Shown here one piece after another: positions 1 to 64,000 of a DNA stretch of 64,000 bases (position 1 is the stretch's first letter; every line of letters begins with the position of its first letter). Made by a program: the position numbers and the translations under genes. The notes below the pieces were generated by a model that was given only the letters and a program-made list of their open reading frames with translations, was not told where the DNA came from and made no database searches. Location of the stretch: the NCBI GenBank assembly GCA_016716435.1, contig JADJWI010000004.1, forward strand, positions 37,045 to 101,044. Direction: 5' to 3'. The stretch is from Acidobacteriota bacterium. GTDB taxonomy: Bacteria > Acidobacteriota > Blastocatellia > Pyrinomonadales > Pyrinomonadaceae.

Positions 1-28
1 CGCCTCGCTGCTCTTCTCGAACGTCCTT

Positions 29-2461
29 ATGATCACCGCCGCACCCGCGGCCGGGAACGCCGAACGAAGTTTGACCAGTGCCGAATTTACCGTTGACCTT
101 ACGCAGCTTGGCCGTCAAGGAAGCCTGCGAGAGGACCTAAGCTTTGATCGCGAGGCTCTTGACCTCATCAATGCGTTAGTTGGTAAGTCCGGCCGTCAGC
201 TTCTTCTCATCGACGAATTCAACAGCGCACAGCGACCCGTTGTTGAACAGCTCGCGATCCGCATTGCAAAGGGCAGCGTACCGGCACCGCTTCAGGGCAA
301 GGCGGTCGTTGTTCTTGACGACGCGAATCTCTTCTCGAACGCCCGCTCGCAGGCTGACCTCGCACATCGGCTCACCACCGTTATAGAGGACGCCGCCGCA
401 CAGGAAGGCGAAGTCATTCTTTTCATCAACAATATCAAGGGGTTTGTTCAGGAATCATCGCTCAGGTCCGTGCTTTGGGAAGCTATTACCGAAGGTGACG
501 TCCGGCTCATCGCCGGTGCCTCTGCTTCGGTTTACGGTGAACTCATCGCCGCCCACCCGGAACTCAGCGAAGTATTTGACGTGATCGAGATCGCTTCGAT
601 CGCCGGAGCAAACGTAGCCGATGCCTCGGCCGCTTCGCCTAATGAATACCGCGGCGACAACGTCTCGGCCGACCTCCGCGACATGATCGCCTCGCAGCCC
701 GCCAACAAGCGGATCAACGCGATCATGCAGGCGAAAAACGCCAATTCACCCGTGCTTCGCGAGACGTTCGACCGACACGGGATCCTTGTTCACGACCGCA
801 TCGGAACCTCAAACACGCTCGTCGTCGAGCTTCCGATAGGTTCGCTCGAAGAGCTTTCGCGAAGCGGACTCATCAACTACATTTCGCCGGATCGCAAGAC
901 CGCACGCACGGGCCACGTGGAAGATACGATCGGCGCGACCGGCAGCCGGATTCAGCAGATCGGCGGCCAGTCGATGAACCTGACCGGTACAGGCGTTGGC
1001 ATTGCTGTTGTCGATTCAGGAATTTTCACCGGACACGCGGGTTGGCTTGATGCGAACGGCCAGTCAAGGGTCAAGGCAAATGTTGATTTTACCGGCGACG
1101 GAACCGGCGATGCCTATGGACACGGATCTCACGTAGCCGGGCTCGCCGCCGGCAATTCGGCAAAGAACAATGGCGCCTATCGCGGCGTAGCTCCGAACGC
1201 GAACATCATTAGTGTCAAGGTTCTCAACAACAACGGTGTCGGCCAGACCTCGTGGCTGCTGAACGGACTTAATTGGATCCTTCAGAACCGCACCCAGCAC
1301 AACATCCGGGTCGTTAACCTCAGCCTCGGCACGGTCGCGGTCGATACCTATACCAACGACCCGATCGGCCTCAAGGTCAAGGAACTTGTAAATAACGGCA
1401 TAGTTGTAGTTGCTGCAGCTGGTAATCTCGGCCGAGCTCCTGCCGGAGGAAAGCTCTATGGCTCGATCCACTCGCCCGGCAACAGCCCGTGGGTGATCAC
1501 GGTTGGCGCAAGCAACAGCTACGGCACCACAAATCGCAGCGACGACCGCGTTACGACCTATAGCTCACGCGGCCCGACCCGCAGCTTCTATACAAATTCG
1601 CTCGGCCAGCGCGTTTTCGATAACGTGATGAAGCCGGACCTCGTTGCCCCGGGCAACCAGTTGATCTCGTATCGGGCACCGAACAACCTGCGCTCCACCT
1701 CAGCCCCTGAACTCGATGTTCCTCTTGCCTCAGGTGAGACTGCCGCAGACGCTCTGATGTACCAGAGCGGAACTTCGATGTCCGCCCCCATCGTCGCCGG
1801 TGCAGCAGCATTGCTGCTCCAGGCGAACCCGAACCTGACCCCCGGAATGGTTCGGATGATCCTTCAATATACCGCTCAGCCGCTGGCCGGTTCGGATATG
1901 TTCGAGCAAGGAGCAGGACAGCTCAACCTTGACGGTGCCTTGGCTCTTGTCGGCGGTTTCCGTGGCGATCTCAATTATTCATCGGGAGTCGGCCGCGCTT
2001 CATGGATGATGGTCTCCGGATGGTCGATGCCTGCAACATCCTCGACCATCGGCGGAAACACCTTCCCGTGGTCGCAGGTGATGACAACGAGCCATTCCTT
2101 CATTACGGGTTCAAATCTCGTAACGCGGTTCCAGGTCGTTTACCGGCCGGCCTTTACGCCCGATAGTGGCATCGCGAACTCACTTGGCTTGTTCACCCTA
2201 AATACGACCTCGTATTACTCGGGAGGACTTTCGCTCAATACTAACGTGATGACCAGCAACGGCGGAGCTTCAGGTTCAGGAACAGTCCTGATGCCTTCCG
2301 GCGTGCTTGTCGGAGACGGAGTGCTGGTCGGCGACGGCGTTCTCATCGGCGACGGCGTTTTGATCGGAGATGGTGTCCTCATCGGAGATGGTGTTCTTAT
2401 CGGAGACGGTGTTCTTATCGGCGACCGTACGCCGAGAATGGAGCCTGTGCTTACTTTCTAA
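29..2461 (+). CDS. Subtilisin-like (S8) serine protease fused to an N-terminal degenerate Clp/Hsp100 AAA+ D1-like module, an I9-type propeptide and C-terminal hexapeptide repeats; possibly 5'-truncated by the window edge
   Basis: 810-aa ORF. Catalytic triad contexts are VVDSGI, HGSHVAGL and GTSMSAPIVAG. Residues ~20-190 read like ClpB D1 (FTVDLTQLGRQG..., EVILFI...), but the Walker A position is DEFNSAQR and Walker B is ILFINNIK. The same frame has no stop between nt 2 and the ATG at 29. Confidence 0.8.
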   Translation: MITAAPAAGNAERSLTSAEFTVDLTQLGRQGSLREDLSFDREALDLINALVGKSGRQLLLIDEFNSAQRPVVEQLAIRIAKGSVPAPLQGKAVVVLDDANLFSNARSQADLAHRLTTVIEDAAAQEGEVILFINNIKGFVQESSLRSVLWEAITEGDVRLIAGASASVYGELIAAHPELSEVFDVIEIASIAGANVADASAASPNEYRGDNVSADLRDMIASQPANKRINAIMQAKNANSPVLRETFDRHGILVHDRIGTSNTLVVELPIGSLEELSRSGLINYISPDRKTARTGHVEDTIGATGSRIQQIGGQSMNLTGTGVGIAVVDSGIFTGHAGWLDANGQSRVKANVDFTGDGTGDAYGHGSHVAGLAAGNSAKNNGAYRGVAPNANIISVKVLNNNGVGQTSWLLNGLNWILQNRTQHNIRVVNLSLGTVAVDTYTNDPIGLKVKELVNNGIVVVAAAGNLGRAPAGGKLYGSIHSPGNSPWVITVGASNSYGTTNRSDDRVTTYSSRGPTRSFYTNSLGQRVFDNVMKPDLVAPGNQLISYRAPNNLRSTSAPELDVPLASGETAADALMYQSGTSMSAPIVAGAAALLLQANPNLTPGMVRMILQYTAQPLAGSDMFEQGAGQLNLDGALALVGGFRGDLNYSSGVGRASWMMVSGWSMPATSSTIGGNTFPWSQVMTTSHSFITGSNLVTRFQVVYRPAFTPDSGIANSLGLFTLNTTSYYSGGLSLNTNVMTSNGGASGSGTVLMPSGVLVGDGVLVGDGVLIGDGVLIGDGVLIGDGVLIGDGVLIGDRTPRMEPVLTF
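2300..2425 (+). repeat. Seven tandem 18-bp units encoding (GVL[VI]GD)7 at the protease C-terminus
   Basis: Direct reading: ggcgtgcttgtcggagac-type units repeat 7 times with synonymous variation. Confidence 0.9.
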
Positions 2462-2505
2462 GAATACCTGAGACCGAGAATACCTTTAGGAGGAGGATCA
2501 CCGTC

Positions 2506-3414
2506 ATGCTGAACGCGTATGTTGCCGCAACGCCAGAAGTGTATCCGGACATCGAACCGGTCACAGCGAGCATTGCTTACGATCTTTCAAACCTACGATC
2601 ACTGAACGCCGAAGACCTTGAAGCGGTTACCGAGTTCCTCGCAAGGCGGCCGGTCCACACCGTCGTGATGAGCAGCTTCATTACCGACAACGGCATTGAA
2701 GGCAAATTGAATCGAGGCGTGTTCTACGGCTACTTCGACGAGAAGTGCGAGCTTGAAGGTGTCGCACTGATCGGCCATTCGACGCTGATCGAGGCCCGGT
2801 CGGATCGCTCCCTGCGGGCATTTGCCCTGAAGGCACGCCAGTCGCGAATCCCGATCAACTTGATCATGTCCGACGACGACGTAGCCGAACGGTTCTTTGA
2901 ACTCTATGCCATCGGGACAATGACCCCGCGGCTGAAATGCACCGAACTTCTGTTCCAGACGGATTTCCCGTTTCCGGTGCAGCGATGCGACTGGCATATC
3001 CGCGAGGCTCGGCTTGAGGATCTGGACCAGATCGCGAGGGCACAGGCAGAGGTCGCCTTTATCGAATCCGGCATCGACCCGATGAGCCGCGACCGCGAAG
3101 GCTTCATGAAGCGGTGTGCACGGCGAATAGAACAAGGCCGGGTTTTCGTGGTCTTCGATGGTGACCGGCTCGTTTTCAAAGCCGACATCATCGCCGAGGC
3201 ATCGGATGTTATCTACCTCGAAGGCATTTATGTTGCTCCGGGGTACCGCGGACGGGGGATCGGTGCAACCTGTTTGGCAGAGGTTTGCCGGCGGCTTTTG
3301 GGCCGGGCGATGTATGTTTGCCTGCTGAGCAACGATGAGGCAAAACACGCCCACCGCAGCTTCGCCAACGCAGGACTCCGGAATACCGGGAAATGCACGA
3401 CATTGTTCGTGTAA
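2506..3414 (+). CDS. GNAT-family N-acetyltransferase (two-lobed, ~300 aa)
   Basis: 302-aa ORF. Acetyl-CoA motif A is YVAPGYRGRGIGATCLAEV. An RBS-like aggagga lies upstream of the ATG. Confidence 0.7.
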   Translation: MLNAYVAATPEVYPDIEPVTASIAYDLSNLRSLNAEDLEAVTEFLARRPVHTVVMSSFITDNGIEGKLNRGVFYGYFDEKCELEGVALIGHSTLIEARSDRSLRAFALKARQSRIPINLIMSDDDVAERFFELYAIGTMTPRLKCTELLFQTDFPFPVQRCDWHIREARLEDLDQIARAQAEVAFIESGIDPMSRDREGFMKRCARRIEQGRVFVVFDGDRLVFKADIIAEASDVIYLEGIYVAPGYRGRGIGATCLAEVCRRLLGRAMYVCLLSNDEAKHAHRSFANAGLRNTGKCTTLFV

Positions 3415-3531
3415 AAACTTGTTTATTTTTAGTGTGGGAATGGGTTATACTTCTCTTTGGGTCTAACCCGTCCCATCTTCCTCCCTCGCTATTTCACCCC
3501 CCGGCTCCTTTACAGAACAAGTGGTAATCTT

Positions 3532-6063
3532 ATGCCCGAGAGCTCAACCGAGCAGTTCCCCGCTTCGAACGCAATCAACTACTATGTTGGTTTGACCATC
3601 TTGGTCGGCGCCGCGGTCTTCGCCTATGCAGCCGCGACGCTCCCTGTCAATTCGCTGGACACCCGGTTTCTTATACTCGCCGGTTGCACGATACTGCTCG
3701 CCTCGCGAGTACTGATCCGCATCCCAACGATCAAATCGCACATAGCCGTCTCTGACATCTTCGTTTATCTGACGTTACTAATGTTTGGCGGTGAGGCGGC
3801 GATCCTGCTTTCGGCTGTCGATACTTTCTTTTCGGCCTGGCGATTCTGCAAAAAATACCGGACGATTCTTTTCAACACCGCGGCCCTCACAATCTCGACT
3901 GCCGCAGTCTATGGCGTCTTGGTCATCTCCGGGCTTTATTCGGAACCGCAGCTCCACGGACAGGCACCGTATTTCCGCGATTTTCTCCTGGCGCTTTCGC
4001 TGATGGCCTTGACGCAGTTTGCCGTCAATACCGTCCTCGCTTCACTCTACGATTCGATCAATCAAGGTGCCCCGCTGCTTGAGACCTGGACATCCAGATA
4101 CCTCTGGAGCTTTATAACTTATCTGGTCGGCGCCGCCGGGGCGGGCCTTCTGGTGCAGTTGGTCGATTACGCAGGCTTCGTCGTTGCCCTCCTCGCATTC
4201 CCTATATTGCTCTTCATTTACTTTTCGTATCGTATGTACATGCGGAACGTCGAGATGAGTGCCGAACAAGCCGAAAAGGCGCAAGAGTATGCCAAGATGA
4301 TCGAAGAGCGCTCTGAAGCCCTTACCGAATCCGAAGAGCGGTTTCGTAGTGCTTTCGATAATGCTCCGATCGGCATCGCACTGGTCAAACCAGGCGGCAA
4401 ATTGCTCAAGGTGAACACGGCTCTCTGCGATATGCTTGGCTATCCGAATGACGAACTGCGCGAACTTTCTGTCCGTCACATCTTTTTCAAGGAAGACCTT
4501 CCAAATGTCTTTTTCCGCGTTGGCGAAGTCGCCTCGGGCACTGTCGCATCGCATCAGATGGAACAGCGTTGCCGAAATCGAAACAATGAGGCGGTTTGGA
4601 CGCTTTGGAGTATGTCGCTCGCTGCAGCGGATGTCTCAAAGGGCCGCGAAATAATATTTCAGATGCAGGACATAACTGCCCGCAAGATCGCAGAAGAAAA
4701 GCTTGTGCACGAGGCGACGCACGATCTGCTGACCGGCCTCCCGAACAGAAACTGTTTTCAACAGAAACTCACCGAGGCCCTCGAACGCTCGCATAGGGAA
4801 AAGAACCACCGCACCAGTGTCCTTTTTATCGATCTCGACCGCTTCAAGTACGTCAATGACAGCCTCGGGCACATGGTCGGCGATCAGCTCCTGATCAGTA
4901 TCTCGAACCGGTTAAAGAATTCGATCCGTCCACACGATCTCGTCGCCAGGCTCGGCGGCGACGAGTTTACCGTCTTGGTCGAAGGAACCTACGACGACGT
5001 TGAGATCGCCGGCATGGCCGAGCGAATCCAGCGAAACCTGGCCAATCCCTTCAACCTACGCGGACACATAGTTTACAGCTCGGCGAGCATCGGTATCCTT
5101 CATGCATCGGAGCGGCACGAGCGGGCCGAGGACATGATGCGCGATGCCGACACCGCAATGTACCACGCGAAGCGGTCAGGAAAGGCGAGATACGAGATCT
5201 TTGATGACTCAATGCACGCGGAAGCCAGCGAAACACTTCGGCTCGAGACCGATCTGCGGCAAGCGATAAAGGAAGGAAAGATCGAGGTCTGCTTCCAGCC
5301 GCTCTTCTCGCTGACTGACCGCGAGTTGACCGGCTTTGAAGCCCTTGCCCGCTGGCATCATCCGGAACTTGGCGAGATTTCGCCGGGCCGTTTCATTCCG
5401 CTTGCCGAGGAGATCGGCTGGATAGATACGCTTGGCGAAAACATTCTTCGAGCCGCCTGCACCCACGTTCGCAATATACATCGCAAGTTCCCTCGCTATG
5501 CTCATACGAAGGTGAACGTAAATCTTTCGTCGCAGCAGTTTCGCAGCACGGGCCTCGTCGGCCGCATCCAGTTGATACTCTCGCAGGCCGGCTTTTCGCC
5601 CGAAAATCTTCGGCTTGAGATAACCGAGTCGGTTTTCTTTGAACACCAGGACCGTGCCATCGCGATGCTTGCCCAACTGCGCGACCTCGGAGTTGAGATA
5701 GACATTGACGATTTCGGCACCGGCTACTCAAACCTCAGTTATTTGGTGCGGCTGCCGATCTCGCGGCTGAAGATCGACAAGTCGTTTGTCCAAATGATCC
5801 GAGAGGATGGCTCGAACACCGAGATCGTCCGGACGATCATCGCCTTGGCACGCAACCTCGATCTGGGCCTGGTTGCCGAAGGCATAGAGCACGAATATCA
5901 GATATCGGCTCTGCGGACACTCGGCTGCGACTCCGGCCAGGGTTACCTTTTTAGCGCGCCGCTACGGCCTGACAAGCTCGAGGAGTTTGTCGCCGATTGC
6001 GACCGCGGTCTCATCGGCAGTACCGACGTGCCGGAATACGCACACATCCTTACCGTCCAATAG
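3532..6063 (+). CDS. Membrane sensor with PAS, GGDEF and EAL domains (c-di-GMP turnover)
   Basis: Multiple hydrophobic helices in the first ~270 aa. Motifs RLGGDEFTVLV, FEALARW and DDFGTGYS are present. The first ATG at 3532 lies inside the ORF that opens at 3457. Confidence 0.9.
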   Translation: MPESSTEQFPASNAINYYVGLTILVGAAVFAYAAATLPVNSLDTRFLILAGCTILLASRVLIRIPTIKSHIAVSDIFVYLTLLMFGGEAAILLSAVDTFFSAWRFCKKYRTILFNTAALTISTAAVYGVLVISGLYSEPQLHGQAPYFRDFLLALSLMALTQFAVNTVLASLYDSINQGAPLLETWTSRYLWSFITYLVGAAGAGLLVQLVDYAGFVVALLAFPILLFIYFSYRMYMRNVEMSAEQAEKAQEYAKMIEERSEALTESEERFRSAFDNAPIGIALVKPGGKLLKVNTALCDMLGYPNDELRELSVRHIFFKEDLPNVFFRVGEVASGTVASHQMEQRCRNRNNEAVWTLWSMSLAAADVSKGREIIFQMQDITARKIAEEKLVHEATHDLLTGLPNRNCFQQKLTEALERSHREKNHRTSVLFIDLDRFKYVNDSLGHMVGDQLLISISNRLKNSIRPHDLVARLGGDEFTVLVEGTYDDVEIAGMAERIQRNLANPFNLRGHIVYSSASIGILHASERHERAEDMMRDADTAMYHAKRSGKARYEIFDDSMHAEASETLRLETDLRQAIKEGKIEVCFQPLFSLTDRELTGFEALARWHHPELGEISPGRFIPLAEEIGWIDTLGENILRAACTHVRNIHRKFPRYAHTKVNVNLSSQQFRSTGLVGRIQLILSQAGFSPENLRLEITESVFFEHQDRAIAMLAQLRDLGVEIDIDDFGTGYSNLSYLVRLPISRLKIDKSFVQMIREDGSNTEIVRTIIALARNLDLGLVAEGIEHEYQISALRTLGCDSGQGYLFSAPLRPDKLEEFVADCDRGLIGSTDVPEYAHILTVQ

Positions 6064-6088
6064 AAAACGGCCGCATCGGCAGCGGCCG
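6064..6088 (-). terminator. Intrinsic terminator candidate downstream of sdhB
   Basis: Stem cggccgc (6068-6074) pairs with gcggccg (6082-6088). On the minus strand it is followed by a TTTT run (plus-strand aaaa at 6064-6067). It lies between convergent genes. Confidence 0.5.
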
Positions 6089-6112
6089 CTGAGTCCTAAA
6101 ATTACCCTAAGC

Positions 6113-6913
6113 TTACTTCTTTAGCCAGCCAAAAAGCGCGTTGACAGTGATGTCGCGGTTCGTTTCGTAGATCGCCTTTGTCAGAGGCACAGACATCGGG
6201 CAGACCTGAACGCAATTCTGCGCATTGCCGCAATTGGTGATGCCATCTTCGCCCATCAGCCCATTGAGCCGTTCATCAATATCGGTCTTGCCGACGGGAT
6301 GCATATTGAACAGCCGAGCCTGAGCGATCGCCTGTGGGCCGATGTAATTGTCGTCGCCGTACTGCGGGCACGCCTCAAGACAGCAGCCGCACGTCATGCA
6401 CCGCGAGAGAGCGTAACGCTCCTGTGCGACCTCGTTCGAGATCGCGGGCCCCGGCCCGAGGCTATGGCTGCCATCGAGTTCGACCCAAGCGTGGACCTGT
6501 TTCAAGTGATCAAACATCTTCGTCCGGTCAACCTTAAGGTCGCGGACATTTGGGAACTTCGACATCGGCTGAAGCGTCACCGTGTCCGAGCCCGAAGCAA
6601 GCAACAGATCATCGATCAGCGCCGAACACGATTGCCGCACCGTCCCGTCGATCACCATCGTACAGATGCCGCAGACCTGCTCAAGACAGCTCATGTCCCA
6701 AACCGGCGGCGTTGTCGCTTTGCCCTCTATGGTTACCGGCTCTTTGCGCACGTCCATCAATGCCGAGATGACGTTCAGGTTTCGCCGATACGGCAGCTCA
6801 AACGTGTCCCAGCTCACCGGTGCGCCCTCTTTCTCACGCCGCTGTATCTTCAGCTTGAACTTCGCCGGCGGCGTCTCCAGCCGCTTTTTTTCTATATGGT
6901 TGCTTTCACTCAT
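6113..6913 (-). CDS. sdhB: Succinate dehydrogenase / fumarate reductase iron-sulfur subunit
   Basis: Cys clusters CGICTM, CMTCGCCLEACP and CGNAQNCVQVCP, in the same operon context as sdhA and sdhC. Confidence 0.9.
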   Translation of the reverse strand: MSESNHIEKKRLETPPAKFKLKIQRREKEGAPVSWDTFELPYRRNLNVISALMDVRKEPVTIEGKATTPPVWDMSCLEQVCGICTMVIDGTVRQSCSALIDDLLLASGSDTVTLQPMSKFPNVRDLKVDRTKMFDHLKQVHAWVELDGSHSLGPGPAISNEVAQERYALSRCMTCGCCLEACPQYGDDNYIGPQAIAQARLFNMHPVGKTDIDERLNGLMGEDGITNCGNAQNCVQVCPMSVPLTKAIYETNRDITVNALFGWLKK

Positions 6914-7031
6914 TTTCTGCTTTTTTCACCGTGTTGTAACGAACGGAATGACAACCAAAGCTCTCTGGTCCGTGATCAAAAATCGACAGCACGACCCATG
7001 CCCTTTGCTTACACTCTCATTCAGCTATACT

Positions 7032-8450
7032 CTACCGGACGAGTTCCCAAATATAGCCCATGTCGACTTTGGGATCATCAGTTGAAATACCGCCTGTAAT
7101 CAAGTATCTGCCATCGTGACTAAACTGCATCGGCATGCTGGAATTAGCCAGAGTCTGAAGTCGTTCTCCTTTGATATTCCAAACTGATATCCTGGTCTTG
7201 ATACCTTCAGTCACCGCAATCATCGAGTCATCGGCACTCCATTTGATAAAAGATGCTGATTTCTCCCCCGTTCGTCGAGGAACACTCGCCAAAAGCTTGC
7301 CCGTATCGGTTTCCCATAGATGAAAGAGTACGGAATTATCATTCTTAGGTTTAGTTAAGAGCATCTCTGAAGTATTTCCTATAGACGTCTCGCCGGATGA
7401 AGAATCAGGAAAGTCAAAAAGGAATTTGCCGGAAGTTGAGTCATAACCGCCGATACCTTTACCGTCTTTGGCCTGAATTAGAACTTTCGTTCCTGCCCTA
7501 TTCCATCCGACTACAATGCCTTTGGACTTCTTGGATCCGATAGAAGTAACTAATTCCAGTCCTTCCGTCTTGAAAACTCTCGTAACTCCCTCATCGTCCG
7601 AAATCGCTAGGTAGCTGTCGTCCCAACTGAATCGGCAAGCTACAATTTTTTTCTTAAACGCGACTTCCTTTTCGAGTGCGCCGGATCCCAAATTCCACAG
7701 CGAAACTTTCTTCAAAGTCGGAACAGCCACAAGCATAAATTTTTCGAAATTGCTTATAATGCTGTGTGAACTCGGACCAATAAGAAGAAATCGGGAATCC
7801 GACTTATCTGACCGCCTTGATGCGCTTTCACCTTCGTTTCTGTCAGTTTTGTCTGAAACGTTGTCGGCGAGAATGGTTTGCCAGTCAGCGTTAAGATAAA
7901 CGCTTTCCATTTCTGGATTGGCCGGCGGCGAGATTCCACCCCTTTGGTGGACAATACCGCCGGTCAGAAAAATAAGGAATCTTCCGAAGTTACTTACCCC
8001 CTTCACCTTTTTTACGACGGAGCCGTTCGAGAGGTCAAAAATGGAATGAGAAAGATCGCGAGCATGATGGCCAACCGCATACTCGCCGTCAGGACTAAAC
8101 GAAAACCCGGCTAACGAACGCCCCGAGAGTCGGCTCTGAATTTTGCCTGTCTCGATATTGTAAACAATGATTTCTTTCGCATTGCCGTTGATCGCAGCGA
8201 ACTTTCCATCTTGGCTAAAACGGGCTAAACCTAATCGCCCCTTCCATACCGAAATGTCACGAAAGTCAGGCAGCTCATGCTTCACAACAAACGGTCCGTC
8301 TTGCTGTCCAAAAATAGATACATGAAGGCAACTACGGTGATCAAGACCCACGTTAATTTTCAGATGAATCGTTTCGTCACTTTTTCTCAGCCGAACGTTG
8401 GTCTCCGGAACTTTCCGTCGATTACTACCTTGCGTCTCTCGCCTCTTCAA
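7032..8450 (-). CDS. WD40/beta-propeller-like repeat protein, AT-rich, lying between sdhA and sdhB
   Basis: 472-aa ORF with recurrent propeller-blade-like strings (FSPDGEYAV, FSWDDSYLAISDDEG, WSADDSMIAVT, FSHDGRYLITGG). No signal peptide is evident. Confidence 0.6.
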   Translation of the reverse strand: MKRRETQGSNRRKVPETNVRLRKSDETIHLKINVGLDHRSCLHVSIFGQQDGPFVVKHELPDFRDISVWKGRLGLARFSQDGKFAAINGNAKEIIVYNIETGKIQSRLSGRSLAGFSFSPDGEYAVGHHARDLSHSIFDLSNGSVVKKVKGVSNFGRFLIFLTGGIVHQRGGISPPANPEMESVYLNADWQTILADNVSDKTDRNEGESASRRSDKSDSRFLLIGPSSHSIISNFEKFMLVAVPTLKKVSLWNLGSGALEKEVAFKKKIVACRFSWDDSYLAISDDEGVTRVFKTEGLELVTSIGSKKSKGIVVGWNRAGTKVLIQAKDGKGIGGYDSTSGKFLFDFPDSSSGETSIGNTSEMLLTKPKNDNSVLFHLWETDTGKLLASVPRRTGEKSASFIKWSADDSMIAVTEGIKTRISVWNIKGERLQTLANSSMPMQFSHDGRYLITGGISTDDPKVDMGYIWELVR

Positions 8451-8475
8451 AGTCTGCTCTTTTTTAGCGTCCGGA

Positions 8476-10332
8476 TCACGCGGCCGCGTTTCTTCCCTGA
8501 TTCTTCGGCGTTTCTTCCCGAGCTTCGGTTTTGTTCGGCCGCGGCGGCGGACGCTTGCCTGATGAGTAGTCCCGCTTTCGCGGTTCTACGATAGAAACGT
8601 CGATCGCTTCGTAGCTGAAGACCGGTGCCTCGGCGGAATATTCTGCGACGGTCGTCTTCATATACTCGTCGTCGTTGCGATCCGGAAACTCCGGCTTGTA
8701 ATGTGCACCGCGTGATTCGTTCCGGTTCAGGGCACCGAGTGTAATAACCCGGGCAAGCTCGAGCATATTCTTAAGCTGCCGGGCATGTGGCACCGCTTGA
8801 GTCGCCCAAAGGTTTGAGTCGTTGATCGAGATCCGCTTCAGCCTTTCCTGTAGCTCGACCAGCTTTTCGTCCGTGGCCTTGAGTTTGTCGTTATAGCGGA
8901 CGACCGTTACGTTGTCGGTCATCCACTTGCCCATCTCTTCGTGAAGTTTGTATTGATTTTCGCCGCCTTCGCTCTTGATTATCGAGTCGTTGATCTCCTG
9001 CTGACGCTTCAGTTCCGCATCGTAGATACCATTCGTTTCGGTCTCGCCACGCTCGACGTTCTTGGCGTATTCCATCGCCGCCGGAGCCGCTACAAAACCG
9101 CCGTAAACGCACGAAAGAAGCGAGTTTGCCCCGAGCCGGTTGGCACCGTGAATGGAGTAATCGCACTCGCCCGCGGCTAGCAGCCCGGGCACGTTCGTCC
9201 GCTGTTCGAAATCCACCCAAAGGCCGCCCATCGAGTAGTGAACGCCCGGGAAAATTCGCATCGGAACATATCGCGGGTCGTCGCCGACGAACATCTCATA
9301 GATCTCAAGGATCGCCCCGAGCTTCCGCGTCAGCGTTTCGGCCGGCACGTGCGTCAGGTCGAGAAATACCTGATTCTCACCGCCGACGCCGAATCCATCC
9401 AGGCAGACCTGAAAGATCTCGCGGGTCGCAATATCGCGGGGCACAAGGTTCCCGTAGGCCGGATATTTTTCTTCGAGGAAGTACCAGCGTTCGCCCGTCG
9501 GAATGTCTTGCGGCTTCCGCTTGTCGCCCGGATCACGCGGCACCCAAACTCGCCCGCCCTCACCGCGAGCAGATTCGCTCATCAGCCGCAGCTTGTCCTC
9601 GCCGGGTATCGATGTCGGGTGAACCTGAATGAACTCGCCATTCGCATATCGCGCACCTTGCTGATATGCAGCCGAAACGGCCGACCCGGTGCACGTCTGC
9701 GAGTTGGTCGATTTTCCAAAAACTAGTCCCGGCCCGCCTGTCGCCATTATCACCGCGTCGGCCTTAAAAGCCTTTAGTTCAAGCGTTTGCAGGTTCATCG
9801 CGATCAGCCCGCGGCAGACCTGATGGTCGTCCATCACAAGCGAGAGCATCTCCCAGCCCTCAAACTTGCGGACCTTTCCGGTTACCTCAAACTTGCGAAC
9901 CTGTTCATCGAGCGCGTAAAGAAGCTGCTGGCCGGTCGAGGCACCTGCAAACGCCGTTCGGTGGTGAAGCGTACCGCCAAACCGGCGAAAATCGAGCAGG
10001 CCTTCCTTTGTTCGAGAGAACGGCACGCCCATCCGATCAAAGAGGTAAATGATCTCCGGCGCCATGTCGGTCATTCGTTGGACCGGCGGTTGGTTAGCGA
10101 GAAAATCGCCGCCATAGACCGTATCGTCGAGGTGCTTCGCCGGCGAATCACCCTCGCCTTTTGTGTTTACGGCTCCATTGATGCCGCCCTGGGCACATAC
10201 CGAGTGCGACCGTTTGACCGGCACGACCGAGATCAGATCGACCTCGTGCCCGGCTTCCGCGATCTTCAACGCCGCGGCAAGCCCCGCAAGGCCGCCGCCG
10301 ACGATCGCAATCTTTATCCCGTTTGATGACAT
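8476..10332 (-). CDS. sdhA: Succinate dehydrogenase flavoprotein subunit
   Basis: IAIVGGGLAGLAAA dinucleotide fold; RSHSVCAQGGI (covalent-FAD His context); HYSMGGLWVD. The ATG at 10332 (MSSNGIK) is preferred over the ORF-track start at 10365. Confidence 0.93.
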   Translation of the reverse strand: MSSNGIKIAIVGGGLAGLAAALKIAEAGHEVDLISVVPVKRSHSVCAQGGINGAVNTKGEGDSPAKHLDDTVYGGDFLANQPPVQRMTDMAPEIIYLFDRMGVPFSRTKEGLLDFRRFGGTLHHRTAFAGASTGQQLLYALDEQVRKFEVTGKVRKFEGWEMLSLVMDDHQVCRGLIAMNLQTLELKAFKADAVIMATGGPGLVFGKSTNSQTCTGSAVSAAYQQGARYANGEFIQVHPTSIPGEDKLRLMSESARGEGGRVWVPRDPGDKRKPQDIPTGERWYFLEEKYPAYGNLVPRDIATREIFQVCLDGFGVGGENQVFLDLTHVPAETLTRKLGAILEIYEMFVGDDPRYVPMRIFPGVHYSMGGLWVDFEQRTNVPGLLAAGECDYSIHGANRLGANSLLSCVYGGFVAAPAAMEYAKNVERGETETNGIYDAELKRQQEINDSIIKSEGGENQYKLHEEMGKWMTDNVTVVRYNDKLKATDEKLVELQERLKRISINDSNLWATQAVPHARQLKNMLELARVITLGALNRNESRGAHYKPEFPDRNDDEYMKTTVAEYSAEAPVFSYEAIDVSIVEPRKRDYSSGKRPPPRPNKTEAREETPKNQGRNAAA

Positions 10333-10380
10333 ATCTTTATGTTCGCGTCTGAACCGCGGACGCATCGCAAACCAATTTCG

Positions 10381-11097
10381 CTAAACACGTTTCGGAGCCG
10401 ATGAATTTGCCTTTGCAGGCTGCTCGCAGAGTGCTGCCGGAAGCAAACCGCACGGCCTGAGGAACGAAACAGCCGCGTTCGTCCCGACCGCAAACAGCCC
10501 AAATGCCAGTGCCGCACAACCGTAAAGAGCATATCGCTGGGCATTTGTGCCGATCAGAATTCCCCAATCGACCGCAAAGAGCCAAAAGCCATAGGCCAGA
10601 TGCCACGCGGTCGCGGCAACACCGAGAATGTAAATGGCAAGTACCCACGGGATCGCAAGGTCGTTCGCAACAATATCAAACGAGCCAACGGCATTTCCCG
10701 CCACCGCGATGTCCGTTAATCCCGGAACTAAGCCAAATCGATAGTGCAGCAAGTGGAAAACGATGAAAAAGAAAAGAAACACCCCGGTTATCCGCTGGAA
10801 CAGGTAGAACCAGTTTCGGCCGTAGCCGTAGTTCATCACATTCGACCGCGCTTCGGACGAAATAATAATGCCGTAGATCGAGTGAAAGGCAAGCGGAAGA
10901 AATATCCCGAAGATCTCTAGAAACAGCAGAAACGGCAGGTCGTGGATGTCCTGTACGGCCTTTTCAAACACTTTTTCGCCGTTCATCGCCTTCGCGTTCG
11001 TGAACATATGGACAAAAAAGAAAAGCCCGAGCGGCACGATACCCGTCAACTGGTGCAGCTTTCTCAATAGGAAGTTTCTGCTATATGTAACAGCCAT
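10381..11097 (-). CDS. sdhC: Succinate dehydrogenase cytochrome b subunit (single-subunit b558-type anchor)
   Basis: 238-aa polytopic membrane ORF with conserved His residues, directly upstream of sdhA. Confidence 0.8.
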   Translation of the reverse strand: MAVTYSRNFLLRKLHQLTGIVPLGLFFFVHMFTNAKAMNGEKVFEKAVQDIHDLPFLLFLEIFGIFLPLAFHSIYGIIISSEARSNVMNYGYGRNWFYLFQRITGVFLFFFIVFHLLHYRFGLVPGLTDIAVAGNAVGSFDIVANDLAIPWVLAIYILGVAATAWHLAYGFWLFAVDWGILIGTNAQRYALYGCAALAFGLFAVGTNAAVSFLRPCGLLPAALCEQPAKANSSAPKRV

Positions 11098-11273
11098 TTA
11101 GTTCCCCGTTAAATTCTGACGTTAAATTCTTCGACTTCAGAATTTTACGTTCATCTTCGTTTTTCGGCAATTCTCCCGCAACGGATTTAAGAATACAGGC
11201 GAATATAGCTACGATAGTTATAAGCGAAGATGAATTCGCATGAACGGTTAGTTAAGCATTCTTAATCAATACA

Positions 11274-12158
11274 ATGCATATCGAATCATTAAAAATATTC
11301 AGCGACCTGGTCGATCTGCAGAGCTTTTCTTTGGCAGCCGAGCGAAATTTTGTTACGCAGTCTGCCGTCAGCCAGCAGATCAAGGCCCTTGAGGAACGCT
11401 TCGATCGCCAGTTGCTTGAGCGCGTCCGCGGTCGACGTGAAGTAAGGCTTACGGCCGCCGGCGAGGTGTTTTACCGCGAAGCTCGGGTCGTTCTTGACGC
11501 CTATGACCAACTACAGGAGAGCCTTCGCGGCGTTGTCGGCAAGATCGGTGGAACAGTCAAGGTCTCATGCGTTTACAGCGTCGGGCTCCACGAAATGCCG
11601 GACAAGGTCGGCGAATATATGTCGAAATTCCCGGCCGCTCGGATCGATCTCGAGTATTCCCGCACGACCAAAGTGGTCCGCGACGTCCTGAACGGCAACG
11701 CAGAGCTAGGCGTTATCGCGTTTCCTGAGCCTAAACGAGGACTCAAGATCGTTCAAATGCCGGCGAATAAGCTCGTCGTCATTTGCCCGCCGGATCATAA
11801 ATTCGCCAAACGCTCGTCGCTCAAGGCAAAAGACCTGGCCGGCCAGGACTTCGTCCACTTCGAACGCGATACACCGACCCGCAAGGCGATCGATAAGATA
11901 CTGAAAGCAAAGGGTGTTGAGGTCACAAAGGTCGCCGAATTCGACAACATCGAAACAATTAAACGAGCCGTCGAGGTCGGTTTTGGTATCGCGATAATGC
12001 CATTGCCCTCTGTGCTTGATGAACAGCGGCTCGGCACACTCGCTATCGTGGAGCTCCCCGAAAAAGAGTGGGTTCGCCCCGTCGGCGTCCTTTATAGAAC
12101 AGACCGAAGCCTCGGCCTCGCCGCCAAAAAATTCGTACAGATCCTCGAGAATAAATAG
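11274..12158 (+). CDS. LysR-family transcriptional regulator
   Basis: N-terminal HTH FSLAAERNFVTQSAVSQQIKALE plus a LysR substrate-binding-length C-terminus. Divergent from the sdh operon. Confidence 0.85.
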   Translation: MHIESLKIFSDLVDLQSFSLAAERNFVTQSAVSQQIKALEERFDRQLLERVRGRREVRLTAAGEVFYREARVVLDAYDQLQESLRGVVGKIGGTVKVSCVYSVGLHEMPDKVGEYMSKFPAARIDLEYSRTTKVVRDVLNGNAELGVIAFPEPKRGLKIVQMPANKLVVICPPDHKFAKRSSLKAKDLAGQDFVHFERDTPTRKAIDKILKAKGVEVTKVAEFDNIETIKRAVEVGFGIAIMPLPSVLDEQRLGTLAIVELPEKEWVRPVGVLYRTDRSLGLAAKKFVQILENK

Positions 12159-12313
12159 GTTCTGCATCTCTTACATTTCCGCCCGCCGCGTATGCTCTTG
12201 CCGCCCAAAAGTGGCACATACTCGGCGGGCGATCGTTTTGTCTGGTGCAAAACCGGATTTTCGGTGTATCATACGTCCAACCACGAACCGAAGAAAAACA
12301 AGGAACAGCCCGA

Positions 12314-12856
12314 ATGGACTTTCTTACAAGTATCAATCTGATCACGCTCTTCGCGATCATCGGCGGCATTGGGTTCATCTTTTTGCTCGCATCGCTCGTG
12401 CTCGGCGACATTTTTGAGATGTTTGGCGGCGAGGCGGACCTCGGCGGTGAAGGCCCCGATTTCGGCCTTTTTGATAGCCGAGTCATCGCAGTTTTTGTAA
12501 CTGCGTTCGGCGGTTTTGGCACGATCGCCGCATGGTCCGGTTATGGAGCGATAGCGAGTTCAATGGCCGGCCTGCTTGGCGGGCTCATTTTTGGCGGCGT
12601 TGTTTCAGCCTTCGGGCGATTTCTCGTCAGCCAGCAAGCGTCTTCGACCGTCACCGACGACGATCTCATCGGGAGGACCGCTCAAGTTACAGTCGCCATC
12701 AAACCCGGCACGCTTGGGCAGATCACCGCTCGGGTCGGCGACGAACGCGTCGAGCGTCTCGCCCGCGCCAGCGCCGATGCCGAGATCGCGGCGGGCTCGA
12801 TCGTCACCATCAAATCCATCGCCGGCGACTCCGTTATCGTTGTGCCGGAAGGTTAG
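12314..12856 (+). CDS. NfeD-family membrane protein
   Basis: Hydrophobic N-terminal half and an OB-like C-terminus (GRTAQVTVAIKPGTLGQITARVGDE...). Immediately upstream of flotillin. The internal ATG at 12314 is preferred. Confidence 0.75.
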   Translation: MDFLTSINLITLFAIIGGIGFIFLLASLVLGDIFEMFGGEADLGGEGPDFGLFDSRVIAVFVTAFGGFGTIAAWSGYGAIASSMAGLLGGLIFGGVVSAFGRFLVSQQASSTVTDDDLIGRTAQVTVAIKPGTLGQITARVGDERVERLARASADAEIAAGSIVTIKSIAGDSVIVVPEG

Positions 12857-12922
12857 CGTCCGGATCGTCGGATCCGCTTTTTGCCAGATAGAACGAATTG
12901 ACCAGTATTAAGAGGAAGCCCA

Positions 12923-14563
12923 ATGTTTGAAATTTCAAACCTGATAATCCCCATCGTTATTCTTGTAGTCGTTATCGGAATGCTGATCGCGATAATGCTG
13001 ATCAGCCGAAACTACATCAAGGTTTCGCCCAACCAGGCGGCAGTTATTTCGGGCCGCAGCCGAAAGCTCGCAGACGGGACCAAGGTCGGCTATCGCCTCG
13101 TCCGCGGCGGTGCGACGCTCGTTTTCCCGTTCCTTGAAAAGGTTGAATATCTCGATCTCAACGTGATCACCGTGCCGCTCGCGACGACGCGAGCCTATAC
13201 GGTGCAGGGCGTTCCCGTTTCGGTCAAGGCCGTCGCCAACGTCAAGATCAAGGGCGACGATACTTCTCTCCGTTCCGCCGCCGAGCGCTTTCTCGGCATG
13301 CCGCAGGAACAGTTTCACCGGCTTGTCTTCCAAACGCTCGAGGGCCACCTTCGTGCAATTCTCGGCACGCTGACGGTCGAAGAGATCAACAATGACCGCC
13401 AAAGTTTCGCGATGAAGCTTACGACCGAAGCTGCGGGCGACCTTGAGAAAATGGGAATCGGGCTCGACGCCCTGACGATTCAGGAGATCTCGGACGAAGA
13501 AGGCTACCTCGACGCTCTCGGTAAACGGCGAACGGCCGAAGTAAAACGCGACGCCGAGATCGGCCAGGCCGAAGCCAATCGCGATTCAAAGATAAAGGCT
13601 TCGCTCGCGTTACAGGAAGGCGAGAAGGTCCGCCTCGAGACAGAAGCATTGATCGCCCAATCGAACCGCGAAACCGAGATCCAGAAAGCCCAGGTCCAAG
13701 CCGAGATCGAAGCCGAACGAGCAAAGGCAAATCAGGCCGGCCCGCTTGCCGATGCACAGGCCCAGCAGAAGGTCACCGCGGAAGAGGTCCGCATCGAACG
13801 CATCCGCACGCAGGAGCAGATCTCGGTTCAGGAACAAGAGGTTCTCCGTAAGGAAAAGGAACTCGAAGCAACGGTCGTCAAACAGGCCGAAGCCGACCGA
13901 CGGGCCGCCGTTCTTCGTGCGCAAGGCTTGCAGGAATCAGCCATTCTCGAGGCCGAAGGCCGCAAACAGGCACAGATCGCGATCGCCGAAGCTGACGCTC
14001 AAACCCTTGAACGCGAGGGCCAGGGCCGAGCCGCTGCCGTTGCCGCCGAGGGAAAGGCGGAGGCCGAGAAGATCCGTGCCGTCGGTCTCGCAGAGGCAGA
14101 AAAGCTTGAGGCGAAAGGTCTTGCAGAGGCGAAAGCGATCGAAGCCCAAGGCCTCGCCGAAGCAAAGGCGATCATGGAAAAGGCCGCCGCATGGCGCGAA
14201 TTCAATGATGCCGCCCGCTTGCAGACAATACTCGAAAAACTTCCGTCGATCATCGAATCGTCGGCCCCGGTCTTCCGTGCCGTATCAGAACCGCTCAGTA
14301 ATATCGACAAGGTCGTGATGATCGACCAGGGCGGAAACGGCAACGGCGACGGCCACACAAGCGGCGTCAACCGCTTTGCTCAAACCGGGCCGACCGTCAT
14401 CTTTTCGATGCTCCAGCAACTCCAGGCCCTCGGCCTGAACTGGCCCGAGATTCTCGCCCAACTCGGCATCGACCAGAACGGCGAACCGAAGGAAAAGACG
14501 GTCACACCGGCCGTCAAGCCGCAACCGCAGCCGCCGTCACAGCCACCGACAAACCCTGAATAG
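12923..14563 (+). CDS. Flotillin / SPFH (band 7) family protein
   Basis: N-terminal TM anchor, SPFH core, a long Ala/Glu coiled coil (AEAEKIRAVGLAEAEKLEAKGLAEAKAIEAQGLAEAKA) and a Pro-rich tail. Confidence 0.85.
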   Translation: MFEISNLIIPIVILVVVIGMLIAIMLISRNYIKVSPNQAAVISGRSRKLADGTKVGYRLVRGGATLVFPFLEKVEYLDLNVITVPLATTRAYTVQGVPVSVKAVANVKIKGDDTSLRSAAERFLGMPQEQFHRLVFQTLEGHLRAILGTLTVEEINNDRQSFAMKLTTEAAGDLEKMGIGLDALTIQEISDEEGYLDALGKRRTAEVKRDAEIGQAEANRDSKIKASLALQEGEKVRLETEALIAQSNRETEIQKAQVQAEIEAERAKANQAGPLADAQAQQKVTAEEVRIERIRTQEQISVQEQEVLRKEKELEATVVKQAEADRRAAVLRAQGLQESAILEAEGRKQAQIAIAEADAQTLEREGQGRAAAVAAEGKAEAEKIRAVGLAEAEKLEAKGLAEAKAIEAQGLAEAKAIMEKAAAWREFNDAARLQTILEKLPSIIESSAPVFRAVSEPLSNIDKVVMIDQGGNGNGDGHTSGVNRFAQTGPTVIFSMLQQLQALGLNWPEILAQLGIDQNGEPKEKTVTPAVKPQPQPPSQPPTNPE

Positions 14564-14618
14564 TGATTTTTTCCGGTCGGCGAAGAAACTACCTTTGTGA
14601 ACTTCGTGAATGGCTTAG

Positions 14619-14664
14619 CGCACTTTGTGTTTAGGGTTTCTGAACACAAAGTGCGTTCGCTTTT
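14619..14664 (+). terminator. Intrinsic terminator after flotillin
   Basis: 13-bp perfect stem cgcactttgtgtt (14619-14631) / aacacaaagtgcg (14643-14655), followed by ttcgctttt. Confidence 0.65.
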
Positions 14665-14785
14665 CAAGTTGAGTTAGCTGCCGGCTGTCGCTTCGTTTCG
14701 CATAAAACGAAGCCGAGGAACGCCCGGTCATCAGCTTCGTCCGATTGACTTGCCCGCTCCTGAAATCCGATAATTACGCCGACTT

Positions 14786-15430
14786 ATGAGATCGCAAATT
14801 TTCCTTCTAGCTCTTTTTGCACTGTCTCTTTCGGGCTGCGGCGGGATGAACGTCGCCGAGAACCGGGCTCCGGCTCCAGCAAATTCCGCGGCAAATACCG
14901 CACCCGCAGCATCCGTCCGCGCCGAACCGCCGGCCGAGGCCGATGGGCTCATGGCACCGAACACGCTCGGTTCAAAGGCCGCCCGCGAGCTCTGCTTTGA
15001 AACGAACACCGGCGACACCGATATCGTCCGCGAGCAGACCTTTGCCATCGAGTTCGAGCCCTTCAAAGGCACTTGCTTCATCACGATGCACAATCCGGAA
15101 TACGACGACCCGCCGCTCGAATCCGAGTTTGCAATCTATCGCGGCAACCGTCGCGTGGCTGAGTTTCCCGAGCAGTTCAACGGCGTTAATTTCGGCTGCT
15201 GGATAGAAGGTGTCGGCTTTCAGGACCTCAACGACGACCAAAAGATCGATGCCGTCATCGTCGCCAAGTGCTCCGGTAAATCCGGCGAGTATTACGAAAA
15301 CATGGTCTATGCCAATGACGGCCGCGGTTTTACGACTAATCTCGACGCGAACTACAAGCTCGCTGAGTTCAAGACAGTGAAGCAGATCGCTGAATATGCC
15401 CGCGAGCATCGGTCCGCGTTCTTTAAGTAA
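14786..15430 (+). CDS. Hypothetical lipoprotein
   Basis: Signal peptide with lipobox-like LSLSGCGG. No recognisable domain. Confidence 0.55.
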   Translation: MRSQIFLLALFALSLSGCGGMNVAENRAPAPANSAANTAPAASVRAEPPAEADGLMAPNTLGSKAARELCFETNTGDTDIVREQTFAIEFEPFKGTCFITMHNPEYDDPPLESEFAIYRGNRRVAEFPEQFNGVNFGCWIEGVGFQDLNDDQKIDAVIVAKCSGKSGEYYENMVYANDGRGFTTNLDANYKLAEFKTVKQIAEYAREHRSAFFK

Positions 15431-15433
15431 CCG

Positions 15434-16381
15434 ATGCTTCCTCTCGTCATCGTTAATCCAAAATCCGCCGGCGGCTCAACGCGCGAGAAATGGACGGCCA
15501 TCGCCTCCGACCTCCGCGCCCATTTCGGCGCATTTCGTGTCGTGTTCACCAAAGGCCCGGGCGATGCGATCGGCCTCGCCCGTAGCCACTCTGAAGAAGG
15601 TGCCGGCCTGATCATCGCCTGCGGCGGCGACGGCACTATAAACGAGGTCGCGAACGGAATTCTGCTTTCCAAAAAGGACTGCGAACTTGGCATTTTTCCA
15701 TCAGGAACCGGCGGCGACTTCCGCCGGACGATCGGCCTTCCGACCGAGCCGCGTGAGATCGCCCGTGCTCTCCGCGAAGGCGAAACGCGAAAGATCGACG
15801 TCGGCCGCGTTTCATTTATCGATAACAACGGCGAGCCCACCGAGCGCTATTTTCTCAACGAATCGTCGATCGGCCTTGCTCCGTCAATAATCGAACGCGT
15901 CAAGGGTTCTTCTTCGCTTGATTGGCTACCGCTCGATACCGTCCGCGGGCGGGCGAGCTTTGCTCTCTCGACCTTGCAAGAGGTCGTCGGGCTCGCCTCG
16001 ATCGCAGTGCGAGTAAAGATAGACGACGGAGACGAAAAGCGTCTTCAAACCGTAAATCTTTGCATCGCAAATGCCCGCTACTTCGGCGGCGGAATGATGA
16101 TCGCTCCCGACGCAAAACTCGCGGACGGCCTACTGGATGTCGTTAATGTCGGCGACATCAATACCGCAAAGATCATCCTCAATGCCTACACGCTCTATAT
16201 GGGCTCGCACCTCGAGCTTCCTGAGGTCAAAAGCAAGCTCGCCCGCCGCATCGAGGTCCTTCCGGAACCGCATGAGGCCCTCACGCTGATCTCCATTGAT
16301 GGCGAACTCCCCGGCCGCCTTCCCGCAACGTTTGAGGTCGTGCCCTCGGCCCTTTCACTCCGCGTACCGAAACACCGGTAG
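15434..16381 (+). CDS. Diacylglycerol-kinase-family lipid kinase (YegS/BmrU-like)
   Basis: ACGGDGTINEV catalytic-domain motif; ~315 aa, a typical length for the family. Confidence 0.85.
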   Translation: MLPLVIVNPKSAGGSTREKWTAIASDLRAHFGAFRVVFTKGPGDAIGLARSHSEEGAGLIIACGGDGTINEVANGILLSKKDCELGIFPSGTGGDFRRTIGLPTEPREIARALREGETRKIDVGRVSFIDNNGEPTERYFLNESSIGLAPSIIERVKGSSSLDWLPLDTVRGRASFALSTLQEVVGLASIAVRVKIDDGDEKRLQTVNLCIANARYFGGGMMIAPDAKLADGLLDVVNVGDINTAKIILNAYTLYMGSHLELPEVKSKLARRIEVLPEPHEALTLISIDGELPGRLPATFEVVPSALSLRVPKHR

Positions 16382-16463
16382 CGGCCCGTTCCGAAGATTG
16401 CCAAAATCGAGTTTCCTGCTATCCTTACTCAAAGTCGCTTAATACTCTGTTTACACGCTATTT

Positions 16464-19316
16464 ATGACCGGGTCGTACCTTGAAAGGCTTGTTCGCTCAT
16501 TCGAATCGCGGAGCGAACGCACCGCGATGCGGATCGTCGGCGATGACTCGCACGTTTACACGTTTGGCGAATCGCTTCGCATGATCCGCTCGGTCGCTTA
16601 CAGGATCGGGCAAGAGAATGTCGAGTTCGGCGACCGCGTCGTCGTAATGGGCGAGAATCATCCCTCGTGGGCCGTCGCTTACCTTGCCACGCTCTATCGC
16701 GGCTCGGTGTGTGTGCCGGTCGACCCGCACGGCGAGATCGAGACGGTCACCAATTTCCTCGAAAACTCCGAGGCAAAGCTCGCCTTTATCGATTCAGGTC
16801 AGGTCGACCGCTTCAAACAGATCGAAGAGAAGCTCGGGCGACACATACCCGCCGTCGTCTGGCAAACGAATGGGACCGAGCCCGACGTCAGTTCAAACGG
16901 ATTCCAGCCCTTTTCCGAGTGGGCCGCGACCGATTATCCCGAGAGCTTCGCTGCTGAAAGCCCAAAGGCCGCCGGCGAAGACATCGCGCTCCTTATCTAC
17001 ACCAGCGGCACGACCGGCACCCCTAAGGGCGTTCCGCTCACGCATGCCAACATCATCGCCGAACTCGACGGCATCAATAAGGTCCTCGAACTTTCCGAGC
17101 GCGAGCGAATATTGAGCTTGCTCCCGCTCTTTCACGCCTATTTGCAGATCGTAAATCTCTGGGTTGCAACGACTTATGGCTGCGAGGTCGGCTATCTTAA
17201 AGAGCTCTCGCCCGCCGAACTCGGCAACGCGATGAAAGAGTTCAAGCCGACGATCCTGACGACGGTCCCGCGGCTTTGGTATTTATTTCACAGCAAGATA
17301 TTTGACGCGGTCGAGGCGAAACCGGCCGCTGTTCAGGCCCTTTTCCGCACAATGCTCGCGACCAACGGAGCACTCCGCGATACGCTCGGCGTAAACCTAG
17401 GAAAAAAGCTTTTCGGCAAGGTGCACGAGTCCTTCGGCGGCGAACTCCGCATCGCGATCTCAGCTGGTTCACGGTTTGACGAAGATGTCGCCCGCGATTT
17501 TCACAAGCTTGGATTTACCATCTTGCAGGGCTACGGCCTGACCGAAACGAGCGGGGCCGCGACCGCGACATATGTCGACGACAATCGCATCGGTTCGGTC
17601 GGCAAGCCGATGTTCAATGCAGAGATCAAGATCGCCGACCCGGATAAAGACGGCGTCGGCGAGGTGCTGATCCGCGGCGAGATGGTCTTCGCGGGCTACT
17701 ACAAAAACCCTACCGCAACCGCTGATGCCTTTACCGACGACGGCTGGTTCCGTTCCGGCGACCTCGGCCGGATCGACAAGGACGGCCATCTGTTTATCGT
17801 CGGCCGCGGAAAAGATGTGATCGTCCTGCCGTCCGGCAAGAATGTGCACCCCGAAGACCTTGAGGTCCATTACCTGAAAGCTCCGGAGGTCGAAGAACTT
17901 GCGATAATCGGAGTCGAAGATAAGACCGAAAAGCGTGCCGGAGCTGAAAAGCTCGTCGCCGTTGTCATTCCTAATTTCGAATACCTGAAACAGGCAAAGC
18001 TCCCGAACTCGAAAGAAGCGGTCCGCTACGCTCTCGACAACCTCGGCCGTTCGCTGCCGGAGTATCAGCGCGTCCGCGAATACATCGTGCGGTCTGAACC
18101 ATTGCCGCGTACGGCGACAAGAAAGATCAAACGTTTTGAGCTTCGAAAAGAGGTCGAGACCGGTACACTTGCAAGCGGCTTAGCGGAAAAGAAAACTTGG
18201 CAGCTTACCGAAGGCGATCAAGTGCTTTTGAGTACCAATGTCGCCTCGACCGTGATCGCTTCGCTCCGCAAACACGCCAAAGATGCCGAGACGGTGTTTC
18301 ATCCGCAGATGAATCTCGAGATCGACCTAGGACTTGATTCGCTAGCCCGTGCCGAGGTTTTTGCCGCCCTCGAACAGGCATTCGAGACCGAATTTACTGC
18401 CGAGCAGGCGGCAAACGCACTGACCGTTGCGAATGTGATCGAGCTTGTCGGGCAGACGCCGAAAGGCCAGGCGGCGGCCAAAAATGATACAGCTATCAGC
18501 GCCGATCTCAATTGGTCAACGATCCTAAAAGGGGCGGACGATAATATTCCCGAGGTCGAAGCGATCCTCAAGAATCGTCCCGTGTTCATCGCGTTCGCTT
18601 TTATCTTCTATCGCTGTTTTAACCTTTTCTGCCGCGTTTTCATGCGGCTCGAGGTGACGGGCGTTGAGAACCTTCGGGCGATGCTGCCCGCCAATGGCGA
18701 AAAGCAGAAGCCGTTCCTGATCTGTCCGAACCACCAAAGCTTTCTCGACCCGTTCGTACTGTCGTCGAACTATCCATACGCGATCTTCAAGAATATTTTC
18801 CACGTTGGCGCCAGTATGTTCTTCGGCGGACGGATCATGAGCTTCGTCGCGGCAATGCTCAAGGTCGTCCCGATCGATCAGGACACGCAACTCTTGCGTG
18901 CAATGAAAGCCGGAGCCATCGGCCTAAAGAGCGGCCGCATCCTGAATATTTATCCGGAAGGCGAACGTGCCTTTGACGGCAAGCTCCACGACTTCAAGAA
19001 AGGTGCCGCCATCCTCGCCACCGAACTCGACCTGCCGATCATCCCGGTTGCGTTGGACGGCTTGCATAATGTTTGGGCCCGCAAATCGTGGCGGATCCGG
19101 CCGGCAAAGGTCAAGATTTTGATCGGTAAGCCATTTTATGCTCGCGACATTATCGGGAACGCAAAAGCGTTATCGACAGCTCCCGATGCAGATAACGCCA
19201 CGCCCGCCGTCTCCGGTTCACCGCTGACCGGCGAGGTGGCCTATGCGGCCGTAACTGCACACCTAAAGGCCGAGATCACCCAAATGATCGGCACATTGCG
19301 AACCTCGGCGAATTGA
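16464..19316 (+). CDS. Tri-domain acyl-AMP ligase / carrier (PP-binding) domain / PlsC-type lysophospholipid acyltransferase
   Basis: LIYTSGTTGTPKGV AMP-binding signature; LGLDSLARAEV with the Ser codon at 18339-18341; acyltransferase NHQSFLD (HX4D) and YPEGER blocks. Confidence 0.85.
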   Translation: MTGSYLERLVRSFESRSERTAMRIVGDDSHVYTFGESLRMIRSVAYRIGQENVEFGDRVVVMGENHPSWAVAYLATLYRGSVCVPVDPHGEIETVTNFLENSEAKLAFIDSGQVDRFKQIEEKLGRHIPAVVWQTNGTEPDVSSNGFQPFSEWAATDYPESFAAESPKAAGEDIALLIYTSGTTGTPKGVPLTHANIIAELDGINKVLELSERERILSLLPLFHAYLQIVNLWVATTYGCEVGYLKELSPAELGNAMKEFKPTILTTVPRLWYLFHSKIFDAVEAKPAAVQALFRTMLATNGALRDTLGVNLGKKLFGKVHESFGGELRIAISAGSRFDEDVARDFHKLGFTILQGYGLTETSGAATATYVDDNRIGSVGKPMFNAEIKIADPDKDGVGEVLIRGEMVFAGYYKNPTATADAFTDDGWFRSGDLGRIDKDGHLFIVGRGKDVIVLPSGKNVHPEDLEVHYLKAPEVEELAIIGVEDKTEKRAGAEKLVAVVIPNFEYLKQAKLPNSKEAVRYALDNLGRSLPEYQRVREYIVRSEPLPRTATRKIKRFELRKEVETGTLASGLAEKKTWQLTEGDQVLLSTNVASTVIASLRKHAKDAETVFHPQMNLEIDLGLDSLARAEVFAALEQAFETEFTAEQAANALTVANVIELVGQTPKGQAAAKNDTAISADLNWSTILKGADDNIPEVEAILKNRPVFIAFAFIFYRCFNLFCRVFMRLEVTGVENLRAMLPANGEKQKPFLICPNHQSFLDPFVLSSNYPYAIFKNIFHVGASMFFGGRIMSFVAAMLKVVPIDQDTQLLRAMKAGAIGLKSGRILNIYPEGERAFDGKLHDFKKGAAILATELDLPIIPVALDGLHNVWARKSWRIRPAKVKILIGKPFYARDIIGNAKALSTAPDADNATPAVSGSPLTGEVAYAAVTAHLKAEITQMIGTLRTSAN

Positions 19317-19601
19317 GCCTTAGAAGCGAGCACTTAACAAATGGCCGTGTCGTTCGAAATGCTGCAACGAACGAACATGGGATCTTGATTCCTTCCGCTA
19401 GGCAATATTCGGAATACGCCTCCGCAAATGCAATGGCCAACGCATCAGGAACGCTCACACCGATCCAACCGGGCGATGTGCCGGTCCGCTCGGACGTTGT
19501 ACTAGTGGTCGAGATAGCCCCCAACTAGCGACTTGTGAATAAGTGAAGATTCGGCGAGAATTCCGGTACCTGCTTTTATTTGGAACAACCGGAGGCCGAC
19601 C

Positions 19602-21515
19602 ATGCCAAAAACCGCAATTCTCGCCGCGATCCTTTTTTTCGCGTTCACATCATTCGCTCAGGCTCCGCAGCAGCAAACGGAGCTTGCTGCGTACATCAAA
19701 GCAAATTACACGAAGCGCGAAGTGATGGTGCCGGTCCGTGACGGCGTGAAGCTCTTCACGTCCATCTACGAACCAAAAGATCGCTCTCAGAAATACCCTA
19801 TACTTCTGAACCGGACCCCGTATTCGGTGCGGCCGTATGGTCCGGATGAGTTCCGGGCAACGCTCGGCCCGAACCCGCTTTTCGCCCGCGAGGGCTACAT
19901 TTTCGTTTATCAGGACGTCCGCGGCCGTTGGATGAGCGAGGGCGAGTTTGAGAATGCTCGGCCCGATATTGCAAATACAAAGCCGACCGAGATCGACGAA
20001 TCGACCGACACCTACGACACGATCGAGTGGCTTATCAAGAACGTTGAGGGTAACAACGGCCGGGTCGGAACTTATGGGATCTCATATCCGGGCTTTTACG
20101 TTTCGGCCGGAATGATCGATTCTCATCCGGCACTCAAGGCATGCTCGCCGCAGGCACCGGTCTCCGCTTGGTTCAATGGCGACGATATGCACCACAACGG
20201 AGCTTTATACCTCGCTCAGAACTTCGCCTTCTTCAGCAACTTCGGCCAGCCGCGACCGAGACCGGTCTCGGACAACTCCTACCTGACGCCTTGGAAGGGC
20301 CCTCAGGTCGTCGATGCCTATAACTATTTTCTGCAGGTCGGTGGGCTTAAGGAAGTGGCTGACGAATATGAGAAGAACCTCGGCTTTCGCATCAAGTTTT
20401 GGGACGAAATGATGGCCCGGCCGAACTACGATAGTTGGTGGAAAGAACGCAATATTCTCTACAAACTTAGGAACGTCAAGTGCGCGGTAATGACGGTCGG
20501 CGGTTGGTACGACAACGAGAATCTTTACGGTGCCCTCAAGGTCTATGAAAATGTCGAACGGATGAATCCCGGCATCTTTAACGTGCTCGTCGTCGGCCCG
20601 TGGGACCACGGTGGTTGGTCGCGTGCCGACGGGGACTGGCTTGGCACTGCATACTTTACCGAGAAGACCGGCGAACACTACCGCCGCAATATAGAAGTGC
20701 CGTTTTTCGACCACTTCCTCAAAGGCAAGGGCAGCATCGACCAGATAAAGGAAGTGAACGCCTTCGACACAGGTGCCGACTCATGGCGAAGCTTTGCCGC
20801 CTATGAACCTGACAATGGAACGGACACGGCTCTGTACCTGACCCCGAATGGCGGGCTCTCGTTTGAACGGCCGGCTGTCTCCGGCCATGATGAATACATC
20901 TCCGACCCGATGCGTCCGGTTCCCTACACGCAAAAGATCACTCGAAACTACCCGCGGGACTACATGACCGAGGATCAGCGTTTTGCCTCCACCCGGCCAG
21001 ACGTTCTGGTTTATCAGACCGAGCCGCTCGACCGCGACATCACTGTCGCCGGCAACATAAAGCCATCGCTTACGATCGCATCTTCGGGCACCGATTCAGA
21101 TTTTATCGTTAAGCTGATCGACGTTCATCCCGATGGCTATCGCTTTCCTGAAGGCAAGCGGCCGCCGGAGAACTCGGCATGGTCGGTCTTTCAGCCCGGC
21201 GGCTACCAGATGTTGCTCCGCGGCGAACCGATGCCGGCCCGTTTCCGCAACAGCTTTGAGAAACCCCAGCCACTCGCTCCGAATCAGCCGACCCGGCTTT
21301 CTTTTGTGATGCCCGGCGTTACGCACACATTCAAGAAAGGCCATCGGATAATGATCCATATCCAGAGCACCTGGTTCCCGCTCGTTGCACGAAATCCGCA
21401 GCAATACTTGGAAAATTACAAACTCGGCACGCAAGCCGATTTCCGGAAGGTCAGCAACCGCGTCTATTTCGGCGGCGGCCAAAGCTCGGCGATCGTTATT
21501 CCGGTAATGAAATAG
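19602..21515 (+). CDS. Secreted CocE/NonD (S15, X-Pro dipeptidyl-peptidase-like) hydrolase
   Basis: Signal peptide MPKTAILAAILFFAFTSFAQA; GISYPGF nucleophile elbow; ~640-aa architecture. Confidence 0.8.
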   Translation: MPKTAILAAILFFAFTSFAQAPQQQTELAAYIKANYTKREVMVPVRDGVKLFTSIYEPKDRSQKYPILLNRTPYSVRPYGPDEFRATLGPNPLFAREGYIFVYQDVRGRWMSEGEFENARPDIANTKPTEIDESTDTYDTIEWLIKNVEGNNGRVGTYGISYPGFYVSAGMIDSHPALKACSPQAPVSAWFNGDDMHHNGALYLAQNFAFFSNFGQPRPRPVSDNSYLTPWKGPQVVDAYNYFLQVGGLKEVADEYEKNLGFRIKFWDEMMARPNYDSWWKERNILYKLRNVKCAVMTVGGWYDNENLYGALKVYENVERMNPGIFNVLVVGPWDHGGWSRADGDWLGTAYFTEKTGEHYRRNIEVPFFDHFLKGKGSIDQIKEVNAFDTGADSWRSFAAYEPDNGTDTALYLTPNGGLSFERPAVSGHDEYISDPMRPVPYTQKITRNYPRDYMTEDQRFASTRPDVLVYQTEPLDRDITVAGNIKPSLTIASSGTDSDFIVKLIDVHPDGYRFPEGKRPPENSAWSVFQPGGYQMLLRGEPMPARFRNSFEKPQPLAPNQPTRLSFVMPGVTHTFKKGHRIMIHIQSTWFPLVARNPQQYLENYKLGTQADFRKVSNRVYFGGGQSSAIVIPVMK

Positions 21516-21561
21516 TCACGGGCCGGTTGCGAACGGCTCGGAAAAAAATAGAATTGAGGAT

Positions 21562-21930
21562 ATGCCAGCTACAGCGATTCTTTTCGGAAGGCTTTTGATC
21601 CTGCTTGGGATCATTGGTTACGGTTATGGCGTCTATACCGGCTCGGCGAGCTTTACGGCTCTGATACCGGCCGTCTTTGGTTTGATCCTGATGGTGCTCG
21701 GTCACATCGCAAGCTCGAATGAGGGCTTGCGTAAGCACATAATGCATGCTGCGGTCGTCGTCGGCCTCCTCGGCTTCCTGCTTCCGGCGGGCCGAATACT
21801 CTCGACAATCGGTAGCTTCAAGTTCTCATTCGCTGCTGCGATGCTGATTCTTATGGCACTGCTTTGCGGAGCATTTGTCGCTCTCGCGGTGAAGTCCTTT
21901 ATTGATGCCCGCCGTTCAGGGGCAGTTTGA
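21562..21930 (+). CDS. Small four-helix membrane protein
   Basis: 122-aa ORF, strongly hydrophobic. Its 3' end overlaps the convergent kinase gene by ~30 nt. Confidence 0.5.
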   Translation: MPATAILFGRLLILLGIIGYGYGVYTGSASFTALIPAVFGLILMVLGHIASSNEGLRKHIMHAAVVVGLLGFLLPAGRILSTIGSFKFSFAAAMLILMALLCGAFVALAVKSFIDARRSGAV

Positions 21931-23275
21931 TTTCGACCTCAAGGCCGCCGTTCAAGTTGCGGGCAGCGACGGTTCCGGCGTGGGCGTGAACTGCCTGTTC
22001 GGTGATCGCAAGCCCGAGGCCTGTGCCGCCGCTTCCGCGGTCGCGGGCCTCGCTGACCCTGTAAAAGGGCCGGAAGAGATTCTTTAGCTGCTCTTCGGGC
22101 ACGCCGCCTCCGTGGTCTCGGACGACTATACGGGCGTTTCCGTTCTTGGCTTCAAGTTCGACCTCGACGGTAGTTTCCGGCTGCGTATATTTCAATGCGT
22201 TTCGGAGAACATTCTCGACCGCACTCCGCAACAGGCTCTCGCTTCCATGCAGGTTGCATTCATCGAGCTTCACTACCTTGACCGAACGCCCTTTCGCCGC
22301 CGCTTCAAATTGAGCATCCGCCGCAACCTGCTCGACCAATTTGCGCAGATTCACAGGTGTCCGTTCAAACTCATCGGTGCCCGTTTCAAGCCTCGAGAGT
22401 GTCAGAAGCCGTCCGATCATTTCATTGAGCCGGTTCGATTCTGTCTCGATCCGATCGAGGCTCGGATGTGTCTCGTTGTTCGCTTTCTTTTTGGCGATCT
22501 CAAGTGCCACATTGAGCCGGGCGAGCGGTGAACGCAGTTCGTGTGAGATGTCTCGCGAGAGCGTCTTCTGCGAATTGATCAGCGATTCGATCCGCTCGGC
22601 CATCAGGTCGAAGTCGCGCGCAAGGCCCGAGAGCTCATCGCCCCGCCGGCCGACGCGGTCGGCAACCCGCGTATCAAGCTCGCCATCAGCAAGCCGCTGG
22701 GCAGCCTCGCGGAGCTTTCGGATCGGCGATGTAAGGTAAAGTGCAAGCAGATAGCAAACGATCAACGCCGTGATCAGAAGCCCGATCCAGCGAGCGTATC
22801 GGAGCCGCGTTTCGCCGAAAACCTGTACCGGCTGCGGCCGCGTCCAGCGGATTATCAAGGTATATTCCGTCCCTTCTGAGGTCTGGAATTGTCGGGCCGC
22901 AAGCGCCGATTCTGACGAATTCAATTCAAGCTCTACTTCACGGCTCTGCATCGTCCGCCCGACAAGTTCCTGATAACCCGAAAGGTCGTCCACATCCGCA
23001 AAAACGACGGTACCGTCCTTGCCTACAATGTCAATTTCGGTGATCGTCGTGCCGGTGCGGAGCCGGTCAAGAAACGTGCGCAGCCCCGTAATTCCCTGCT
23101 GCTCATAGATCTGCCCGGCGGTGTCGGCATAGATGCCGGTTTGGTTGCGGATAGAGACCTGCCAGCGGCTGACGACCGGCTCGGTCTGGATGGTCCAGTT
23201 CAAAAAGATGATCACGCCGATCATCAAGGCGATCGCCGCAAGGAACCAAAGGAAGATCTTGAAAAATAGGTTCAT
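21899..23275 (-). CDS. Sensor histidine kinase (two TM helices, HAMP, HisKA, HATPase; CpxA/BaeS-like)
   Basis: H-box SHELRSPLARL; N box LRNALKYT; G boxes DHGGGVP and GTGLGLAI. Confidence 0.9.
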   Translation of the reverse strand: MNLFFKIFLWFLAAIALMIGVIIFLNWTIQTEPVVSRWQVSIRNQTGIYADTAGQIYEQQGITGLRTFLDRLRTGTTITEIDIVGKDGTVVFADVDDLSGYQELVGRTMQSREVELELNSSESALAARQFQTSEGTEYTLIIRWTRPQPVQVFGETRLRYARWIGLLITALIVCYLLALYLTSPIRKLREAAQRLADGELDTRVADRVGRRGDELSGLARDFDLMAERIESLINSQKTLSRDISHELRSPLARLNVALEIAKKKANNETHPSLDRIETESNRLNEMIGRLLTLSRLETGTDEFERTPVNLRKLVEQVAADAQFEAAAKGRSVKVVKLDECNLHGSESLLRSAVENVLRNALKYTQPETTVEVELEAKNGNARIVVRDHGGGVPEEQLKNLFRPFYRVSEARDRGSGGTGLGLAITEQAVHAHAGTVAARNLNGGLEVEIKLPLNGGHQ

Positions 23276-23964
23276 ACGACCGTGTAAATATAGCCGACGC
23301 TCCGGACCGTTTTTATCCGGTCGCTGCCATTTGGCCGCTGGCCAAGCTTTTTCCGCAGGTTGCTGATGTGCATATCAAGGCTGCGGTCATAGGGCGAAAG
23401 CTCGCGTTCGAGCACTTTCTCGCTAAGATCTTCACGCTTTACGACGTTGCCCGCTTCCCGCATCAGCGCGGCTAGCAGATCAAACTCGACCGAGGTCAGC
23501 GGCAGATCGTCGCCGGCAAGCTTTGCCGAACGCGAAGCAGGCGCAAGTTCGAGGTCGCCAACAGTGATATTCTCCGGAAGCCCGGCACCGGCCTCTGCCG
23601 AAGTGCGGCGGAGCACTGCCTTTAGACGCGCAAGCAGTTCCCGCGGATTGAAAGGTTTTGGCAGATAATCATCCGCCCCGATCTCAAGCCCGACGATCCG
23701 CTCGGTCTCCTCGCCGCGGGCCGTTAGCATAAGCACCGGCAGGCTCGATTCTTTTCTCAGATTGCGCAGAACGTCGAAGCCGCTCATCTTTGGCAACATC
23801 ACATCAAGCACCATCATTTCGTGCTCATTTGTGAGAGCCCGCTTTAAGCCGCTTTCGCCGTCGTGAGCGCACTCGGTCTCGAAGCCTTCGGCACCGAGAT
23901 ATTCACTGACCAGCTCGCAAAGCTCGTCGTCGTCGTCAACGATCAGGATCTTGCTCATTTCCAA
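23272..23964 (-). CDS. OmpR-family response regulator (CpxR-like)
   Basis: Receiver domain (MMVLDVMLP, LPKPF) plus a winged-helix C-terminus (KTVRSVGYIY). Overlaps the kinase start by 4 nt. Confidence 0.92.
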   Translation of the reverse strand: MEMSKILIVDDDDELCELVSEYLGAEGFETECAHDGESGLKRALTNEHEMMVLDVMLPKMSGFDVLRNLRKESSLPVLMLTARGEETERIVGLEIGADDYLPKPFNPRELLARLKAVLRRTSAEAGAGLPENITVGDLELAPASRSAKLAGDDLPLTSVEFDLLAALMREAGNVVKREDLSEKVLERELSPYDRSLDMHISNLRKKLGQRPNGSDRIKTVRSVGYIYTVV

Positions 23965-24003
23965 TTGCGATTCTACGCCAAATAAACCCCTTACGCATCA
24001 AGG

Positions 24004-24018
24004 TTTACAAATCTTTAC
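24004..24018 (-). promoter_or_regulatory. Candidate response-regulator box GTAAA-N5-GTAAA
   Basis: The minus strand reads gtaaagatttgtaaa. It lies in the divergent spacer, 40-55 nt upstream of the regulator ATG and ~105 nt upstream of the Spy-like ATG. Confidence 0.55.
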
Positions 24019-24121
24019 GAGAACGCGGTGCTTCCTTACATACGCGGCCGCAATGTTTGCCGTCTAACGTACAGAGCGGAAAAACGTCCGCGAGATATTA
24101 CGAACGGAAAAGGAAGTACAC

Positions 24122-24634
24122 ATGAAAAAGGTAAACATAGCAATTCTCGGCATCGCGATCTTGGGTATCGGAGCGATCTTCGCTTTTGCACAGATGGGCG
24201 ACGGAACAGGAAAACATGCCGATGGCAAAAAGCGTTGGGGCAAGGGCGGAATGCATAGGATGCACCGCGGCGGAAAGGGCATGGGAATGAACCTTCGCGG
24301 CCTTGACCTGACAGATGCTCAGAAGGAGCAGGTAAAGGCGATCCATGAGGCCGCAAAGCCGACGATGGAACCGTTCAAACAGGCAATGAAGGAAAATCGA
24401 ATGAAATTCCGCGAAGCCAAGCAGAACGGAGCCGATGAGGCAACGCTGACCGCAATCAAGAATGAAATAGCTCCGATCCGCGAACAGATGAAGGTTCAGC
24501 ACGAGGTTGTGAAGTCGCAGATCATGGCGATCCTGACCGAAGAGCAGAAAGCTACGCTTGCCGAACGCGAAGCAAAGCGGGCTGAGCGAAGGGCCGGCCG
24601 CAAGGCTGATCGCGAAGCAAAGTCGCAGGAATAG
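24122..24634 (+). CDS. Spy/CpxP-family periplasmic protein
   Basis: Signal peptide, two LTxxQ motifs (LDLTDAQKEQV, ILTEEQKATL) and a highly charged helical composition. Confidence 0.8.
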   Translation: MKKVNIAILGIAILGIGAIFAFAQMGDGTGKHADGKKRWGKGGMHRMHRGGKGMGMNLRGLDLTDAQKEQVKAIHEAAKPTMEPFKQAMKENRMKFREAKQNGADEATLTAIKNEIAPIREQMKVQHEVVKSQIMAILTEEQKATLAEREAKRAERRAGRKADREAKSQE

Positions 24635-24658
24635 TCCTCCTTCAGCCGAAGGATATTT

Positions 24659-24693
24659 GCCTCGGGGCCTCGGGCCTCGGGGCGTTTTTTTTT
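24659..24693 (+). terminator. Intrinsic terminator after the Spy-like gene
   Basis: An 11-bp stem (24659-24669 with 24673-24683, two G-U pairs) is followed by T9 (24685-24693). Confidence 0.6.
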
Positions 24694-24696
24694 GTG

Positions 24697-25845
24697 CTAT
24701 ACCCGCCGTCCGCCGATGAAAACCGCAGCGACGTTCATCTCAGTGTCGAGGACGACCAGATCACCTCGCTTGCCTGCCGCGATACTGCCCATCTCGTCTG
24801 ATCGCCCAAGAAGCCTCGCCGGGTTCCGCGAAGCCATTGTGGCAATCTCCGACATCGAGAACCTGAGCGATGCTGCCATTTTTACTGCGTCGAGCATTGT
24901 GATGACCGAACCCGCAATGCTGCCGCGTTCATTCTGAGTCCGGCCGTTCTCGACCGTGACCCGCTCGCCCCAAAGTTCGAACGTGCCGTCGCCGAGCCCG
25001 GTCGGTGCGACGGAATCCGAGATCAACGAAACCCGCTCTGGCGATTTCGCCCGGCACGCAAACTCGACCATCCGCTGATCGACGTGGATGCCATCAGCGA
25101 TGATGTCAAAGGTCACATCCTCGCGCGTCAGCGCCCATCCGGCGACGCCGACCTCGCGGTGGTGAACGCCGGTCATCGCGTTGAAAAAATGCGTCAAGTG
25201 CCGCCCGCCCGCCTCGAACGCAGCGTCAAGCGTTTCGACGTCAGCCTTCGTATGTCCGATCGAGACGACCCAACCGGCAGCGATCAAAGCCTTCACCAAT
25301 TCAACGCCGCCTTCGACCTCGGGAGCCAGCGTCGTAATATGAACGCCGCTCTGCAGCCTGGGCAGCTCGCGAACCTCGGAACCTGTGAACCGCTTGAAAA
25401 ACTCCGGCCTAAGGGCTCCGCACATCTTTTCATTGGCAAAAACGCCTTCGTAATGAACGCCGACGATCTGCGCGATCGGCATCTCAGCCTGCATCGCCAT
25501 AACGCGGTCGATCTCACCGATCACTCGTGCATAATTTTCATCCGCATCCGGCACAAGCGTCGGCAACCACGCAGTAACGCCGTGCCCGGCCAAAAACTCT
25601 CCGACCGCGATCAGCCCATCGGCATCCGCCGCGTTGACGTCAGTGCCAACGGCTCCGTGGTTATGCACATCAATAAAGCCCGGAAAAAGCGTACCGCCCG
25701 CGGCGTCAAAGGCCTCGATCGCTGTTTCGTCAAGCTCTCCGTGGCCGACCGCCGCAATGCGGCCATCCTCGACAAGCACCCAGCCATCTGGCCGCTCGCT
25801 GCCGCTATCGGCGATCACGGCGTTTGTTATCAGCACCGAATTCAT
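24697..25845 (-). CDS. nagA: N-acetylglucosamine-6-phosphate deacetylase
   Basis: GFIDVHNHG metal-binding motif; 382 aa; amidohydrolase-fold layout. Confidence 0.88.
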   Translation of the reverse strand: MNSVLITNAVIADSGSERPDGWVLVEDGRIAAVGHGELDETAIEAFDAAGGTLFPGFIDVHNHGAVGTDVNAADADGLIAVGEFLAGHGVTAWLPTLVPDADENYARVIGEIDRVMAMQAEMPIAQIVGVHYEGVFANEKMCGALRPEFFKRFTGSEVRELPRLQSGVHITTLAPEVEGGVELVKALIAAGWVVSIGHTKADVETLDAAFEAGGRHLTHFFNAMTGVHHREVGVAGWALTREDVTFDIIADGIHVDQRMVEFACRAKSPERVSLISDSVAPTGLGDGTFELWGERVTVENGRTQNERGSIAGSVITMLDAVKMAASLRFSMSEIATMASRNPARLLGRSDEMGSIAAGKRGDLVVLDTEMNVAAVFIGGRRV

Positions 25846-25919
25846 AAATTGATTCTACAAAAGAAAAATGCCCGCGTCGCCGTAAAGCAAACGCGGGCAA
25901 GTCTTATCAAACAGCCGGA

Positions 25920-28900
25920 TTAGAAGAAGAACTTCGCACCGAACTGCATGACCCGCGGGTCGCGCCAGGAGACCACCTGACCAAAGGTCGAACCCCCGTT
26001 TCCACCCTGCGAGACCGGCTGAGTTGTAGCCGTCCAAACTACCGTGCTCAATCCGCGAGGATTCGTCTGGTTAAAGACGTTGAACGCCTCGCCGCGGAGC
26101 TGAAGCCGGAAACGCTCGCTGAACCGGATAGTCTTGGACATCGTGAAGTCAACACGCTTGGTCGATGGCCCCTCAATGTAGTTGATGCCGCCGCTGCCGA
26201 CAACATTCGCGATCGGGTTTGTATTATTGAGCGGCGTTACCTCGAAACAGGATGTATTGAACCACTGGGTTCGATCGCGCCTGCCGCCTTGGTTCGGGTC
26301 ACAGGTCAGGTTCGGACGTCCTACCGTTAGAGCGGTCGGGATGATGCCGAGGCCTGCCGGATCAAATCCCGACACCGTCGGCGTAAACCCGAGGCCCGTT
26401 TGATAGGTCACGATACCCGATGCCTGCCATCCGCCAAGTACCTTTCCTACAAAACCACGCTGCGACCGATAAAACGGAAGCTCATAGACGTAGTTGATGG
26501 TCAGCACGTGACGGCGGTCAAGGTTGGCTCGGCCCCTTTCAGAACCGATGTCGTATGAATCCTGCGGAGCATTTGAACGGTCAGTTCGGTTGTCCGAGAG
26601 GTTCTTTGACCAAGTATAGGCCAGATTGAGCTGCGACGAACCGGTGAAGCGATGCTGGCCGGAGACCTGCATGCTATGGTAGCTCGAGTTATATTTTGGC
26701 TCAACGATCGTAACCGAACGGTATCCGCGATATGGTCGGATCTGATCGAGAATGATCGACTGTGCCGTTGTAAAGAATGCCTGATTCGGCTGCTGGCACG
26801 CAACGGTCGGTGTCGTTGAGGCACCGGTTGCACAAAGGCTGTTGAGAGCCAGTCCCGGCGGGAGCGAGTTCGCTCCATAACCGCCGATCAGGTTCGTACC
26901 CTTCGATCCGTAATAACCGACCGAAACGAGCGTCCGACGCATCAGTTGACGCTGGACGTCGAGCGACCAGTGCTGCATATAAGGCGTCTTCCAGTCGTCT
27001 TGAACAGCACGGACACTCGCAACTGTATTCGTTGCGATCACCGCACAACCGTTCGGGACCGGATTATCAAGCCTCGTTCCGCTGACAGAGCAGTTCTGCT
27101 GGTATGGCGGGTTGGTACCGATGTTCTGCAGGAAAATACCATTCAAGATCTGCTCGTGATAAATGCCGTATCCCGTGCGAACCGAGGTGCGGCCGTCGCC
27201 GAACGGATCCCAAGCAAAACCGATACGCGGAGCAAAATCGTTTTTCGGAACGTCAACCACGAACTTGCCGTAAGGCGAGATCGTCGGGTTGCAGTTCGGG
27301 AAAGGAACGGTGTTCTGCGAGTTAACGATAAGCCCTTCGCAGAAATTGCCCGTGCCGGGAACGCGGTTGCCCGCACCGGTCACAAGCGGAGCATTCGCCC
27401 GGTTGTAAAGCTCCGGAACGAAGTTGCTCAAGCGGCCGTTCTTGTCCCACGGCGAACCGAAGAACGAATAACGGACGCCGTAGTAGAAGGTTAGATTGCG
27501 GCGGAGTCGCCACTCATCTTGGAAAAATGCTTCAAAGGTCTTCTGCCGCAGATCTGCGGTGTAGTCAAAGCTTGCCTGCGTAAAGGTCACGTTAGTGCCT
27601 AGCAGAAAGTTTGCCCAGAGCTGCTGAGTCGCGTTGCCGCCCGGAGCGATGGTGTTGCCCGTTGCTCCCGGGGTATTGAACCCGGAGAAGATGCCTTCGT
27701 TGTTGCCCGCGAGAGCGTTCTCGTTCTTGCGGTACTTAGAGTAAACAGCACCAAACTTCATCGTGTGGCTTCCTGCGATCCACGTCGCCGTTCCTGAAAG
27801 ATTGCCTTTCCACGAGAAGTTGTCGTAGGGGCCGAAGCCTTGAATGGCGCTGAAACCGTTGCCGCTGATCGTCGGAATGCGGTCGCGGTCGTTGGCATAT
27901 GCTAGCGGCGGCCGGATCGGCGAGTTCTCAAGTGCGATAAGTCCAACGTTCTTGCTCAGAATAGCTCCATAACCAAAGGTGTAGCGTCCTTCAACAATGA
28001 ACTTCGGCGTCGCTGCCCAGGTGACCTGTGCCGTATGGGTCCGGCCCGGCGAGTCGGTCGCTGTAGTCGAAACGCCTGGAAGTCCGGAGCCCGACGAGAA
28101 CAAAGCGTTCGCGTCAACCGTCGGGATGCTGTCCCGCTGAAAGCGGTAATACATCGAGACCTTGTCGTTGAACGAGTGGTCGATCTTGATCACTTCCTGG
28201 CGAAATTCCGCGATGCCCGCGGCCGGTGCGAAGAGCGTGTTTACACCCGAATTTGGCAGCGGCAGCCGACTGTAAATAAAGTCAATGTACTGCTGAGCGA
28301 CCGGGTTAACGTTCTGCAACGTGCTATTCGCCGGAAGCACCTGATTACATGTGGTGCCGGTTGCCTGCAAGCAGATCGGAACCGTGAAGAATGCATTACG
28401 CTGATTCTGGGTCGGGACCGTTGACTGCAGCGTCGAGGAGCGGCGGTCATCACGCCATTCCTGCGAGAAGAAGAAGAACGTCCGGTCGTAGCGCTTAAAG
28501 GCACTCGCTCCTGGCTCTACCTCGCCGAAGCGAAGGAAGTAAACCGGCCCGCCGAGTGTCCAACCGTAGTTGTTGTAACGGAAAGGCGTCCGCTTCGCTT
28601 TGCCATTATCGTCGCGGCCGAGCGGCGGATTTGCAAGGTTGTTCGTCTCAACGTTATTCGCGTTGAAAGCCTCATTGCGGATAAATTCGTAAACGCTGCC
28701 GCGGAACTGCGATGTTCCACTGCGGGTTACAATGTTCACCTGTCCGCCGCCGCTGCGGCCCGATTCTGCCGGGTAAAGTGAACGAAGGACCTTGAACTCG
28801 CCGATCGAATCAACGCTCGGGTAAGCCTGGATGGTCAGGTTCGAACCGCGGTCGGTCACGTCCGCACCATCAACAGTGAAGGTGTTCTGGCTGGAACGTG

Positions 28901-29486
28901 CACCGTTGACGGCGATCTGGACGATGTTTGCCTGGCCGGCGGGGTTCGTCGTTCCGACGTAAACCTGGTCCGAAAGGTCGTTGGTCACACCCGGTGCGAG
29001 TGTTACAAGCTGGACGAAGTTGCGGTTGTTGATCGAAAGCTCGCGAACCTGGTCACCGCTGATGACCGTACCGCTAGTTGACGACGTAAGGTCAACCGAA
29101 AGCGGGTCGGCCTCGACCGTTACGGTCTCGTCAATGTTGCCGGCTTCAAGCGTAACATCGACCGAACGCCTTTGGCCGACATCGAGCTTAACGTCTGTCT
29201 TGATCGATTTCTTGAAATTCGGGGCCTCGACCGTCACGGCATACGTGCTGATCGACAGGTTCGGCACCGAGAACTCACCGCTGCTATTGGTTGTAACGGT
29301 GCGGACGACTATATTGTTCTTGCTTGGGTCCGAGATCGATACGGTTGCACCCGCAACGGCCGCTCCGGCCGAGTCGCGAACGCTTCCGACGATCGAGCCC
29401 GTCACCTCTTGAGCCGTTGCGACCGTAGCCGCGGCGAAGAGGAGCGAAAGCGCGAACAGTAAGGAACTGAATTTTTTGGCTTTCAT
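25920..29486 (-). CDS. TonB-dependent outer-membrane receptor with N-terminal carboxypeptidase-regulatory-like domain
   Basis: Signal peptide MKAKKFSSLLFALSLLFAAATVATAQE; CarboxypepD_reg-like beta-sandwich; plug and barrel; terminal Phe (GAKFFF). The ATG at 29486 is preferred. Confidence 0.88.
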   Translation of the reverse strand: MKAKKFSSLLFALSLLFAAATVATAQEVTGSIVGSVRDSAGAAVAGATVSISDPSKNNIVVRTVTTNSSGEFSVPNLSISTYAVTVEAPNFKKSIKTDVKLDVGQRRSVDVTLEAGNIDETVTVEADPLSVDLTSSTSGTVISGDQVRELSINNRNFVQLVTLAPGVTNDLSDQVYVGTTNPAGQANIVQIAVNGARSSQNTFTVDGADVTDRGSNLTIQAYPSVDSIGEFKVLRSLYPAESGRSGGGQVNIVTRSGTSQFRGSVYEFIRNEAFNANNVETNNLANPPLGRDDNGKAKRTPFRYNNYGWTLGGPVYFLRFGEVEPGASAFKRYDRTFFFFSQEWRDDRRSSTLQSTVPTQNQRNAFFTVPICLQATGTTCNQVLPANSTLQNVNPVAQQYIDFIYSRLPLPNSGVNTLFAPAAGIAEFRQEVIKIDHSFNDKVSMYYRFQRDSIPTVDANALFSSGSGLPGVSTTATDSPGRTHTAQVTWAATPKFIVEGRYTFGYGAILSKNVGLIALENSPIRPPLAYANDRDRIPTISGNGFSAIQGFGPYDNFSWKGNLSGTATWIAGSHTMKFGAVYSKYRKNENALAGNNEGIFSGFNTPGATGNTIAPGGNATQQLWANFLLGTNVTFTQASFDYTADLRQKTFEAFFQDEWRLRRNLTFYYGVRYSFFGSPWDKNGRLSNFVPELYNRANAPLVTGAGNRVPGTGNFCEGLIVNSQNTVPFPNCNPTISPYGKFVVDVPKNDFAPRIGFAWDPFGDGRTSVRTGYGIYHEQILNGIFLQNIGTNPPYQQNCSVSGTRLDNPVPNGCAVIATNTVASVRAVQDDWKTPYMQHWSLDVQRQLMRRTLVSVGYYGSKGTNLIGGYGANSLPPGLALNSLCATGASTTPTVACQQPNQAFFTTAQSIILDQIRPYRGYRSVTIVEPKYNSSYHSMQVSGQHRFTGSSQLNLAYTWSKNLSDNRTDRSNAPQDSYDIGSERGRANLDRRHVLTINYVYELPFYRSQRGFVGKVLGGWQASGIVTYQTGLGFTPTVSGFDPAGLGIIPTALTVGRPNLTCDPNQGGRRDRTQWFNTSCFEVTPLNNTNPIANVVGSGGINYIEGPSTKRVDFTMSKTIRFSERFRLQLRGEAFNVFNQTNPRGLSTVVWTATTQPVSQGGNGGSTFGQVVSWRDPRVMQFGAKFFF

Positions 29487-29679
29487 CTTTGTCCTTCCTT
29501 TTGCTTCGAAAATAGAAAAATATGGATTGCTTGCCATAAGAATAATTTGGGTTTTTGGAGTTTTATCCAAATTTTCGTTATCGTTATAGCCACACGAATT
29601 TCCGCAAATTTCCGCAACTTGCTGAAAACAAATGCCTTGTTACAAGAACCTTAAATCGCCGGAGAAACCCCGGCCGGTT

Positions 29680-31332
29680 TTACGGCTGATAAAGCAAATA
29701 CAATGCCCAACGCCGTTTGAATTCCTCAAGGCTCGCCGCCCATGAGGCCTCGATGGTTTCGGGCTTCTCGCCGGCCTTGAGCCGGTCGAGCACGTCCTGA
29801 TTTACGAGCAGACGCAGGTAGCGGTCGGCCTGCCAATCATTCGGGTAAAGCGAGCGGATAGCCGCGGCGACCTCGATCCCTGTTCGGACGGAATTGAACC
29901 GTCCGCGGTCGGTGATAATAAAGTTCACTCCGCCGAGCTGCTCGTCCTTAAAGACCGATGCATTTGGCTTGAACCGGACCGGCACGAACCTGACTCCCGG
30001 CAAGCCTCGCCCGTTAAGATAATTCGCAAGCCGCTGTCCATCCAGCCACGCTGCGCCGATGTGCTCAAAAGGCGTGTCCGTGCCGCGGCCGACGCTGACG
30101 TTGGTCGTTTCCATCAGCCCGATGCCGGGATAAAGCGTCGCCTGCGTCAGCGACCGCATATTCGGGCTCGGGTTGACCCACGTCTGGCCGGTTTCGTCGA
30201 ACCACATCGCCCGCCGCCAGCCTTCCATCTTTATCACGCGAAGGTCGGCGCCGATCTTCCGCTCGGCGTTCATCATCTGCCCGAGTTCGCCGATCGTTAG
30301 CCCATAGCGGACCGGGATCGTGTGTGCCGCGATGAACGAAAGCTTGTCCTCGGTCGCCAGCGGACCTTCGATATCGACGCCGTTTATCGGGTTCGGCCGG
30401 TCGAGCACGTAAACTGGGATCTTCGCCTTCGCGGCCTCTTCCATCACGTTCTTGAGCGTCGCCGTGTAGGTGTAAAACCTCGCCCCGATGTCTTGTATGT
30501 CGTAAACGATCGCGTCGAGCCCGGCGAGCTGCTCCGGCTTCGGCCGCCGCATTCCATCCTTATAAAGCGAATAGACGACGAGGCCCGTTTTCTCGTCCTT
30601 TGTGTCGTCGATCTTTTCGGTATCAAGCTCGCCGCGAATGCCGTGCTCCGGTGCAAAGATCGAAACAAGCTCGATATTCTTCGCCTCGTACAGAATATCG
30701 ATCGTCGATTTCCCCGCCAGATTCCGGCCGGTATGGTTCGTCACGAGCCCGATCCGCTTTCCTTCCAGATCCCTAAAACCGTTCTTCTCAAGAATGTCGA
30801 TGCCGTTCAGCACCGGACCGTACGTGACTCTTGGTGGAGCCGAAATCGAAACGGCTGCACCGCTAAGGTTGGTCGTGTCGCGTTCTCTATTTGCCCTCTC
30901 TGCAGCCTCGCGGAACCTAGGAATCTGAGCAGCAACCGCTGCGTTGTACTTTGCCTCTGCTTCTTTCCATCGTTCGATCGGCAGGTCTTCGATCGCGGAG
31001 GCGGCGATGGTTGCGATGCGTGCACGGGTCGCGACGACATCGCCTTTGCCGTCCGGGTGGACGCGGTTCGACATAAAGACGACGAACGTCTCCGACGTCG
31101 GGTCGATCCAGATCATCGGCCCCGTAAATCCCGTATGTCCAAACGACCCAAGCGGAAAAAGCTCGCCACGGTTCGACGAGAATGTGGTGTTCATATCCCA
31201 CCCAAGCCCCCGCGTCGAACCATCCTCGGCAACTACATAAGGCTGCGTCATTCTCGCGACCGTCTGAGCGGATTGCGGAGGCCTGACCCTGTTTTGAGTA
31301 CCGCCTGTTAGGCCCTGCTGACGCGCAGGCAC
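29680..31332 (-). CDS. DUF1343 / NamZ-like exo-beta-N-acetylmuramidase domain preceded by the C-terminal third of a beta-lactamase fold (downstream piece of a probably split fusion gene)
   Basis: GLVTNHTG and IFAPEHGIRGELD are DUF1343 signatures. The N-terminal ~90 aa (GLGWDM..., HTGFTGPMIWIDP...) is the end of a serine beta-lactamase-like domain. Confidence 0.8.
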   Translation of the reverse strand: MPARQQGLTGGTQNRVRPPQSAQTVARMTQPYVVAEDGSTRGLGWDMNTTFSSNRGELFPLGSFGHTGFTGPMIWIDPTSETFVVFMSNRVHPDGKGDVVATRARIATIAASAIEDLPIERWKEAEAKYNAAVAAQIPRFREAAERANRERDTTNLSGAAVSISAPPRVTYGPVLNGIDILEKNGFRDLEGKRIGLVTNHTGRNLAGKSTIDILYEAKNIELVSIFAPEHGIRGELDTEKIDDTKDEKTGLVVYSLYKDGMRRPKPEQLAGLDAIVYDIQDIGARFYTYTATLKNVMEEAAKAKIPVYVLDRPNPINGVDIEGPLATEDKLSFIAAHTIPVRYGLTIGELGQMMNAERKIGADLRVIKMEGWRRAMWFDETGQTWVNPSPNMRSLTQATLYPGIGLMETTNVSVGRGTDTPFEHIGAAWLDGQRLANYLNGRGLPGVRFVPVRFKPNASVFKDEQLGGVNFIITDRGRFNSVRTGIEVAAAIRSLYPNDWQADRYLRLLVNQDVLDRLKAGEKPETIEASWAASLEEFKRRWALYLLYQP

Positions 31333-32315
31333 GCCATTCCGCCGTTCAAAATCATCTGCGCATATCGAGCAAGATCATCCGCCGTCGAAAAAAGCCCGGC
31401 ATGTCCAGCTACACCGCCCATTCGGAAGGCGGTTGGATCATGTACCACACCGCGAAGTATTTTATTGCCCGTGTGAGCATCTCCCTCGAACTTCGAGCCA
31501 AGATAGCTATTTTGGCCGCGGATGTTTTCGGTGGGCGCGATCCTCGTCAGCGTTCCTCGCCAGCCCGATTCTGGGAATCGCATGAAAGATGAATTCTCGA
31601 GCGCGGATGGCTTTAGCAACGAGGCAGCGGCGAACTGATCCACTTCGTTCTCTGAGACACGAAAAACAATTTCCCCCAGCACAATGAACCCAATATCCGA
31701 ATAAACAAATCTTGTCCCCGGAGCGGCTCGCAACTTTTCTTTCTTTAGTGCGGCTAGCATTCCGTCGCGGCCGGTCCATTTTTCGCCGAGGTCGAAATCG
31801 GGGCGGTAGCCGGAGGTGTGTGTGAGAAGCTGCAGGATCGTGACCTTTTTCGCTTCGGGGTCATCAATGTCGGTGATGTATTTTCCGATGGTGTCGCTGA
31901 GCCGGAGCTTGCCTTGCTCGACGAGGATCATTATCGACGTAGCGGTTGCGACCGGCTTTGTCAGCGAAGCGACGTCAAAGATCGTATCGATGGTCATCGG
32001 CTCAACGGTCGGTACCAGCGAGCGGTTCCCGAACGCCTTCCGATAAACGATCTTGCCCTTTCGCCCGACTATCACGACCGCACCCGGCATTTTCTTATTA
32101 GCAATATCGCCGTTGACGATCGCATCGATCTGAGCCAGCTTCTCAGCGCTCATCCCGACCGACCTCGGTGCCGCCACCGGCAACCCCTGCGCAGCCGCTG
32201 AAATACCGAGAAGAAGAGCAAGAACCAAACAGGATGCACAGGATAGACAGGATAATATCAACTTATCGAACCAAGACCGCCTAACCACTTTCACCATCAT
32301 TTTCATCCTGTACAT
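31308..32315 (-). CDS. Beta-lactamase-family serine hydrolase, N-terminal two-thirds (upstream piece of the split fusion)
   Basis: Signal/TM segment, SLTKPV (SxxK) and YSDIGF (YxN-like) motifs. It ends ...MILNGG plus 9 aa, where the downstream ORF takes over in another frame. ATG at 32315 or 32306. Confidence 0.75.
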   Translation of the reverse strand: MYRMKMMVKVVRRSWFDKLILSCLSCASCLVLALLLGISAAAQGLPVAAPRSVGMSAEKLAQIDAIVNGDIANKKMPGAVVIVGRKGKIVYRKAFGNRSLVPTVEPMTIDTIFDVASLTKPVATATSIMILVEQGKLRLSDTIGKYITDIDDPEAKKVTILQLLTHTSGYRPDFDLGEKWTGRDGMLAALKKEKLRAAPGTRFVYSDIGFIVLGEIVFRVSENEVDQFAAASLLKPSALENSSFMRFPESGWRGTLTRIAPTENIRGQNSYLGSKFEGDAHTGNKILRGVVHDPTAFRMGGVAGHAGLFSTADDLARYAQMILNGGMACLRVSRA

Positions 32316-32371
32316 CCTGTCTCCCGTTCTCCTCTTCTCCGTGTCTCCTCTTCTCCGCGTCGTATCCAAAC

Positions 32372-33289
32372 CTACCGCTTCGCCTTTAGCTCCTTCTCCC
32401 GCTCGGCGAAGCTCGCCTTGCAGAGCCTTACAAATTCTTTCGCTATCGGCGAGTAGTGCCCGCCTCTCAAGCGTGCGAGCCCGAGCTCCCACTTGATCTC
32501 CGCGCCCTCGATGAACCACGAGACCAGCCTGCCGTCCTTTATCTCCTTCGCGACCGATTTCACACCCGCGATCCCGACGCCCATCCCGATCTCGACCATC
32601 CGGTTGATCGCTTCCTGGCGTGAAAGCTCCATCGTAATGTTTGGCCGGACGTTTGCCGCGGCAAAGAATTCATCTATCATCCGCCGCGTGTTTCCGCCGC
32701 GTTCGCCGAGTATCAGGTTCTCGCCCGCGAGCGTCGCCGCCGAGATGTATTTCTCCTTTGCTAGCGGATGCCCCGGCCAGGCGACGGCAACGATCTCGTC
32801 CGAGAAAAGCGATTCGGTGCTAATGCTCAGGTTATCGACCGGCAGCGAGACAAAGGCCGTGTCTATCTCGCCGTGTAAGATGCGGTCGACCAGCCGCGAG
32901 CTCGTTCCGGCCGTTACGGTCAGCTCCGAGTTTGGATACTTTCGCCTGATGTCCTGGAGGATGACCGGGAGCTGGTTCATCGCAAAGGTGCCCGAGGCCG
33001 AGCCGATCCGCAGCCGGCCGTGCTCGCTCCCGGCGATCTCGGCTATTTCGGCGACGGCGGCGTCGTGCTCGCGGAGTATCTTTCGGGCACGCTCGAGCAG
33101 GTGCTCGCCCGCTTCCGTCAGGATCACCCGCCGCGGCGTCCGCGTAAAGAGCTGCAGCCCGACCTCTTCCTCAAGCTGGCGTATCTGCATTGAGATGGCC
33201 GCCTGCGTAACGTTCACGCGCCGGGCTCCGGCCGTAAAGGTCTTTGCCTCGGCGATCGCCAAAAATGCTTTTAGTTGTCTGATCTCCAT
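32372..33289 (-). CDS. LysR-family transcriptional regulator, divergent from the nagK-murQ operon
   Basis: HTH FTAGARRVNVTQAAISMQIRQLE; 305 aa. Confidence 0.85.
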   Translation of the reverse strand: MEIRQLKAFLAIAEAKTFTAGARRVNVTQAAISMQIRQLEEEVGLQLFTRTPRRVILTEAGEHLLERARKILREHDAAVAEIAEIAGSEHGRLRIGSASGTFAMNQLPVILQDIRRKYPNSELTVTAGTSSRLVDRILHGEIDTAFVSLPVDNLSISTESLFSDEIVAVAWPGHPLAKEKYISAATLAGENLILGERGGNTRRMIDEFFAAANVRPNITMELSRQEAINRMVEIGMGVGIAGVKSVAKEIKDGRLVSWFIEGAEIKWELGLARLRGGHYSPIAKEFVRLCKASFAEREKELKAKR

Positions 33290-33454
33290 AAGAAAAAGTG
33301 CGGAGTTGCAGGGTTAAGTTTGCTTTGGTGACCGGCTCGGCCGAAACCGCCCGTATCACACATGCTTATTGAGAACATAAAATCTGTTAAATTTGATTAT
33401 ATGTCAAGCTTCGCGGACACTGTAAACGTTTCTGTCCGATGATTTTATTCCCCT

Positions 33455-34447
33455 ATGGCATCCCCGGCCAAACGACGAACCGCGAAACCGCCACCGCACG
33501 CCCTTTACCTCGGCGTTGACGGCGGCGGAACGAAGACCCACATCGCCCTGCTCAACGCCGCCGGCGAGCTGCAATGCGAGGGCTTTGCCGGGCCTTCGAA
33601 TCCGCTTCGCGTCGGTGTTGAAACGGCCGTCGGCAACATTATCAAAGCCATCAGCGAGGCCTGCGACCAGAGTGGACTTTCTCGCGGCGATATCGAGTCC
33701 GCAACGCTCGGGCTCGCCGGCGTCCGGCGTGCGGACATCCGCCAGCGCATTCGCGAGAGCTTTCTTCAGCGGATCCGTGCGAGCCGCGTCGTCGTCGTTA
33801 CCGACGCCGAGATCGCTCTCTACGCGACCACCGAGGGCAAGCCCGGCCTCGTCGTCATCGCCGGTACGGGCTCGGTCTGTCTCGGCATGAACGCCAATGG
33901 AAAAACGGCGATCGCCGGCGGTTGGGGGCCGCTTGCCGGAGACGAAGGCGGCGGTGTCGGCATCGCCCGCCAGGCACTCCAGGCCGTTGCAAAGGCCTCG
34001 GACGGCCGCGGCATCCCAACCATTTTGAGCCGCCGGGCATCGGAGTATTTTAGAGCATCGGGGCCGGAGAACTTGATCGTTGCGATATACTCTCCGCAGG
34101 TAGATAACAGCCGCATCGCCGGTTTTGCGAAGATGGTGGTCGATTCGGCCGCCGCCGGGGATGCCGTTGCGGAAAACATCGTGAAGGAAGCGGGCTTCGA
34201 GCTTGGCCTCGCCGCCTGTGCTGTAATAGAAAAACTCGGGCTCAAGCGAAACAAGGTCCCGATCGGCTGCGTCGGCAGCATTTTCAAGGCAGGAGAACTG
34301 CTCACGGGCCCGATGATCGAGGTGATCAGAACCCTGGCCTCAAAGGCCTACCTAACCGAGCCGCTAATGCCGCCGGCCAACGCCGCCGCCCTGATGGCAT
34401 TGAGAAACGGAGCGAACAATGGAAACAGTCAGAACCGCCTGCGTTAG
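33455..34447 (+). CDS. BadF/BadG/BcrA/BcrD-type ATPase, N-acetylglucosamine (or MurNAc) kinase-like
   Basis: LGVDGGGTKT phosphate-1 motif and VIAGTGS. Context with murQ and nagA. Confidence 0.8.
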   Translation: MASPAKRRTAKPPPHALYLGVDGGGTKTHIALLNAAGELQCEGFAGPSNPLRVGVETAVGNIIKAISEACDQSGLSRGDIESATLGLAGVRRADIRQRIRESFLQRIRASRVVVVTDAEIALYATTEGKPGLVVIAGTGSVCLGMNANGKTAIAGGWGPLAGDEGGGVGIARQALQAVAKASDGRGIPTILSRRASEYFRASGPENLIVAIYSPQVDNSRIAGFAKMVVDSAAAGDAVAENIVKEAGFELGLAACAVIEKLGLKRNKVPIGCVGSIFKAGELLTGPMIEVIRTLASKAYLTEPLMPPANAAALMALRNGANNGNSQNRLR

Positions 34448-34473
34448 CGGGCGGCCGGTTTGTAACATTTTTA

Positions 34474-34509
34474 GATGCTTCCGGTAACCGAACAAGAGAA
34501 TCCGCGAAC
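34474..34509 (+). repeat. Copy 1 of a 36-bp direct repeat (duplicate of the murQ start)
   Basis: gatgcttccggtaaccgaacaagagaatccgcgaac is identical to 35611-35646. Confidence 0.95.
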
Positions 34510-34634
34510 TGCCGCAAGCAGCGGTCGAAAAGGCCATCGAGGCTGCGCGAAGGATCCGCTTTTTGCCCAAGGTCGAGGACGGTTACTATATAACGTCAAG
34601 CAGGACCATTTCATTCATTTTTAACGCTGATTGA
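34510..34634 (+). pseudogene. 3' remnant of a TonB_C-domain gene
   Basis: The frame from 34518 reads AAVEKAIEAARRIRFLPKVEDGYYITSSRTISFIFNAD*. It aligns by eye with the C-terminus of the next gene (DEAIKAARQIKFDPPTRNGQPVTISRPIEYNF). It has no start codon or N-terminus. Confidence 0.6.
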
Positions 34635-34652
34635 TACAGGAATTCTAGAGCA

Positions 34653-35612
34653 ATGAAAATCTTTCCACAGATCCTTATTTTTATATTTGTTCTGGCCTTC
34701 GCTTTGTTCGGCCAGGTTGACCCAAATGCTGAAGTTAAGTGGTCGATCCTAGAACCGGGCGGCGACGCGTTTTCGGTCGAGACTCCGTCTGCCATGACCG
34801 TTAATCGGATGAAGATCGACAGCAAGCGAACGACCCTACTTTACGCGGGTGGACTTGAAAGACGCTACTTTTTCGTGGCTGTCGATTTTCCCGGTTCCGA
34901 AGGATTCTTCAGTGTCGTCGAACGCTTGATCGAGGAGTACGCTAACGCTGAGCCCGGTCCAATCGTTGAGGGAGCTACCAGCGAGTATCAATTCAAGGGG
35001 CTGGACAACTTTTACCATCACATAATCCAGACCAAAACGTCGGCGAAAATCTACACTTTTCACGCCTTGAGCCCGAAAGAGAACGACCCGATGGTCACCC
35101 GGTTCGTTCACTCCGCGAAGATCGCCGGTAAAGACCTCTTGCCACCTCTGGAATCGGCCGCACAATTGAGACAGGAAGCGGAGGTGCCGAAGGTCGATAA
35201 CGGATCCACGAATTCTTCTTCGGCCACCGCGGCTACAACGAACCCTTCAGGCAGCGGATCGGGTAGCGGGTCGGGATCCGGAAACGCACAAACGTCCATC
35301 GGACCGAGCGTCAAGCAGAACGCATCACATGCAGCCAAGGTTGAAGACAAGCCTTTCCGTATCAGGGCTACGCCGAGGCCCGAATATACGCGTTTTGCTA
35401 AAGCGTATTTTTTGAGCGGTGTCGTAGTGGTCCGGGCAACGTTTATGTTGGGCGGAACAGTCGAGAATGTCGTTGTCGTCCGCGGTTTGCCTTTCGGCTT
35501 AACGGACGAAGCGATCAAAGCAGCAAGACAGATAAAGTTCGATCCGCCGACGAGAAACGGTCAACCAGTTACTATCTCGCGTCCTATTGAATACAATTTC
35601 GTTGTTTATTGA
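34653..35612 (+). CDS. Secreted protein with a Gly/Ser linker and C-terminal TonB_C-like domain
   Basis: Signal peptide MKIFPQILIFIFVLAFALFG; SGSGSGSGSGSG linker; C-terminal VVVRATFMLGGTVENVVVVRGLPFGLTDEAIKAARQIKFDP. The stop overlaps the murQ ATG (TGATG). Confidence 0.65.
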   Translation: MKIFPQILIFIFVLAFALFGQVDPNAEVKWSILEPGGDAFSVETPSAMTVNRMKIDSKRTTLLYAGGLERRYFFVAVDFPGSEGFFSVVERLIEEYANAEPGPIVEGATSEYQFKGLDNFYHHIIQTKTSAKIYTFHALSPKENDPMVTRFVHSAKIAGKDLLPPLESAAQLRQEAEVPKVDNGSTNSSSATAATTNPSGSGSGSGSGSGNAQTSIGPSVKQNASHAAKVEDKPFRIRATPRPEYTRFAKAYFLSGVVVVRATFMLGGTVENVVVVRGLPFGLTDEAIKAARQIKFDPPTRNGQPVTISRPIEYNFVVY

Positions 35613-35646
35613 TGCTTCCGGTAACCGAACAAGAGAATCCGCGAAC
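35611..35646 (+). repeat. Copy 2 of the 36-bp direct repeat (authentic murQ 5' end)
   Basis: Identical to 34474-34509. Confidence 0.95.
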
Positions 35647-36514
35647 GGCCGGCATCGACGGGGTTTCTACGCTTGATGCTCTGCGGCTGATCAATGACGA
35701 GGACAAGCTCGTCGCACTTGCGGTCGAGCGTGTGCTGCCGCAGATCGCCGAAGCGGTCGATCGCATCGTCGAGCGGATGAAGGCGGGCGGCCGGCTCTTT
35801 TACATCGGCACCGGGACGAGCGGACGGCTCGGCGTGCTTGATGCCTCCGAGATACCGCCGACCTATGGCGTTTCTTATGACCTTGTTCAGGGCATCATCG
35901 CCGGAGGCTGGGATGCTCTCTACAAAGCGAGCGAGGCAAGCGAGGACGACCGCGAGGCGGGCATCCGCGATATCGAAAAACGCGGCGTCACCGGAAAAGA
36001 TGCGCTCGTCGGCATCGCCGCCTCGGGGCGGACGCCCTATACCATCGGTGCGGTCGAGCATGCACGGGCGATGGGCTGCTTCACCGCCTGCATCGTCTGC
36101 ACGCCCGATTCGGCAATTGAAAAGGCCGCCGAGGTCGCAATAGTCCCGGTCGTCGGCCCCGAGGCGATCACCGGTTCGACCCGAATGAAGGCTGGCACGG
36201 CTCAAAAGATGGTGCTCAACATGATCTCGACCGCCGCGATGATCCGGCTCGGCTACGTCCGCGGGAACAGGATGACGAACGTCAAACCCTCGAACGAAAA
36301 ACTCCGCGACCGCAGCCTGCGTATCCTTATGGCGGAAACCGGCCTCGACGAAGAGGCCGCCGCAAGCCTGATGGACTCAGCCGGCGGCGACCTCCGCGTG
36401 GCATTGGTGATGAAGAAAGCGTCGGTTGATCGAGAGGTTGCCGAAGGACTGCTTAAGCGGTCCGATTACGTGGTCGACAGGGCTTTAGGGCGCTTACCGG
36501 TAGTTCATGAGTAG
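35612..36514 (+). CDS. murQ: N-acetylmuramic acid 6-phosphate etherase
   Basis: SIS domain with GTGTSGRLGVLDASE and the ITGSTRMKAGTAQK motif; ~300 aa. Confidence 0.9.
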   Translation: MLPVTEQENPRTAGIDGVSTLDALRLINDEDKLVALAVERVLPQIAEAVDRIVERMKAGGRLFYIGTGTSGRLGVLDASEIPPTYGVSYDLVQGIIAGGWDALYKASEASEDDREAGIRDIEKRGVTGKDALVGIAASGRTPYTIGAVEHARAMGCFTACIVCTPDSAIEKAAEVAIVPVVGPEAITGSTRMKAGTAQKMVLNMISTAAMIRLGYVRGNRMTNVKPSNEKLRDRSLRILMAETGLDEEAAASLMDSAGGDLRVALVMKKASVDREVAEGLLKRSDYVVDRALGRLPVVHE

Positions 36515-36713
36515 GGTTTTGTCGGCCATCTGTTGCAGCCGTTTTTGCGGCCGAGATCGAACGGCCAACGGTAATGAGGCAGTGTAGATTGCGGGCGACT
36601 GATCAGCGTGTTTCGGTTTTTGGATTGTGCATTTTGTGGTACTTCTGATGGTTTCACTGTGGCTCGGGCATCCGAGTCTTTACGCTCGACCCCTCCGAGC
36701 AAGAATTTGAGTT

Positions 36714-37190
36714 ATGAGATACGCGACGATCCTCGTCTTTGCATTTGCACTCTTCGCCGGAACCGCAAACGGCTGTGTCGCCGTCGTCTCCGGGCTTCGA
36801 AAGCAGTTTCGTGAGGCAAATGTGATCTTCACAGGGCAACTGATCGAATTTGAAGAGCGGTCCAATGCAAATATTCCGGCCGAACTGCTGGAAGATTGGA
36901 AAACCCTTGCACCAGTCCGCTTTAAGATAGAGAGGTCATGGAAAGGGCAGCGCTCAGGGGAGTTAGTACTGTACATGAGCCCGATCTGTGACTGTCCAGT
37001 GCGGTACCTTTTGCCCAACAAGGGGGATACGCTACTTGTTTTTGCAGACAAGGACGGAATTGTCGATAGCTGCAATTATGGATATGTTCTAGAAATGAAG
37101 AACGAGAAGCAGGCCGGCGAGGCAAAATCGGTGATGAAGCGACTCGATTCTTTCTGGTTCCGAACCTGGGCACGGATCTATCCGTTTTGA
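36714..37190 (+). CDS. Hypothetical secreted protein
   Basis: Signal peptide MRYATILVFAFALFAGTANG. No recognised domain. Somewhat AT-richer than its neighbours. Confidence 0.5.
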   Translation: MRYATILVFAFALFAGTANGCVAVVSGLRKQFREANVIFTGQLIEFEERSNANIPAELLEDWKTLAPVRFKIERSWKGQRSGELVLYMSPICDCPVRYLLPNKGDTLLVFADKDGIVDSCNYGYVLEMKNEKQAGEAKSVMKRLDSFWFRTWARIYPF

Positions 37191-37501
37191 TGAAAGAGAA
37201 CGACCCTGAGATCTTGAATGCCGCTCTCGAGCTCGCTACTGAATGGGGCGAGAATTTTCACAAGCCGATCGGCGATCGGATGAAGGCGAGATTTCCCGGC
37301 ATTACCGATGGTGAGATCGGCGAGGCCGAGGCGATCGCTAAGCGGGCCGAGAGTCGAATTTACGAGTTGGCCGAAATGGAAGAACGCGGCCAGCTATCAG
37401 AATCTGATATCACCCGCATCGCGGCCGAGGAATTTCCCTGGCTCGAAGCCGACCATATCGGCAGGCTAAAGAATATAGGAATGTATTACGCCCGGCGATA
37501 A
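37190..37501 (+). CDS. Hypothetical small acidic protein
   Basis: The ATG overlaps the preceding stop (TGATG). Confidence 0.45.
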   Translation: MKENDPEILNAALELATEWGENFHKPIGDRMKARFPGITDGEIGEAEAIAKRAESRIYELAEMEERGQLSESDITRIAAEEFPWLEADHIGRLKNIGMYYARR

Positions 37502-37507
37502 AACCAA

Positions 37508-39022
37508 ATGCAGACACTCGACCTCATCATCATCTTCGGCTATCTGTTCGGCATCACCGCCTTCGGTATCTGGTATGCCGGAAAGCAGGAAACGACCGAG
37601 GACTACTTCGTCGGCGACCGCAACGTGCCGTGGTGGGCCATCTCGATGTCCATCGTCGCGACCGAAACGAGCACGATCACATTCATCTCGGTCCCGGGCA
37701 TCGCCTACGCCCGCGGCGGAAATTTCGAGTTTTTGCAGCTCGTCTTCGGTTATCTGGTTGGCCGCGTGGTCATCTCGCTCGTCTTTATTCCGCTCTATTT
37801 CAAGGGCGAATTGCAGACGGTTTACCAACTGCTCGGCGATCGCTTCGGCGGCAAAGTAAAAATGCTCGCCTCCGGCCTGTTCGTCATAATGCGCAACATC
37901 GCCGACGCCATCCGGCTGCTGCTTACGGCTATCGTTCTCGCCGCGGTCTATACGGCATTTAGCCCGACGACCGATCCGGCCTACGTCATCGTTGGCTCGA
38001 TTCTGATCCTTGGCATCGTGATGATCATTTTCACCTTCTACGGCGGCATCGAGGCGGTAATTTGGATCGAGGTGGTGCAGCTTGTGATTTACGTTGGCGG
38101 TGCGGTCGCCGCGGCCGTCGTTTTGATCAACAGCATCGATGGCGGCATCAGCGGAGCCATCGAGCTCGGGCGGCAATACGACAAATTTGCCCTCTTTGAT
38201 TTCAATCTCGATTTCGCCAAGACCTACACATTCTGGGGCGGCGTTCTCGGCGGCTGTTTCCTTACGATGTCCACCCACGGAACCGACCAGTTTCTCGTCC
38301 AGCGATATCTCTGCACCAACAAACCGAGTGCCGCGATCATGGCCCTGATGACCTCAGGTGCAGTAGTCCTCGGCCAGTTCATCGGCTTCCTTTTCATCGG
38401 CGTTCTGCTCTTCGCGTTCTACGCTCCGTATGGAATGGAAGGCTACGCGACGGCAGCACCGACCTTCCCGTTCACCGGCGGCGACAAGGTCTTTCCGAAC
38501 TTTATCACCCAGCATATGCCGACCGGGCTTTCCGGTTTGGTCGTCGCAGCCATCTTTGCCGCGGCTCTTTCGTCGTCGCTAAATTCGATCGCCTCGACCG
38601 CGGTCAACGACCTCTATAAACCCTTTGCGAAAGATAAATCAGATAAGCAGTTGATGCGGATCGCCGGTATTTTGACGGTCGTGGTCGGCATTATTCAGAT
38701 CGCCATCGCCATCGGGCTCAAGGACGCAAATAGCTCTGCACTCAGCATGGCACTCGCCGTCGCCTCGCTTATCAACGGCCCGATACTCGGCGTGTTTCTT
38801 GTCGGTAGTTTCCTTAAAAAAGCCCGCGAGGTCCACGCATTGACCGGAATGATCGTAAGTATTTTGGTGATGACATACGTCCTGCTTGCATCAAATGGAT
38901 TCGTCCCGGGACCGGTCATCGCGTGGCCGTGGTATGCCCTGATCGGCAGTTCGATCACAGTCGTAGTTGCGTTCATAACAACGCTATTCGTAAATAATGG
39001 TAATGATGAAGTTTCTAATTAG
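37508..39022 (+). CDS. Sodium:solute symporter (SSF) family transporter
   Basis: 504-aa protein with ~13 TM helices and an SSF-like N-terminus (DYFVGDRNVPWWAISMSIVATETSTITFISVPG). Confidence 0.85.
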   Translation: MQTLDLIIIFGYLFGITAFGIWYAGKQETTEDYFVGDRNVPWWAISMSIVATETSTITFISVPGIAYARGGNFEFLQLVFGYLVGRVVISLVFIPLYFKGELQTVYQLLGDRFGGKVKMLASGLFVIMRNIADAIRLLLTAIVLAAVYTAFSPTTDPAYVIVGSILILGIVMIIFTFYGGIEAVIWIEVVQLVIYVGGAVAAAVVLINSIDGGISGAIELGRQYDKFALFDFNLDFAKTYTFWGGVLGGCFLTMSTHGTDQFLVQRYLCTNKPSAAIMALMTSGAVVLGQFIGFLFIGVLLFAFYAPYGMEGYATAAPTFPFTGGDKVFPNFITQHMPTGLSGLVVAAIFAAALSSSLNSIASTAVNDLYKPFAKDKSDKQLMRIAGILTVVVGIIQIAIAIGLKDANSSALSMALAVASLINGPILGVFLVGSFLKKAREVHALTGMIVSILVMTYVLLASNGFVPGPVIAWPWYALIGSSITVVVAFITTLFVNNGNDEVSN

Positions 39023-41168
39023 TTCTTTTCTCGTCCTAAACATTTCGCTGGCCTCCCTCGCTTTTGCCTCGCCGCAGGTAGTGACGGCACAGCCTTCGGC
39101 ACGATTCGAGCCCTCGAAAAAGTCCTGGGATTGGGCCGATAGGACGCTCAAGAAAATGACGACCGATCAGAAGGTCGGGCAGTTGATCCACGTCGGCATC
39201 AATGCCCGGTTTGCCAATCAGGACAGTTGGTTCTTCAAGGACCTGCGGCGGCACGTGACGGAAAACAAGATCGGCGGAATCATCTTTTTCGGGGCTCCGA
39301 TCTATGAAACGACCCACATCGCCAACCGAATGCAGGAGGCGGCCAAGATACCGATGCTGATGTCGCTCGACGCCGAGACCGGCATCGGAATGCGGTTTCA
39401 GGACGCGACCAACTTCCCTTGGGCAATGGCCGTCGCCGCGACCGGCGAGCCCGAGTTTGCCCGTCGAATGGGCGCGATCACCGGCCGCGAGGCACGAGCC
39501 ATCGGCATTCAGCACGTTTATGCACCCGTGCTCGACGTCAACAACAACGCCGATAATCCGGTCATCAACGTCCGCAGCTTTGGCGAGGACCCCGAGGACG
39601 TTGCACGCTTCGGCGTCGCCTTTGCCCAAGGGCTTCAGAGCGAGCGGGTCATCGCGACCGCCAAGCATTTTCCCGGCCATGGCGATACGAATGTCGATTC
39701 GCACCGCGGGCTTCCGATCATCGATCTCCCCAAGTCGCGGCTCGATTCCGTCGAGCTTGTTCCCTTCCGCCGAGCGGTCGAGGGCGGCATCGGCTCGGTG
39801 ATGATCGCCCATATCGCGCTTCCGCAGATCGATGGCGAAGAGATCCGCCCGCTAAAGGAATACCAGGGCGGCGACGCCGAACCCGGCACCGAGATCGTCA
39901 CCGAAAAGGCGACCATCCCCGCTACGCTTTCGCACAAAGTGCAGACCGAGATGCTGCGAAACGAGATGGGCTTCAAGGGCCTTATCGTCTCCGACGCGAT
40001 GTCGATGAGCGGCCTGACGCTTTATTTCACACAGGAGGAAGCTGGCGTCCGCGCGTTCCTCGCCGGTACCGACATCCTCGAAAAACCAGAGAATGTTGAC
40101 GCGATGATCCGCGGCCTGAAAGCCGCCGTCGCAAGCGGACGAATACCGATGGCACGGCTTGATGACTCGGTCCGCCGCCAGCTTGCCTGGAAGCACGCCG
40201 TCGGCCTGACCGAGCAAAAGATAACCCCGCTTGACCAGATCGACCGCATCGTCAGCGGTCCCGAAACGAACCGGCTGACCGATGAGATAGCACAACGTGC
40301 TATCACATTGGTGCGGCAGGAGGCGGGTGCAATGCCGGTCAATCGGGAAAAGAAGATCGCGGTCTTTGGCATCTCGAATGGTTTTGATGGCCCCGCGACC
40401 ATGGGCCCGTTTGCCGGCACGCTCCGCTCGGCGGGCCTCCGGTTCGGACAGGCATATTTGCAGGAGAACTCGCTCGCCGAGCAGGCCGCCGCGGCCCGAA
40501 AGACCGTCATGGAAGCGGACACCGTGATCGTCGGGCTCTACGGCCGCGTTCGCTCGGGTGCGAGGAACAGCGTCGGCATTCCCGAGAACGGAGCCGCAAT
40601 TCTCCGCGAGGCACTCGCGGCCGGAAAGCAGGTGATCGGGATCAGCTTCGGCAATCCGTACATTCTGTCGTCGTTCCCCGAGATGAAGACCTACGTCGTC
40701 GCGTACGGCGACATGGCAAGCCTCCAGCGTGCCGCCGCAAGAGGACTTCTCGGCCAGCAGCAGTTCACCGGAAAGCTGCCGATCAGCCTTCCGGGCTTAC
40801 ACCCACGCGGCTTTAATGCATCGCTCAACTTACCTAAACCGATTGCCCTTCCAAAACCCAATTTTCCGCCTGCGGCCTTAGCTGTTCGGGCGAGGAGTGA
40901 CGTTTTGGTAAACGTTTTGATTGATGAAAGCGGCATGGTCAGCGAAGCTACCGCGATTTCAGGTCACCCGCTGTTGCGACAGGCAGCAGTGAATGCCGCT
41001 AAGGGTTCCAAGTTTCAAATCGATGATGAAACGAAAACGAAACAAATAACGATCATATATCGCTTTGCCGAAGAAGGTACGACTGACTCACCGTGCTGTG
41101 AAGGGTTTCCGTACTTGGTTACGATAGCTGCCCCGGACATCAGAATAGCTCCGGGAGGTGTCCATTAA
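38997..41168 (+). CDS. Glycoside hydrolase family 3 (NagZ-like beta-N-acetylhexosaminidase) with C-terminal TonB_C-like domain
   Basis: Signal peptide; KHFPGHGDT; GLIVSDAMSM (nucleophile Asp). C-terminal PNFPPAALAVRARSDVLVNVLIDESGMVSEATAISGHPLLRQAAVNAAKGSKF. Confidence 0.85.
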   Translation: MVMMKFLISSFLVLNISLASLAFASPQVVTAQPSARFEPSKKSWDWADRTLKKMTTDQKVGQLIHVGINARFANQDSWFFKDLRRHVTENKIGGIIFFGAPIYETTHIANRMQEAAKIPMLMSLDAETGIGMRFQDATNFPWAMAVAATGEPEFARRMGAITGREARAIGIQHVYAPVLDVNNNADNPVINVRSFGEDPEDVARFGVAFAQGLQSERVIATAKHFPGHGDTNVDSHRGLPIIDLPKSRLDSVELVPFRRAVEGGIGSVMIAHIALPQIDGEEIRPLKEYQGGDAEPGTEIVTEKATIPATLSHKVQTEMLRNEMGFKGLIVSDAMSMSGLTLYFTQEEAGVRAFLAGTDILEKPENVDAMIRGLKAAVASGRIPMARLDDSVRRQLAWKHAVGLTEQKITPLDQIDRIVSGPETNRLTDEIAQRAITLVRQEAGAMPVNREKKIAVFGISNGFDGPATMGPFAGTLRSAGLRFGQAYLQENSLAEQAAAARKTVMEADTVIVGLYGRVRSGARNSVGIPENGAAILREALAAGKQVIGISFGNPYILSSFPEMKTYVVAYGDMASLQRAAARGLLGQQQFTGKLPISLPGLHPRGFNASLNLPKPIALPKPNFPPAALAVRARSDVLVNVLIDESGMVSEATAISGHPLLRQAAVNAAKGSKFQIDDETKTKQITIIYRFAEEGTTDSPCCEGFPYLVTIAAPDIRIAPGGVH

Positions 41169-42640
41169 TGGCGTCGTGGCGAATTGACGATTTTCTTACC
41201 GTCCGCGATGGGCGGCTGCACATTGACGGCCACGACGCCGTCGCGCTTGCCCGCGAATACGGCACGCCGCTTTTCCTCTATAGCGAGCCGCGGATCCGCC
41301 ACAACATCGACCGGCTCAAGCGGGTCGGCGAGGCTGTCGGCTGCGGATTCAAGCTTTGTTATGCAGCGAAGGCGATGTCCACGCTCGGCGTCCTTCGTTC
41401 GGTGCGCGATGCGGGTTGCGACCTTGAGGTCAATTCGGGCGGCGAGCTTTGGAAAGCTTTGAAAGCCGGTTTCCGCGGCGACCAGCTAAATTTCAACGGC
41501 CTGAGCAAAGAGGCATGGGAGATCGAACTCGCGATCGAGAACGGCGTTTATGCGATCCAGGTCGATTCGCTCTACGAGCTTTCGCTGATCGAAGAAACGG
41601 CCACGCGGCTCGGCAAAAAGGCGAACGTCAGCCTCCGGCTCGTCCCGGGCATCGAATCGGCGACCCACTCCGGCCTGCAGACCGCAATGCTCACCTCGAA
41701 ATTCGGAATGATGCCGGACGAGGCTTTCGGGGCTTTCGCACGATATAAAGACTCGGAACACCTGAACCTAAGCGGCATTCACCTGCACGTCGGCTCGCAA
41801 AACCCTTCGCCCGAGGTTTACACACAGGCGTTTGACGAGATGTTTGGTGCCTTGCTCCGCATCTATCGCGAGACCGGGATCCGGTTGCAGCACATCAATC
41901 TCGGCGGCGGCTTCCCGGTAAATTATCTCCGCGACGGTGCGCAGGCCGGCGACTTCCCCGCCGAACAACGCGAGATGTTTGCCGCCGACTTTGAGCCCGC
42001 CGAGGCGATGCGAGCCGCCTGGGCCGCGGTCCTCAAGAAAGCCGAAGCCGAAAACGTCGTCGATCTGCTCGAAGGCATTACGCTTCTCCTCGAACCCGGC
42101 CGCTCCATCATCGCCGACGCCGCCATCTGCCTGACCACGGTCCGCAATCACAAGGAACGTCCCGTTCATCAAAGCTCCCCTCCTTACGAAGGAGGGGTGG
42201 CCGCCGCTTCGGCTGACGGGGTGGTTCTCGCATCTGACCACCGACCACTGACCACTGACCACTGGCTCCTAACCGACGCCGGCTTCAACATCCTGCTTTC
42301 GATGGAGACCTACAAATGGTACTACCATCTGGTCTCAGCCGAGCGTGCCGGCGAGCCGCACGAAACGCCCTACAAACTTGCCGGCCCGCTATGCGACGGC
42401 GGCGATGTCTATTTTGATATCGAGGGAGAAGGAAGGCTGCCTGACCACCGGCTCTTGCCCGAAAACGTCGAACCCGGCGAGGTGCTCGCCCTGCTCAATT
42501 GCGGTGCCTATTCGCTCGCCCAGGCCTCGCAATACAACGGCCGCTTCCTTCCGCCCGTCGTCATGACAAAGGCCGACCGCACCGCCGAACTCATCCGCCG
42601 CCGCGACACCTTCGAAGACCTCATCGCCAACGACCTTTGA
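41168..42640 (+). CDS. PLP-dependent Orn/DAP/Arg decarboxylase family 2 enzyme (diaminopimelate decarboxylase-like) carrying a ~30-aa insertion
   Basis: CYAAKAMS (PLP Lys), HLHVGSQ, NLGGGFPV, EPGRSI and GPLCDGGD motifs. The ATG overlaps the GH3 stop (TAATG). Confidence 0.8.
   Translation: MASWRIDDFLTVRDGRLHIDGHDAVALAREYGTPLFLYSEPRIRHNIDRLKRVGEAVGCGFKLCYAAKAMSTLGVLRSVRDAGCDLEVNSGGELWKALKAGFRGDQLNFNGLSKEAWEIELAIENGVYAIQVDSLYELSLIEETATRLGKKANVSLRLVPGIESATHSGLQTAMLTSKFGMMPDEAFGAFARYKDSEHLNLSGIHLHVGSQNPSPEVYTQAFDEMFGALLRIYRETGIRLQHINLGGGFPVNYLRDGAQAGDFPAEQREMFAADFEPAEAMRAAWAAVLKKAEAENVVDLLEGITLLLEPGRSIIADAAICLTTVRNHKERPVHQSSPPYEGGVAAASADGVVLASDHRPLTTDHWLLTDAGFNILLSMETYKWYYHLVSAERAGEPHETPYKLAGPLCDGGDVYFDIEGEGRLPDHRLLPENVEPGEVLALLNCGAYSLAQASQYNGRFLPPVVMTKADRTAELIRRRDTFEDLIANDL
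42177..42229. repeat. REP-like double-hairpin element, copy A (inside the decarboxylase CDS)
   Basis: cccctccttacgaaggagggg forms a 9-bp stem. A second hairpin lies around ccgcttcgg, followed by ggggtggttctc. It is near-identical to 59030-59080. Confidence 0.85.
42235..42262. repeat. Four tandem heptamers (T/C)GACCAC
   Basis: tgaccac cgaccac tgaccac tgaccac, directly 3' of REP copy A and inside the CDS. Confidence 0.85.
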
Positions 42641-43312
42641 TCAGGCGATCGCGAGTTCGACGCCATCGAAAAGTTCAAGAGCGGGAGCGTATTCAATATG
42701 CAGAACGCGACGTGGCCGGTCGCTTATACATTTTGACGAAGCGTGGACGATCAACGGGCTCATCGCGATGACCCCACCTTTCGCGACCGTGCACGTAACC
42801 TGCGGTCCATCGGTTACGACCCTATCGATCTCCGTGTCTGATAATCGTTCTTTGTGCGAGCCGGCGATGAGACGTAGCGGACCGTTGTCCGGTCCCGAAT
42901 CATCGATGTGAATACGAAGGGCAACTATCTCGCGAAGCACTCGTGCCGGAGCCTGGCAAAATGTAATTCCGTCTTTTATCGTCGCAATTCCCCAGTCATT
43001 GGAACTCGGCGGCCGGACCACGGGAAGTGTAGTGTCCTGGTGCCATGCGACAAGCCAATTTGCCTTGCCCGCTTTGTTAAAGAGCGTCGCCTTGAAGGGT
43101 ATCAAGCGCTTGCCAGAAATACTATCGACAAGCTCGGTCAACCGTGGGTCACTAGCCAAACTGCGAACTGCAGGGTCAGCCATAAGGTGGCGATAGCCCG
43201 GCCGCTCCGGCTCGGCATTCAGCACCCCAAGCCGATCAATAAACGAATCCATTTCCGAGTGCTCAAACACCTTCTCCGTAATGAGATAGCCATTTTCTGA
43301 GAAGTTAGTCAC
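42641..43312 (-). CDS. Phytanoyl-CoA dioxygenase (PhyH) family Fe(II)/2OG oxygenase
   Basis: 223 aa; WHQD (HxD) and a C-terminal VHASS His context. Confidence 0.7.
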   Translation of the reverse strand: MTNFSENGYLITEKVFEHSEMDSFIDRLGVLNAEPERPGYRHLMADPAVRSLASDPRLTELVDSISGKRLIPFKATLFNKAGKANWLVAWHQDTTLPVVRPPSSNDWGIATIKDGITFCQAPARVLREIVALRIHIDDSGPDNGPLRLIAGSHKERLSDTEIDRVVTDGPQVTCTVAKGGVIAMSPLIVHASSKCISDRPRRVLHIEYAPALELFDGVELAIA

Positions 43313-43333
43313 TCAAGTGAATCCCGCGGTCAT

Positions 43334-44461
43334 CTACATTCGGTTTTGGACAAGGATCGGCCGGAGTCCGTCCGCGTCCGTTTCCGAAAGCTGTGTACCT
43401 TTTTCGTGAAGGTCCGCGAGGTTTGCGAGTGCGATCGCACGGCTGCTTTCGCCGCGGATATCGGCGATGCCCGCAAACTGGGCCGCGATCGAGCCGAATA
43501 AGACATACTTCGCCTTGCTGTCGCGGGTCTCGGTGTCCTTTTGCGAACGCAGCACCTCGTAAGCCTCGTCGAGTGCCTCAAGGGCTTCGTCCTTCTCGTC
43601 CCGCCGCCAATATTCGCGGGCAAAACCAAGAAGTGTATTCGCGATCTGCGTCTTATCGGCAACGGCGTCGAGCGTCCGGTCCGCGAGGTCAACGCTGCCT
43701 GCCCGCATCAGCCCCTGTGCGACAGCGGCAAGCAGCGCATCGCGATGAACGTTGTCGAGCTCCTCGGCAAAAACGCGGGCACGCTCAAAGGTCTCGATCG
43801 CCTTGTCGCCCCGCTTTGCGTCGATGAAAGCATTGCCGATGTCCGTCAACATGCGGATCCGCTCTTCCTCGTGCTCTATCTCAAGCCCGAGCGACGCCGC
43901 GGATTCAAGATACTCGGCCGCCTTCAGTGTGTCGTCTTTCGCGAGCCGCATCGCCGCCATCGCCATCAATGCCCCGGCTGCGGAAGCGGGATAATCTATC
44001 GCCGCAAGGGTTTCCGTCGCTGCCTCTTCGTCGCCCGATTCGGCCTGCTTGATCGCGATGCCGGCAAGCACCTCATCCGGATGCAGCACTTCGGCGGCTA
44101 TCTCGCGGGCCCGTTCGAGGTCGCCTTTCGCGGCCTTGATCAGAGCGATCGCCTCGCGAGCCTGCGACTGCAGCCCGTATTCCTCGATCGCCTCGGCAAG
44201 CTGCATCGCGTATTCGTCGTCGTCGAGTTCGGCACACTTCGCCGCCACCGCGATGAGCAGCCGGTCGCGGACGTGCGGATCATCGACCGTATCCGCGAGG
44301 CTCGCCGCAAGATCGACCTCGCCCCGCGCAAGAAACCGCGGCACCACCGCCGAGATGGCCTCCGCGCGGTCGTCGCTTTGCGGCATCCGCTCTGCAATAA
44401 AAGCCGCCGCCGCCAACACATCCGCCTCAGCCGCAGCCCTTGTCACAAATCTTTCAGACAT
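43334..44461 (-). CDS. Hypothetical all-helical repeat (TPR/HEAT-like) protein
   Basis: 375-aa Ala/Glu/Asp-rich ORF with repeating helical pairs. No catalytic motif was recognised. Confidence 0.5.
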   Translation of the reverse strand: MSERFVTRAAAEADVLAAAAFIAERMPQSDDRAEAISAVVPRFLARGEVDLAASLADTVDDPHVRDRLLIAVAAKCAELDDDEYAMQLAEAIEEYGLQSQAREAIALIKAAKGDLERAREIAAEVLHPDEVLAGIAIKQAESGDEEAATETLAAIDYPASAAGALMAMAAMRLAKDDTLKAAEYLESAASLGLEIEHEEERIRMLTDIGNAFIDAKRGDKAIETFERARVFAEELDNVHRDALLAAVAQGLMRAGSVDLADRTLDAVADKTQIANTLLGFAREYWRRDEKDEALEALDEAYEVLRSQKDTETRDSKAKYVLFGSIAAQFAGIADIRGESSRAIALANLADLHEKGTQLSETDADGLRPILVQNRM

Positions 44462-44627
44462 AATGTTCTAAGCCACAGAGGTCACAGAGAAACTGTGGGC
44501 TCTTGGTGCGATCGGTCGCGAGCGAACCGAGCAAACTGTCGGCAGATCGAGCCCGAACTCGCCGAGCCCGCAACCAAAGACTCAACACGCCGAAAACCTC
44601 AATGTCTCTGCGTCCTCTGTGGCAAAT

Positions 44628-45320
44628 CTAATTGAAAACTCGGCGGAGCGATTCGGGCATCCAGTCGTCGAGCCGTTTCGCCACCGCTCCGGCTCCTGCC
44701 GCACGAAGTTCTTCCGCCGAGACCGTGTTCGCCACGCCGAGCACCTGAAGATCGGCGGCCTTTCCGGCCATTACTCCGGCGGGCGAATCTTCGATCACGA
44801 GGCAATCTTCGTGTACCATAGGCAGCCCGCCCTTCGCCACGCGGGCGAGATCGATCTGCCGAAAGCCCTCGCGGTAACATGTCGGATCGGGCTTGTAGGT
44901 GTGGATGTCCTCCGCCGTCAGCACGACCGAAAAATATGGCGCAAGGCCCGTCAGGCTGAGCACAAGCTCGATCTCTTCCCGCTTTGCCATGCTGACGATG
45001 CCGAGGTCGAGCTCGGTCGAGGTCTTCTTGATGAAGTTCTCAACGCCCTCAAAAAGCGGCACGCTCTGCTGAACGCTCTCCCGCCAGCGGGCCGTCTTCG
45101 CCCCGGCGACCGAGTCGATATCACTTTCTGATATCTCTTTGCCCGCCGCCTCAAACATCGAGCGAACAAACACGCGGTCGTTCATCCCCATCCGCGAGTA
45201 ATAATCCTCGTCGGTCATTTCGATGCCGTAGGGCTTCATCACCTCGCGATAAGCCTCGCACTGCACCTGCTCGTCATCAATGACGACGCCGTTCCAATCC
45301 ATTAAAACTGCTTTGATCAA
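44628..45320 (-). CDS. HAD-superfamily hydrolase (beta-phosphoglucomutase-like subfamily)
   Basis: Motif I LMDWNGVVID (DxN instead of DxD), motif III YKPDP, motif IV IEDSPAG. Confidence 0.8.
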   Translation of the reverse strand: MIKAVLMDWNGVVIDDEQVQCEAYREVMKPYGIEMTDEDYYSRMGMNDRVFVRSMFEAAGKEISESDIDSVAGAKTARWRESVQQSVPLFEGVENFIKKTSTELDLGIVSMAKREEIELVLSLTGLAPYFSVVLTAEDIHTYKPDPTCYREGFRQIDLARVAKGGLPMVHEDCLVIEDSPAGVMAGKAADLQVLGVANTVSAEELRAAGAGAVAKRLDDWMPESLRRVFN

Positions 45321-45353
45321 ATGTTGTTACGAGTCCCGCCTTTTGGCGGCCGG

Positions 45354-46841
45354 TTAAAGCCGATAGTCCATACCAAACATGTTCCCGGGGCCCAAGATTC
45401 CCTTCGGGTCGAACGCCTTCTTAAGCTCGGCCATTTCATTCAGGTACCGCTCGCCCATCACGACGTAAAGATACTTCGACTTCAGCTTCCCGATGCCGTG
45501 CTCGGCCGACACGCAGCCGCCGAGCATTATCGATTGGGCGACAAAACGGCCGTAAATGTGCCGCGAACGCGTCGCCTCTTCGTCCGTTTTCGGCAGCAGG
45601 TTCGCGTGCAGATGGCAATCGCCGATGTGGCCGAAAATTACGTAGTCGATGCCGCTCGCATCGAGCATTTCCTTCTGATACTTAAGAAAACCGGGAAAGT
45701 TCTCGTCCGGCACGGCCATGTCGGTCCCGATCTTTTTCTGCCTATTTCGGACGACGCGTTCATTTACCGCCACCGGCAGCGCATGGCGAAAGGCCCGCAT
45801 CTTCTCGCGGTCGGCGTCGGTGGTCGTAAACCACGAGCGGTCGATGTCCGCACCGTGCCGCTCGAGCATCGCATTCCACGCCTCAAAGAGTGCATCCCCC
45901 GTCTCGGCAGTCGTCTCCTGCTCGAAATAAACGGCTCCCGCCATCGCCTCCGGCGTCTCCGGAAACTTCTCGCGGATAAAGTTCAAAGCTCGGTCATCAA
46001 AATACTCAACCAAACTTGCAGAAGCCTGCTCGTCAGAAAGGGCGTTCCCTCTGCTCGCCGCTTTCACCTCATCAACAAACCCCAGCAGATCGCCGTGCCG
46101 CTCAAAGAAAACGACACCCGAAAAAAAGCCTTCGGGCTTTGCAACGAGCCGTAGCTCGATCTCGGTGATCACCCCGAGCGTCCCCTCGCTTCCTATAAAG
46201 AGGTCGATCGCATCGAGCGGCGTTTCGTTGAAATATCCGCTGACGTTCTTTCGCACATTCGGCCGTTTATACGTCGGGACCTTTGCCGTGATAATACGTC
46301 CGCTTTCGGTCGCGAGTGTAACGACACCGTCACCATTCGAGAACACCTCGCCGCGACGCAATCGCAAAACATCGCCATCGGCAAGCACGACCGTCAAGCC
46401 GATAACAAATTCCCGCGTCGCTCCGTACTTAAAGCTCCTCGCACCCGACGCATTCGTCGCGACCGTCCCGCCGATCTGGCAGCTCCATTCGGTCGGGTCC
46501 GGCGGATAAAAAAGCCCTTCAGCCTCGGCTGCTTTCATAAGATCAGCCAAAAGAACGCCGGGCTCGACGACAGCCGTCATTGCAGCTTTATCGATGGTCT
46601 TGATCTTATTGAGCCGCTCGAGCGAAATGACATAGCCGCCAAACGGCACCGCACCGCCGACCGTGCCGGTCCGAGCGGCCGAGATCGTGACCGTCGCTCC
46701 CGCTTCGCTCGCCTCGCGAAGCACGGCGGCAACTTCATCCGCCGTCTCGGGAATGATAAGCCGCTCCGCGTGCCCGCCGGGCATGTTGCTCGCATCGGTC
46801 AGATAATTTTGCAGGTCTTCAACCTGCGTCTTCACTTGCAT
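45354..46841 (-). CDS. FAD-linked oxidase (GlcD / D-lactate dehydrogenase-like)
   Basis: FAD_binding_4-type N-terminus (ARTGTVGGAVP) and C-terminal AEHGIGKLK. Confidence 0.85.
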   Translation of the reverse strand: MQVKTQVEDLQNYLTDASNMPGGHAERLIIPETADEVAAVLREASEAGATVTISAARTGTVGGAVPFGGYVISLERLNKIKTIDKAAMTAVVEPGVLLADLMKAAEAEGLFYPPDPTEWSCQIGGTVATNASGARSFKYGATREFVIGLTVVLADGDVLRLRRGEVFSNGDGVVTLATESGRIITAKVPTYKRPNVRKNVSGYFNETPLDAIDLFIGSEGTLGVITEIELRLVAKPEGFFSGVVFFERHGDLLGFVDEVKAASRGNALSDEQASASLVEYFDDRALNFIREKFPETPEAMAGAVYFEQETTAETGDALFEAWNAMLERHGADIDRSWFTTTDADREKMRAFRHALPVAVNERVVRNRQKKIGTDMAVPDENFPGFLKYQKEMLDASGIDYVIFGHIGDCHLHANLLPKTDEEATRSRHIYGRFVAQSIMLGGCVSAEHGIGKLKSKYLYVVMGERYLNEMAELKKAFDPKGILGPGNMFGMDYRL

Positions 46842-46917
46842 ACCTAAGTTTGCCTACCGGCCCTTTAACCTTCTGCGTCTCTCAGTGCATCGGCTTAACA
46901 ACCATTTACCTTCCAAA

Positions 46918-48274
46918 TTACGCCAAAGCGTCTTCGCCAGTCTCTAAGACAGCCGCTAATAAACCGGCACGTACGTGGTCTATCCGCTTCTTTACTCGTT
47001 GCCTCTCGTCCTCGGTCTCCAGCGTCATTTCGGCATATTCCGCGGTCAGCATTAATTGGCTTATAAGTGCAGAACGGCGTGACCGCGAGCCAGTTCGCTC
47101 GGCCACAAGCTCGATCGCAGACGCAAGCTTCAAAAAGACTGCCGAATTGCCCTTGCCGCTCATGCGGATCTGGTCAAAGGCCGTTCCGAGAAAATCGGCA
47201 AACCCCGGGGCGTTCACAATGATCAAATGCTTGCCATCCGCAACCCTGGCCCTGTCCGGGAATTTCTTTGATGCGAGTTCGCCCATCAATTCCCCGAGGT
47301 TCTCGATGCAATTGACGGCGGTCGTCGTATCGTTGATGCCCGGTGACAAAGCCTTAAGCGCAATATCAACAAGTTGACGAAGCCCGAACCCAACATCCTG
47401 CTCAATGGTCGATCTCTCGCGACCACAAAAGATCGTTGAGTTCTTCTATTTTATCGTCACCAAACTCTTTGTCATCCAGCGGCAATACCGAAACGATCCG
47501 CGAGCCCGTGCCGACAAACGAACCAACCCCTACTTCCATCCGAACAACACAGGCGTTGTCGGCCGCAAACTCGGCCATATCGTCAATGTCAACCAGCTTA
47601 ACGTATCCCGATCGCGACGATGGCACCTTTATCCAATCACGCTCAACGTCATCCAATTTATCATCTATCTCGTCATCATCTTCGGCCGCCGGCTTGCCGA
47701 GATCATCGGGAAACAGAGTACGGATGCTCTTCTTTGTCTCATCGACTATCTCGCCGATAATATTGCTGATCTGGAGCGAGGCAGAGATGTGGTGAATAAA
47801 AAAGATCAGAACGACGATGCCGCCGATCGCCAGAACCAGCCCCGTAACGACCGCGATCGAAGGAACGAATTTCTCCTCGTCGCCGCTTCTGATCGTTCGC
47901 AAAACAACTAGGCAATACGCGAAAATGGAGACAAAATATCCCAAGACGAATTGGTTCGCCCTGTCGCGAAGAAAGTTGCGAAAGATACGCGGGGTGAACT
48001 GCCCGGAAGCCTGATTTACCGCATTAAGCGTAAGTGAAAAAACAAGAGCAGCCACCGTCAGCATCGACGACGCAATGGCCGTCAGCATTCCCCGCGACCC
48101 ATCAACACCAACGCCAAACAAAAGCGGATAACGCGAGGTCCAATCGTTGCCGATCGTTGAATCGACCTCGACCAGCACCAGTGCCAAGACGATCGACGCG
48201 GCGATCATCAAACCGGGGACAAACCACAGCGACGCCCTAAGCTCGATCCAAAAACTGATTAATCGATTGGTCAT
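46918..48274 (-). pseudogene. DUF2254-family membrane protein, reading frame broken near 47423-47430
   Basis: The N-terminal 290-aa ORF (47402-48274) stops at ...SREIDH*. The +1 frame continues GRERSTIEQDVGFGLRQLVDIALKALSPGINDTTTA into ORF 46918-47349. Confidence 0.7.
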
Positions 48275-48362
48275 ACTTGCCGCAACGGGCGTCCTTCTAT
48301 CGTATCAAACATCCCGTCTTTTTTTGTACGACCTCGGCTCCTAGTTCGACCCGAAACGCGTC

Positions 48363-50392
48363 CTACCGAACAACAAGTTCCCTTTCCCGAAGGTACTTTA
48401 GCTTGTCCCGAATCTCGGCGGCGCGTTCAAATTTCATCTCCTTCGCCGCGGCCCGCATATCGGCCTCTAGTTGGGTGATGGTCTCTTTAAGCTGCTTTGG
48501 CGAATATTCCTCGATCCCTTCAAGGTCGAGCGGGACCTTAAAGTAATCCGCCTCATAGGCCGTTACAAGCGTCGCCTCGATCGGCTTGACGATGGTCGTC
48601 GGCGTTATGCCGTGCTCGGAGTTGTAGGCTTCCTGAATCGCCCGCCGCCGATTGGTTTCGCTGATGGCGTAGTCCATCGACTTGGTTATCTTATCGGCGT
48701 AGAGGATCGCCCGGCCGCCGGAGTTTCTAGCCGCCCGGCCGATGGTCTGTATCAGCGATCGCTCCGAACGCAGGAAGCCCTCTTTGTCCGCGTCGAGTAT
48801 CGCGACCAGCGAGACCTCGGGCAGGTCGAGCCCCTCGCGGAGCAAGTTGATGCCGACCAATACGTCAAACTCGCCGCGCCTCAGATCGCGGAGTATCTTG
48901 ATGCGGTCGAGCGTTTCGATGTCGCTGTGCAGGTACGAAACCTTCACGCCAACCTCGGCAAAATATTCGCTCAGGTTCTCGGCCATCCGCTTCGTCAGTG
49001 TCGTTACAAGAACGCGTTCGTTCCGCTCCGCCCGCACGCGGCACTCCTCAAGCAGGTCGTCGATCTGCCCTTTGACCGGCCGGACCTCGACGACCGGGTC
49101 GAGCAAGCCCGTCGGCCGGATGATCTGCTCGATCACCTCGCCCTCGGTCTGCTCAAGCTCGAACGGCCCCGGCGTTGCCGAAACGTAGATCGTCTGCCCG
49201 CGGCGTTCTTCAAATTCCCCAAAGTTCAGCGGACGGTTGTCGCGCGCCGAGGGCAGCCGGAAGCCGTACTCGACAAGTGTCCCTTTTCGCGACTGGTCGC
49301 CCTTGAACATCGCCCCAAGCTGCGGAATCGTCTGGTGCGATTCGTCGATAACCATCAGCGCATCTTTCGGCAAATAGTCGAGCAAGGTCGGCGGCGGCTC
49401 GCCGGGCTTTTTGCCGGTCAGGTGCCGCGAATAATTTTCGATGCCGCGGCAAAAGCCCATTTCCTTGATCATCTCAAGGTCATACATCGTCCGCTGATGG
49501 AGCCGCTGTGCCTCGACGATCTTGCCCACCTCGACCAGCACCTTTTCATGCTCGTCGAGCTCCGCCCGGATGGTCTTCGCCGCCCGCTTGATGGTGTCCT
49601 TTGACATCACATAGTGCGTCTTTGGGTAGATCGGCAGCCGCGATGTGTGTTTGTAAATGACCTCGCCGAGCAGCGGGTCGATGGTCGAGATCGAGTCGAT
49701 CTCATCACCCCAAGAACTCGATCCTGTACGCCTGGTCCTGATAGCTCGGATAGACCTCGACTACATCGCCGCGGACTCGAAACGTACCACGGTCAAAGTC
49801 GACATTCACCCGTTCATACTGAAGCTCGACCAGCTTTTGCAGAAAGTCCTCGCGACGAAGTTGCTGCCCGGGCTCGATGAACATCAGCATCCCGAAATAA
49901 GCGTCCGGATCGCCAAGGCCGTAAATGCACGAGACCGACGCGACGACAATAACGTCCCGCCGCTCAAAGAGCGCACGTGTCGCCGATAGCCGCAGCCGGT
50001 CGATCCTCATCGTTTATCGTCGCCTCTTTTTCAAGGTAAAGATCGGCCGCCGGCACGTATGCCTCGGGCTGATAATAGTCGTAATACGAAACGAAATACT
50101 CGACCGCGTTCTCCGGAAAAAAGCCTTTGAACTCCTGATAAAGCTGCGCCGCCAGCGTTTTGTTATGGGCCAGCACGAGCGTCGGCCGCTGCGTCTGCTG
50201 GATCAGATTCGCGATCGTGAAGGTCTTGCCCGAGCCCGTTATACCAAGCAGAACCTGATCTTTTGCTCCGCCATTTATACCCTCAACCAACTGCCGGATC
50301 GCCTCCGGCTGATCGCCCTTCGGCGTGTTTTCACTATGAGACGAAATTGCATTTCTTAGATGATACCGAATTCGGGCCCCGATGAAAAGCAT
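48363..50392 (-). pseudogene. uvrB: Excinuclease ABC subunit B, split into three ORFs by two single-base insertions
   Basis: Fragments are 49964-50392 ([24 protein letters not shown]), 49705-50010 ([12 protein letters not shown]...) and 48363-49610 (helicase C, UVR domain). The junctions restore ...[13 protein letters not shown]... and ...[15 protein letters not shown]... if one C is removed at 50005-50006 and one at 49708-49711. Confidence 0.9.
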
Positions 50393-50450
50393 TCACAACC
50401 TGAGAACTTAAAGTTATACTAAGGATGATGAATTCTATGCTCAAAAGCAT

Positions 50451-51975
50451 GGGGGTTTCTTCCGGGCGGTTTTTTTCTCCGGGGGGGGGAAGGATTCAAA
50501 AAGGGGGGGGGGTCTCCGCTTTTTCCTTTGCGGCTTTTTTTTTTAACTGTCGCGGCGGGCGGAAAGCGTTGACCGGGCCTGTCGCGGTCTTCGCTTTTCG
50601 TTTCCCCGGCGGGAACGGCGGGGGGGGCGGGGGGGGGACGCGGGCGGGGGTCAACAGGGCAAGAGGTTGCCGGGGCAAAGAAGGGTGCCTCGTTTGCTCT
50701 CGGGCCCGGGGCCTGGGCACACCTCGACGGGAATACGGCGCTCGCGGCGCCGGGGCGCGCCCCGCGACGGAAACGGCGCCGCCGCCCTTTTTAAAAGTTT
50801 GTCGTTGCTCGTTTTGATAGAGCAGGCCGCGATGCACCTACCTATTCTTGGCTCTCCGTTCAAGTCTTTTGCATATCCGCCTGGCGGGGGGGTAATAGGG
50901 GGGGGGGGGGTTGGGGGCGGGGGGCCCGGGGGTTTTGGGGGTGGGTGGTTTTTTTTGGGGGGGGGCTTGGGGCCGTGGTTTTTTGGGGGGGGGGGGGTTT
51001 TTTGGGGGGGTGGGCGGGGGGGGGGGGGGGGGGGGGGGCGGGGGGGGGCTCCGGGGGGGGGGGGGGGGGCCTCGGCCCGGGGCCTTCCGGGGGGGGGCCG
51101 GGGCCCTTTTTCCCGGGGCCCCCCGGGCGGGTCGCTTGGCCCCCCCCTTTTTGGCGGCGGGGGGGGCCCGGCGGGCCTTTTGGCCCCCCCGGGGGCGGGG
51201 GCCCCCCCCCGCGGGGGGGTTTTTGGCGGGGGGTTTGGTGGCGGCTTTTTCCCGGGGCGGGGGCCCTTCGGGCGGGGCTTTTGTTTCGGCGGTTGGCCCG
51301 GGCGGGGTTTTTTGGGCGGCGGGGGGCCCCCCGGGCTTGCTTCGGGGGGGGTGTTGTCCTTTCGGGGGGAATTTCGCGGCGGGCTTTTTTTCCGGGGGGG
51401 GCGGGCCGGGTTTTTTTTTTCGGCCCCGGGGGGGGGGGGGCCCCGCCCCCCCTTTTGGCGGGGGGGGCGGCCGCGGGGCGGCCTCCTGGGGGCCCACGGG
51501 GGCCGCTTCGTTCGCGGGTGGCGGGCCGTTCGGCGGGGGGGGCGTTTTTGGGGGTCCCTGGGGGGGGCCGGCCCCGGGTTTTGGGGGGGGCGGCCCCCCG
51601 GGGGGGGCCCCTCCGGGGGGGCCCGCCCCCCCTGGGGGGCGTTTGGGGGGCCCCGGCGGGGGGGGGTTCCCGCCCCGGGGGGGCGGCCCCCCGGGGGGGG
51701 GCCTCCTTGGGGCCGCCCCCTCCGGCCCCCGGGCCCTTTCGGGGTTTTTCCCTTTTTCGTTCTTCCGGCCGGGGGGGCCTTTTTCGTCCCGCCCGGGGGC
51801 GGGGGGGGTTCCGCGGTCCCCCCCCCGCGGCGGGGGGGAACTTTTTCGGGGGGGGTTTTTGGGGGCCCTTTTTTTGGGGGCGGGGGGGGGGGGGCCTATT
51901 TTTTTTGGGGTCCGGGGGGTTTCCGTTTTTTTGTGGCCCCGCCCCCGCGGCGGTCCCGGGGGTCCGGCCTCTTAG
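50451..51975. other. Adenine-depleted tract of G/C/T homopolymer blocks (non-coding; artefact or exotic element)
   Basis: G runs of 23 nt (51016-51038) and 17 nt (51053-51069); T10 at 51411-51420. I count only six A between 50898 and 51970. All six frames are open purely for lack of stop codons. Confidence 0.9.
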
Positions 51976-51979
51976 TTAA

Positions 51980-53379
51980 ATGAAAATGCGTATCTATCAT
52001 TTCAGCAAACTTCTGTTACTGTTTCTCGGCCTTTTTTTCGCCCTTTCGTCCGACGTGAGCGGGACAATACTACGGGTTACGACCCTCGAAGATACTGACG
52101 ATGGTGTTTGCGATGCACACTGCAGCCTCCGCGAGGCGGTCAATACGGCATCGAACGATGACACCGTCATCTTTGACCAAGCCTGCGTGGAGGGACGATT
52201 CACCTTACGAATACTTTAACTTAAAGAACAGGTTTTGACCATCGACGGCCCGAACCGCAGGCGGATCACGCTTAAGGGAACAAATCCTTTCGCATTTTTC
52301 ATATAGGCGGCACCAGTAGCATTTTCACAAGCGTGTCTATCGATGGTTTGATCATTCGTGATGGTGCTGATCCAGGCGGTCGCGGCGGCGGTATCTACCT
52401 GGACTCCTTCGCAACCTTATTTCTTACTGACTGCGTGATCACCAACAACCACGCCGCCTTTGGCGGCGGTATCCGTTCGTTTCTTGGCTTTCTACGCATC
52501 AAAGACTGCACTATCGCAAACAATACGAGCGACGGCCCGGGCGGCGGGGCCGGCATCGAAGCCCGAATGGATGGCGGAAACATGGAAATAGTTAACAGCA
52601 CGATAACCGGCAATGTCGCAATGGACGGACGGGCGGGATCAAGCTAACCGTCAGGAAGTATGCGCCTTTTAAATAGCACAGTAGTCGATAATCATCCGTT
52701 CGGCACCGGCAACGCTCGTGTCGGCGGTATTTATACCGAGGGCTCAACGATATCTCTAACCGGAATTTACAACTCGATCATTGCCCGCAACACCGGCGAG
52801 ATACCAGACCTCAGGCTTGGTGCGGGCGACTACAACTTGATCGGGATCGGAACCGGTTCTTCATGCGAGAACGGAGGTTGCCCTTACAGCAAGGTTGGGA
52901 CACCCCAAGACCCCCTCGACCCCATGCTCGGACCATTGACCGACAACGGTCGCGGACTTCCGATCTTTTCGCCACTGACAACTAGCCCGGCAATTAACGC
53001 GGGGTTCAGCGTTTTTAGTCAACCGTATTTTTTTTCGGATTTTTCGACCGACCAGCGTGGTTTTACCCGGATCGCAAACAAGGTCATCGACCTCGGTTCG
53101 GTCGAGTTTGGCGCGACGCCGGTTCCGAAACTCTCCGAAGTTCGCGGGCGTGTCGTTTCCGCGACCGGACGTGGAGTTTCCGGCGCCCGTCTTATCCTGA
53201 CCGATGACAAAGGAGAGTCAAGGTACGCAATGACAAATTCCTCCGGCTACTATCGCTTCGACGGGATCGCTCCGGATGTGACGGTAACCGTTGAGGTCGC
53301 GGGAAAGCGGCATCGATCTTCGCCGCAAACTCTTTTCGTCGAAGAGGAGCGTGAATACCTCGACTTCAGAGTGGACTGA
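51980..53379 (+). pseudogene. CSLREA-motif parallel beta-helix surface protein with C-terminal CarboxypepD_reg-like domain, decayed
   Basis: Signal peptide; DGVCDAHCSLREAV; beta-helix repeats (GGGIY..., FGGGI..., GGGAGI...). In-frame TAA at 52217-52219 and 52645-52647, plus a frame change around 52285-52300. Confidence 0.75.
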
Positions 53380-53626
53380 CGAAATAAAAATTGATTCTCG
53401 CGAAACAAAACCCCATCACCTTACTTAGGATTACCTTTCCTCAATCGCTGTACCAATAAACCGTTGCGTTTTCGCTCGCACCGCGACCTCTATTCGCGGC
53501 GACGCCGATAAATCGGCTCCAACGCTACCCGCTCCCGCTTGCCTAAGTCCAGGACTAGCAGCTCTCCGCTTTACCTCGCGTGCGATAGTTATATGGTAAG
53601 GCTTTGTGCCTCCTGCGCGTCTTCAC

Positions 53627-54532
53627 ATGGCCTTAGCAACTACTCTTTCTGATTCTACTTTCACGGGGCTGCCGCTTCTGCATAAGGGCAAGGTCCGCGA
53701 TGTTTACGACGCCGGCGACGACATGCTCCTGCTTGTTGCGACCGACCGCCTTTCGGCATTCGACTGCGTGCTGCCGACGCCGATCAAGTATAAGGGTGCG
53801 GTCCTGACCGCTCTTTCGTCCTTCTGGTTTGAGCGGCTCAAGCACATCGTCCCGAACCATCTGATCACCGCCGAGCTCGACGAAATGCCCGAGGACATCC
53901 GCAACCACGAGGTGCTCCGTGGCCGCTCGATGCTCGTCCGTCGGACGAAGGTCTTTCCGGTCGAGTGCGTCGTTCGCGGCTACCTTGAAGGCTCGGGCTG
54001 GAAGGACTACCTGGTCGATGGAACCGTCTGCGGCCGCAAGCTTCCACCCGGCCTTAAGCATTGTGACAAACTCCTCTCGCCGATCTTTACTCCGGCTACC
54101 AAGGCCGCGACCGGCCACGACGAGAACATCACGCAGGTCGAGTTCATGCAGGCCGTTGGGCACGACACCGCCGCCGAGTTGAAGTCGATCTCGAAACAGC
54201 TTTACACCGAAGCGAGCGAGTACGCCCTCGGCCGCGGCATCATCATCGCCGATACCAAGTTCGAATTTGGCGAAGACAAGGACGGAAACATACTCCTAAT
54301 CGACGAAGTTCTGACACCGGATTCCTCCCGATTTTGGGATGCCGCCAAATATGAATCCGGCCACAAGCAGCCCTCGTTTGACAAACAGTTCGTTCGCGAA
54401 TATCTTGAAACCCTCGATTGGAACAAACAGCCCCCCGCACCGCCGCTTCCCTTTGAAGTGGCCGAGGCTACGTCCGAACGATACCTGAAGGCATACGAAC
54501 TCTTGACCGGCGAGAAGCTCAAGGTCGATTGA
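53627..54532 (+). CDS. purC: Phosphoribosylaminoimidazole-succinocarboxamide (SAICAR) synthase
   Basis: LLHKGKVRDVYD, LLLVATDRLSAFD and IIIADTKFEFG motifs. Confidence 0.92.
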   Translation: MALATTLSDSTFTGLPLLHKGKVRDVYDAGDDMLLLVATDRLSAFDCVLPTPIKYKGAVLTALSSFWFERLKHIVPNHLITAELDEMPEDIRNHEVLRGRSMLVRRTKVFPVECVVRGYLEGSGWKDYLVDGTVCGRKLPPGLKHCDKLLSPIFTPATKAATGHDENITQVEFMQAVGHDTAAELKSISKQLYTEASEYALGRGIIIADTKFEFGEDKDGNILLIDEVLTPDSSRFWDAAKYESGHKQPSFDKQFVREYLETLDWNKQPPAPPLPFEVAEATSERYLKAYELLTGEKLKVD

Positions 54533-54572
54533 TCTCGTACCGCCTGCCTCTATCACGAACGTGCGCGCATTA

Positions 54573-54845
54573 ATGGAAAACCTGATCGACGAATTGCTCG
54601 ACGGCCGCATTCTGCTCAATGAAGCGGTCGCCGAGTTCGAGAAGATCTATATCGAAAAAGCGCTCGTGCGAAACGACGAGCACCTCTCGAACACCGCCGA
54701 GGCTCTCGGCATCCACCGCAACACGCTTTCGAAGCGCGTCGCCGAATACAAGGCCGCGCCGAAGCCAAAACCGCTCAAAGCAAAAACAAAAAAGCCCCGC
54801 TGCAAAACGCCCGCGAAGCCCGTTCCAAAAACAAGAATAAGCTAG
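54573..54845 (+). CDS. Fis-type HTH DNA-binding protein with a Lys/Pro-rich tail
   Basis: HLSNTAEALGIHRNTLSKRVAEY matches the Fis/NtrC C-terminal HTH pattern. Confidence 0.65.
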   Translation: MENLIDELLDGRILLNEAVAEFEKIYIEKALVRNDEHLSNTAEALGIHRNTLSKRVAEYKAAPKPKPLKAKTKKPRCKTPAKPVPKTRIS

Positions 54846-54938
54846 GCTCAGGTCTCTGCGAAAGCGGTCGTGAGCCGATCTATTGAGATGTTCCGCGTAA
54901 TTGATCGGAATTGATTCTTTTGTCTTGGAGAGCTTTTT

Positions 54939-55492
54939 ATGCCCGAACCAATTGCTATAGAAAACCTAATGTTCTACGATCCGGACCTCGAAAGTTACGC
55001 CGCCGCCTTTCGGGCGGAGCACGGTTCAAGAGGTAAGACCCACTCGGTCGCCACGACAACTGACCTCATCGACGCCGTGAAGCAATACACAAAGGTGCGT
55101 TACCTTGAGGTTGTGATGCATGGTTCGCCCGGAATGATCTGGTTCAAGACCGGCGGCCAGATGGTGCCCGTTATCTCGGCGTAATAATCAATGATTCGAA
55201 GATGCTTTCGATAAATGCTCGTATACTATTCCTCGGATGCAACATCGCAGACGGTCCCGCCGGAGACACTTTTCTTGTTGAGATCGGGAAGGCGATGTTC
55301 CCGGGAACCGGTGGCACGGTCGGCGGGACCAACTCGATAAACGTGGTCATCGGCGGCACGACCACAAGGATGAATCCCTTGCGCTTCTTCGACACCAAAT
55401 TGAAAGTTCGGCGATTCGATGCGGATGGGAAAATGATTGCCGGAGAGGACGTGGGCTATTGGGGCGATCGGACAACAGTAAATGTTCGTTGA
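54939..55492 (+). pseudogene. DUF4347-like domain protein split into two ORFs
   Basis: ORF1 ends ...LEVVMHGSPGMIWFKTGGQMVPVISA*. A different frame, open from 55109, continues ...ARYLGVIINDSKMLSINARILFLGCNIADGPAGDTFL. Confidence 0.5.
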
Positions 55493-55506
55493 TCGCTATT
55501 TGCCAT

Positions 55507-56392
55507 CTAGGCTCTCGTTTCGAGAACCTCCAGCTTATCGCCAACCCTGATCACAACCCCCGGGTTCTCGGGGATTAGATTCTCACCAAAGAGGACGTAG
55601 TTGGGTTCCATACCAAGCTCTTCTAGCTTGTCGGGAAAAACGTCCTTCGCCATCCGGAAGCTTGCCAGGGTCCGGAGCGGTTCCTTGCCGGCAAATTCAC
55701 CGCGGTCGGGGTCGACCGTCGTGATCGCACACCGGGCACAGGGTTTCACCACGCGGAAAATGGCCTCGCCAACCCTGATCCTCGCCCAGCTATCTTCTTC
55801 AAACGGCTCGGTGCCGCTAACGACAAGGTTCGGCCGGAATCGCCGCATCTCGAGCGGAACGCGGTCGGCCTCGTTCGTACTATTCGCCGCGATCCGCCGG
55901 TTCAGCTCCGCAAGCGAACCCTCGCCGATCAGCAGCAACGGATAACCGTCCGCAAAGCTGACCAGATCATCCCCGCGATCAAACCGCTCGCTGACGTGCC
56001 GCTCCGTGGATTCGGGCATCAAAACAAGCTGACAGTTCCGCCCGAGCACCTCACTGAACCACTCATTCACTTGCGTCGGATAAACCAAAGCACGACATTC
56101 AGAATTCCATATTTGCACCGACATGGACTTCACAGTGTCCTTCTTGGTTCCATCAGCGACGAACAAAGGCTCTGTTTCCGGCGCGCCAACGACTATTCCG
56201 GTGTCACTAACATCTACCGAAATCAGCCATTTTTGGCACTTCCCGCTGCGTCAGGAACATCCCCTCGCGGTCCGTCAGCATCCACCGCCGGTCATGTCGC
56301 AACCCGCGTTTCTCAACCAACGCCTCGGAAAGTGCGTTCCCGCGAAGCGATTTGATCGGATAAATGTTTATCTTGGAAATTTTCATTGCCAC
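55507..56392 (-). pseudogene. MOSC-domain protein (YcbX-like), split by a single-base insertion near 56217
   Basis: The MOSC_N piece (56207-56392, INIYPIKSLRG) ends ...MADFGRC*. Removing one C at 56217-56218 gives MADFVDVSDTGIVVGAPETEPLFVADG..., joining ORF 55507-56166. Confidence 0.75.
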
Positions 56393-56462
56393 ACTACCTA
56401 TTGCGTTGTTCTTTTGAAAAAACTATCTACTCGCTGCAGACTTAAGGATTTTCGGCATAAAT

Positions 56463-56774
56463 CTATTTACCCAACCGAGAAAACAAAGAAATTGCCCAAA
56501 GCGGGCCAAACAGAATGAAATAAAGTGCAAACCCTGCGAGCAAGATCGCTACGATTCCTTGCCAACATCGAAAAGAAACAACTCCCAATACAATTGCCGC
56601 AAGTGCGCCGAAAAAGGACGTAGTTGCAAGCACCTGCGCGAAATTCGCGTTTTGGAATACAAACACCGTCTTCAGATAAAGCACGAGGAGAACAGAAAAG
56701 CTCGCTAGGCCCAAAGCAGTCGATCCAATTCGATACCGTATGTTCTCGGTTTTATTTGATAGCCGCACACTCAT
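56463..56774 (-). CDS. Small three-helix membrane protein
   Basis: 103-aa hydrophobic ORF. Confidence 0.45.
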   Translation of the reverse strand: MSVRLSNKTENIRYRIGSTALGLASFSVLLVLYLKTVFVFQNANFAQVLATTSFFGALAAIVLGVVSFRCWQGIVAILLAGFALYFILFGPLWAISLFSRLGK

Positions 56775-56810
56775 ATTTTCTTACATCAGCATTAAGTTCG
56801 AAAGTTACCT

Positions 56811-56839
56811 CTTGACAAGTTTAACCGCGTTTTGTAAAT
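56811..56839 (+). promoter_or_regulatory. Sigma70-type promoter of groES-groEL
   Basis: TTGACA (56811-56816), 17-nt spacer, TAAATT (56834-56839), abutting CIRCE. Confidence 0.7.
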
Positions 56840-56865
56840 TAGCACTCACGGATACCGAGTGCTAA
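56839..56865 (+). promoter_or_regulatory. CIRCE operator (HrcA binding site)
   Basis: TTAGCACTC-N9-GAGTGCTAA is a perfect match to the consensus. Confidence 0.92.
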
Positions 56866-56937
56866 AGACCATCTCTCTGGCCTGGGGTCCAAGTCATTTT
56901 AATACCAATAGGTACATTTCAAAAGGAGTACACGATT

Positions 56938-57255
56938 ATGGCAACAACCATCAAACCACTTCATGACCGCGTGATATTGCGTCGGATAGAAGACAACGTT
57001 AACCAGACGGCAGGCGGGCTCTTCATCCCGGACTCTGCTAAAGAAAAGCCGCAGGAAGGCGAGGTCATCGCCGCCGGCGAAGGCAAATATAAAGAGGACG
57101 GAACACGTCAGCAGCTTGATGTTAAAGCAGGTGACCGCGTTCTTTTCGGCAAGTACAGCGGCAGCGAGATCAAGCTCGATGGCGAGGAATTCCTCATCAT
57201 GCGCGAAGACGAGATCCTCGGCATCATTTCAAGGGCCGGCGAAGCCGCTAAATAG
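56938..57255 (+). CDS. groES: Co-chaperonin GroES
   Basis: [12 protein letters not shown]...[22 protein letters not shown]; 105 aa. RBS aaggag upstream. Confidence 0.96.
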
Positions 57256-57260
57256 TTGCG

Positions 57261-57349
57261 AGAGTTACAGAGTTACGGAGTTGCAGAGGTAAGACTCTGA
57301 GTTCCGACAACTCTGCAACTCAATAACACGACAACTCTGCAACTTTTTT
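57261..57349 (+). repeat. Structured repeat block in the groES-groEL spacer
   Basis: Three tandem 8-mers (agagttac, agagttac, ggagttgc). gagttgcagag (57278-57288) is complementary to ctctgcaactc (57311-57321) and to ctctgcaact (57336-57345). A 15-bp direct repeat gacaactctgcaact occurs at 57306 and 57330. A T run lies at 57344-57349. Confidence 0.8.
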
Positions 57350-57367
57350 CGACGAAGGAGAAATTAA

Positions 57368-59017
<1,650 letters not shown>

Positions 59018-59029
59018 TCCGCTCCCGCA

Positions 59030-59080
59030 CCCCTCCTTACGAAGGAGGGGTGTCACCGCTTCGGTGACGGGGTGGTTCTC
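59030..59080. repeat. REP-like double-hairpin element, copy B (downstream of groEL)
   Basis: cccctccttacgaaggagggg, then gtcaccgcttcggtgac (7-bp stem), then ggggtggttctc, followed by ttttcc. It may double as the groEL terminator. Confidence 0.85.
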
Positions 59081-59189
59081 TTTTCCGCCAAGAACCGGAA
59101 GCAATAGCGACCGGGTAGTATTACCAAAAGGCCTCGGCATCCGCCGGGGCTTTTTCTTCTACATTTTCGCGCCTCGCAGCGAACATGTT

Positions 59190-59519
59190 ATGTTGTCGGC
59201 GATGAGTCGTATGAAAATAGCTGACCATGAAGGCCATGTTTGGACGGCTGTTCTGCACGGTCCAGATTTTGTAGAGAATGGGCCCGTAAACCGGACTCTT
59301 GAACGAAGTTGTCTCCTTCGCCTGAATGACACTGAAGTTCGGTTCTTTTTGGGCGCTCCGCATAACGCAACTCGTGTAAGCTTCGAACACGATGACCAGT
59401 GGTGGATGATCACGCACGGAGCGAACGGCAACGATCGTAACCCCTATGAAGTGATAGAGAGTTTAATACAGACACTTTCGCTGGCCGCGGAATACATTGA
59501 CGGTCCTACGAAAACATAA
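59190..59519 (+). CDS. Hypothetical protein
   Basis: The internal ATG at 59190 is preferred because the ORF-track start at 59064 lies in the REP element. No recognised domain. Confidence 0.4.
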   Translation: MLSAMSRMKIADHEGHVWTAVLHGPDFVENGPVNRTLERSCLLRLNDTEVRFFLGAPHNATRVSFEHDDQWWMITHGANGNDRNPYEVIESLIQTLSLAAEYIDGPTKT

Positions 59520-59714
59520 AGGCCCCAGCAAATCGCCGGGCCGTTTCAGTTGAAATTTGCACATTCTATGGTAATCTCTCGGCTAGAATTTAATTGGGCG
59601 AGCCCCACAGCTTGCAAAGAACTGCCGTTTAGTTCGCACGTAAAGACGCTAGCACCGGGCAAGGCCTTTGCTTTTATGTAGGCGAATGCCAAAGGGGAAC
59701 GGGCGACGAATACG

Positions 59715-60581
59715 ATGTTTTTCAGAAAAGAGTTTACCTTGGATTTAGATCTCCTCGAGGTTGATGAACGCAAATCGACGACATTCTCGTTCGAGGATGA
59801 GGGTATTATTCGCGTTGAAATACGGCGTCCAACAAGCGAAGACGAAAGAATTGGATACACGAAAAATCAACTCTTTTGTACGGCAATACTCGAAACCGCA
59901 ACGGATAAAGAAATAGCGGTAGGTTTTGAACACCTCGCCAGAAACAAGATGCCTAATGGCCATCTAGCCGACGAAACGCGTGGAGGCTCGGTCGTTGACT
60001 ACATTGATGATGACGGGAATATCAAAGAGAATTACATCGTCAATGTAGAATTGTTGCCGAAGAACTTTCAAGAGTTCCAATCGAAAATAGGTAGCAAATT
60101 GTCTGACTACGTCAGACGAGTCGCCAAGGTTTTGCGTTGGCGAGGTAACCGTAAGGGCCATCATAATCCCATTCAGAGTTCACGCGGTTTTTTTTGGTCG
60201 TTCGATAAAACCGATTGGAGGCGGATGCCAAATGATGCCCACGTCCGAATATCATTTGACATGATTCCGCAGCTTGACGAGCGCCTTTACTTTGATATCG
60301 AGACGATGGTTGCGGCGGGTATTGACGAGCCACTGGCTCATACTATTCTTAGGGAAGCATCAAATCAGATCGATAAGAACCCTCGTAGCTCTCTAGTTTT
60401 GGGAATTGTGGCTGTCGAAGTCGGATTCAAACAACTGGTAGGAACTCTCGTGCCAGGAGCACAATGGCTTGTTGAAAATGTACCCTCACCACCGCTCACG
60501 AAAATGTTGACGAAGTACCTTCCTCAACTACCCGCAAAGCGACAATTTGCTTGTGGCGTCCTAGCCCGCCACGGTCAATAA
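59715..60581 (+). CDS. Hypothetical protein, probable N-terminal and middle part of a larger protein continued in the next ORF
   Basis: 288-aa ORF in an AT-richer segment. It overlaps the next ORF, which is open in another frame from 60476. Confidence 0.5.
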   Translation: MFFRKEFTLDLDLLEVDERKSTTFSFEDEGIIRVEIRRPTSEDERIGYTKNQLFCTAILETATDKEIAVGFEHLARNKMPNGHLADETRGGSVVDYIDDDGNIKENYIVNVELLPKNFQEFQSKIGSKLSDYVRRVAKVLRWRGNRKGHHNPIQSSRGFFWSFDKTDWRRMPNDAHVRISFDMIPQLDERLYFDIETMVAAGIDEPLAHTILREASNQIDKNPRSSLVLGIVAVEVGFKQLVGTLVPGAQWLVENVPSPPLTKMLTKYLPQLPAKRQFACGVLARHGQ

Positions 60582-60778
60582 TCAAGTCGCTTGAAGAAGG
60601 CATAGAACAACGAAATAAAACGATACACGTGGGATCACCCCCACCTAATTCGCGTGACTTGGAGGAGTTGCTCTTTTCCACACGAGATGTTTTGTATCTG
60701 TTTGATTTTTACTCCGGAGAGGAGTGGGCATTGGAACGTATTCGAGATGCAACATTGGCTGAACTAAGTGGATCCTGA
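60551..60778 (+). CDS. Probable C-terminal continuation carrying an RNxxxH (HEPN-like) motif
   Basis: EQRNKTIHVG is encoded at 60611-60628. There is no independent ATG or RBS (the ORF track begins at TTG). Confidence 0.4.
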   Translation: MWRPSPPRSIIKSLEEGIEQRNKTIHVGSPPPNSRDLEELLFSTRDVLYLFDFYSGEEWALERIRDATLAELSGS

Positions 60779-60866
60779 ATAAGAAAGAGAAACATGAGCA
60801 ACGAAATTTTCCCACAGCCGGAAAGCGAGGTGGAAGGCTTTCAATCGTGCTAAGCTTATATGCCAT

Positions 60867-61229
60867 ATGAAAAGGTTTTCACTGATTACCGTCGTGGTTC
60901 TTGCTTTCGCGCACTGCTTGTTCGCACAGCAGCGAGATGCGACTTCGCAGAAGTGGACGATAACGGATCTGGTCGCGCTTCAAAAAGTGGAGTCAGACGC
61001 GCTTCGAAGTAAGCAGGAGTCTGAGTTCCGACTTCTGCTCGACGCGCAAAAATCACAAATGGAGTATATGCTTGACGGTCGCGGCGCGAACGCAACCGAT
61101 CTTTCGAAACTCTTTGCGAATGAAAGAGCGGCCGTCCAAAAGCAATACTCTGAGGAGCGCTCAAAGCTCGCTGAGTTGCAAAAGTCTGAGAGAGCCGAAT
61201 TACTAGCACCAATCCCGAAGGCGCCGTAA
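60867..61229 (+). CDS. Hypothetical secreted coiled-coil protein
   Basis: Signal peptide MKRFSLITVVVLAFAHCLFAQ. Confidence 0.5.
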   Translation: MKRFSLITVVVLAFAHCLFAQQRDATSQKWTITDLVALQKVESDALRSKQESEFRLLLDAQKSQMEYMLDGRGANATDLSKLFANERAAVQKQYSEERSKLAELQKSERAELLAPIPKAP

Positions 61230-61242
61230 CTTGAGAGCGCTT

Positions 61243-61563
61243 ATGGCGAAAAAGGCTGAGACGAACAACGATTTTTTTGAAGAGATTAAAGCGGGATTGT
61301 CGGCGGCGATCGAGCATGCCGAAGGCAAACGCAAGGACCTTCGCACGACTACGCTTCCGCGTCCGCCGAAAGAAATGTCTGCCGGTGAGATCGTGAAGGT
61401 ACGCAGCCAGCTCAACGTCTCGCAGGCAGTTTTTGCCCGCTACCTGAACATCTCGACCAAGACCGTCCATTCTTGGGAACAAGGCCTCGGAAAGCCCAAT
61501 GGCGCCAGCCTCAAGCTACTGTCGATCGTAAAAATGAACCCGAAGATCCTGCTAGATATGTAA
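61243..61563 (+). CDS. XRE-family HTH protein of the YiaG/HigA-antitoxin type
   Basis: IVKVRSQLNVSQAVFARYLNISTKTVHSWEQGLGKPNGASLKLL. ATG at 61243. Confidence 0.7.
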   Translation: MAKKAETNNDFFEEIKAGLSAAIEHAEGKRKDLRTTTLPRPPKEMSAGEIVKVRSQLNVSQAVFARYLNISTKTVHSWEQGLGKPNGASLKLLSIVKMNPKILLDM

Positions 61564-61585
61564 TTCGCTCGGATCGGTCGGCGGT

Positions 61586-62296
61586 TTAATGCACGAGCAT
61601 GTAGTTCATTTCTTCGTCGCGGATGATCTTATAGCATTTGCAGGCGGCGGCTTCGAGGGCGGAGCGGTCGGGGATGATGAGGCGGTTCCGGCTGTATCTG
61701 ATCAGATCTCTGTTCTCAAGTGATGCGAAGGCTCTATCGACCGCTTCTGGCCGCTCACCGAGAATGTTTGTAAGGAAATCGTGCGTCACCAAGATCTCGC
61801 TGGTCGCGATCCGGTCGCTTGTCATCAAGATCCACCTGACGAGACGTTTCTCGATCTCATGAAAGCGGTGGCACGCGGACGCCAGCGAGGCCTGCACCAT
61901 CTCGACATACGAAAAACGCAGAATCATCCGCTGCAAGGTCTCAGAGTTCGAGCATTCAATTTCAAATTGCTCCGAGGCCATCCTCAACGCGGTGCCTTTC
62001 ATCTGGGCGACGGCGCGGTACGGGGCCACCTTGCCGCCCGCGATCACCGGCAGGCCGAGGATGCCTTCGGGGCCAACCAGGCCTATCTCGAGCGCAAACT
62101 CCTGTGGCCCGACCGTCAGCAGCGTGGTGACCGTGCTGATCGGAAAATAAACGTGCTCGATCGTTTCGCCGCGATCGAAGATCTTTTCGCCAAAAGCCAG
62201 ATCGACCTTTTCTAGTTTTGGAACCAAGCGTTCGAGTTCGTTAGCGGGCAGGGAGGCAAGTGGTTTATTAGCGGTCGGGGTAATCATTTGATGCAT
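61586..62296 (-). CDS. Crp/Fnr-family transcriptional regulator
   Basis: cNMP-binding beta-roll plus a C-terminal HTH (THDFLTNILGERPEAVDRAFASLE). The ATG at 62296 is preceded by gaggag. Confidence 0.8.
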   Translation of the reverse strand: MHQMITPTANKPLASLPANELERLVPKLEKVDLAFGEKIFDRGETIEHVYFPISTVTTLLTVGPQEFALEIGLVGPEGILGLPVIAGGKVAPYRAVAQMKGTALRMASEQFEIECSNSETLQRMILRFSYVEMVQASLASACHRFHEIEKRLVRWILMTSDRIATSEILVTHDFLTNILGERPEAVDRAFASLENRDLIRYSRNRLIIPDRSALEAAACKCYKIIRDEEMNYMLVH

Positions 62297-62599
62297 AGAT
62301 CTCCTCAATTTCGGGCGTGCAACAGATCGAAAACCGTTTCCGCGCGAACAATAGAACAACATTGAACGGTAGGAGCGGCCATGTCTGTGCGTTTTCGCAC
62401 GCTCACGACAACACCCTCCAACGTTGAGCACCGCCGGGGCTTATTTCATTGCGTGCGAATCTTGACGCACAGTCGGGTCAGGTTGTAGGTGAGACACCAA
62501 ATCTGGAGAAAGAACCATGGACTGTACTATCAGAACGACCCCAAACAAAGGGTGGATCAAACCTTCGCGTTACCTAAAGCGATATGTTCTGCCGCTTGT

Positions 62600-63067
62600 T
62601 TATGGTCGAGCTGATGGTCGAGCCGGCGGGACGGTTTGGACAAACACTTCGTAAAATCCGGTGAGGCGATCGAGGGCGGCTGGGTCGCGTTGGGCGAGCA
62701 TGGTGATCGCGGTATCGCGTTCGGCAAAGATCGGCTTTAATTTGGTTCGTTGGTCGGCGTTCAAAAAGCCTTCATCGGCTTTGTCGTCCTCGGCACGTAA
62801 GCGAGTGAAAAATTCGCTGGTTTGCTGCCGGGCCGTTTCATATTCGCCGCGTCTCGCCTCGACGATCGACGACGACAGCAGATTGCTTATCTGTGATTGG
62901 CGCAATTGGGTCAGGGCGGCATCGCGATCGGCGGCGTTGCTCCGGGCCATCAGCCACATCGGCACAAGCCCGATCAGGAACGCAACCAAAATCACTGCTG
63001 CGAGCACTCCCCAGTGCTGCAGCCGTTCCTTTATTCGCTCTGAGAAACCCTTTTGTGTATCGCTCAT
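62600..63067 (-). CDS. Hypothetical single-pass membrane protein
   Basis: The ATG at 63067 overlaps the upstream stop (ATGA). One TM helix (VLAAVILVAFLIGLVPMWLM). Confidence 0.5.
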   Translation of the reverse strand: MSDTQKGFSERIKERLQHWGVLAAVILVAFLIGLVPMWLMARSNAADRDAALTQLRQSQISNLLSSSIVEARRGEYETARQQTSEFFTRLRAEDDKADEGFLNADQRTKLKPIFAERDTAITMLAQRDPAALDRLTGFYEVFVQTVPPARPSARP

Positions 63068-63429
63068 ATGTTCTCGTCTTCTGATTCTGCCGATGCCGGG
63101 TTTAGTTCCCACCGATCCTCGTCGCGTTTTTCCCGCTTTTCCGTCATATCAAGCGGCTCGTTTCGCTGGTTGGCAGTGCCGTACGCGAGGCCTTTCTGAT
63201 CGGCATTGATATTCGTATATGCCGCGTCCTCAAGGCTGTTTTCCGGCGAGGGCAACATATATTTCAGCTCGTTCAGCTCATCCTTGATCTGTTCACCCTC
63301 CGACTCGCCGAGGTCCTCGGCATGTTCGAATTCACGATCGACCTGCTCCTCTATTGAAGGCTCGGCCGCTCGCGCTGCGTCGGTCTTTCCCGCCTGCTCG
63401 CTGTTCGTAGCTTTTTCTGAATTTCCCAT
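63064..63429 (-). CDS. Hypothetical highly acidic protein
   Basis: 121-aa ORF rich in Glu/Asp, translationally coupled to the next gene. Confidence 0.45.
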   Translation of the reverse strand: MGNSEKATNSEQAGKTDAARAAEPSIEEQVDREFEHAEDLGESEGEQIKDELNELKYMLPSPENSLEDAAYTNINADQKGLAYGTANQRNEPLDMTEKREKRDEDRWELNPASAESEDENI

Positions 63430-63523
63430 TTCAAACTCTCCAACGTACGCTAACTATAGACGAGACCAAAAGGCTTCGGAACGGTCCAAGGCCTTTCGAT
63501 CTCGAAATACCAAATCACAAAGC

Positions 63524-63799
63524 CTACCGACGTCCGTTTAGAAGGCGAAACAGCAAGAGGACCACGAGGGCTCCGATTATCGAAGAGATAAAGCTCGGAA
63601 GGTTGTCGCCGATGTTATCGAACGAGCTGATCATCGGATATCCGAAGAAAGCATTCCCGAGAAAACCGCCGACGACCGCACCGACAACTCCGAGGAGCGT
63701 CGTCAATATCACCCCGCCGCCGTCCGGGCCGGGCATAATGAATTTGGCAATGTAGCCTGCCAAAAATCCCAATATCAACCAGATAATTAAAGAAACCAT
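63524..63799 (-). CDS. GlsB/YeaQ/YmgE-family (transglycosylase-associated) stress membrane protein
   Basis: IIWLILGFLAGYIAKFIMPG...LLGVVGAVVGGFLG is the family signature. Confidence 0.8.
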   Translation of the reverse strand: MVSLIIWLILGFLAGYIAKFIMPGPDGGGVILTTLLGVVGAVVGGFLGNAFFGYPMISSFDNIGDNLPSFISSIIGALVVLLLFRLLNGRR

Positions 63800-64000
63800 T
63801 TTATTCTCCCTGTCTTTGTCTCGGCGTTTTCGGCCAACTACTGGCTTGAAAGAGCCGCTATACTATCAAATGCTGTAACAATTCACGTTCAATTTGATCA
63901 TAAATGCGGGCGATCGTCTGTGTGCTAGCACACGCATAGGGCCGGCCAAAACCGCGAAATATCTAACAGCGGGCGCGAACCATCTCGCCCTTTGCCCCGG

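What the first reader, a model, noticed from the sequence alone, without database searches (positions are those of the whole stretch)
29..2461. Catalytically dead Clp/Hsp100 D1-like AAA+ module fused to a subtilase
Residues ~20-190 align by eye, block by block, with the first nucleotide-binding domain of ClpB/ClpA. FTVDLTQLGRQGSL matches YTxDLTxxAxxGKLD. VEQLAIRIAKGSVPAPLQGKAVVVLD matches VEGLAQRIxxGxVPExLKxxxxxxLD. EGEVILFI matches ILFIDE, and DVRLIAGAS matches ELxCIGATT. The ATPase residues, however, are gone. Walker A GxPGVGKT reads DEFNSAQR. Walker B DE reads NN. The RRF segment reads SEVF. This pseudo-ATPase is followed by an I9-type propeptide and an intact S8 catalytic domain (Asp, His and Ser all present). 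Next comes a beta-rich region and then seven GVL[VI]GD hexapeptides. I am not aware of a described Clp-derived pseudo-ATPase/subtilase architecture. The dead module could act as a substrate- or partner-docking scaffold. The ORF is open to the window edge, so Clp_N repeats or a signal peptide may lie upstream.
Basis: partly seen in the sequence, partly recalled or inferred. Interest (0 to 1): 0.65.

Follow-up and report, generated by a model that had tools for sequence, protein, structure and literature searches.

The report
Exported subtilase carrying dead ClpB domain
This gene encodes a secreted subtilisin-type protease whose removable pro-region carries a fossil of the ClpB chaperone's first ATPase domain that can no longer bind ATP. 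The combination is conserved in at least 135 species-level genomes of soil and water Acidobacteria, has not been annotated or described, and has no known role yet.

Summary
Residues 21-198 of the ORF (bases 62-595) are a true homologue of the large alpha/beta subdomain of ClpB/Hsp104 NBD1. A single sequence matches PDB ClpB at E 3e-17. A family profile matches at E 5e-35. The AF2 model (pLDDT 92.7) superposes on ClpB/Hsp104 NBD1 at TM 0.83-0.89. The P-loop, arginine fingers and pore-loop tyrosine are absent in all 76 family members examined. Walker B reads NN in this clade.

The fusion is not an assembly error. Seventy-two intact ORFs of 834-883 aa were recovered from independent Pyrinomonadaceae/Blastocatellia MAGs. 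The dead domain has dN/dS of about 0.12 and a constant length of 175-178 aa.

New findings:
- The ORF starts about 20 codons before the window edge with a Sec-type signal peptide, not Clp_N, so the dead domain is exported to an ATP-free compartment.
- It lies between the signal peptide and the I9-like propeptide, joined by a fast-evolving disordered linker, so it is part of the pro-region.
- Relatives without it (about 650 aa) align from the propeptide onward.
- The gene is followed by a GNAT gene and a 7TM-PAS-GGDEF-EAL gene. That pairing also occurs next to relatives without the domain.

The function is inferred: an ATP-independent accessory module of the zymogen. I rate it a new variant of a known kind, of moderate to high interest.

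The parts
2..55 (+). C-terminal part of the signal peptide (ASLLFSNVLMITAAPAAG). The first ~20 codons lie before the window edge.
   Evidence: L003, the 97%-identical relative, starts MIIESLKKGTFRAAVGAFAL|ASLLFSNVLM. P0001 does likewise. Across the family, 72/75 leaders have a net-positive n-region, 69/75 have a 15-aa hydrophobic core, and none has a second TM-like segment.
62..595 (+). PsiClp: nucleotide-blind homologue of the large alpha/beta subdomain of ClpB/Hsp104 NBD1 (residues 21-198).
   Evidence: Matches PDB ClpB NBD1 at E 3e-17 as a single sequence and E 5e-35 as a profile. AF2 pLDDT is 92.7 and pTM 0.88. Foldseek gives TMq 0.83-0.89 and rmsd 1.7-2.9 A to 5wbw, 1jbk and 4hse. dN/dS is 0.11-0.15. 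Length is 175-178 aa in 76 sequences.
212..235 (+). Former Walker A site: DEFNSAQR in place of GEPGVGKT.
   Evidence: Alignment to ClpB. No member of 76 keeps GxxGxGK[ST], and the Lys position is Gln in 65/76.
428..433 (+). Former Walker B acidic pair: NN in place of DE.
   Evidence: Across the family the pair is D[ED] in roughly 60% of members and NN only in the window's clade.
329..355 (+). Former pore loop 1: LFSNARSQA in place of LLAGAKYRG. The substrate-gripping Tyr is lost.
557..580 (+). Former arginine-finger segment: PELSEVFD in place of PALERRFQ.
   Evidence: Neither position is Arg in the tallies for 76 sequences, which list the five commonest residues at each position.
596..652 (+). 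Variable Ala/Ser/Asn/Asp-rich linker (residues 199-217).
   Evidence: AF2 pLDDT is below 50. Mean pairwise identity is 21%, against 50-68% in the flanking domains. Length varies from 15 to 24 aa. Non-synonymous divergence is high.
653..901 (+). I9-like propeptide (residues 218-300), beta-alpha-beta-beta-alpha-beta fold, opening with the conserved motif (Y)RGDNVSxDLRxM.
   Evidence: AF2 secondary-structure order E237-244, H250-259, E262-266, E272-278, H279-288, E291-296. The full model aligns over 524 columns to ProN-Tk-SP 3afg, a construct named for its retained N-propeptide. Relative P0192 has a weak Pfam Inhibitor_I9 hit at the same position. There is no Pfam I9 hit in the family itself.
902..985 (+). 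Propeptide/catalytic-domain junction, with the conserved motif GHVEDTxGA. It is the presumed autoprocessing region.
   Evidence: pLDDT is below 50 for residues 298-309. G304, H305, E307, T309 and G311 are nearly invariant. The cleavage site itself is inferred, not shown.
986..1951 (+). Peptidase S8 catalytic domain (residues 329-650). D338 = bases 1013-1015, H374 = 1121-1123, oxyanion N475 = 1424-1426, S592 = 1775-1777.
   Evidence: Pfam 6e-50. D338, H374 and S592 are invariant in 55 sequences. The closest solved relative is Tk-SP 3afg at E 3.5e-39. dN/dS is 0.04-0.08.
1952..2275 (+). Beta-rich C-terminal domain (residues 651-758), probably a beta-jelly roll as in Tk-SP.
   Evidence: AF2 predicts strands with pLDDT 80-93. 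Foldseek alignment to 3afg covers 524 columns of a 507-residue target.
2300..2425 (+). Seven GVL[VI]GD hexapeptides, fitting the left-handed beta-helix hexapeptide consensus.
   Evidence: TRF: period 18, 7.1 copies, 82% nucleotide identity. Pfam Hexapep scores 28.6 bits against cut-off 27 and hits 48/55 members. dN/dS is 0-0.02 with dS 0.2-0.5. Copy number is 1-13 across the family. AF2 confidence is below 50, so the fold is not established.
2426..2461 (+). C-terminal tail RTPRMEPVLTF plus the stop codon. The family consensus ends ...GD(D/N)TxxM(Q).
   Evidence: The same GDNTASM motif is internal in relatives that carry a C-terminal fn3 domain.
2506..3414 (+). GNAT-family acetyltransferase gene (302 aa), conserved downstream neighbour.
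   Evidence: Pfam Acetyltransf_1/7. Present downstream in most of the loci that extend far enough. The gap is 45 bp with no terminator-like site. Metatranscriptome contigs span the junction.
3457..6063 (+). Polytopic-membrane PAS-GGDEF-EAL protein gene (868 aa), conserved downstream neighbour.
   Evidence: Pfam EAL 3e-71, GGDEF 5e-51, PAS. Conserved next to PsiClp-S8 genes, next to divergent and PsiClp-less relatives, and 45% identical over the full length in L084.

Best explanation
What it is. The gene encodes a Sec-exported pre-pro-subtilase. Its domain order is: signal peptide, PsiClp, flexible linker, I9-like propeptide, active S8 domain, beta-jelly-roll-like domain, then a hexapeptide (beta-helix-type) tail. 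PsiClp is a relic of the large subdomain of ClpB NBD1. It was captured between the signal peptide and the propeptide of a pre-existing, lineage-specific subtilase. It has since lost every element needed to bind or hydrolyse ATP, to sense a neighbouring subunit, or to grip a substrate.

How it most likely works (inferred).
- The domain operates outside the cytoplasm, where there is no ATP, as a rigid, nucleotide-independent protein module tethered by a disordered linker to the propeptide.
- It lies N-terminal to the I9 domain. Autoprocessing at the I9/S8 junction would therefore leave PsiClp attached to the inhibitory propeptide, not to the mature enzyme.
- It should therefore act on the zymogen or on the propeptide-enzyme complex. 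It could control how long the inhibitor stays bound or how it is degraded (latency). Or it could dock the zymogen or the released pro-fragment to a partner or surface.

What is shown: homology, fold, loss of motifs, export signal, position in the pro-region, purifying selection, conservation of the architecture.

What is inferred: signal-peptide cleavage, autoprocessing, release together with I9, and the latency or docking role.
For: Homology and fold.

Loss of ATPase elements: all ATPase, arginine-finger and pore-loop elements are lost in the 76 sequences.

Export: the family has a conserved leader with a positive n-region and a hydrophobic core, and no other TM segment.

Insertion point: the PsiClp-less relative P0216 (650 aa) aligns from window residue 219 to the C-terminus at 47% identity, starting at its own residue 41, directly after its leader.

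An independent module on a flexible tether:
- The linker has pLDDT below 50, while both flanking domains are above 85-90, and full-length pTM is only 0.60.
- The linker is 21% identical on average and variable in length.

Functional, not decaying:
- dN/dS is 0.11-0.15, similar to I9 and the beta domain.
- Length is constant at 175-178 aa and mean identity is 50%.
- Present in 135 species-level genomes, with 72 intact ORFs.

Active protease: D338, H374 and S592 are invariant.

Pro-form architecture: the whole model matches ProN-Tk-SP best.

Precedent for a large pro-region fragment that persists as a separate extracytoplasmic protein: B. subtilis WprA is processed into the CWBP23 propeptide and the CWBP52 protease (PMC8767453).
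Against: - There is no experimental data on any member.
- Signal-peptide cleavage, as opposed to a membrane anchor, is not established. No dedicated predictor was available.
- The I9 assignment rests on the predicted structure. Pfam Inhibitor_I9 does not hit the family.
- I could not inspect model coordinates or PAE, so a stable PsiClp-S8 contact is not excluded.
- Some subtilases keep the propeptide bound (my own knowledge: PCSK9, CspB). In that case PsiClp would be a permanent subunit.
- Most members outside the window's clade keep the Walker B acidic pair and a conserved Gln at the Lys position. This could indicate a residual ligand or metal site rather than a purely structural role.
Confidence: 0.55

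Rival explanations
1. Oligomerisation module. PsiClp keeps the AAA+ habit of forming rings or spirals. It assembles several zymogens or enzymes into a caged, ATP-independent protease complex, as LonC does in the cytoplasm.
For: AAA+ ancestry. LonC shows that a dead AAA-like module can still build a hexameric protease chamber (PMC3391209). The C-terminal hexapeptide tail is of the type that forms trimeric left-handed beta-helices. That suggests the protein may be oligomeric in any case.
Against: Only the large subdomain is present. The lid subdomain and the arginine fingers, which form much of the AAA+ inter-subunit interface, are absent. The domain is joined to the rest by a disordered, variable linker and sits in the part of the protein that is normally cleaved off.
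Confidence: 0.12
2. Partner docking in a c-di-GMP circuit. PsiClp binds a periplasmic or surface partner linked to the co-transcribed 7TM-PAS-GGDEF-EAL protein. Protease activation or sequestration would then be coupled to c-di-GMP signalling, a functional analogue of LapG/LapD.
For: The S8 to GGDEF-EAL gene order, usually with a GNAT gene, is conserved in most of the loci that extend far enough, at about 55% protein identity. Gaps are short and no terminator-like site lies between the genes. Soil metatranscriptome contigs span both junctions.
Against: The same neighbourhood exists beside relatives that lack PsiClp, so the linkage does not depend on PsiClp. The 7TM region appears, by eye, to have no large periplasmic domain of the LapD type, and its GGDEF and EAL motifs are intact. 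Contig-level RNA evidence can contain DNA.
Confidence: 0.1
3. Residual ligand or metal site. The remodelled, acidic former nucleotide pocket binds a cation such as Ca2+ or a non-nucleotide ligand that stabilises or regulates the exported protein. The pocket has D71, E72, Gln at the Lys position, and D/E at Walker B in most members.
For: D71 (57/76), E72 (60/76) and Q77 (65/76) are conserved, and Walker B is D[ED] in about 60% of members. The domain has a net negative charge, median -5. Subtilases, Tk-SP included, commonly depend on Ca2+ (my own knowledge).
Against: The loop between D71 and Q77 is highly variable (K, G, A, F, E, N and others). The window's own clade has NN at Walker B. No known Ca2+-binding motif is conserved.
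Confidence: 0.1
4. Cytoplasmic role before export. PsiClp acts before translocation, for example if the protein is exported folded through Tat. It could keep the zymogen inert or engage cytoplasmic chaperones.
For: A subset of leaders carries a Tat-like motif: TTRRF (22/75 have RR) or TTRKF (28/75 have RK or KR).
Against: The twin arginine is not conserved. The window's clade and many others have a single basic residue or a different motif. The h-regions are strongly hydrophobic (mean KD above 1.8 in 69/75), which is typical of Sec.
Confidence: 0.05
5. Neutral relic or artefact. The module is a decaying passenger with no function, or the fusion is an assembly or gene-calling error.
For: Homologues in L001 and L002 are split into several called genes.
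Against: Those contigs also split the neighbouring GNAT and GGDEF-EAL genes, so the splits are frameshift errors. Seventy-two intact ORFs come from independent assemblies. dN/dS is about 0.12 and the length is constant.
Confidence: 0.02

Closest known systems
ClpB/Hsp104 NBD1 (class-1 Clp/Hsp100 AAA+ D1), e.g. PDB 1jbk, 4hse, 5wbw
   Same: Clear sequence homology (profile E 5e-35) and the same fold for the large alpha/beta subdomain (TM 0.83-0.89). Clp-specific blocks are kept, such as YTxDLTxL...G and VExLAxRIxxGxVP.
   Different: There is no P-loop, arginine fingers, pore-loop Tyr, lid subdomain, M-domain, NBD2 or Clp_N. It is preceded by a signal peptide, and it is fused to a protease zymogen. 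It descends from the family but does not function as a member.
[quoted passage not shown]
   Same: A degenerate AAA+-derived module and a serine protease in one polypeptide. Proteolysis is ATP-independent.
   Different: LonC is cytoplasmic, has an S16 Ser-Lys protease, keeps a complete AAA-like module that still binds nucleotide, and forms a hexameric chamber. Here the protease is an exported S8 zymogen, only the large subdomain survives, and it lies in the pro-region.
Tk-SP pro-form (ProN-Tk-SP, PDB 3afg) and related pro-subtilisins
   Same: Closest solved relative of the protease part (E 3.5e-39). The propeptide, S8 and beta-jelly-roll arrangement matches the predicted model.
   Different: Tk-SP has no domain N-terminal to the propeptide and no hexapeptide tail.
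B. subtilis WprA (processed into the CWBP23 propeptide and the CWBP52 protease; PMC8767453)
   Same: An exported subtilase with an unusually large N-terminal pro-region that persists as a separate extracytoplasmic protein after processing. This is a precedent for a pro-region fragment having a life of its own.
   Different: There is no evidence that CWBP23 is AAA+-related. WprA comes from a Gram-positive cell-wall context. Processing of the present protein is not shown.
SMAX1/D53-type degenerate Clp NBDs (Pfam NBD_SMAX1, PF23569)
   Same: The only domain model that touches the module (3/55 members, sub-threshold). These are also Clp-derived domains used for non-chaperone purposes (my own knowledge).
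   Different: These are plant nuclear proteins with double-NBD architecture. They have no protease fusion and are not exported.
IetAS anti-phage system (ATPase IetA plus subtilase IetS)
   Same: It pairs an ATPase-family protein with an S8 protease. PADLOC and NCBIfam IetS/IteS models hit the S8 core.
   Different: The hits cover only the generic S8 domain, at scores far below the family cut-off (45 bits against 900). There is no IetA neighbour. The protein here is exported, and the ATPase relic is dead and fused.
LapG/LapD periplasmic protease control by a GGDEF-EAL receptor (my own knowledge)
   Same: An exported protease gene next to an inner-membrane GGDEF-EAL protein gene.
   Different: LapG is a DUF920 cysteine protease. 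LapD has a large periplasmic domain and degenerate GGDEF/EAL motifs. Here the protease is S8, the membrane domain has only short loops, and both motifs are intact.

Membership tests
Clp/Hsp100 AAA+ NBD1 (as a functional ATPase) | Sequence homology to the NBD1 large subdomain | tested here: met
   E 3e-17 for the single sequence and E 5e-35 for the profile. Genuine Clp ATPases are retrieved from 1.84 billion representatives.
Clp/Hsp100 AAA+ NBD1 (as a functional ATPase) | AAA+ alpha/beta fold of the large subdomain | tested here: met
   AF2 pLDDT 92.7. Foldseek TMq 0.83-0.89 and rmsd 1.7-2.9 A to 5wbw, 1jbk and 4hse.
Clp/Hsp100 AAA+ NBD1 (as a functional ATPase) | Walker A P-loop GxxGxGK[ST] | tested here: not met
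   DEFNSAQR in the window. Absent in 76/76 members, with Lys replaced by Gln in 65/76.
Clp/Hsp100 AAA+ NBD1 (as a functional ATPase) | Walker B hhhhDE | tested here: not met
   LFINN in the window. D[ED] is retained in about 60% of other members.
Clp/Hsp100 AAA+ NBD1 (as a functional ATPase) | Arginine fingers (ClpB ALERRFQ) | tested here: not met
   PELSEVFD in the window. Arg does not appear at either position in the tallies for 76 sequences.
Clp/Hsp100 AAA+ NBD1 (as a functional ATPase) | Pore-loop-1 aromatic residue (KYRG) | tested here: not met
   LFSNARSQA in the window. LFSNA is the family consensus.
Clp/Hsp100 AAA+ NBD1 (as a functional ATPase) | Lid (small helical) subdomain, M-domain, NBD2, Clp_N | tested here: not met
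   The homology stops at ClpB residue ~335. A disordered linker and the propeptide follow. No AAA_lid_9, Clp_N or AAA_2 hits in 55 members. A signal peptide lies upstream.
Clp/Hsp100 AAA+ NBD1 (as a functional ATPase) | ATP binding and hydrolysis | not testable with these tools
   Needs purified protein. The sequence predicts none.
Subtilase (MEROPS/Pfam S8) | Peptidase_S8 domain above the gathering threshold | tested here: met
   170.6 bits against cut-off 21.8. 55/55 members hit.
Subtilase (MEROPS/Pfam S8) | Asp-His-Ser triad and oxyanion Asn in canonical motifs (DSG, HGT/S, GTSM) | tested here: met
   D338, H374, N475 and S592 are present. D338, H374 and S592 are invariant in 55 sequences.
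Subtilase (MEROPS/Pfam S8) | I9-type N-terminal propeptide | tested here: inconclusive
   AF2 predicts the beta-alpha-beta-beta-alpha-beta topology, and the model aligns with ProN-Tk-SP. No family member reaches Pfam Inhibitor_I9. The only sequence hit is 19 bits in relative P0192.
Subtilase (MEROPS/Pfam S8) | Autocatalytic removal of the propeptide | not testable with these tools
   Inferred from family behaviour.
Sec-type (SPase I) signal peptide | Positive n-region, hydrophobic h-region of 10-20 aa, small residues at -3/-1, no lipobox Cys | tested here: met
   Heuristic tally: 72/75 net-positive n-region and 69/75 hydrophobic core. The consensus is ...ASFVFSNAFA|V. In the window only the last 18 residues are visible, and L003 supplies the rest. 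No dedicated predictor was available. Cleavage, as opposed to an anchor, was not tested.
Tat signal peptide | Conserved twin arginine (S/T-R-R-x-F-L-K) | tested here: not met
   RR occurs in only 22/75 leaders and is absent from the window's clade.
Left-handed beta-helix hexapeptide repeat (Pfam Hexapep) | [LIV]-[GAED]-x-x-[STAV]-x repeats above the Pfam threshold | tested here: met
   28.6 bits against cut-off 27. 48/55 members hit. VGDGVL fits the consensus.
Left-handed beta-helix hexapeptide repeat (Pfam Hexapep) | Beta-helix fold | tested here: inconclusive
   AF2 pLDDT is below 50 over residues 759-819.
LonC-type ATP-independent AAA-like protease | Lon S16 Ser-Lys protease domain joined to a complete AAA-like module | tested here: not met
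   The protease is S8, and only the large subdomain is present.
IetAS defence system | Full-length IetS match and an adjacent IetA ATPase gene | tested here: not met
   Only the S8 core matches. The NCBIfam IteS score is 45 bits against cut-off 900. The downstream neighbours are GNAT and GGDEF-EAL. In the close relative L003 the upstream neighbour looks like a malate/lactate dehydrogenase, judged by eye from the translation.

The most novel reading that the evidence does not exclude
An AAA+ fold has been moved out of the cytoplasm and re-used as an ATP-independent extracytoplasmic module. It would control a secreted protease, for example as a holdase-like or docking domain on the pro-fragment. 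It would set where and when the subtilase is unleashed, possibly in concert with the co-transcribed 7TM-PAS-GGDEF-EAL enzyme. That would be a LapG/LapD-like protease and c-di-GMP circuit built from unrelated parts. It would be the first described bacterial case of an exported, nucleotide-free AAA+ derivative with a regulatory role.
Probability: 0.12. Interest if true: 0.8.

Novelty: new variant of a known kind. Interest (0 to 1): 0.58.

Why it matters
AAA+ domains are the standard example of ATP-driven cytoplasmic machines. This family shows that the ClpB NBD1 core can be captured, stripped of every catalytic and substrate-gripping element, and exported. It has then been kept under purifying selection in at least 135 species-level genomes of a widespread soil, water and biofilm lineage.

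The family offers:
- a natural experiment on what an AAA+ scaffold can do without nucleotide;
- a new kind of subtilase pro-region, relevant to zymogen control and enzyme engineering;
- a domain that current Pfam and NCBIfam models miss, so a new family model is warranted;
- a lead on a conserved subtilase and GGDEF-EAL gene pair in Acidobacteria, whose extracellular proteolysis and biofilm biology are poorly understood.

Tried and rejected
- Exact look-up of the 810-aa ATG-started product found nothing. The real gene starts before the window edge.
- The first word-indexed homology search with the N-terminal 244 aa found only 4 hits, all short or split. This briefly suggested a stand-alone protein. 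Reading L001 and L002 showed frameshifted assemblies, and the genome scan recovered intact fusions.
- Pfam does not see the module or the propeptide, in the window protein or in 55 members.
- Cluster look-up gave no taxonomy for the divergent members P0080, P0083, P0134 and P0135, so spread beyond Pyrinomonadaceae/Blastocatellia is unresolved.
- I initially took the fn3 domain of the ~733-aa relatives to be an alternative N-terminal module. It is C-terminal.
- Defence-system membership (IetS) is rejected. Only the S8 core matches.
- Tat export was considered and judged unlikely.
- A PsiClp-specific link to the GGDEF-EAL gene was weakened, because PsiClp-less relatives have the same neighbour.
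- Literature searches for the architecture returned nothing relevant. One search failed on a term that was too short.
- Rfam found no RNA family in the window.

Full report
**1. The observation**

The ORF at 29..2461 (+) is real, and its frame is open back to base 2. Numbering below counts from base 2.

- Pfam sees only Peptidase_S8 (residues 329-637, 6e-50) and Hexapep (774-807, 28.6 bits against cut-off 27).
- NCBIfam ClpB, ClpV, ClpA, ClpG and ClpK models nevertheless match residues 22-198 at E 4e-16 to 5e-8.
- phmmer against PDB sequences puts ClpB NBD1 structures first. 4hse, 1qvr and 1jbk score E 3e-17 to 5e-16, aligning residues 27-197 to T. thermophilus ClpB 154-325.
GEPGVGKT becomes DEFNSAQR, IDE becomes INN, KYRGEFEER becomes RSQADLAHR, and ALERRFQ becomes ELSEVFD. 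Coordinates were checked.

**2. It is a conserved gene family, not an assembly accident**

A pattern scan of one genome per species found 135 genomes with a relative. All 80 loci kept are Acidobacteriota MAGs, labelled Pyrinomonadaceae, Pyrinomonadales, Blastocatellia or 'Chloracidobacterium'.

- In these loci I found 72 uninterrupted ORFs of 834-883 aa with the same domain order.
- The first hits from the protein database were short (P0002 is 286 aa, P0003 is 311 aa). Their contigs carry the remaining pieces of the gene in other frames, and their GNAT and GGDEF-EAL neighbours are split as well. These are frameshifted assemblies.
- A HMMER search of 1.84 billion representatives with a 5-sequence profile gave 91 proteins at E<1e-30. 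The full-length proteins I checked among the best hits (P0005, P0034, P0080, P0083, P0134, P0135; E 5e-95 to 1e-25) have S8 as their only Pfam domain. Genuine Clp ATPases follow from about 1e-28.
- More divergent members (P0080, P0083, P0134, P0135; 40-42% identity) share the leader, the dead module, S8 and the hexapeptide tail. P0080 still reads GEAGAETR at the P-loop, an intermediate state.
- Sources name these proteins only 'S8 family serine peptidase', 'subtilisin family serine protease' or 'AprX'.

**3. What lies upstream**

L003 is 97% identical over the N-terminal 253 residues and 93% over the whole protein. It comes from contig LNDP01000023.1, 'Acidobacteria bacterium Ga0074141'. Its protein starts MIIESLKKGTFRAAVGAFAL, then continues with the window's ASLLFSNVLMITAAPAAG.

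Across the family the N-terminus is a classical leader, with consensus MKISIFGFATTRRFAAIAILASFVFSNAFA|V:

- 72/75 leaders have a net-positive n-region.
- 69/75 have a 15-aa hydrophobic core with mean Kyte-Doolittle above 1.8.
- No sequence has a second TM-like window.
- A twin arginine is present in only 22/75 and is absent from the window's clade, so Sec export is much more likely than Tat.

There are no Clp_N repeats. The dead module begins about 7 residues after the predicted leader. The whole protein is therefore extracytoplasmic, where there is no ATP.

**4. Anatomy from structure prediction**

Full-length AF2 used a 55-sequence alignment and gave mean pLDDT 79.8 and pTM 0.60.

| Region | Residues | AF2 result |
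|---|---|---|
| PsiClp | 21-198 | pLDDT mostly above 90 |
| Linker | 199-217 | pLDDT below 50 |
| Propeptide | about 220-297 | beta-alpha-beta-beta-alpha-beta unit, the I9 topology |
| Junction | 298-309 | flexible |
| S8 domain | 329-650 | confident |
| Beta domain | about 660-755 | pLDDT 80-93 |
| Hexapeptide tail | 759-819 | pLDDT below 50 |

- The whole model matches ProN-Tk-SP best. 3afg scores E 2e-28 over 524 aligned columns of a 507-residue target, which covers most of that chain.
- By sequence, Tk-SP is also the closest solved protease, at E 3.5e-39.
- PsiClp modelled alone has pLDDT 92.7 and pTM 0.88.
- That model superposes on Hsp104(1-360) 5wbw (TMq 0.87, rmsd 1.7 A), on E. coli ClpB NBD1 1jbk (TMq 0.84, TMt 0.83), and on 4hse (TMq 0.83).
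- A 48-sequence profile of the N-terminal region hits ClpB NBD1 at E 5e-35. ClpB ranks above Hsp104, ClpC and ClpA.
- The match ends at ClpB residue ~335, the end of the large subdomain.

**5. How dead is it?**

I tallied the motifs in 76 aligned sequences.

- No sequence has a P-loop. The Lys position is Gln in 65/76.
- Arg does not appear at either arginine-finger position (G/A/E/K followed by Y/L/F).
- The pore-loop Tyr is gone. LFSNA is nearly invariant.
- Sensor-1 reads GSS or GAS.
- The Walker B acidic pair survives as D[ED] in about 60% of members. It is NN in the window's clade.
- The best-conserved stretches are (Y/F)TTDLTQLGRxGRL and VEQLAxRIAKGxVP, both inherited Clp signatures.

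**6. Is it maintained by selection?**

Yes.

| Region | dN/dS, window clade | Mean pairwise identity, deeper family |
|---|---|---|
| PsiClp | 0.11-0.15 | 50% |
| I9 | 0.06-0.15 | 68% |
| S8 | 0.04-0.08 | 65% |
| Beta domain | 0.05-0.15 | 48% |
| Hexapeptides | 0-0.02 (dS 0.2-0.5) | not computed |
| Linker | fast, high dN | 21% |

- PsiClp length is fixed at 175-178 aa. The linker varies from 15 to 24 aa.
- The hexapeptide DNA units are only 82% identical to one another. The perfect peptide repeat is therefore selected, not a recent slippage product.

**7. Where the module was inserted**

Many relatives in the same bacterial group lack PsiClp. Some are about 650 aa. Others are about 733 aa with a C-terminal fn3 domain.

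- P0216 (650 aa) aligns with the window protein from residue 219 (DNVSADLRDM) to the C-terminal GD-x-T-x-x-M motif at 47% identity. The alignment starts at its own residue 41, just after its leader.
- PsiClp plus the linker is therefore a clean insertion between the signal peptide and the propeptide of an older, lineage-specific subtilase.

**8. Genomic context**

The gene is followed at 45 bp by a 302-aa GNAT acetyltransferase. A further 43 bp on lies an 868-aa polytopic-membrane PAS-GGDEF-EAL protein. No terminator-like site lies between them, and one follows the third gene.

- This order is kept in most of the 80 loci that extend far enough, at about 55% protein identity. The GNAT gene is sometimes missing.
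- The divergent members P0182 and P0172 also have a GGDEF-EAL gene next door.
- So do the PsiClp-less relatives P0216 and P0226, in the order S8, PAS-GGDEF-EAL, GNAT, often with two tandem S8 genes.
- The L084 GGDEF-EAL protein is 45% identical to the window's over its full length, including the membrane domain.
- The subtilase and c-di-GMP-enzyme pairing is therefore older than PsiClp and does not depend on it.
- Soil metatranscriptome contigs from relatives about 92% identical cover the gene and span both intergenic junctions. This is consistent with co-transcription, with the caveat that such libraries can contain DNA.
- DNA of close relatives occurs in sludge, activated-carbon, biofilter, drinking-water, biofilm and soil metagenomes.

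**9. Mechanism**

Shown:
- an exported, active-looking pro-subtilase;
- a nucleotide-blind ClpB NBD1 core in its pro-region;
- a flexible tether joining the two;
- purifying selection on the module.

Inferred:
- After Sec export and leader cleavage, the I9 domain chaperones and inhibits the S8 domain.
- Autoprocessing at the junction leaves a PsiClp-I9 fragment of roughly 280 residues and a mature enzyme made of the S8, beta and hexapeptide-tail parts.
- PsiClp can then influence the enzyme only through the pro-fragment. It could tune how long inhibition lasts, or dock the zymogen or pro-fragment to a partner or surface.
- WprA of B. subtilis is a precedent. Its large pro-region persists as the wall protein CWBP23 (PMC8767453).

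Rivals, each detailed in the Rival explanations section with its refuting result:
- ring-type oligomerisation as in LonC (PMC3391209);
- a remodelled acidic ligand or metal pocket;
- docking within the c-di-GMP circuit;
- a cytoplasmic role before Tat export;
- a neutral relic.

**10. Comparison and novelty**

By descent the module belongs to Clp/Hsp100 NBD1. It fails every functional membership criterion of an AAA+ ATPase. The protease is an ordinary S8 with a Tk-SP-like layout.

Dead AAA+ modules fused to proteases are known (LonC), and so are subtilases with accessory domains. An exported pseudo-AAA+ domain placed in a subtilase pro-region was not found in Pfam, NCBIfam, PADLOC or the searchable literature. 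I rate it a new variant of a known kind. The finding is real, widespread in one phylum-level lineage and unannotated, but its function is still inferred.

Noticed in passing
window 50900-51950: About 1 kb of poly-G and G+T low-complexity sequence (GC 0.685, AT skew -0.42, many overlapping TRF rows). It looks like a sequencing or assembly artefact. The ORFs at 50667-51983 are probably spurious.
   Followed up: partly
window 2506-6063; L083, L084, L085, L086: The subtilase is followed by a 7TM-PAS-GGDEF-EAL gene, usually with a GNAT acetyltransferase. This also holds beside relatives without the Clp relic, and the GGDEF-EAL proteins are orthologous (45% identity over the full length). The conserved exported-protease and c-di-GMP-enzyme pair is undescribed as far as I could find.
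   Followed up: partly
window 62-2275 compared with L003: Synonymous divergence from the closest relative is mosaic: dS 0.06 in the Clp relic, 0.54 in S8 and 1.14 in the beta domain. This suggests recombination between strains within the gene.
   Followed up: no
L031 2058-4607 and 5941-8547; L078 5274-7835 and 9049-11655: Some genomes carry two copies of the Clp-relic subtilase in tandem. The copies have different hexapeptide copy numbers and different C-terminal tails.
   Followed up: no
family leaders (e.g. L009, L012, L035): Many leaders read TTRRFAAIAIL or TTRKF, which resembles a Tat motif. The twin arginine is present in only 22/75 and is absent from the window's clade.
   Followed up: partly
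window 2300-2425 and family C-termini: The hexapeptide GVL[VI]GD is under extreme purifying selection (dN/dS near 0), although copy number ranges from 1 to 13. It is always followed by a GD(D/N)TxxM motif, which is internal in relatives carrying a C-terminal fn3. AF2 does not fold it confidently, and its role (trimeric beta-helix, Ca2+-dependent solenoid or stalk) is open.
   Followed up: partly
window 6113-11097 (- strand): A succinate dehydrogenase/fumarate reductase cluster (Fe-S subunit, flavoprotein, cytochrome b) is interrupted by a 472-aa WD40-type beta-propeller gene at 7032-8450, between the Fe-S and flavoprotein genes.
   Followed up: no
window 57374-59140: Long overlapping ORFs on both strands (547 and 578 aa). 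The minus-strand one has no Pfam match. A 9-bp tandem repeat GGCGGAATG lies at 58964-59005.
   Followed up: no
L086 1853-4696: In the divergent member's locus, a 947-aa CHAT (caspase-like) and TPR protein gene lies directly upstream of the Clp-relic subtilase.
   Followed up: no

Follow-up and report, generated by a model that had tools for sequence, protein, structure and literature searches.

Class II purine-motif triplexes are built from a pyrimidine-rich (Y) arm, a purine-rich (R) arm and a reverse-Hoogsteen arm, in this order 5' to 3', with the Y and R arms Watson-Crick paired over at least 6-8 nt with at most one mismatch (Hoyne 2000; Holder 2015, PMC4666352). The third arm runs antiparallel to the purine arm and forms G·G-C and T(A)·A-T triplets (Holder 2015, PMC4666352). 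Published searches have limited the loops to 1-6 nt (ITxF) or 0-10 nt (Hoyne et al.). The repeat of E. coli known as BoxC, PIT or TM-ECO (Bachellier 1990s; Hoyne, Maher et al. 2000; Holder 2015, PMC4666352) has a C/T arm of 9 nt, which a loop of 3-6 nt separates from its complementary purine arm; after a further short loop comes a G/T arm that mirrors the purine arm. The consensus is CCCTCNCCC N3-6 GGGNGAGGG N3 GGGNGAGGG. The E. coli motif has been published to form a triplex in vitro and has been linked to variable loci, and in-vivo DMS footprinting detected no triplex; purine-motif triplexes have been reported not to form in RNA. So far these intrastrand-triplex repeats have been described as oddities of intergenic DNA that are associated with variable loci and have been given no other function.

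Rickettsia palindromic elements (RPE), reportedly described by Ogata and co-workers in 2000, and intragenic REPs are small palindromes that lie in frame in conserved genes, where they encode extra loops 20-30 residues long; some occur as dimers, and related genes may carry them at one and the same position. The cyanobacterial SDRs, which Elhai and co-workers are said to have reported in 2008, are repeats of 21-27 nt found within or beside tandem heptamers, with nested insertions and compensatory changes, and are described as limited to one cyanobacterial subgroup. The two REP superfamilies are defined by a GTAG or a CGTC tag; intragenic REPs and RPEs are documented, and repeats of the REP type are found mostly 3' of genes (Di Nocera et al. 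2013, PMC3733652). Direct repeats of the heptamer TAACTGA occur in Beggiatoaceae, Cyanobacteria and Bacteroidetes (MacGregor 2015, PMC4679880), in tandem and with a patchy cross-phylum distribution, mainly in intergenic regions just 5' of start codons and occasionally in ORFs.

The element described here shares the single-strand architecture of BoxC/PIT/TM-ECO. Judging from its sequence, we put at roughly two in three the probability that it is a class II intrastrand triplex motif of this kind, with a nested hairpin in loop 2. The type of repeat is known from E. coli; a translated copy within a gene, at a site where the protein changes fast, appears to be new.

Two copies with three arms

An earlier note on this DNA had pointed to two related copies of a repeat, and both are confirmed in the 64-kb window (the whole stretch of DNA that was analysed) as its only two: copy A at 42177-42229 and copy B at 59030-59080. 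They share exactly a 21-nt core, CCCCTCCTTACGAAGGAGGGG (42177-42197 and 59030-59050), the TG 3' of it and a 12-nt tail, GGGGTGGTTCTC, at the 3' end, so that the middle hairpin is the sole difference between them. The core was expected 0 times by chance (100 dinucleotide shuffles). The 5' flanks read AAAGCT in copy A and CCCGCA in copy B, and the 3' side reads TG / GGGG. The features of both copies and of their host regions are listed in Table 1.

Table 1. Positions of the features in the window
Feature	Position	Strand	Basis or remark
Host gene: fold-type III PLP decarboxylase, intact ORF, 490 aa	41168..42640	+	Pfam, phmmer, structure model
Hypervariable loop cassette, 33 codons	42164..42262	+	Between conserved RP (aa 331-332) and W366; orthologue alignments
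Copy A 5' flank AAAGCT, subfamily-conserved	42171..42176	+	In L064, L112, L039, L081, L226, L240, L211, L233; not in copy B
Copy A Y arm CCCCTCCTT	42177..42185	+
Copy A loop 1, ACG, 3 nt	42186..42188	+
Copy A R arm AAGGAGGGG	42189..42197	+	Watson-Crick to Y arm 9/9
Copy A loop 2, nested hairpin (hp2) TGGCCGCCGCTTCGGCTGAC, 20 nt	42198..42217	+	Family consensus TGGCAGCCGCTTCGGCTGAC
Copy A putative reverse-Hoogsteen (third-strand) arm GGGGTGGTT	42218..42226	+	Mirror of R arm with A to T; 9/9 G·G-C and T·A-T triplets
Copy A 3' flank CTC, subfamily-conserved	42227..42229	+
Tandem heptamer array CTGACCA/GACCACY, 4.4 copies	42234..42264	+	TRF; all three frames read DHRPLTTDH
groEL-like ORF, GGM repeats at end	57374..59017	+	Upstream of copy B
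Copy B Y arm CCCCTCCTT	59030..59038	+
Copy B loop 1, ACG, 3 nt	59039..59041	+
Copy B R arm AAGGAGGGG	59042..59050	+	Watson-Crick to Y arm 9/9
Copy B loop 2, nested hairpin TGTCACCGCTTCGGTGAC, 18 nt	59051..59068	+	Perfect 7-bp stem
Copy B putative reverse-Hoogsteen arm GGGGTGGTT	59069..59077	+	9/9 mirror of R arm
Copy B 3' flank CTC	59078..59080	+
Probable intrinsic terminator of groEL, GCCTCGGC-ATCC-GCCGGGGC then TTTTTCTTC	59131..59159	+	Direct reading; about 50 nt past copy B

The repeat had been described as a double hairpin. The two hairpins are there, but that description overlooked a 3' tail which mirrors the purine arm. Both copies have the arm order of class II, Watson-Crick arms (9/9) and a mirror third arm (9/9). 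Loop 1 (3 nt) lies within the short-loop limit of the class and loop 2 (18-20 nt) lies over it, although it is a hairpin with adjacent ends; as the length of loop 2 exceeds the limits of both published BoxC/PIT/TM searches, we class the element as a variant and not as a plain member. The arms (CCCCTCCTT/AAGGAGGGG/GGGGTGGTT) differ from those of the TM-ECO/BoxC consensus, which copies A and B fail on arm sequence; one of the fetched loci, L020, fits the E. coli consensus itself. In-frame copies inside coding sequences are a further difference, with no mention in Holder 2015 (PMC4666352). The likeness extends to behaviour, as BoxC/PIT/TM-ECO repeats are also dispersed, frequently in inverted pairs, at loci that vary between close relatives.

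In single-stranded DNA the Y and R arms would form a 9-bp hairpin, and the G/T arm would then return along the major groove, antiparallel to the purine arm, to give G·G-C and T·A-T triplets, with loop 2 forming a small G+C-rich hairpin in the subfamily of copies A and B. Both copies may be able to form an actual triplex, and a secondary-structure prediction leaves the GGGGTGGTT tail of copy B unpaired. Compared with the family consensus of hp2 (CAGCCG/CGGCTG), copy A has a synonymous A-to-C change that costs one pair, and copy B has one base pair fewer and one further change. The differences between the two hairpins had been read as compensatory. This is borne out across the family, where hp2 folds with many different stem sequences and structure is kept as sequence varies, but not by the change in copy A, which breaks a pair. 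The three arms contain 0 stop codons in all six frames, which means that insertions with a length that is a multiple of three can be read through.

The mirror tail in the wider family

The suggestion of a dispersed repeat, as opposed to a chance match, was sound. The CCCCTCCTTACGAAGGAGGGG core matches at least 120 loci in many phyla, and the hosts of the element include Acidobacteriota, Patescibacteria, Bacteroidota, Nitrospirota and others, whereas BoxC/TM-ECO is enterobacterial. Copies are both genic and intergenic and often form inverted pairs. In most members of the family loop 2 is only 2-5 nt long. The tail accompanies 118 of 145 hairpins, compared to 1.3% of random windows. Among 618 unique asymmetric Y/R hairpins from the fetched loci, a mirror tail is present at 8/9 or better in 252, where the ceiling for the mirror rule is about 50% because every palindrome is counted on both strands; the controls on the same 618 gave 36 for a direct-repeat rule and 37 for shuffled arms. 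When the arm lacks GGAGGGG, its own mirror follows in 45/111 cases versus the canonical tail in 13/111. The tail covaries with the stem over at least 20 arm sequences, as in the pairs AAGGGGAGG/GGTGGGGTA, AAAGGGGGA/AGGGGGATT and GGGAGAGGG/GGGTGAGGG.

Other proteins carry the element as well. Peptides of the SSPPYEGGVAAASADGVVL type, the translation of copy A, occur in AMP-binding_C, class I tRNA synthetase, DNA methylase, MoCoBD_2 and carboxyltransferase proteins; the search used an 80-aa concatenated query, which matched short proteins only and missed the decarboxylases, so these matches carry no frequencies. Related in-frame copies were seen in RarA, Lgt, a beta-CASP nuclease, UDP-glucose dehydrogenase, GT2, FemAB and TsaE. 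Heptamers adjoin 7 of 195 copies, about 3 times a rough chance estimate from array density; we regard the link between heptamers and the element as weak across the family and claim it for the decarboxylase locus only. A search of the whole window against Rfam at the gathering threshold gave no match, and a literature search with the literal element sequence returned no relevant paper.

The host decarboxylase and its loop

By sequence comparison the host of copy A is a D-ornithine/D-lysine or diaminopimelate decarboxylase-like enzyme. Its ORF matches Orn_Arg_deC_N (2.6e-42) and Orn_DAP_Arg_deC in Pfam, and in phmmer the protein matches DOKDC 6n2h at 7.6e-76. The predicted model superimposes on 9nq5/6n2h with a TM score of 0.8-0.85, with the fold intact. 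In the decarboxylase alignment K68, H205/H207, G246-248, E309-R312 and C409-D413 are invariant, and the protein has an N-terminal barrel and a C-terminal sheet domain along with AAK, HxHxGSQ, GGGF, EPGR and CDGGD, which we take to be the catalytic motifs of the Orn/DAP/Arg decarboxylase family. As had been proposed, the loop that holds copy A is longer than that of the family: 36 residues separate RNHK from WLLTDAGFN, versus about 10 in the shortest orthologues (RNAKSRPVDGGTDEW). The proposal that the repeat supplied an insert of about 30 residues needs to be divided, since the element accounts for about 19-23 of the extra residues and the heptamer array for the other 10 or so (SDHRPLTTDH), about a third. 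The surface position that had been suggested for the insert agrees with the structure model, in which residues 335-359 have pLDDT below 50 and no secondary structure and are bracketed by strands at 319-332 and 363-369. The insertion site is therefore predicted to be a disordered surface beta-hairpin loop.

Much of this is what RPEs do, with an insertion in a conserved coding sequence, the frame kept, element-free orthologues and a surface loop (predicted) with intact fold. The element differs from RPEs and REPs by its extra third mirror arm, by the missing GTAG/CGTC tag and by the lack of any sequence relation, and its host range is far wider than Rickettsia. Compared by description, it resembles the SDRs and the STRR heptamer arrays in that copy A adjoins a heptamer array and hp2, flanked by GGGG, has the look of a nested unit. 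The unit of the empty site in an element-free orthologue, (C/T)AACTGA or ACTGACN, comes very close to the heptamer TAACTGA; here arrays of several different heptamers are found at one codon-defined site of the decarboxylase.

Presence, absence and turnover among orthologues

The element is present in 39 of 121 decarboxylase orthologues, always in the same frame and orientation and at approximately the same position. It is absent from an 89%-identical orthologue; in L121, which lacks it, the gene is 95-100% nucleotide-identical over most of its length. This bears out the earlier placement of copy A as an in-frame insert within the decarboxylase ORF. The empty site of L121 is built of a tandem heptamer array like that of copy A, and most orthologues have the heptamer array and no element. 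Parts of the element are deleted in L127, L125 and L130. Depending on lineage, the loop holds the triplex element or a heptamer array, which is inverted in some, and 7 is the sole periodicity detected in the orthologue loops. Genes that are 95-100% identical elsewhere can differ in cassette or miss the element, giving a mosaic identity profile; turnover was counted across orthologues on an NJ tree with no support values. The decarboxylase loop is a hotspot for heptamer arrays, deletions and, probably, mosaic cassette exchange. None of the public sequencing runs searched for the strain contained more than 18% of its words.

The reading frame is intact in 86/86 orthologous loci, and among these 86 no frameshifted allele was found at the heptamer array that would indicate phase variation. 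In some variants the frame shifts inside the element (GVAEGRGGSL) and is restored downstream. Between orthologues the element is 91-98% identical (79-84% for L153, in which hp2 is divergent), with 16-19/19 third positions identical, whereas in distant orthologue pairs third-position identity in the coding sequence outside the element is 40-52%. Since third positions are kept inside the element and are near saturation outside it, conservation of the element, as read from codon positions, acts on the DNA and not on the protein. A single old insertion under some constraint and site-specific reinsertion would fit equally well, because all the decarboxylase copies have one frame and one orientation.

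The setting of copy B

Copy B is intergenic, as the earlier note had it, and starts 12 nt past the groEL stop codon; TCTCTTTTCC follows on its 3' side. The hairpin at 59131-59159 is probably the true groEL terminator, judged by direct reading, and copy B would then lie in the groEL 3' untranslated region, upstream of it. A consensus terminator scan did not include this candidate among its listed sites.

Discussion

The repeat had originally been taken for a REP, an identity that we do not uphold. A classical REP or MITE would be a miniature palindromic transposon that a RAYT or other transposase moves in trans and that entered the gene by transposition, and the dispersal of the element over genic and intergenic sites, often as inverted pairs, would suit this, as would the documented intragenic REPs and RPEs. 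One genome even has a RAYT-like gene beside an orthologous decarboxylase (L247). However, that RAYT is bordered by its own unrelated repeats (GACTGGAGGGCAAGCA), L247 has no copy of the element, and with this RAYT as single query tblastn gave no match in 160 element-bearing loci, where neither a mechanism of copying nor a gene associated with the element came to light. With neither a GTAG nor a CGTC tag on the element, no RAYT found near it, no visible target-site duplication and a mirror-tail covariation that the REP model does not account for, we consider this origin unlikely. The Y1_Tnp domain that P0020 carries, fused upstream of the decarboxylase, represents a distinct RAYT-like insertion: it has repeats of its own, the locus has no element copy, and tblastn with it gave no match in the element-bearing loci.

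A role in RNA, in stabilising mRNA, terminating transcription or sequestering a Shine-Dalgarno-like sequence, could also have led to conservation. Both hairpins fold strongly as RNA (z = -3.9 for copy B), copy B with the TCTCTTTTCC that follows it sits on the 3' side of groEL as REP-like repeats mostly do downstream of genes, and the arm AAGGAGG pairs with CCUCCUU, which has the bases of the 16S rRNA 3' end. This would leave the conserved and covarying third arm unexplained, and purine-motif triplexes are reported not to occur in RNA. Genic copies are in mixed orientation relative to the host gene, PIT/BoxC elements have been published to have no promoter or terminator activity, a canonical terminator lies about 50 nt past copy B and no Rfam family matches, all of which makes an RNA function quite improbable. 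A mimic of the 16S rRNA 3' end, seen in the reverse orientation as a hairpin followed by CACCUCCUU, was rejected as a coincidence of SD/anti-SD composition that leaves the covarying tail unexplained. Readings as a G-quadruplex, an integron attC, a DNA-uptake sequence or a ribozyme were rejected, as the sequence does not show the motifs that define them.

We give hardly any weight to the possibility that SSPPYEGGVAAASADGVVL is an ancestral loop selected for its function in the decarboxylase, to which the similarity downstream of groEL would be secondary. The one frame, orientation and approximate position in all 39 orthologues and the frame kept in all loci could be read this way, but the evidence at hand already contradicts it: third positions are conserved inside the element and saturated outside, the reverse of what protein-level selection gives; the frame shifts within the element and recovers downstream; near-identical genes lack the element or hold another cassette; unrelated enzymes share the peptide, and intergenic sites share the DNA; and the model predicts disorder. 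No orthologue was found with an insert of the same length and no similarity to the repeat, and the motif occurs far beyond the two sites, the two observations on which the earlier note would have given up its view. Its further idea that the enzyme exploits the insert finds no sign, as very close relatives have no element or quite different cassettes.

The element is most likely a structured selfish or neutral DNA repeat that forms a passenger loop in the enzyme. Copy A would contribute about 19 disordered residues to the turn of a surface beta-hairpin, as a passenger and not a functional part, and its peptide is probably neutral. Small deletions at short repeats, together with local recombination between lineages, would account for the turnover of the cassettes. 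As for how the element is copied, we would guess at a step through single-stranded DNA during replication, repair or recombination, or at gene conversion between existing copies.

A third arm that mirrors the stem across unrelated stems and phyla provides comparative evidence for selection on the fold or for a reader of the same symmetry. The 91-98% nucleotide identity of the element amid saturated synonymous sites allows DNA constraint to be separated from protein constraint. Such repeats, which can be read through because their arms are free of stops, occur within real enzymes of several phyla; this matters for annotation, for making sense of unusual low-complexity loops in proteins from MAGs and for the origins of indel hotspots in conserved genes. 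The decarboxylase itself most likely just tolerates the insert as a passenger. We propose only tentatively that triplex-motif repeats, with or without the nested hairpin and sometimes with heptamers, are a cross-phylum class of tiny structured elements with almost no stop codons in any of the six frames, which would recurrently persist as in-frame insertions in loops and owe their constant sequence to their single-stranded-DNA structure and not to the host proteins. If this is true, they would be a general and so far unremarked source of disordered loops and of recombination and indel hotspots in enzymes, in particular in Acidobacteriota and Patescibacteria.

Results

The 21-nt core CCCCTCCTTACGAAGGAGGGG, for which the expectation in shuffled sequence is none, occurs exactly at two places in the window. 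Both copies continue with TG and carry GGGGTGGTTCTC at the 3' end, which leaves the middle segment as the sole difference between the elements themselves. The earlier note had reported these two strings, one within a decarboxylase ORF and the other right after the groEL stop, and the ORF coordinates bear out both placements. Neither relaxed pattern searches nor a generic scan revealed a third copy in the 64-kb window, and Rfam gave no match. The nearest solved relative of the host ORF is the D-ornithine/D-lysine decarboxylase (DOKDC) 6n2h (7.6e-76).

Coordinates of the element copies and of nearby or related features (window positions unless a locus is named)
Feature	Position	Strand	Remarks
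GH3 glycosidase-like ORF	38997-41168		ends at decarboxylase start; 1-nt ATGA overlap, from ORF coordinates only
Fold-type III PLP decarboxylase, host of copy A	41168-42640	+	490 aa; Pfam Orn_Arg_deC_N and Orn_DAP_Arg_deC
Copy A	42177-42229		core 42177-42197
Heptamer array	42234-42264		GACCACY x4
PhyH-family dioxygenase ORF	42641-43312		convergent, directly after decarboxylase stop
Almost A-free stretch	50500-51950		~1.4 kb; long G, C, T homopolymer runs; many overlapping TRF arrays
groEL-like ORF	57374-59017	+	stop codon 12 nt before copy B start
Copy B	59030-59080		core 59030-59050
Canonical intrinsic terminator	59131-59159		~50 nt beyond copy B; 8-bp stem (one G-T pair), then TTTTTCTTC
RAYT-like Y1 transposase, locus L247	4930-5660		GCA_041750855.1, JBGSYT010000050.1; between GH3 gene and orthologous decarboxylase
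Triplex-motif array, locus L069	7048-7330		Thiomargarita sp. MAG, DZAL01000039.1; head-to-tail, 41-nt period, at least 4 full units

A terminator consensus scan did not list the terminator in the table and flagged instead a hairpin made from part of the copy B element. The gene order GH3, decarboxylase, PhyH is conserved in three relatives (L122, L125 and L126), where a PemK/RHH toxin-antitoxin pair comes next. For the almost A-free stretch, to which no ORF or repeat family is assigned, an artefact of sequencing or assembly seems likelier than a biological origin. A search for sequencing runs of this strain found none.

The best 120 homologues of the decarboxylase, all from Acidobacteriota and mostly from Pyrinomonadaceae, are 464 to 534 aa long apart from one of 734 aa, and the length variation is confined to the stretch between the conserved RNxKxRP and WLLTDAGFN blocks. 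The outlier (P0020) is explained as a fusion ORF at L247 with Pfam Y1_Tnp at residues 93-172. The closely related locus L121 shares 95-100% nucleotide identity with the window gene over most of its length and has at the insertion site only a tandem heptamer array (ACTGACG ACCGACA ACTGACA ACTGACC), whereas the window has the element followed by a similar array. The element thus accounts for about 19-23 extra residues and the heptamers for about 10, so the in-frame insertion of about 30 residues proposed earlier stands as an insertion but is not derived from the palindromic repeat throughout. Other close relatives carry decay products of the element, in which the middle hairpin is missing between two GGGG runs (L127, L125, L128), GACGGGGTGGTTCTC is the sole remnant (L130) or the first arm is mutated (L124).

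At the empty site the repeat unit (CAACTGA / ACTGACN; L121 loop ~1530-1560, and the array in the window) is nearly the TAACTGA heptamer reported from Beggiatoaceae, Cyanobacteria and Bacteroidetes (PMC4679880), from which it departs just enough to escape in-frame stop codons. One 84%-identical orthologue (P0010) lies on a 6.99-Mb contig labelled Leptolyngbya sp. 7M, a cyanobacterium, while the other close homologues are all acidobacterial; either this label is in error, or perhaps a co-cultured organism was assembled.

Between element-bearing orthologues, identity within the element is 91-98%, and 16-19 of its 19 third codon positions agree (79-84% identity for L153, whose middle hairpin differs in sequence), and in distant pairs the third-position identity of the remaining CDS is only 40-52%. 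Some orthologues read the second half of the element in another frame (GVAEGRGGSL, not GVAAASADGVVL) and regain the frame downstream. The consensus AAAGCT-CCCCTCCTTACGAAGGAGGGG-TGGCAGCCGCTTCGGCTGAC-GGGGTGGTTCTC is also found at unrelated, largely intergenic sites on other Acidobacteriota contigs and on IMG/VR contigs. Its peptide SSPPYEGGVAAASADGVVLS appears within the AMP-binding_C domain of P0188, between the catalytic and anticodon-binding domains of class I tRNA synthetases (P0202, P0160), and in a DNA methylase (as an inverted pair), a MoCoBD_2 protein and a carboxyltransferase. Conservation of the element is at the level of the DNA and not of the protein. On IMG/VR contigs classed as viral the hairpin core occurs in 40 stretches (L207-L246), with a maximum of six copies on one 23.6-kb contig (IMGVR_UViG_3300044996_000692), and several of these copies match the Pyrinomonadaceae subfamily exactly.

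Scanning one genome per species with the pattern CCCCTCCTTNNNAAGGAGGGG gave at least 120 loci, and the hosts among those listed include Chlamydiota, Bacteroidota (with cultured Hymenobacter and Robertkochia), Nitrospirota, Patescibacteria, Thiomargarita, Planctomycetota, Chloroflexota and Acidobacteriota. GGGG(T/A)GG(T/A) follows the hairpin (or precedes it on the other strand) in 118 of 145 copies, compared to 1.3% of random windows of the same loci. Read backwards, with T or A in place of A, the purine arm gives this mirror-image tail (arm 5'-AAGGAGGGG-3', tail 5'-GGGGTGGTT-3'), whose sequence is exactly that of an antiparallel third strand in a purine-motif triple helix and would form G*G-C and T*A-T triplets. 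In these loci, polypyrimidine/polypurine stems of other sequence covary with mirror tails of their own: AAGGGGAGG with GGTGGGGTA, AAAGGGGGA with AGGGGGATT, GAGGAGGGG with GGGGTGGTG, GGGAGAGGG with GGGTGAGGG and AGGGGGAGA with AGAGGGGGT. Of 618 unique asymmetric hairpins, 252 have a mirror tail with a match of at least 8/9, where the ceiling is about half because each palindrome is counted on both strands; the count falls to 36 under a direct-repeat rule and to 37 with a shuffled arm. Arms without the canonical core have their own mirror in 45/111 cases and the canonical tail in 13/111. Heptamer arrays next to the element show a weak association across the family. Besides the array listed in the table, the same 8 kb of L069 contains triplex motifs as inverted pairs.

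Spacers of 12 nt or more that separate the purine arm from the tail nearly always form a G+C-rich hairpin starting directly after a T, with stems as varied as GCCC/GGGC, GGCAC/GTGCC, GGCGC/GCGCC, CAGCCG/CGGCTG, GGGCG/CGCCT and longer ones. Structure kept while sequence varies supports the earlier impression of compensatory changes at the family level. The window by itself offers less: the 7-bp stem of copy B is perfect, and in copy A a synonymous A-to-C change relative to the subfamily consensus breaks one pair. Folded as DNA, copy B gives two clean hairpins with the tail free (z = -5.4), and copy A folds more poorly (z = -2.7).

Discussion

The view of a REP-like double hairpin holds in part; the most fitting description of the element is a variant, with a nested hairpin, of the known intrastrand-triplex (BoxC/PIT/TM) repeats. 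Holder et al. (NAR 2015, PMC4666352) define the class II purine-motif intrastrand triplex as a 5'-pyrimidine arm, a purine arm and a reverse-Hoogsteen arm-3', and the window element has this structure with 9/9 pairs and 9/9 triplets. The E. coli consensus TM-ECO, earlier named BoxC and then PIT, is CCCTCNCCC N3-6 GGGNGAGGG N3 GGGNGAGGG (PMC4666352). Our element differs from it in arm sequence, in a second loop that is an 18-20-nt hairpin and exceeds the loop limits of both published searches, and in the in-frame position of copy A within a coding sequence, a situation on which that paper is silent. A literature search found no report of in-frame coding copies of triplex motifs; in-frame palindromic repeats are already known as RPEs and intragenic GTAG/CGTC REPs (PMC3733652). 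According to Holder et al., TM-ECO single-stranded DNA forms a stable triplex in vitro, whereas neither duplex DNA nor in-vivo DMS footprinting gave a triplex signal; the motif has neither promoter nor terminator activity, and purine-motif triplexes do not form in RNA (PMC4666352). For the present element, we infer both triplex formation and the way in which the copies spread. A tblastn search of 160 element-bearing loci with the RAYT of L247 as the single query gave no hit, and no other candidate mobilising gene was found; the RAYT at L247 was rejected as its source, having its own inverted repeats (GACTGGAGGGCAAGCA ... TGCTTGCTCTCCAGTC) that are unrelated to the triplex element.

Arms made of C/T, A/G and G/T, and their complements, cannot encode TAA, TAG or TGA, so stops are possible only in the loops or at junctions, which explains how the element can be accommodated within a gene; the full-length consensus is open in 4 of 6 frames. 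Of the 145 copies in the fetched loci, at least nine sit within genuine genes whose Pfam matches flank or span the insertion, namely RarA/MgsA, Lgt, a beta-CASP metallo-beta-lactamase nuclease, UDP-glucose dehydrogenase, a GT2 glycosyltransferase, FemAB, TsaE, a PQQ propeller and a spermidine-synthase-like protein; Patescibacteria are the source of several. The AlphaFold model of the decarboxylase (mean pLDDT 75.7, pTM 0.79) matches DOKDC structures at TM 0.8-0.85. Residues 335-359, with pLDDT below 50 and no secondary structure, lie between strands 319-332 and 363-369, which would place the insert at the turn of a beta hairpin in the sheet domain. The conserved motif residues are intact, and nothing points to a role for the inserted peptide. 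Copy A is best described as an in-frame, predicted disordered passenger loop of a predicted functional decarboxylase, and copy B as its twin in the groEL 3' UTR.

Comparison of the loop over 86 orthologous loci, all of which keep the reading frame, revealed arrays of different heptamers (ACTGACC, AATCCGC, AAAATCC, CGACAAC, ACTCCGC, CAGCACT), inverted heptamer arrays that give long hairpins (GGACAAT/ATTGTCC, GGAGAGT/ACTCTCC, GGATTCA/TGAATCC), the triplex element single, doubled or as an inverted pair, and elsewhere unrelated sequence. Period 7 is present in 29 of 68 loci and periods 5, 6, 8 and 9 in none. An alternative cassette in L122 (538-1995) and many other orthologues (P0001, P0004, P0005, P0008, P0009 and others) consists of four GGACAAT heptamers, a short spacer and inverted ATTGTCC-like heptamers, translated as GQWTMDNGQ...LSTIHYPLS.

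On a neighbor-joining tree of 121 sequences, built from the protein minus the loop and carrying no support values, at least 27 changes are required to explain where the element is present and where it is absent, a number close to that obtained when labels are shuffled (mean 33, minimum 24). Outside the region around residues 320-365, the window, L121 and L122 are almost the same; within it they have three different cassettes. Sliding identity between the window and the distant L081 gives 85-95% at third positions over residues 331-380 and about 50% elsewhere. We read this mosaic pattern as the product of small deletions combined with cassette exchange or local recombination. TM-ECO loci are unusually rearranged between strains (PMC4666352), and exchange and deletion at the loop would agree with the instability reported for triplex motifs. 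The decarboxylase site is best described as a repeat-driven hotspot.

What the first reader, a model, noticed from the sequence alone, without database searches (positions are those of the whole stretch)
50451..51975. 1.5-kb nearly adenine-free tract of G/C/T homopolymer blocks filling the uvrB / beta-helix-gene divergent spacer
Between the uvrB ATG (50392, minus strand) and the ATG at 51980 the sequence stops resembling the rest of the window. It is built from homopolymer blocks: G23 at 51016-51038, G17 at 51053-51069, T10 at 51411-51420, and many C7-C9 runs. From 50898 to 51970 I count only six A residues (51370, 51371, 51496, 51839, 51840, 51898). Stop codons need A on the plus strand and T on the minus strand, so all six frames stay open. 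That explains the three overlapping plus-strand ORFs of 344-438 aa and the 219-aa minus ORF, which translate to Gly/Pro/Arg/Phe noise. The tract ends at a tag/taa/tga cluster in three frames (51973-51983), and both flanking genes keep their start codons. Two readings are possible. (i) It is a basecalling, assembly or generated artefact, which fits the concentration of indel-type gene disruptions on both sides (47.4-56.4 kb). (ii) It is real, in which case it is an exceptionally dense G-quadruplex (plus strand) and i-motif (minus strand) array, slippage-prone, sitting in a divergent promoter region. I know of no described element family like it.
Basis: partly seen in the sequence, partly recalled or inferred. 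Interest (0 to 1): 0.85.

Follow-up and report, generated by a model that had tools for sequence, protein, structure and literature searches.

The report
Garbled copy of a real gene
The adenine-free G/C/T tract is almost certainly not a real genomic element: it is a position-by-position corrupted rendering of an ordinary 510-codon secreted-protein gene that a related bacterium carries at the same spot, so it is a sequence-quality artefact.

Summary
Positions 50898-51970 hold 6 A in 1073 bases, and 46 of the window's 57 homopolymers of 7 or more lie in the tract. The tract is not noise and not a G-quadruplex array. A related Pyrinomonadaceae metagenome contig (L081, ERZ761602 NODE-7744) carries an intact 510-aa delta-60-repeat/DUF5122 beta-propeller gene between the same two genes, uvrB and a CSLREA beta-helix gene. 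The tract aligns with that gene in register over about 1.1 kb. The global score is 749, against 134±17 for shuffles. Permissive blastn gives E=2e-45.

The differences are directional:
- G is kept 95% of the time, C 73%, T 62% and A 4%.
- Almost nothing becomes A.
- The substituted base is nearly always one found within 2 nt in the true gene, most often the 5' neighbour.

I applied a four-channel smear model to the L081 gene, with intensities G>C>T>>A and a tail of about 1.5 nt towards the 3' side. It reproduces the tract at 79% identity and matches its composition.

The tract sits at the centre of a 9.5-kb stretch in which five genes carry frameshifts. Neighbouring regions are clean. No relative has anything similar in 1.2 Mb.

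Verdict: a base-calling or consensus artefact laid over a strain-variable gene cassette. The platform cannot be determined from the sequence. Interest is low.

The parts
50449..50816 (+). Tract part 1. Moderately corrupted 5' untranslated region and first ~420 nt of a delta-60-repeat gene. It is deletion-rich, has G9/G10/T10 runs, and keeps about 35-40% of the expected A.
   Evidence: Collinear with L081 6800-6344. Blastn of window 50508-50654 against gene positions 35-186 gives 69% identity, E=6e-10.
50817..50874 (+). 58-nt island of normal composition. It is homologous to the whole 59-nt uvrB/CSLREA spacer of relative L001. It sits at the collinear position of about 100 nt of the L081 gene but is not clearly homologous to that stretch.
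   Evidence: 47/58 identical, ungapped, to the L001 spacer. Context is shown.
50875..51973 (+). Tract part 2. Heavily corrupted, in-register rendering of the last ~1.0 kb of the delta-60-repeat gene and its ~100-nt downstream intergenic region. It is A-free and built of G/C/T homopolymer blocks.
   Evidence: Global score 749 against shuffles 134±17, and 10 of 11 100-nt blocks fall on the diagonal. Blastn gives 59% identity over 911 nt, E=2e-45. Neighbour bleeding is shown. The smear model reaches 78.6% identity.
48363..50352 (-). uvrB, split into three reading frames by single-base indels at about 49712, 50005 and 50335. The true start is the ATG at 50352.
   Evidence: Tblastn of intact 663-aa UvrB from L081, L001 and L004 hits frames -1, -2 and -3. 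Indels are listed. Pfam finds UvrB, Helicase_C, UVR and ResIII domains.
51980..53379 (+). CSLREA / choice-of-anchor-Q beta-helix protein gene with a C-terminal CarboxypepD_reg domain. It is broken into three ORFs by 1-2-nt deletions at 52185, 52221, 52229, 52286, 52629 and 52660.
   Evidence: 96% nt identity to the intact 468-aa gene of L081. Frames are and indels. The window fragment is covered.
46918..48274 (-). DUF2254 membrane-protein gene, frameshifted at about 47430. This marks the left edge of the low-quality stretch.
   Evidence: The two ORFs hit DUF2254 profile positions 1-254 and 287-366. The 447-aa L004 homologue hits two frames.
54939..56392 (.). Two further frameshifted genes: an unnamed 213-aa gene on the + strand (shift at 55166) and a MOSC-domain gene on the - strand (shift at about 56220). 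This marks the right edge of the low-quality stretch.
   Evidence: One search shows two frames for each gene. One search gives the MOSC hit.

Best explanation
The tract is an artefact of how this sequence record was produced. It is not a feature of the DNA.

What lies underneath is an ordinary, strain-variable gene cassette. It encodes a signal-peptide-bearing delta-60-repeat (DUF5122 beta-propeller) protein with a CarboxypepD_reg tail, together with its short untranslated flanks. The cassette is inserted between uvrB and the CSLREA beta-helix gene, as in the related contig ERZ761602 NODE-7744 (L081).

In the window this cassette has been rendered by a process that behaves as follows:
- It keeps the register: one output base per true base over about 1.1 kb.
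- It almost never emits A.
- It lets the base at each position be overwritten by a stronger neighbour, with dominance G > C >= T >> A.
- It carries over mainly from the 5' side on the + strand.

This is how a base-caller or consensus step behaves when one channel or base class is effectively dead and adjacent signals smear into each other. It turns coding sequence into G/C/T homopolymer blocks. Because every stop codon needs an A (or, on the other strand, a T), all six frames stay open.

The cassette is the part of the locus that differs between co-occurring strains. Well-supported consensus probably stops at its edges, and a poorly supported stretch fills the gap. The same weak support explains the single-base frameshifts in five genes within about 4.5 kb on either side.

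Shown: the homology, the register, the directional rule, the neighbour dependence and the local frameshifts. Inferred: that the cause lies in sequencing or consensus. Undetermined: which platform or software produced it.
For: (1) Synteny. L081 and L001 share uvrB and the CSLREA gene with the window at 86-96% nt identity. L081 has an intact 510-aa ORF between them. That ORF is a delta-60-repeat/DUF5122 protein: TIGR02608 E=1.3e-101, PF17164 E=3e-67.

(2) Collinearity.
- Global alignment score is 749, against 134±17 for 100 shuffles and a maximum of 272 for 62 unrelated natural segments.
- 10 of 11 100-nt blocks have their best ungapped match on the diagonal.
- Permissive blastn gives E=2e-45 and E=6e-10, and the window is the only hit to the gene outside L081 among the window and the other 81 loci, apart from a 40-nt match of the downstream intergenic end in L082.

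(3) Directional matrix for 50870-51975.
- G to G 276/292; C to C 195/268 (C to G 57); T to T 172/278 (T to G 81).
- A to A 10/250 (A to G 140, to C 73, to T 27). Changes to A total 2.
- Flanking genes show symmetric substitutions at 89-96% identity.

(4) Neighbour dependence. The substituted base occurs within ±2 nt of the true gene in 84-100% of cases, against a baseline of 66-71%. It equals the 5' neighbour in about 50-60% of cases, against a baseline of 25%.

(5) Models.
- Priority order G>C>T>A is the best of 24 orders tested.
- A smear model with intensities 1 / 0.65 / 0.5 / 0.05 and a tail of about 1.5 nt towards the 3' side raises identity from 57.5% to 78.6%. It predicts composition G556 C320 T240 A1, against the observed G568 C301 T225 A12.
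- A tail towards the 3' side fits better than one towards the 5' side, 1487 against 1320.

(6) Local quality. There are frameshifts in DUF2254, uvrB (three), CSLREA (six or more indels), a 213-aa gene and MOSC within 46.9-56.4 kb. There are none in the coding sequence of 38-46.8 kb that L001 and L002 cover, and GroEL is intact.

(7) Rarity. Nothing comparable occurs in 1.2 Mb of relatives.

(8) The tract's ORFs hit no family, and BLASTP against the L081 protein finds nothing. This is expected if codons were destroyed rather than evolved.
Against: No reads, qualities or assembly metadata are available. The window's own record could not be found by exact-protein look-up. The artefact is therefore inferred from the sequence alone.

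I know of no standard platform that yields a 1.1-kb, in-register, A-free error pattern.
- Two-channel chemistry encodes G as no label and A as both labels (PMC11140927). That fits the dominance order. However, it is a short-read method, and mixed C+T signal should be called A, which is not seen.
- Sanger traces rarely stay in register that long.

Both ends of the tract are abrupt, and they coincide with the edges of the cassette rather than with arbitrary positions.

The 58-nt clean island resembles L001's spacer more than it resembles L081's gene. The simple picture of one bad read does not explain this.

The best model reaches only 79%. The remainder is unknown true divergence plus unmodelled error.
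Confidence: 0.88

Rival explanations
1. Mixed-strain chimeric consensus. This is a variant of the artefact explanation. The genome that supplies the backbone has only the short L001-type spacer (about 59 nt). The two junk blocks are poorly supported insertion columns contributed by reads of a co-occurring strain that carries the delta-60 cassette. Under this reading the cassette is not part of this genome.
For: The two junk blocks are exactly the two insertions relative to L001, and the clean island between them is 81% identical to L001's whole spacer. The island replaces about 100 nt of the gene with 58 nt of only weakly similar sequence. One assembly, ERZ761602, contains at least two strains with different inserts at this site (L081 and L082). 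Collapsing about 10%-divergent strains would also explain the frameshifts on both sides.
Against: A local-majority consensus with equal base weights does not reproduce the tract. The same kernel with equal intensities scores 794, against 1487 with G>C>T>>A, so an extra base-specific bias is still needed. The clean stretch extends about 25 nt further left than the L001 remnant and there matches the L081 gene (TTTGTCGTTGCTCGTTTT).
Confidence: 0.25
2. Real DNA. In this reading a delta-60-repeat gene was converted in vivo into an adenine-free, G-run-rich pseudogene by a strand-specific hypermutation process limited to the cassette. The product now acts as a G-quadruplex/i-motif array in the divergent uvrB promoter region.
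For: The tract's edges coincide with the cassette edges rather than with arbitrary positions. A+G in part 2 is 52%, close to a normal purine content, and A to G is the commonest change.
Against: The changes are not one mutational signature. C to G is 21% and T to G is 29%, both transversions, alongside A to G, C and T, and none go toward A. The replacing base copies a neighbour, mostly the 5' one. The register is kept with almost no indels despite G23, G17 and T10 runs, which would slip in vivo. About 40% of positions are changed while adjacent genes differ from L081 by 4-11% with symmetric substitutions. Five surrounding genes, including uvrB, carry frameshifts typical of poor sequence. No relative has such a tract.
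Confidence: 0.03
3. Diversity-generating-retroelement-type adenine mutagenesis of a variable region.
For: Adenines are the most affected base: 96% are replaced, by any of the other three bases.
Against: C and T are also replaced, at 27% and 38%, and always toward G or C. There is no template repeat: neither the tract nor the L081 gene has a second copy in the 64-kb window. The affected stretch is 1.5 kb and includes untranslated flanks, not the roughly 100-200-nt 3' region that I recall as typical of such variable regions (own knowledge). None of the ten ORFs between 45.3 and 56.2 kb that were scanned hit a reverse-transcriptase family. The rest of the window was not scanned.
Confidence: 0.01
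4. Content-free filler. In this reading the tract is random base-caller junk, a low-complexity read or machine-generated sequence with no underlying gene, and the true spacer is about 60-130 nt as in L001.
For: L001, the relative closest in UvrB (97% aa), has only a 59-nt spacer. The tract's ORFs match nothing.
Against: In-register homology to the L081 cassette over about 1.1 kb (z about 36 against shuffles; E=2e-45) cannot arise from content-free junk. An autoregressive generator that had corrupted its own context would not be expected to hold register for 1 kb; this last point is inference.
Confidence: 0.03

Closest known systems
Delta-60 repeat domain / DUF5122 beta-propeller secreted proteins (NCBIfam TIGR02608, Pfam PF17164), specifically the 510-aa gene at ERZ761602 NODE-7744 (L081) 5234-6766
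   Same: It occupies the same genomic position, between uvrB and the CSLREA gene. The tract, including flanks, has nearly the same length as the cassette (about 1525 nt against 1625 nt). DNA is collinear base for base, with G positions 95% conserved.
   Different: The window copy no longer encodes the protein. There is no HMM hit and no BLASTP similarity. 96% of A is lost, 27-38% of C and T is overwritten, and one 58-nt segment follows L001's spacer instead of the gene.
Low-signal base-calling artefacts, such as poly-G stretches of two-channel sequencing-by-synthesis, where G carries no label, C and T one label each, and A both (PMC11140927)
   Same: The dominance order is the same. G is absorbing, C and T are intermediate, A is the most fragile, and nothing is converted into A. 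Carry-over from the preceding base resembles phasing.
   Different: The tract is 1.5 kb and in register, far longer than such reads. It contains long C and T runs as well as G runs. C/T junctions are not called A, as mixed two-channel signal would be. The platform is therefore not identified.
G-quadruplex / i-motif promoter elements
   Same: There are many G runs of 3 or more on the + strand and C runs on the - strand, lying between divergent genes.
   Different: The runs are by-products of corrupting a coding sequence. There is no conservation and no counterpart in 82 related loci. The tract is most likely absent from the real DNA.
Uncorrected low-coverage segments in long-read or hybrid metagenome assemblies (own knowledge)
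   Same: A local cluster of single-base indels frameshifts five neighbouring genes, centred on a strain-variable site.
   Different: From my own knowledge, typical long-read errors are scattered indels and mismatches, not an A-free, neighbour-smeared, in-register rendering.

Membership tests
Delta-60 repeat protein gene (TIGR02608 / PF17164) | The translation matches the delta-60 / DUF5122 repeat profile above the curated cut-off | tested here: not met
   The three tract ORFs give no NCBIfam or Pfam hit at E<=0.01. The L081 orthologue scores 332 bits against a cut-off of 76.5.
Delta-60 repeat protein gene (TIGR02608 / PF17164) | DNA-level orthology: same flanking genes and collinear nucleotide homology to a bona fide member | tested here: met
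   Score 749 against 134±17, blastn E=2e-45, and 10 of 11 blocks on the diagonal.
G-quadruplex / i-motif regulatory array | The G-tracts are present in the organism's DNA and recur at the orthologous site in relatives | tested here: not met
   The orthologous sites in L001, L081 and L082 have normal sequence. No comparable tract occurs in 1.2 Mb of relatives. Presence in the real DNA is not testable without reads.
G-quadruplex / i-motif regulatory array | Folding into G4 or i-motif structures in vitro or in vivo | not testable with these tools
   This would need CD or DMS footprinting. The question is moot if the tract is an artefact.
Diversity-generating retroelement variable region | Substitutions confined to positions that are adenine in the template | tested here: not met
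   73 of 268 C positions and 106 of 278 T positions also changed, mostly to G.
Diversity-generating retroelement variable region | A nearby template repeat, plus a reverse transcriptase gene | tested here: not met
   There is no second copy of the tract or of the L081 gene in the 64-kb window. None of the ten ORFs between 45.3 and 56.2 kb that were scanned hit a reverse-transcriptase family. The rest of the window was not scanned for one.
Two-channel poly-G type base-calling artefact | Error hierarchy follows the label code: G (none) absorbs, C and T (one label) are intermediate, A (both labels) is lost first | tested here: met
   Retention is G 95%, C 73%, T 62%, A 4%, with 2 changes toward A. 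The label code is taken from PMC11140927.
Two-channel poly-G type base-calling artefact | Mixed C+T signal is read as A, and the artefact is limited to read length (300 nt or less) | tested here: not met
   CT and TC dinucleotides of the gene are never rendered with A. The tract is in register for about 1.1 kb.
Local low-quality assembly segment | Frameshifting single-base indels in conserved genes, clustered around the feature and absent from neighbouring sequence | tested here: met
   Five genes are frameshifted within 46.9-56.4 kb. None is frameshifted in the 38-46.8 kb covered by L001 and L002, and GroEL is intact.
Local low-quality assembly segment | Low depth, low base quality or single-read support across the segment | not testable with these tools
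   No reads or quality values are available, and the window's own record was not found.

The most novel reading that the evidence does not exclude
The tract is real DNA. A horizontally variable delta-60-repeat gene cassette was rewritten in vivo by an unknown, strand-specific, cassette-limited process. This process would eliminate adenine and copy neighbouring bases, for example synthesis through an intermediate under extreme nucleotide-pool bias. It would leave a 1.1-kb A-free G/C/T block array in the uvrB promoter region.
Probability: 0.02. Interest if true: 0.9.

Novelty: not a real feature. Interest (0 to 1): 0.08.

Why it matters
For biology it matters little. The locus is most likely an ordinary uvrB / delta-60-repeat gene / CSLREA-gene arrangement at a strain-variable site.

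It matters for data hygiene.
- Gene callers will turn this tract into three or four overlapping 220-440-aa Gly/Pro/Arg/Phe-rich 'proteins'.
- G4 predictors will score it as an extreme G-quadruplex array.
- The five frameshifted neighbours, including uvrB, will be annotated as pseudogenes.
- None of these calls should be propagated.

The forensic point may be reusable. Apparently content-free homopolymer junk can still be aligned in register to an orthologous gene, and its error matrix (G>C>=T>>A, with carry-over from the 5' neighbour) is a fingerprint that could be used to screen assemblies for the same failure.

Tried and rejected
- Looking up the window's own record, or an independent assembly of the same species, by exact protein: purC, GroES, FAD oxidase and GroEL are all not on record.
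- The search for homologous proteins with the CSLREA C-terminal fragment returned only relatives at 55% identity or less. It gave no closer locus.
- Default blastn of the L081 gene against the window found nothing. Homology appears only with a global alignment or +1/-1 scoring.
- BLASTP and HMM searches of the tract's ORFs found nothing.
- Tandem-repeat analysis gave only low-scoring overlapping periods and no real unit.
- A hard priority-dilation rule (G>C>T>A, 2-nt kernel) is the best of 216 variants but reaches only 72% identity. A local-majority rule with equal weights barely improves on the raw gene, 794 against 749.
- A two-channel signal-loss model does not fit. With the observed C to G and T to G rates, independent channel loss predicts about 50% A retention, but 4% is observed (arithmetic on the matrix). 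Mixed C/T signal should also give A, and none is seen. I rejected it as a complete explanation.
- A bitwise OR/AND of 2-bit-encoded neighbours predicts about 50% C and T retention and 25% A retention. The observed values are 73%, 62% and 4%, so I rejected this too (reasoning).
- DGR mutagenesis was rejected.
Full report
**1. The observation**

The tract exists exactly as described.
- Positions 50451-51975 contain A 64, C 411, G 728, T 322. Positions 50898-51970 contain only six A in 1073 bases, at the stated coordinates.
- G23 (51016-51038), G17 (51053-51069) and T10 (51411-51420) are present.
- 46 of the window's 57 homopolymers of 7 or more lie in 50440-51980.
- Every 200-nt window with less than 8% A in the 64 kb lies here. 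There is no T-poor counterpart.
- GC rises to 0.78 and AT skew falls to -0.84 in 51-52 kb.
- The three overlapping + strand ORFs (438, 354 and 344 aa) and the 219-aa - strand ORF exist, and the + strand ORFs end in the TAG/TAA/TGA cluster at 51973-51983.
- In 1.2 Mb from 82 related loci, only one 200-nt window has any base below 3%, and only two homopolymers reach 10 nt. The tract is far outside what chance or this lineage provides.

**2. Context**

- The window comes from a member of the Pyrinomonadaceae (Acidobacteriota, Blastocatellia). The UvrB fragment is 97% identical in protein to MAG ACE_ACI7 (L001) and 86-96% identical to about 80 other Pyrinomonadaceae-type MAGs.
- Left of the tract lies uvrB on the minus strand. 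Right of it lies a gene for a CSLREA / choice-of-anchor-Q beta-helix protein with a CarboxypepD_reg tail.
- L001 is syntenic across 38-60 kb at about 77-94% nt identity.
- The true uvrB start is the ATG at 50352 ([16 protein letters not shown] in L001 and L081), not the one at 50392. A 1-nt deletion at about 50335 follows it directly.

**3. What relatives have at this site**

- L001 has only 59 nt between ...ATGCTTGAAAGC and AGTTAAATGAAAAT....
- One scan of metagenome contigs with a conserved 30-mer from the CSLREA gene returned two contigs from one assembly, ERZ761602.
- L081 is syntenic with the window (uvrB 89%, CSLREA gene 96%). It has 1.7 kb between the two genes, holding an intact 510-aa ORF (L081 5234-6766).
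- That ORF has a signal peptide, seven delta-60 repeats (TIGR02608, E=1.3e-101; PF17164 DUF5122 beta-propeller, E=3e-67) and a CarboxypepD_reg-like C-terminus.
- L082 has about 2 kb of unrelated small ORFs at the same place. The site is therefore strain-variable.

**4. The tract is a corrupted copy of that gene**

Read side by side, the tract follows the L081 cassette base for base. Two examples:
- L081 gttctccgcttcttcctttgctgcttttcttactaactgtcgctgcg against window ggtctccgctttttcctttgcggcttttttttttaactgtcgcggcg.
- L081 CTTTCGGATATTTCAACTTCTACGATCTTCAGACTGGGCAGACC against window CTTTCGGGGTTTTTCCCTTTTTCGTTCTTCCGGCCGGGGGGGCC.

Statistics:
- A global alignment of 50870-51975 with L081 6262-5146 scores 749. 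One hundred shuffles of the gene give 134±17, 62 unrelated natural segments reach at most 272, and the reversed gene gives 157.
- Rotating the gene degrades the score steadily.
- Ten of eleven 100-nt blocks have their best ungapped match on the diagonal, at a slope of one base per base. Only the G23/G17 block fails.
- With +1/-1 scoring, blastn gives window 51072-51966 against gene 710-1612 at 59% identity over 911 nt, E=2e-45. It also gives 50508-50654 against 35-186 at E=6e-10. Apart from a 40-nt match of the gene's downstream intergenic end in L082, no other locus among the window and the 82 loci searched is hit.
- Default blastn, BLASTP and the HMMs see nothing. This fits destroyed codons better than an evolved sequence.

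**5. The rule of corruption**

Against the L081 gene, part 2 shows a strictly directional matrix:

| True base | Kept | Main changes |
|---|---|---|
| G | 276/292 | few |
| C | 195/268 | to G 57, to T 16 |
| T | 172/278 | to G 81, to C 24 |
| A | 10/250 | to G 140, to C 73, to T 27 |

- Only two positions change toward A.
- The flanking genes, compared with the same contig, show symmetric substitutions at 89-96% identity.
- The replacing base occurs within ±2 nt of the true sequence in 84-100% of cases, against a baseline of 66-71%. It equals the 5' neighbour in about 50-60% of cases, against a baseline of 25%.
- A survives only inside A runs of three or more.
- Of 24 priority orders and 9 kernels, G>C>T>A with a 2-nt kernel fits best.
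- A simple signal model applied to the L081 gene predicts a sequence 78.6% identical to the tract, against 57.5% for the raw gene. The model uses four channels with intensities G 1, C 0.65, T 0.5, A 0.05. Each base has a tail of about 1.5 nt towards the 3' side, and the strongest channel is called. It predicts composition G556 C320 T240 A1 against the observed G568 C301 T225 A12.
- With equal intensities the gain vanishes (794). A tail towards the 5' side fits worse, 1320 against 1487.
- The remaining mismatch is compatible with the unknown true divergence of this genome from L081 plus unmodelled noise.

**6. Anatomy within the tract**

- Part 1 (50449-50816) covers the cassette's 5' untranslated region and about 420 nt of coding sequence. 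It is deletion-rich relative to L081 and keeps 35-40% of A.
- A 58-nt island (50817-50874) has normal composition. It is 81% identical, ungapped, to the entire L001 spacer. It stands in for about 100 nt of the L081 gene, to which it is only weakly similar.
- Part 2 (50875-51973) is in register and A-free. It runs through the stop codon and the ~100-nt downstream intergenic region.
- Recovery to clean sequence happens within 10 nt, at 51974.

**7. Surroundings**

Intact homologues from L081, L001 and L004 hit the window in more than one frame for five genes:
- DUF2254, with a shift at about 47430;
- uvrB, with shifts at 49712, 50005 and 50335;
- the CSLREA gene, with 1-2-nt deletions at 52185, 52221, 52229, 52286, 52629 and 52660;
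- a 213-aa gene, with a shift at 55166;
- a MOSC gene, with a shift at about 56220.

Alignment to L001 and L002 shows no uncompensated non-multiple-of-3 gap in the coding sequence of 38-46.8 kb, and GroES and GroEL are intact. The indels are not in homopolymers. The tract therefore sits at the centre of a 9.5-kb stretch of locally poor sequence.

**8. Interpretation**

The simplest account is that the record is wrong here, not that the DNA is strange. A register-preserving process overwrote an ordinary coding sequence. In that process one base class is never emitted and stronger neighbours overwrite weaker ones.

No single mutational process produces all of the following together:
- A to G, C and T alongside C to G and T to G;
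- nothing toward A;
- dependence on the 5' neighbour;
- almost no indels despite G23 and T10 runs;
- about 40% change confined to 1.1 kb, next to genes that differ by 4-11%.

The coincidence of the tract's edges with the cassette's edges is understandable in a mixed-strain sample. Well-supported consensus ends where strains diverge, and whatever poorly supported data bridge the gap are written out.

A variant of this account is that the backbone strain has only the L001-type spacer and the junk comes from a second strain's cassette. It explains the clean island and is not excluded (about 0.25).

**9. Which platform or software?**

I could not determine this.
- The dominance order matches the two-channel label code, in which G has no label, C and T one each, and A both (PMC11140927).
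- Against that, such reads are short and mixed C/T signal should be called A. No A appears at CT or TC junctions.
- Independent channel loss also predicts far more surviving A than is seen (arithmetic on the matrix).
- A four-colour trace with a dead A channel and peak tailing fits the rule. However, 1.1-1.5 kb in register is long for Sanger sequencing.
- Bitwise mixing of 2-bit codes and unweighted majority consensus do not fit the numbers.

**10. Comparison with known things, and novelty**

- As a gene, the underlying element is an orthologue of a delta-60-repeat/DUF5122 protein gene. Membership by DNA orthology is met. Membership by protein profile is not met, because the codons are destroyed.
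- As a G-quadruplex/i-motif array it fails the test of presence and conservation in relatives.
- As a DGR variable region it fails adenine specificity and has no template repeat.
- My verdict is 'not a real feature', with confidence about 0.88 and low interest.
- The most novel reading not strictly excluded is a real, cassette-limited, adenine-eliminating hypermutation. I give it about 2%.

**11. What would settle it**

- Raw-read mapping across 46-57 kb.
- PCR and sequencing across uvrB to the CSLREA gene from the source sample. The expected product encodes an intact gene of about 510 codons, roughly 90-95% identical to ERZ761602 NODE-7744 5234-6766.
- A screen of the same assembly for other windows with less than 3% of one base.

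Noticed in passing
window 42174-42229 and 59027-59080; also L001 1601-1621, 1708-1728 and 5140-5160, L002, L019, L022, L025, L030, L035, L055, L074: A ~55-nt intergenic double-hairpin repeat (CCCCTCCTTACGAAGGAGGGGTG..CCGCTTCGG..TGACGGGGTGGTTCTC) occurs twice in the window, each time just after a gene end; the second copy directly follows groEL. Its core hairpin recurs in 9 of 82 related loci. It looks like a REP-like or terminator-like repeat family of this lineage.
   Followed up: partly
uvrB / CSLREA-gene spacer: window 50353-51979; L001 9103-9163; L081 5137-6927; L082 115-2180: The divergent spacer is a strain-variable insertion site. L001 has 59 nt, L081 has a delta-60-repeat gene, and L082 has about 2 kb of unrelated small ORFs. 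L081 and L082 come from the same assembly, ERZ761602. L001's 59 nt may be a relic of the delta-60 gene.
   Followed up: partly
window 46918-48274 (-): A DUF2254 membrane-protein gene lies between uvrB and the FAD-linked oxidase gene in the window and in L004. It is absent at that position in L001, L002 and L081, so this is a second variable site next to uvrB.
   Followed up: no
The conserved start is the ATG at 50352, followed by a 1-nt deletion at about 50335.
   Followed up: yes
L023 13526-13772: This is the only other 200-nt stretch in 1.2 Mb of related loci where one base falls below 3% (T at 2.5%). I did not examine it.
   Followed up: no
window 39080-39103: Paired 4-nt and 2-nt insertions relative to L001 and L002 sum to 6 nt. 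This is a compensated local frame change inside an otherwise intact gene, probably real divergence rather than error.
   Followed up: no
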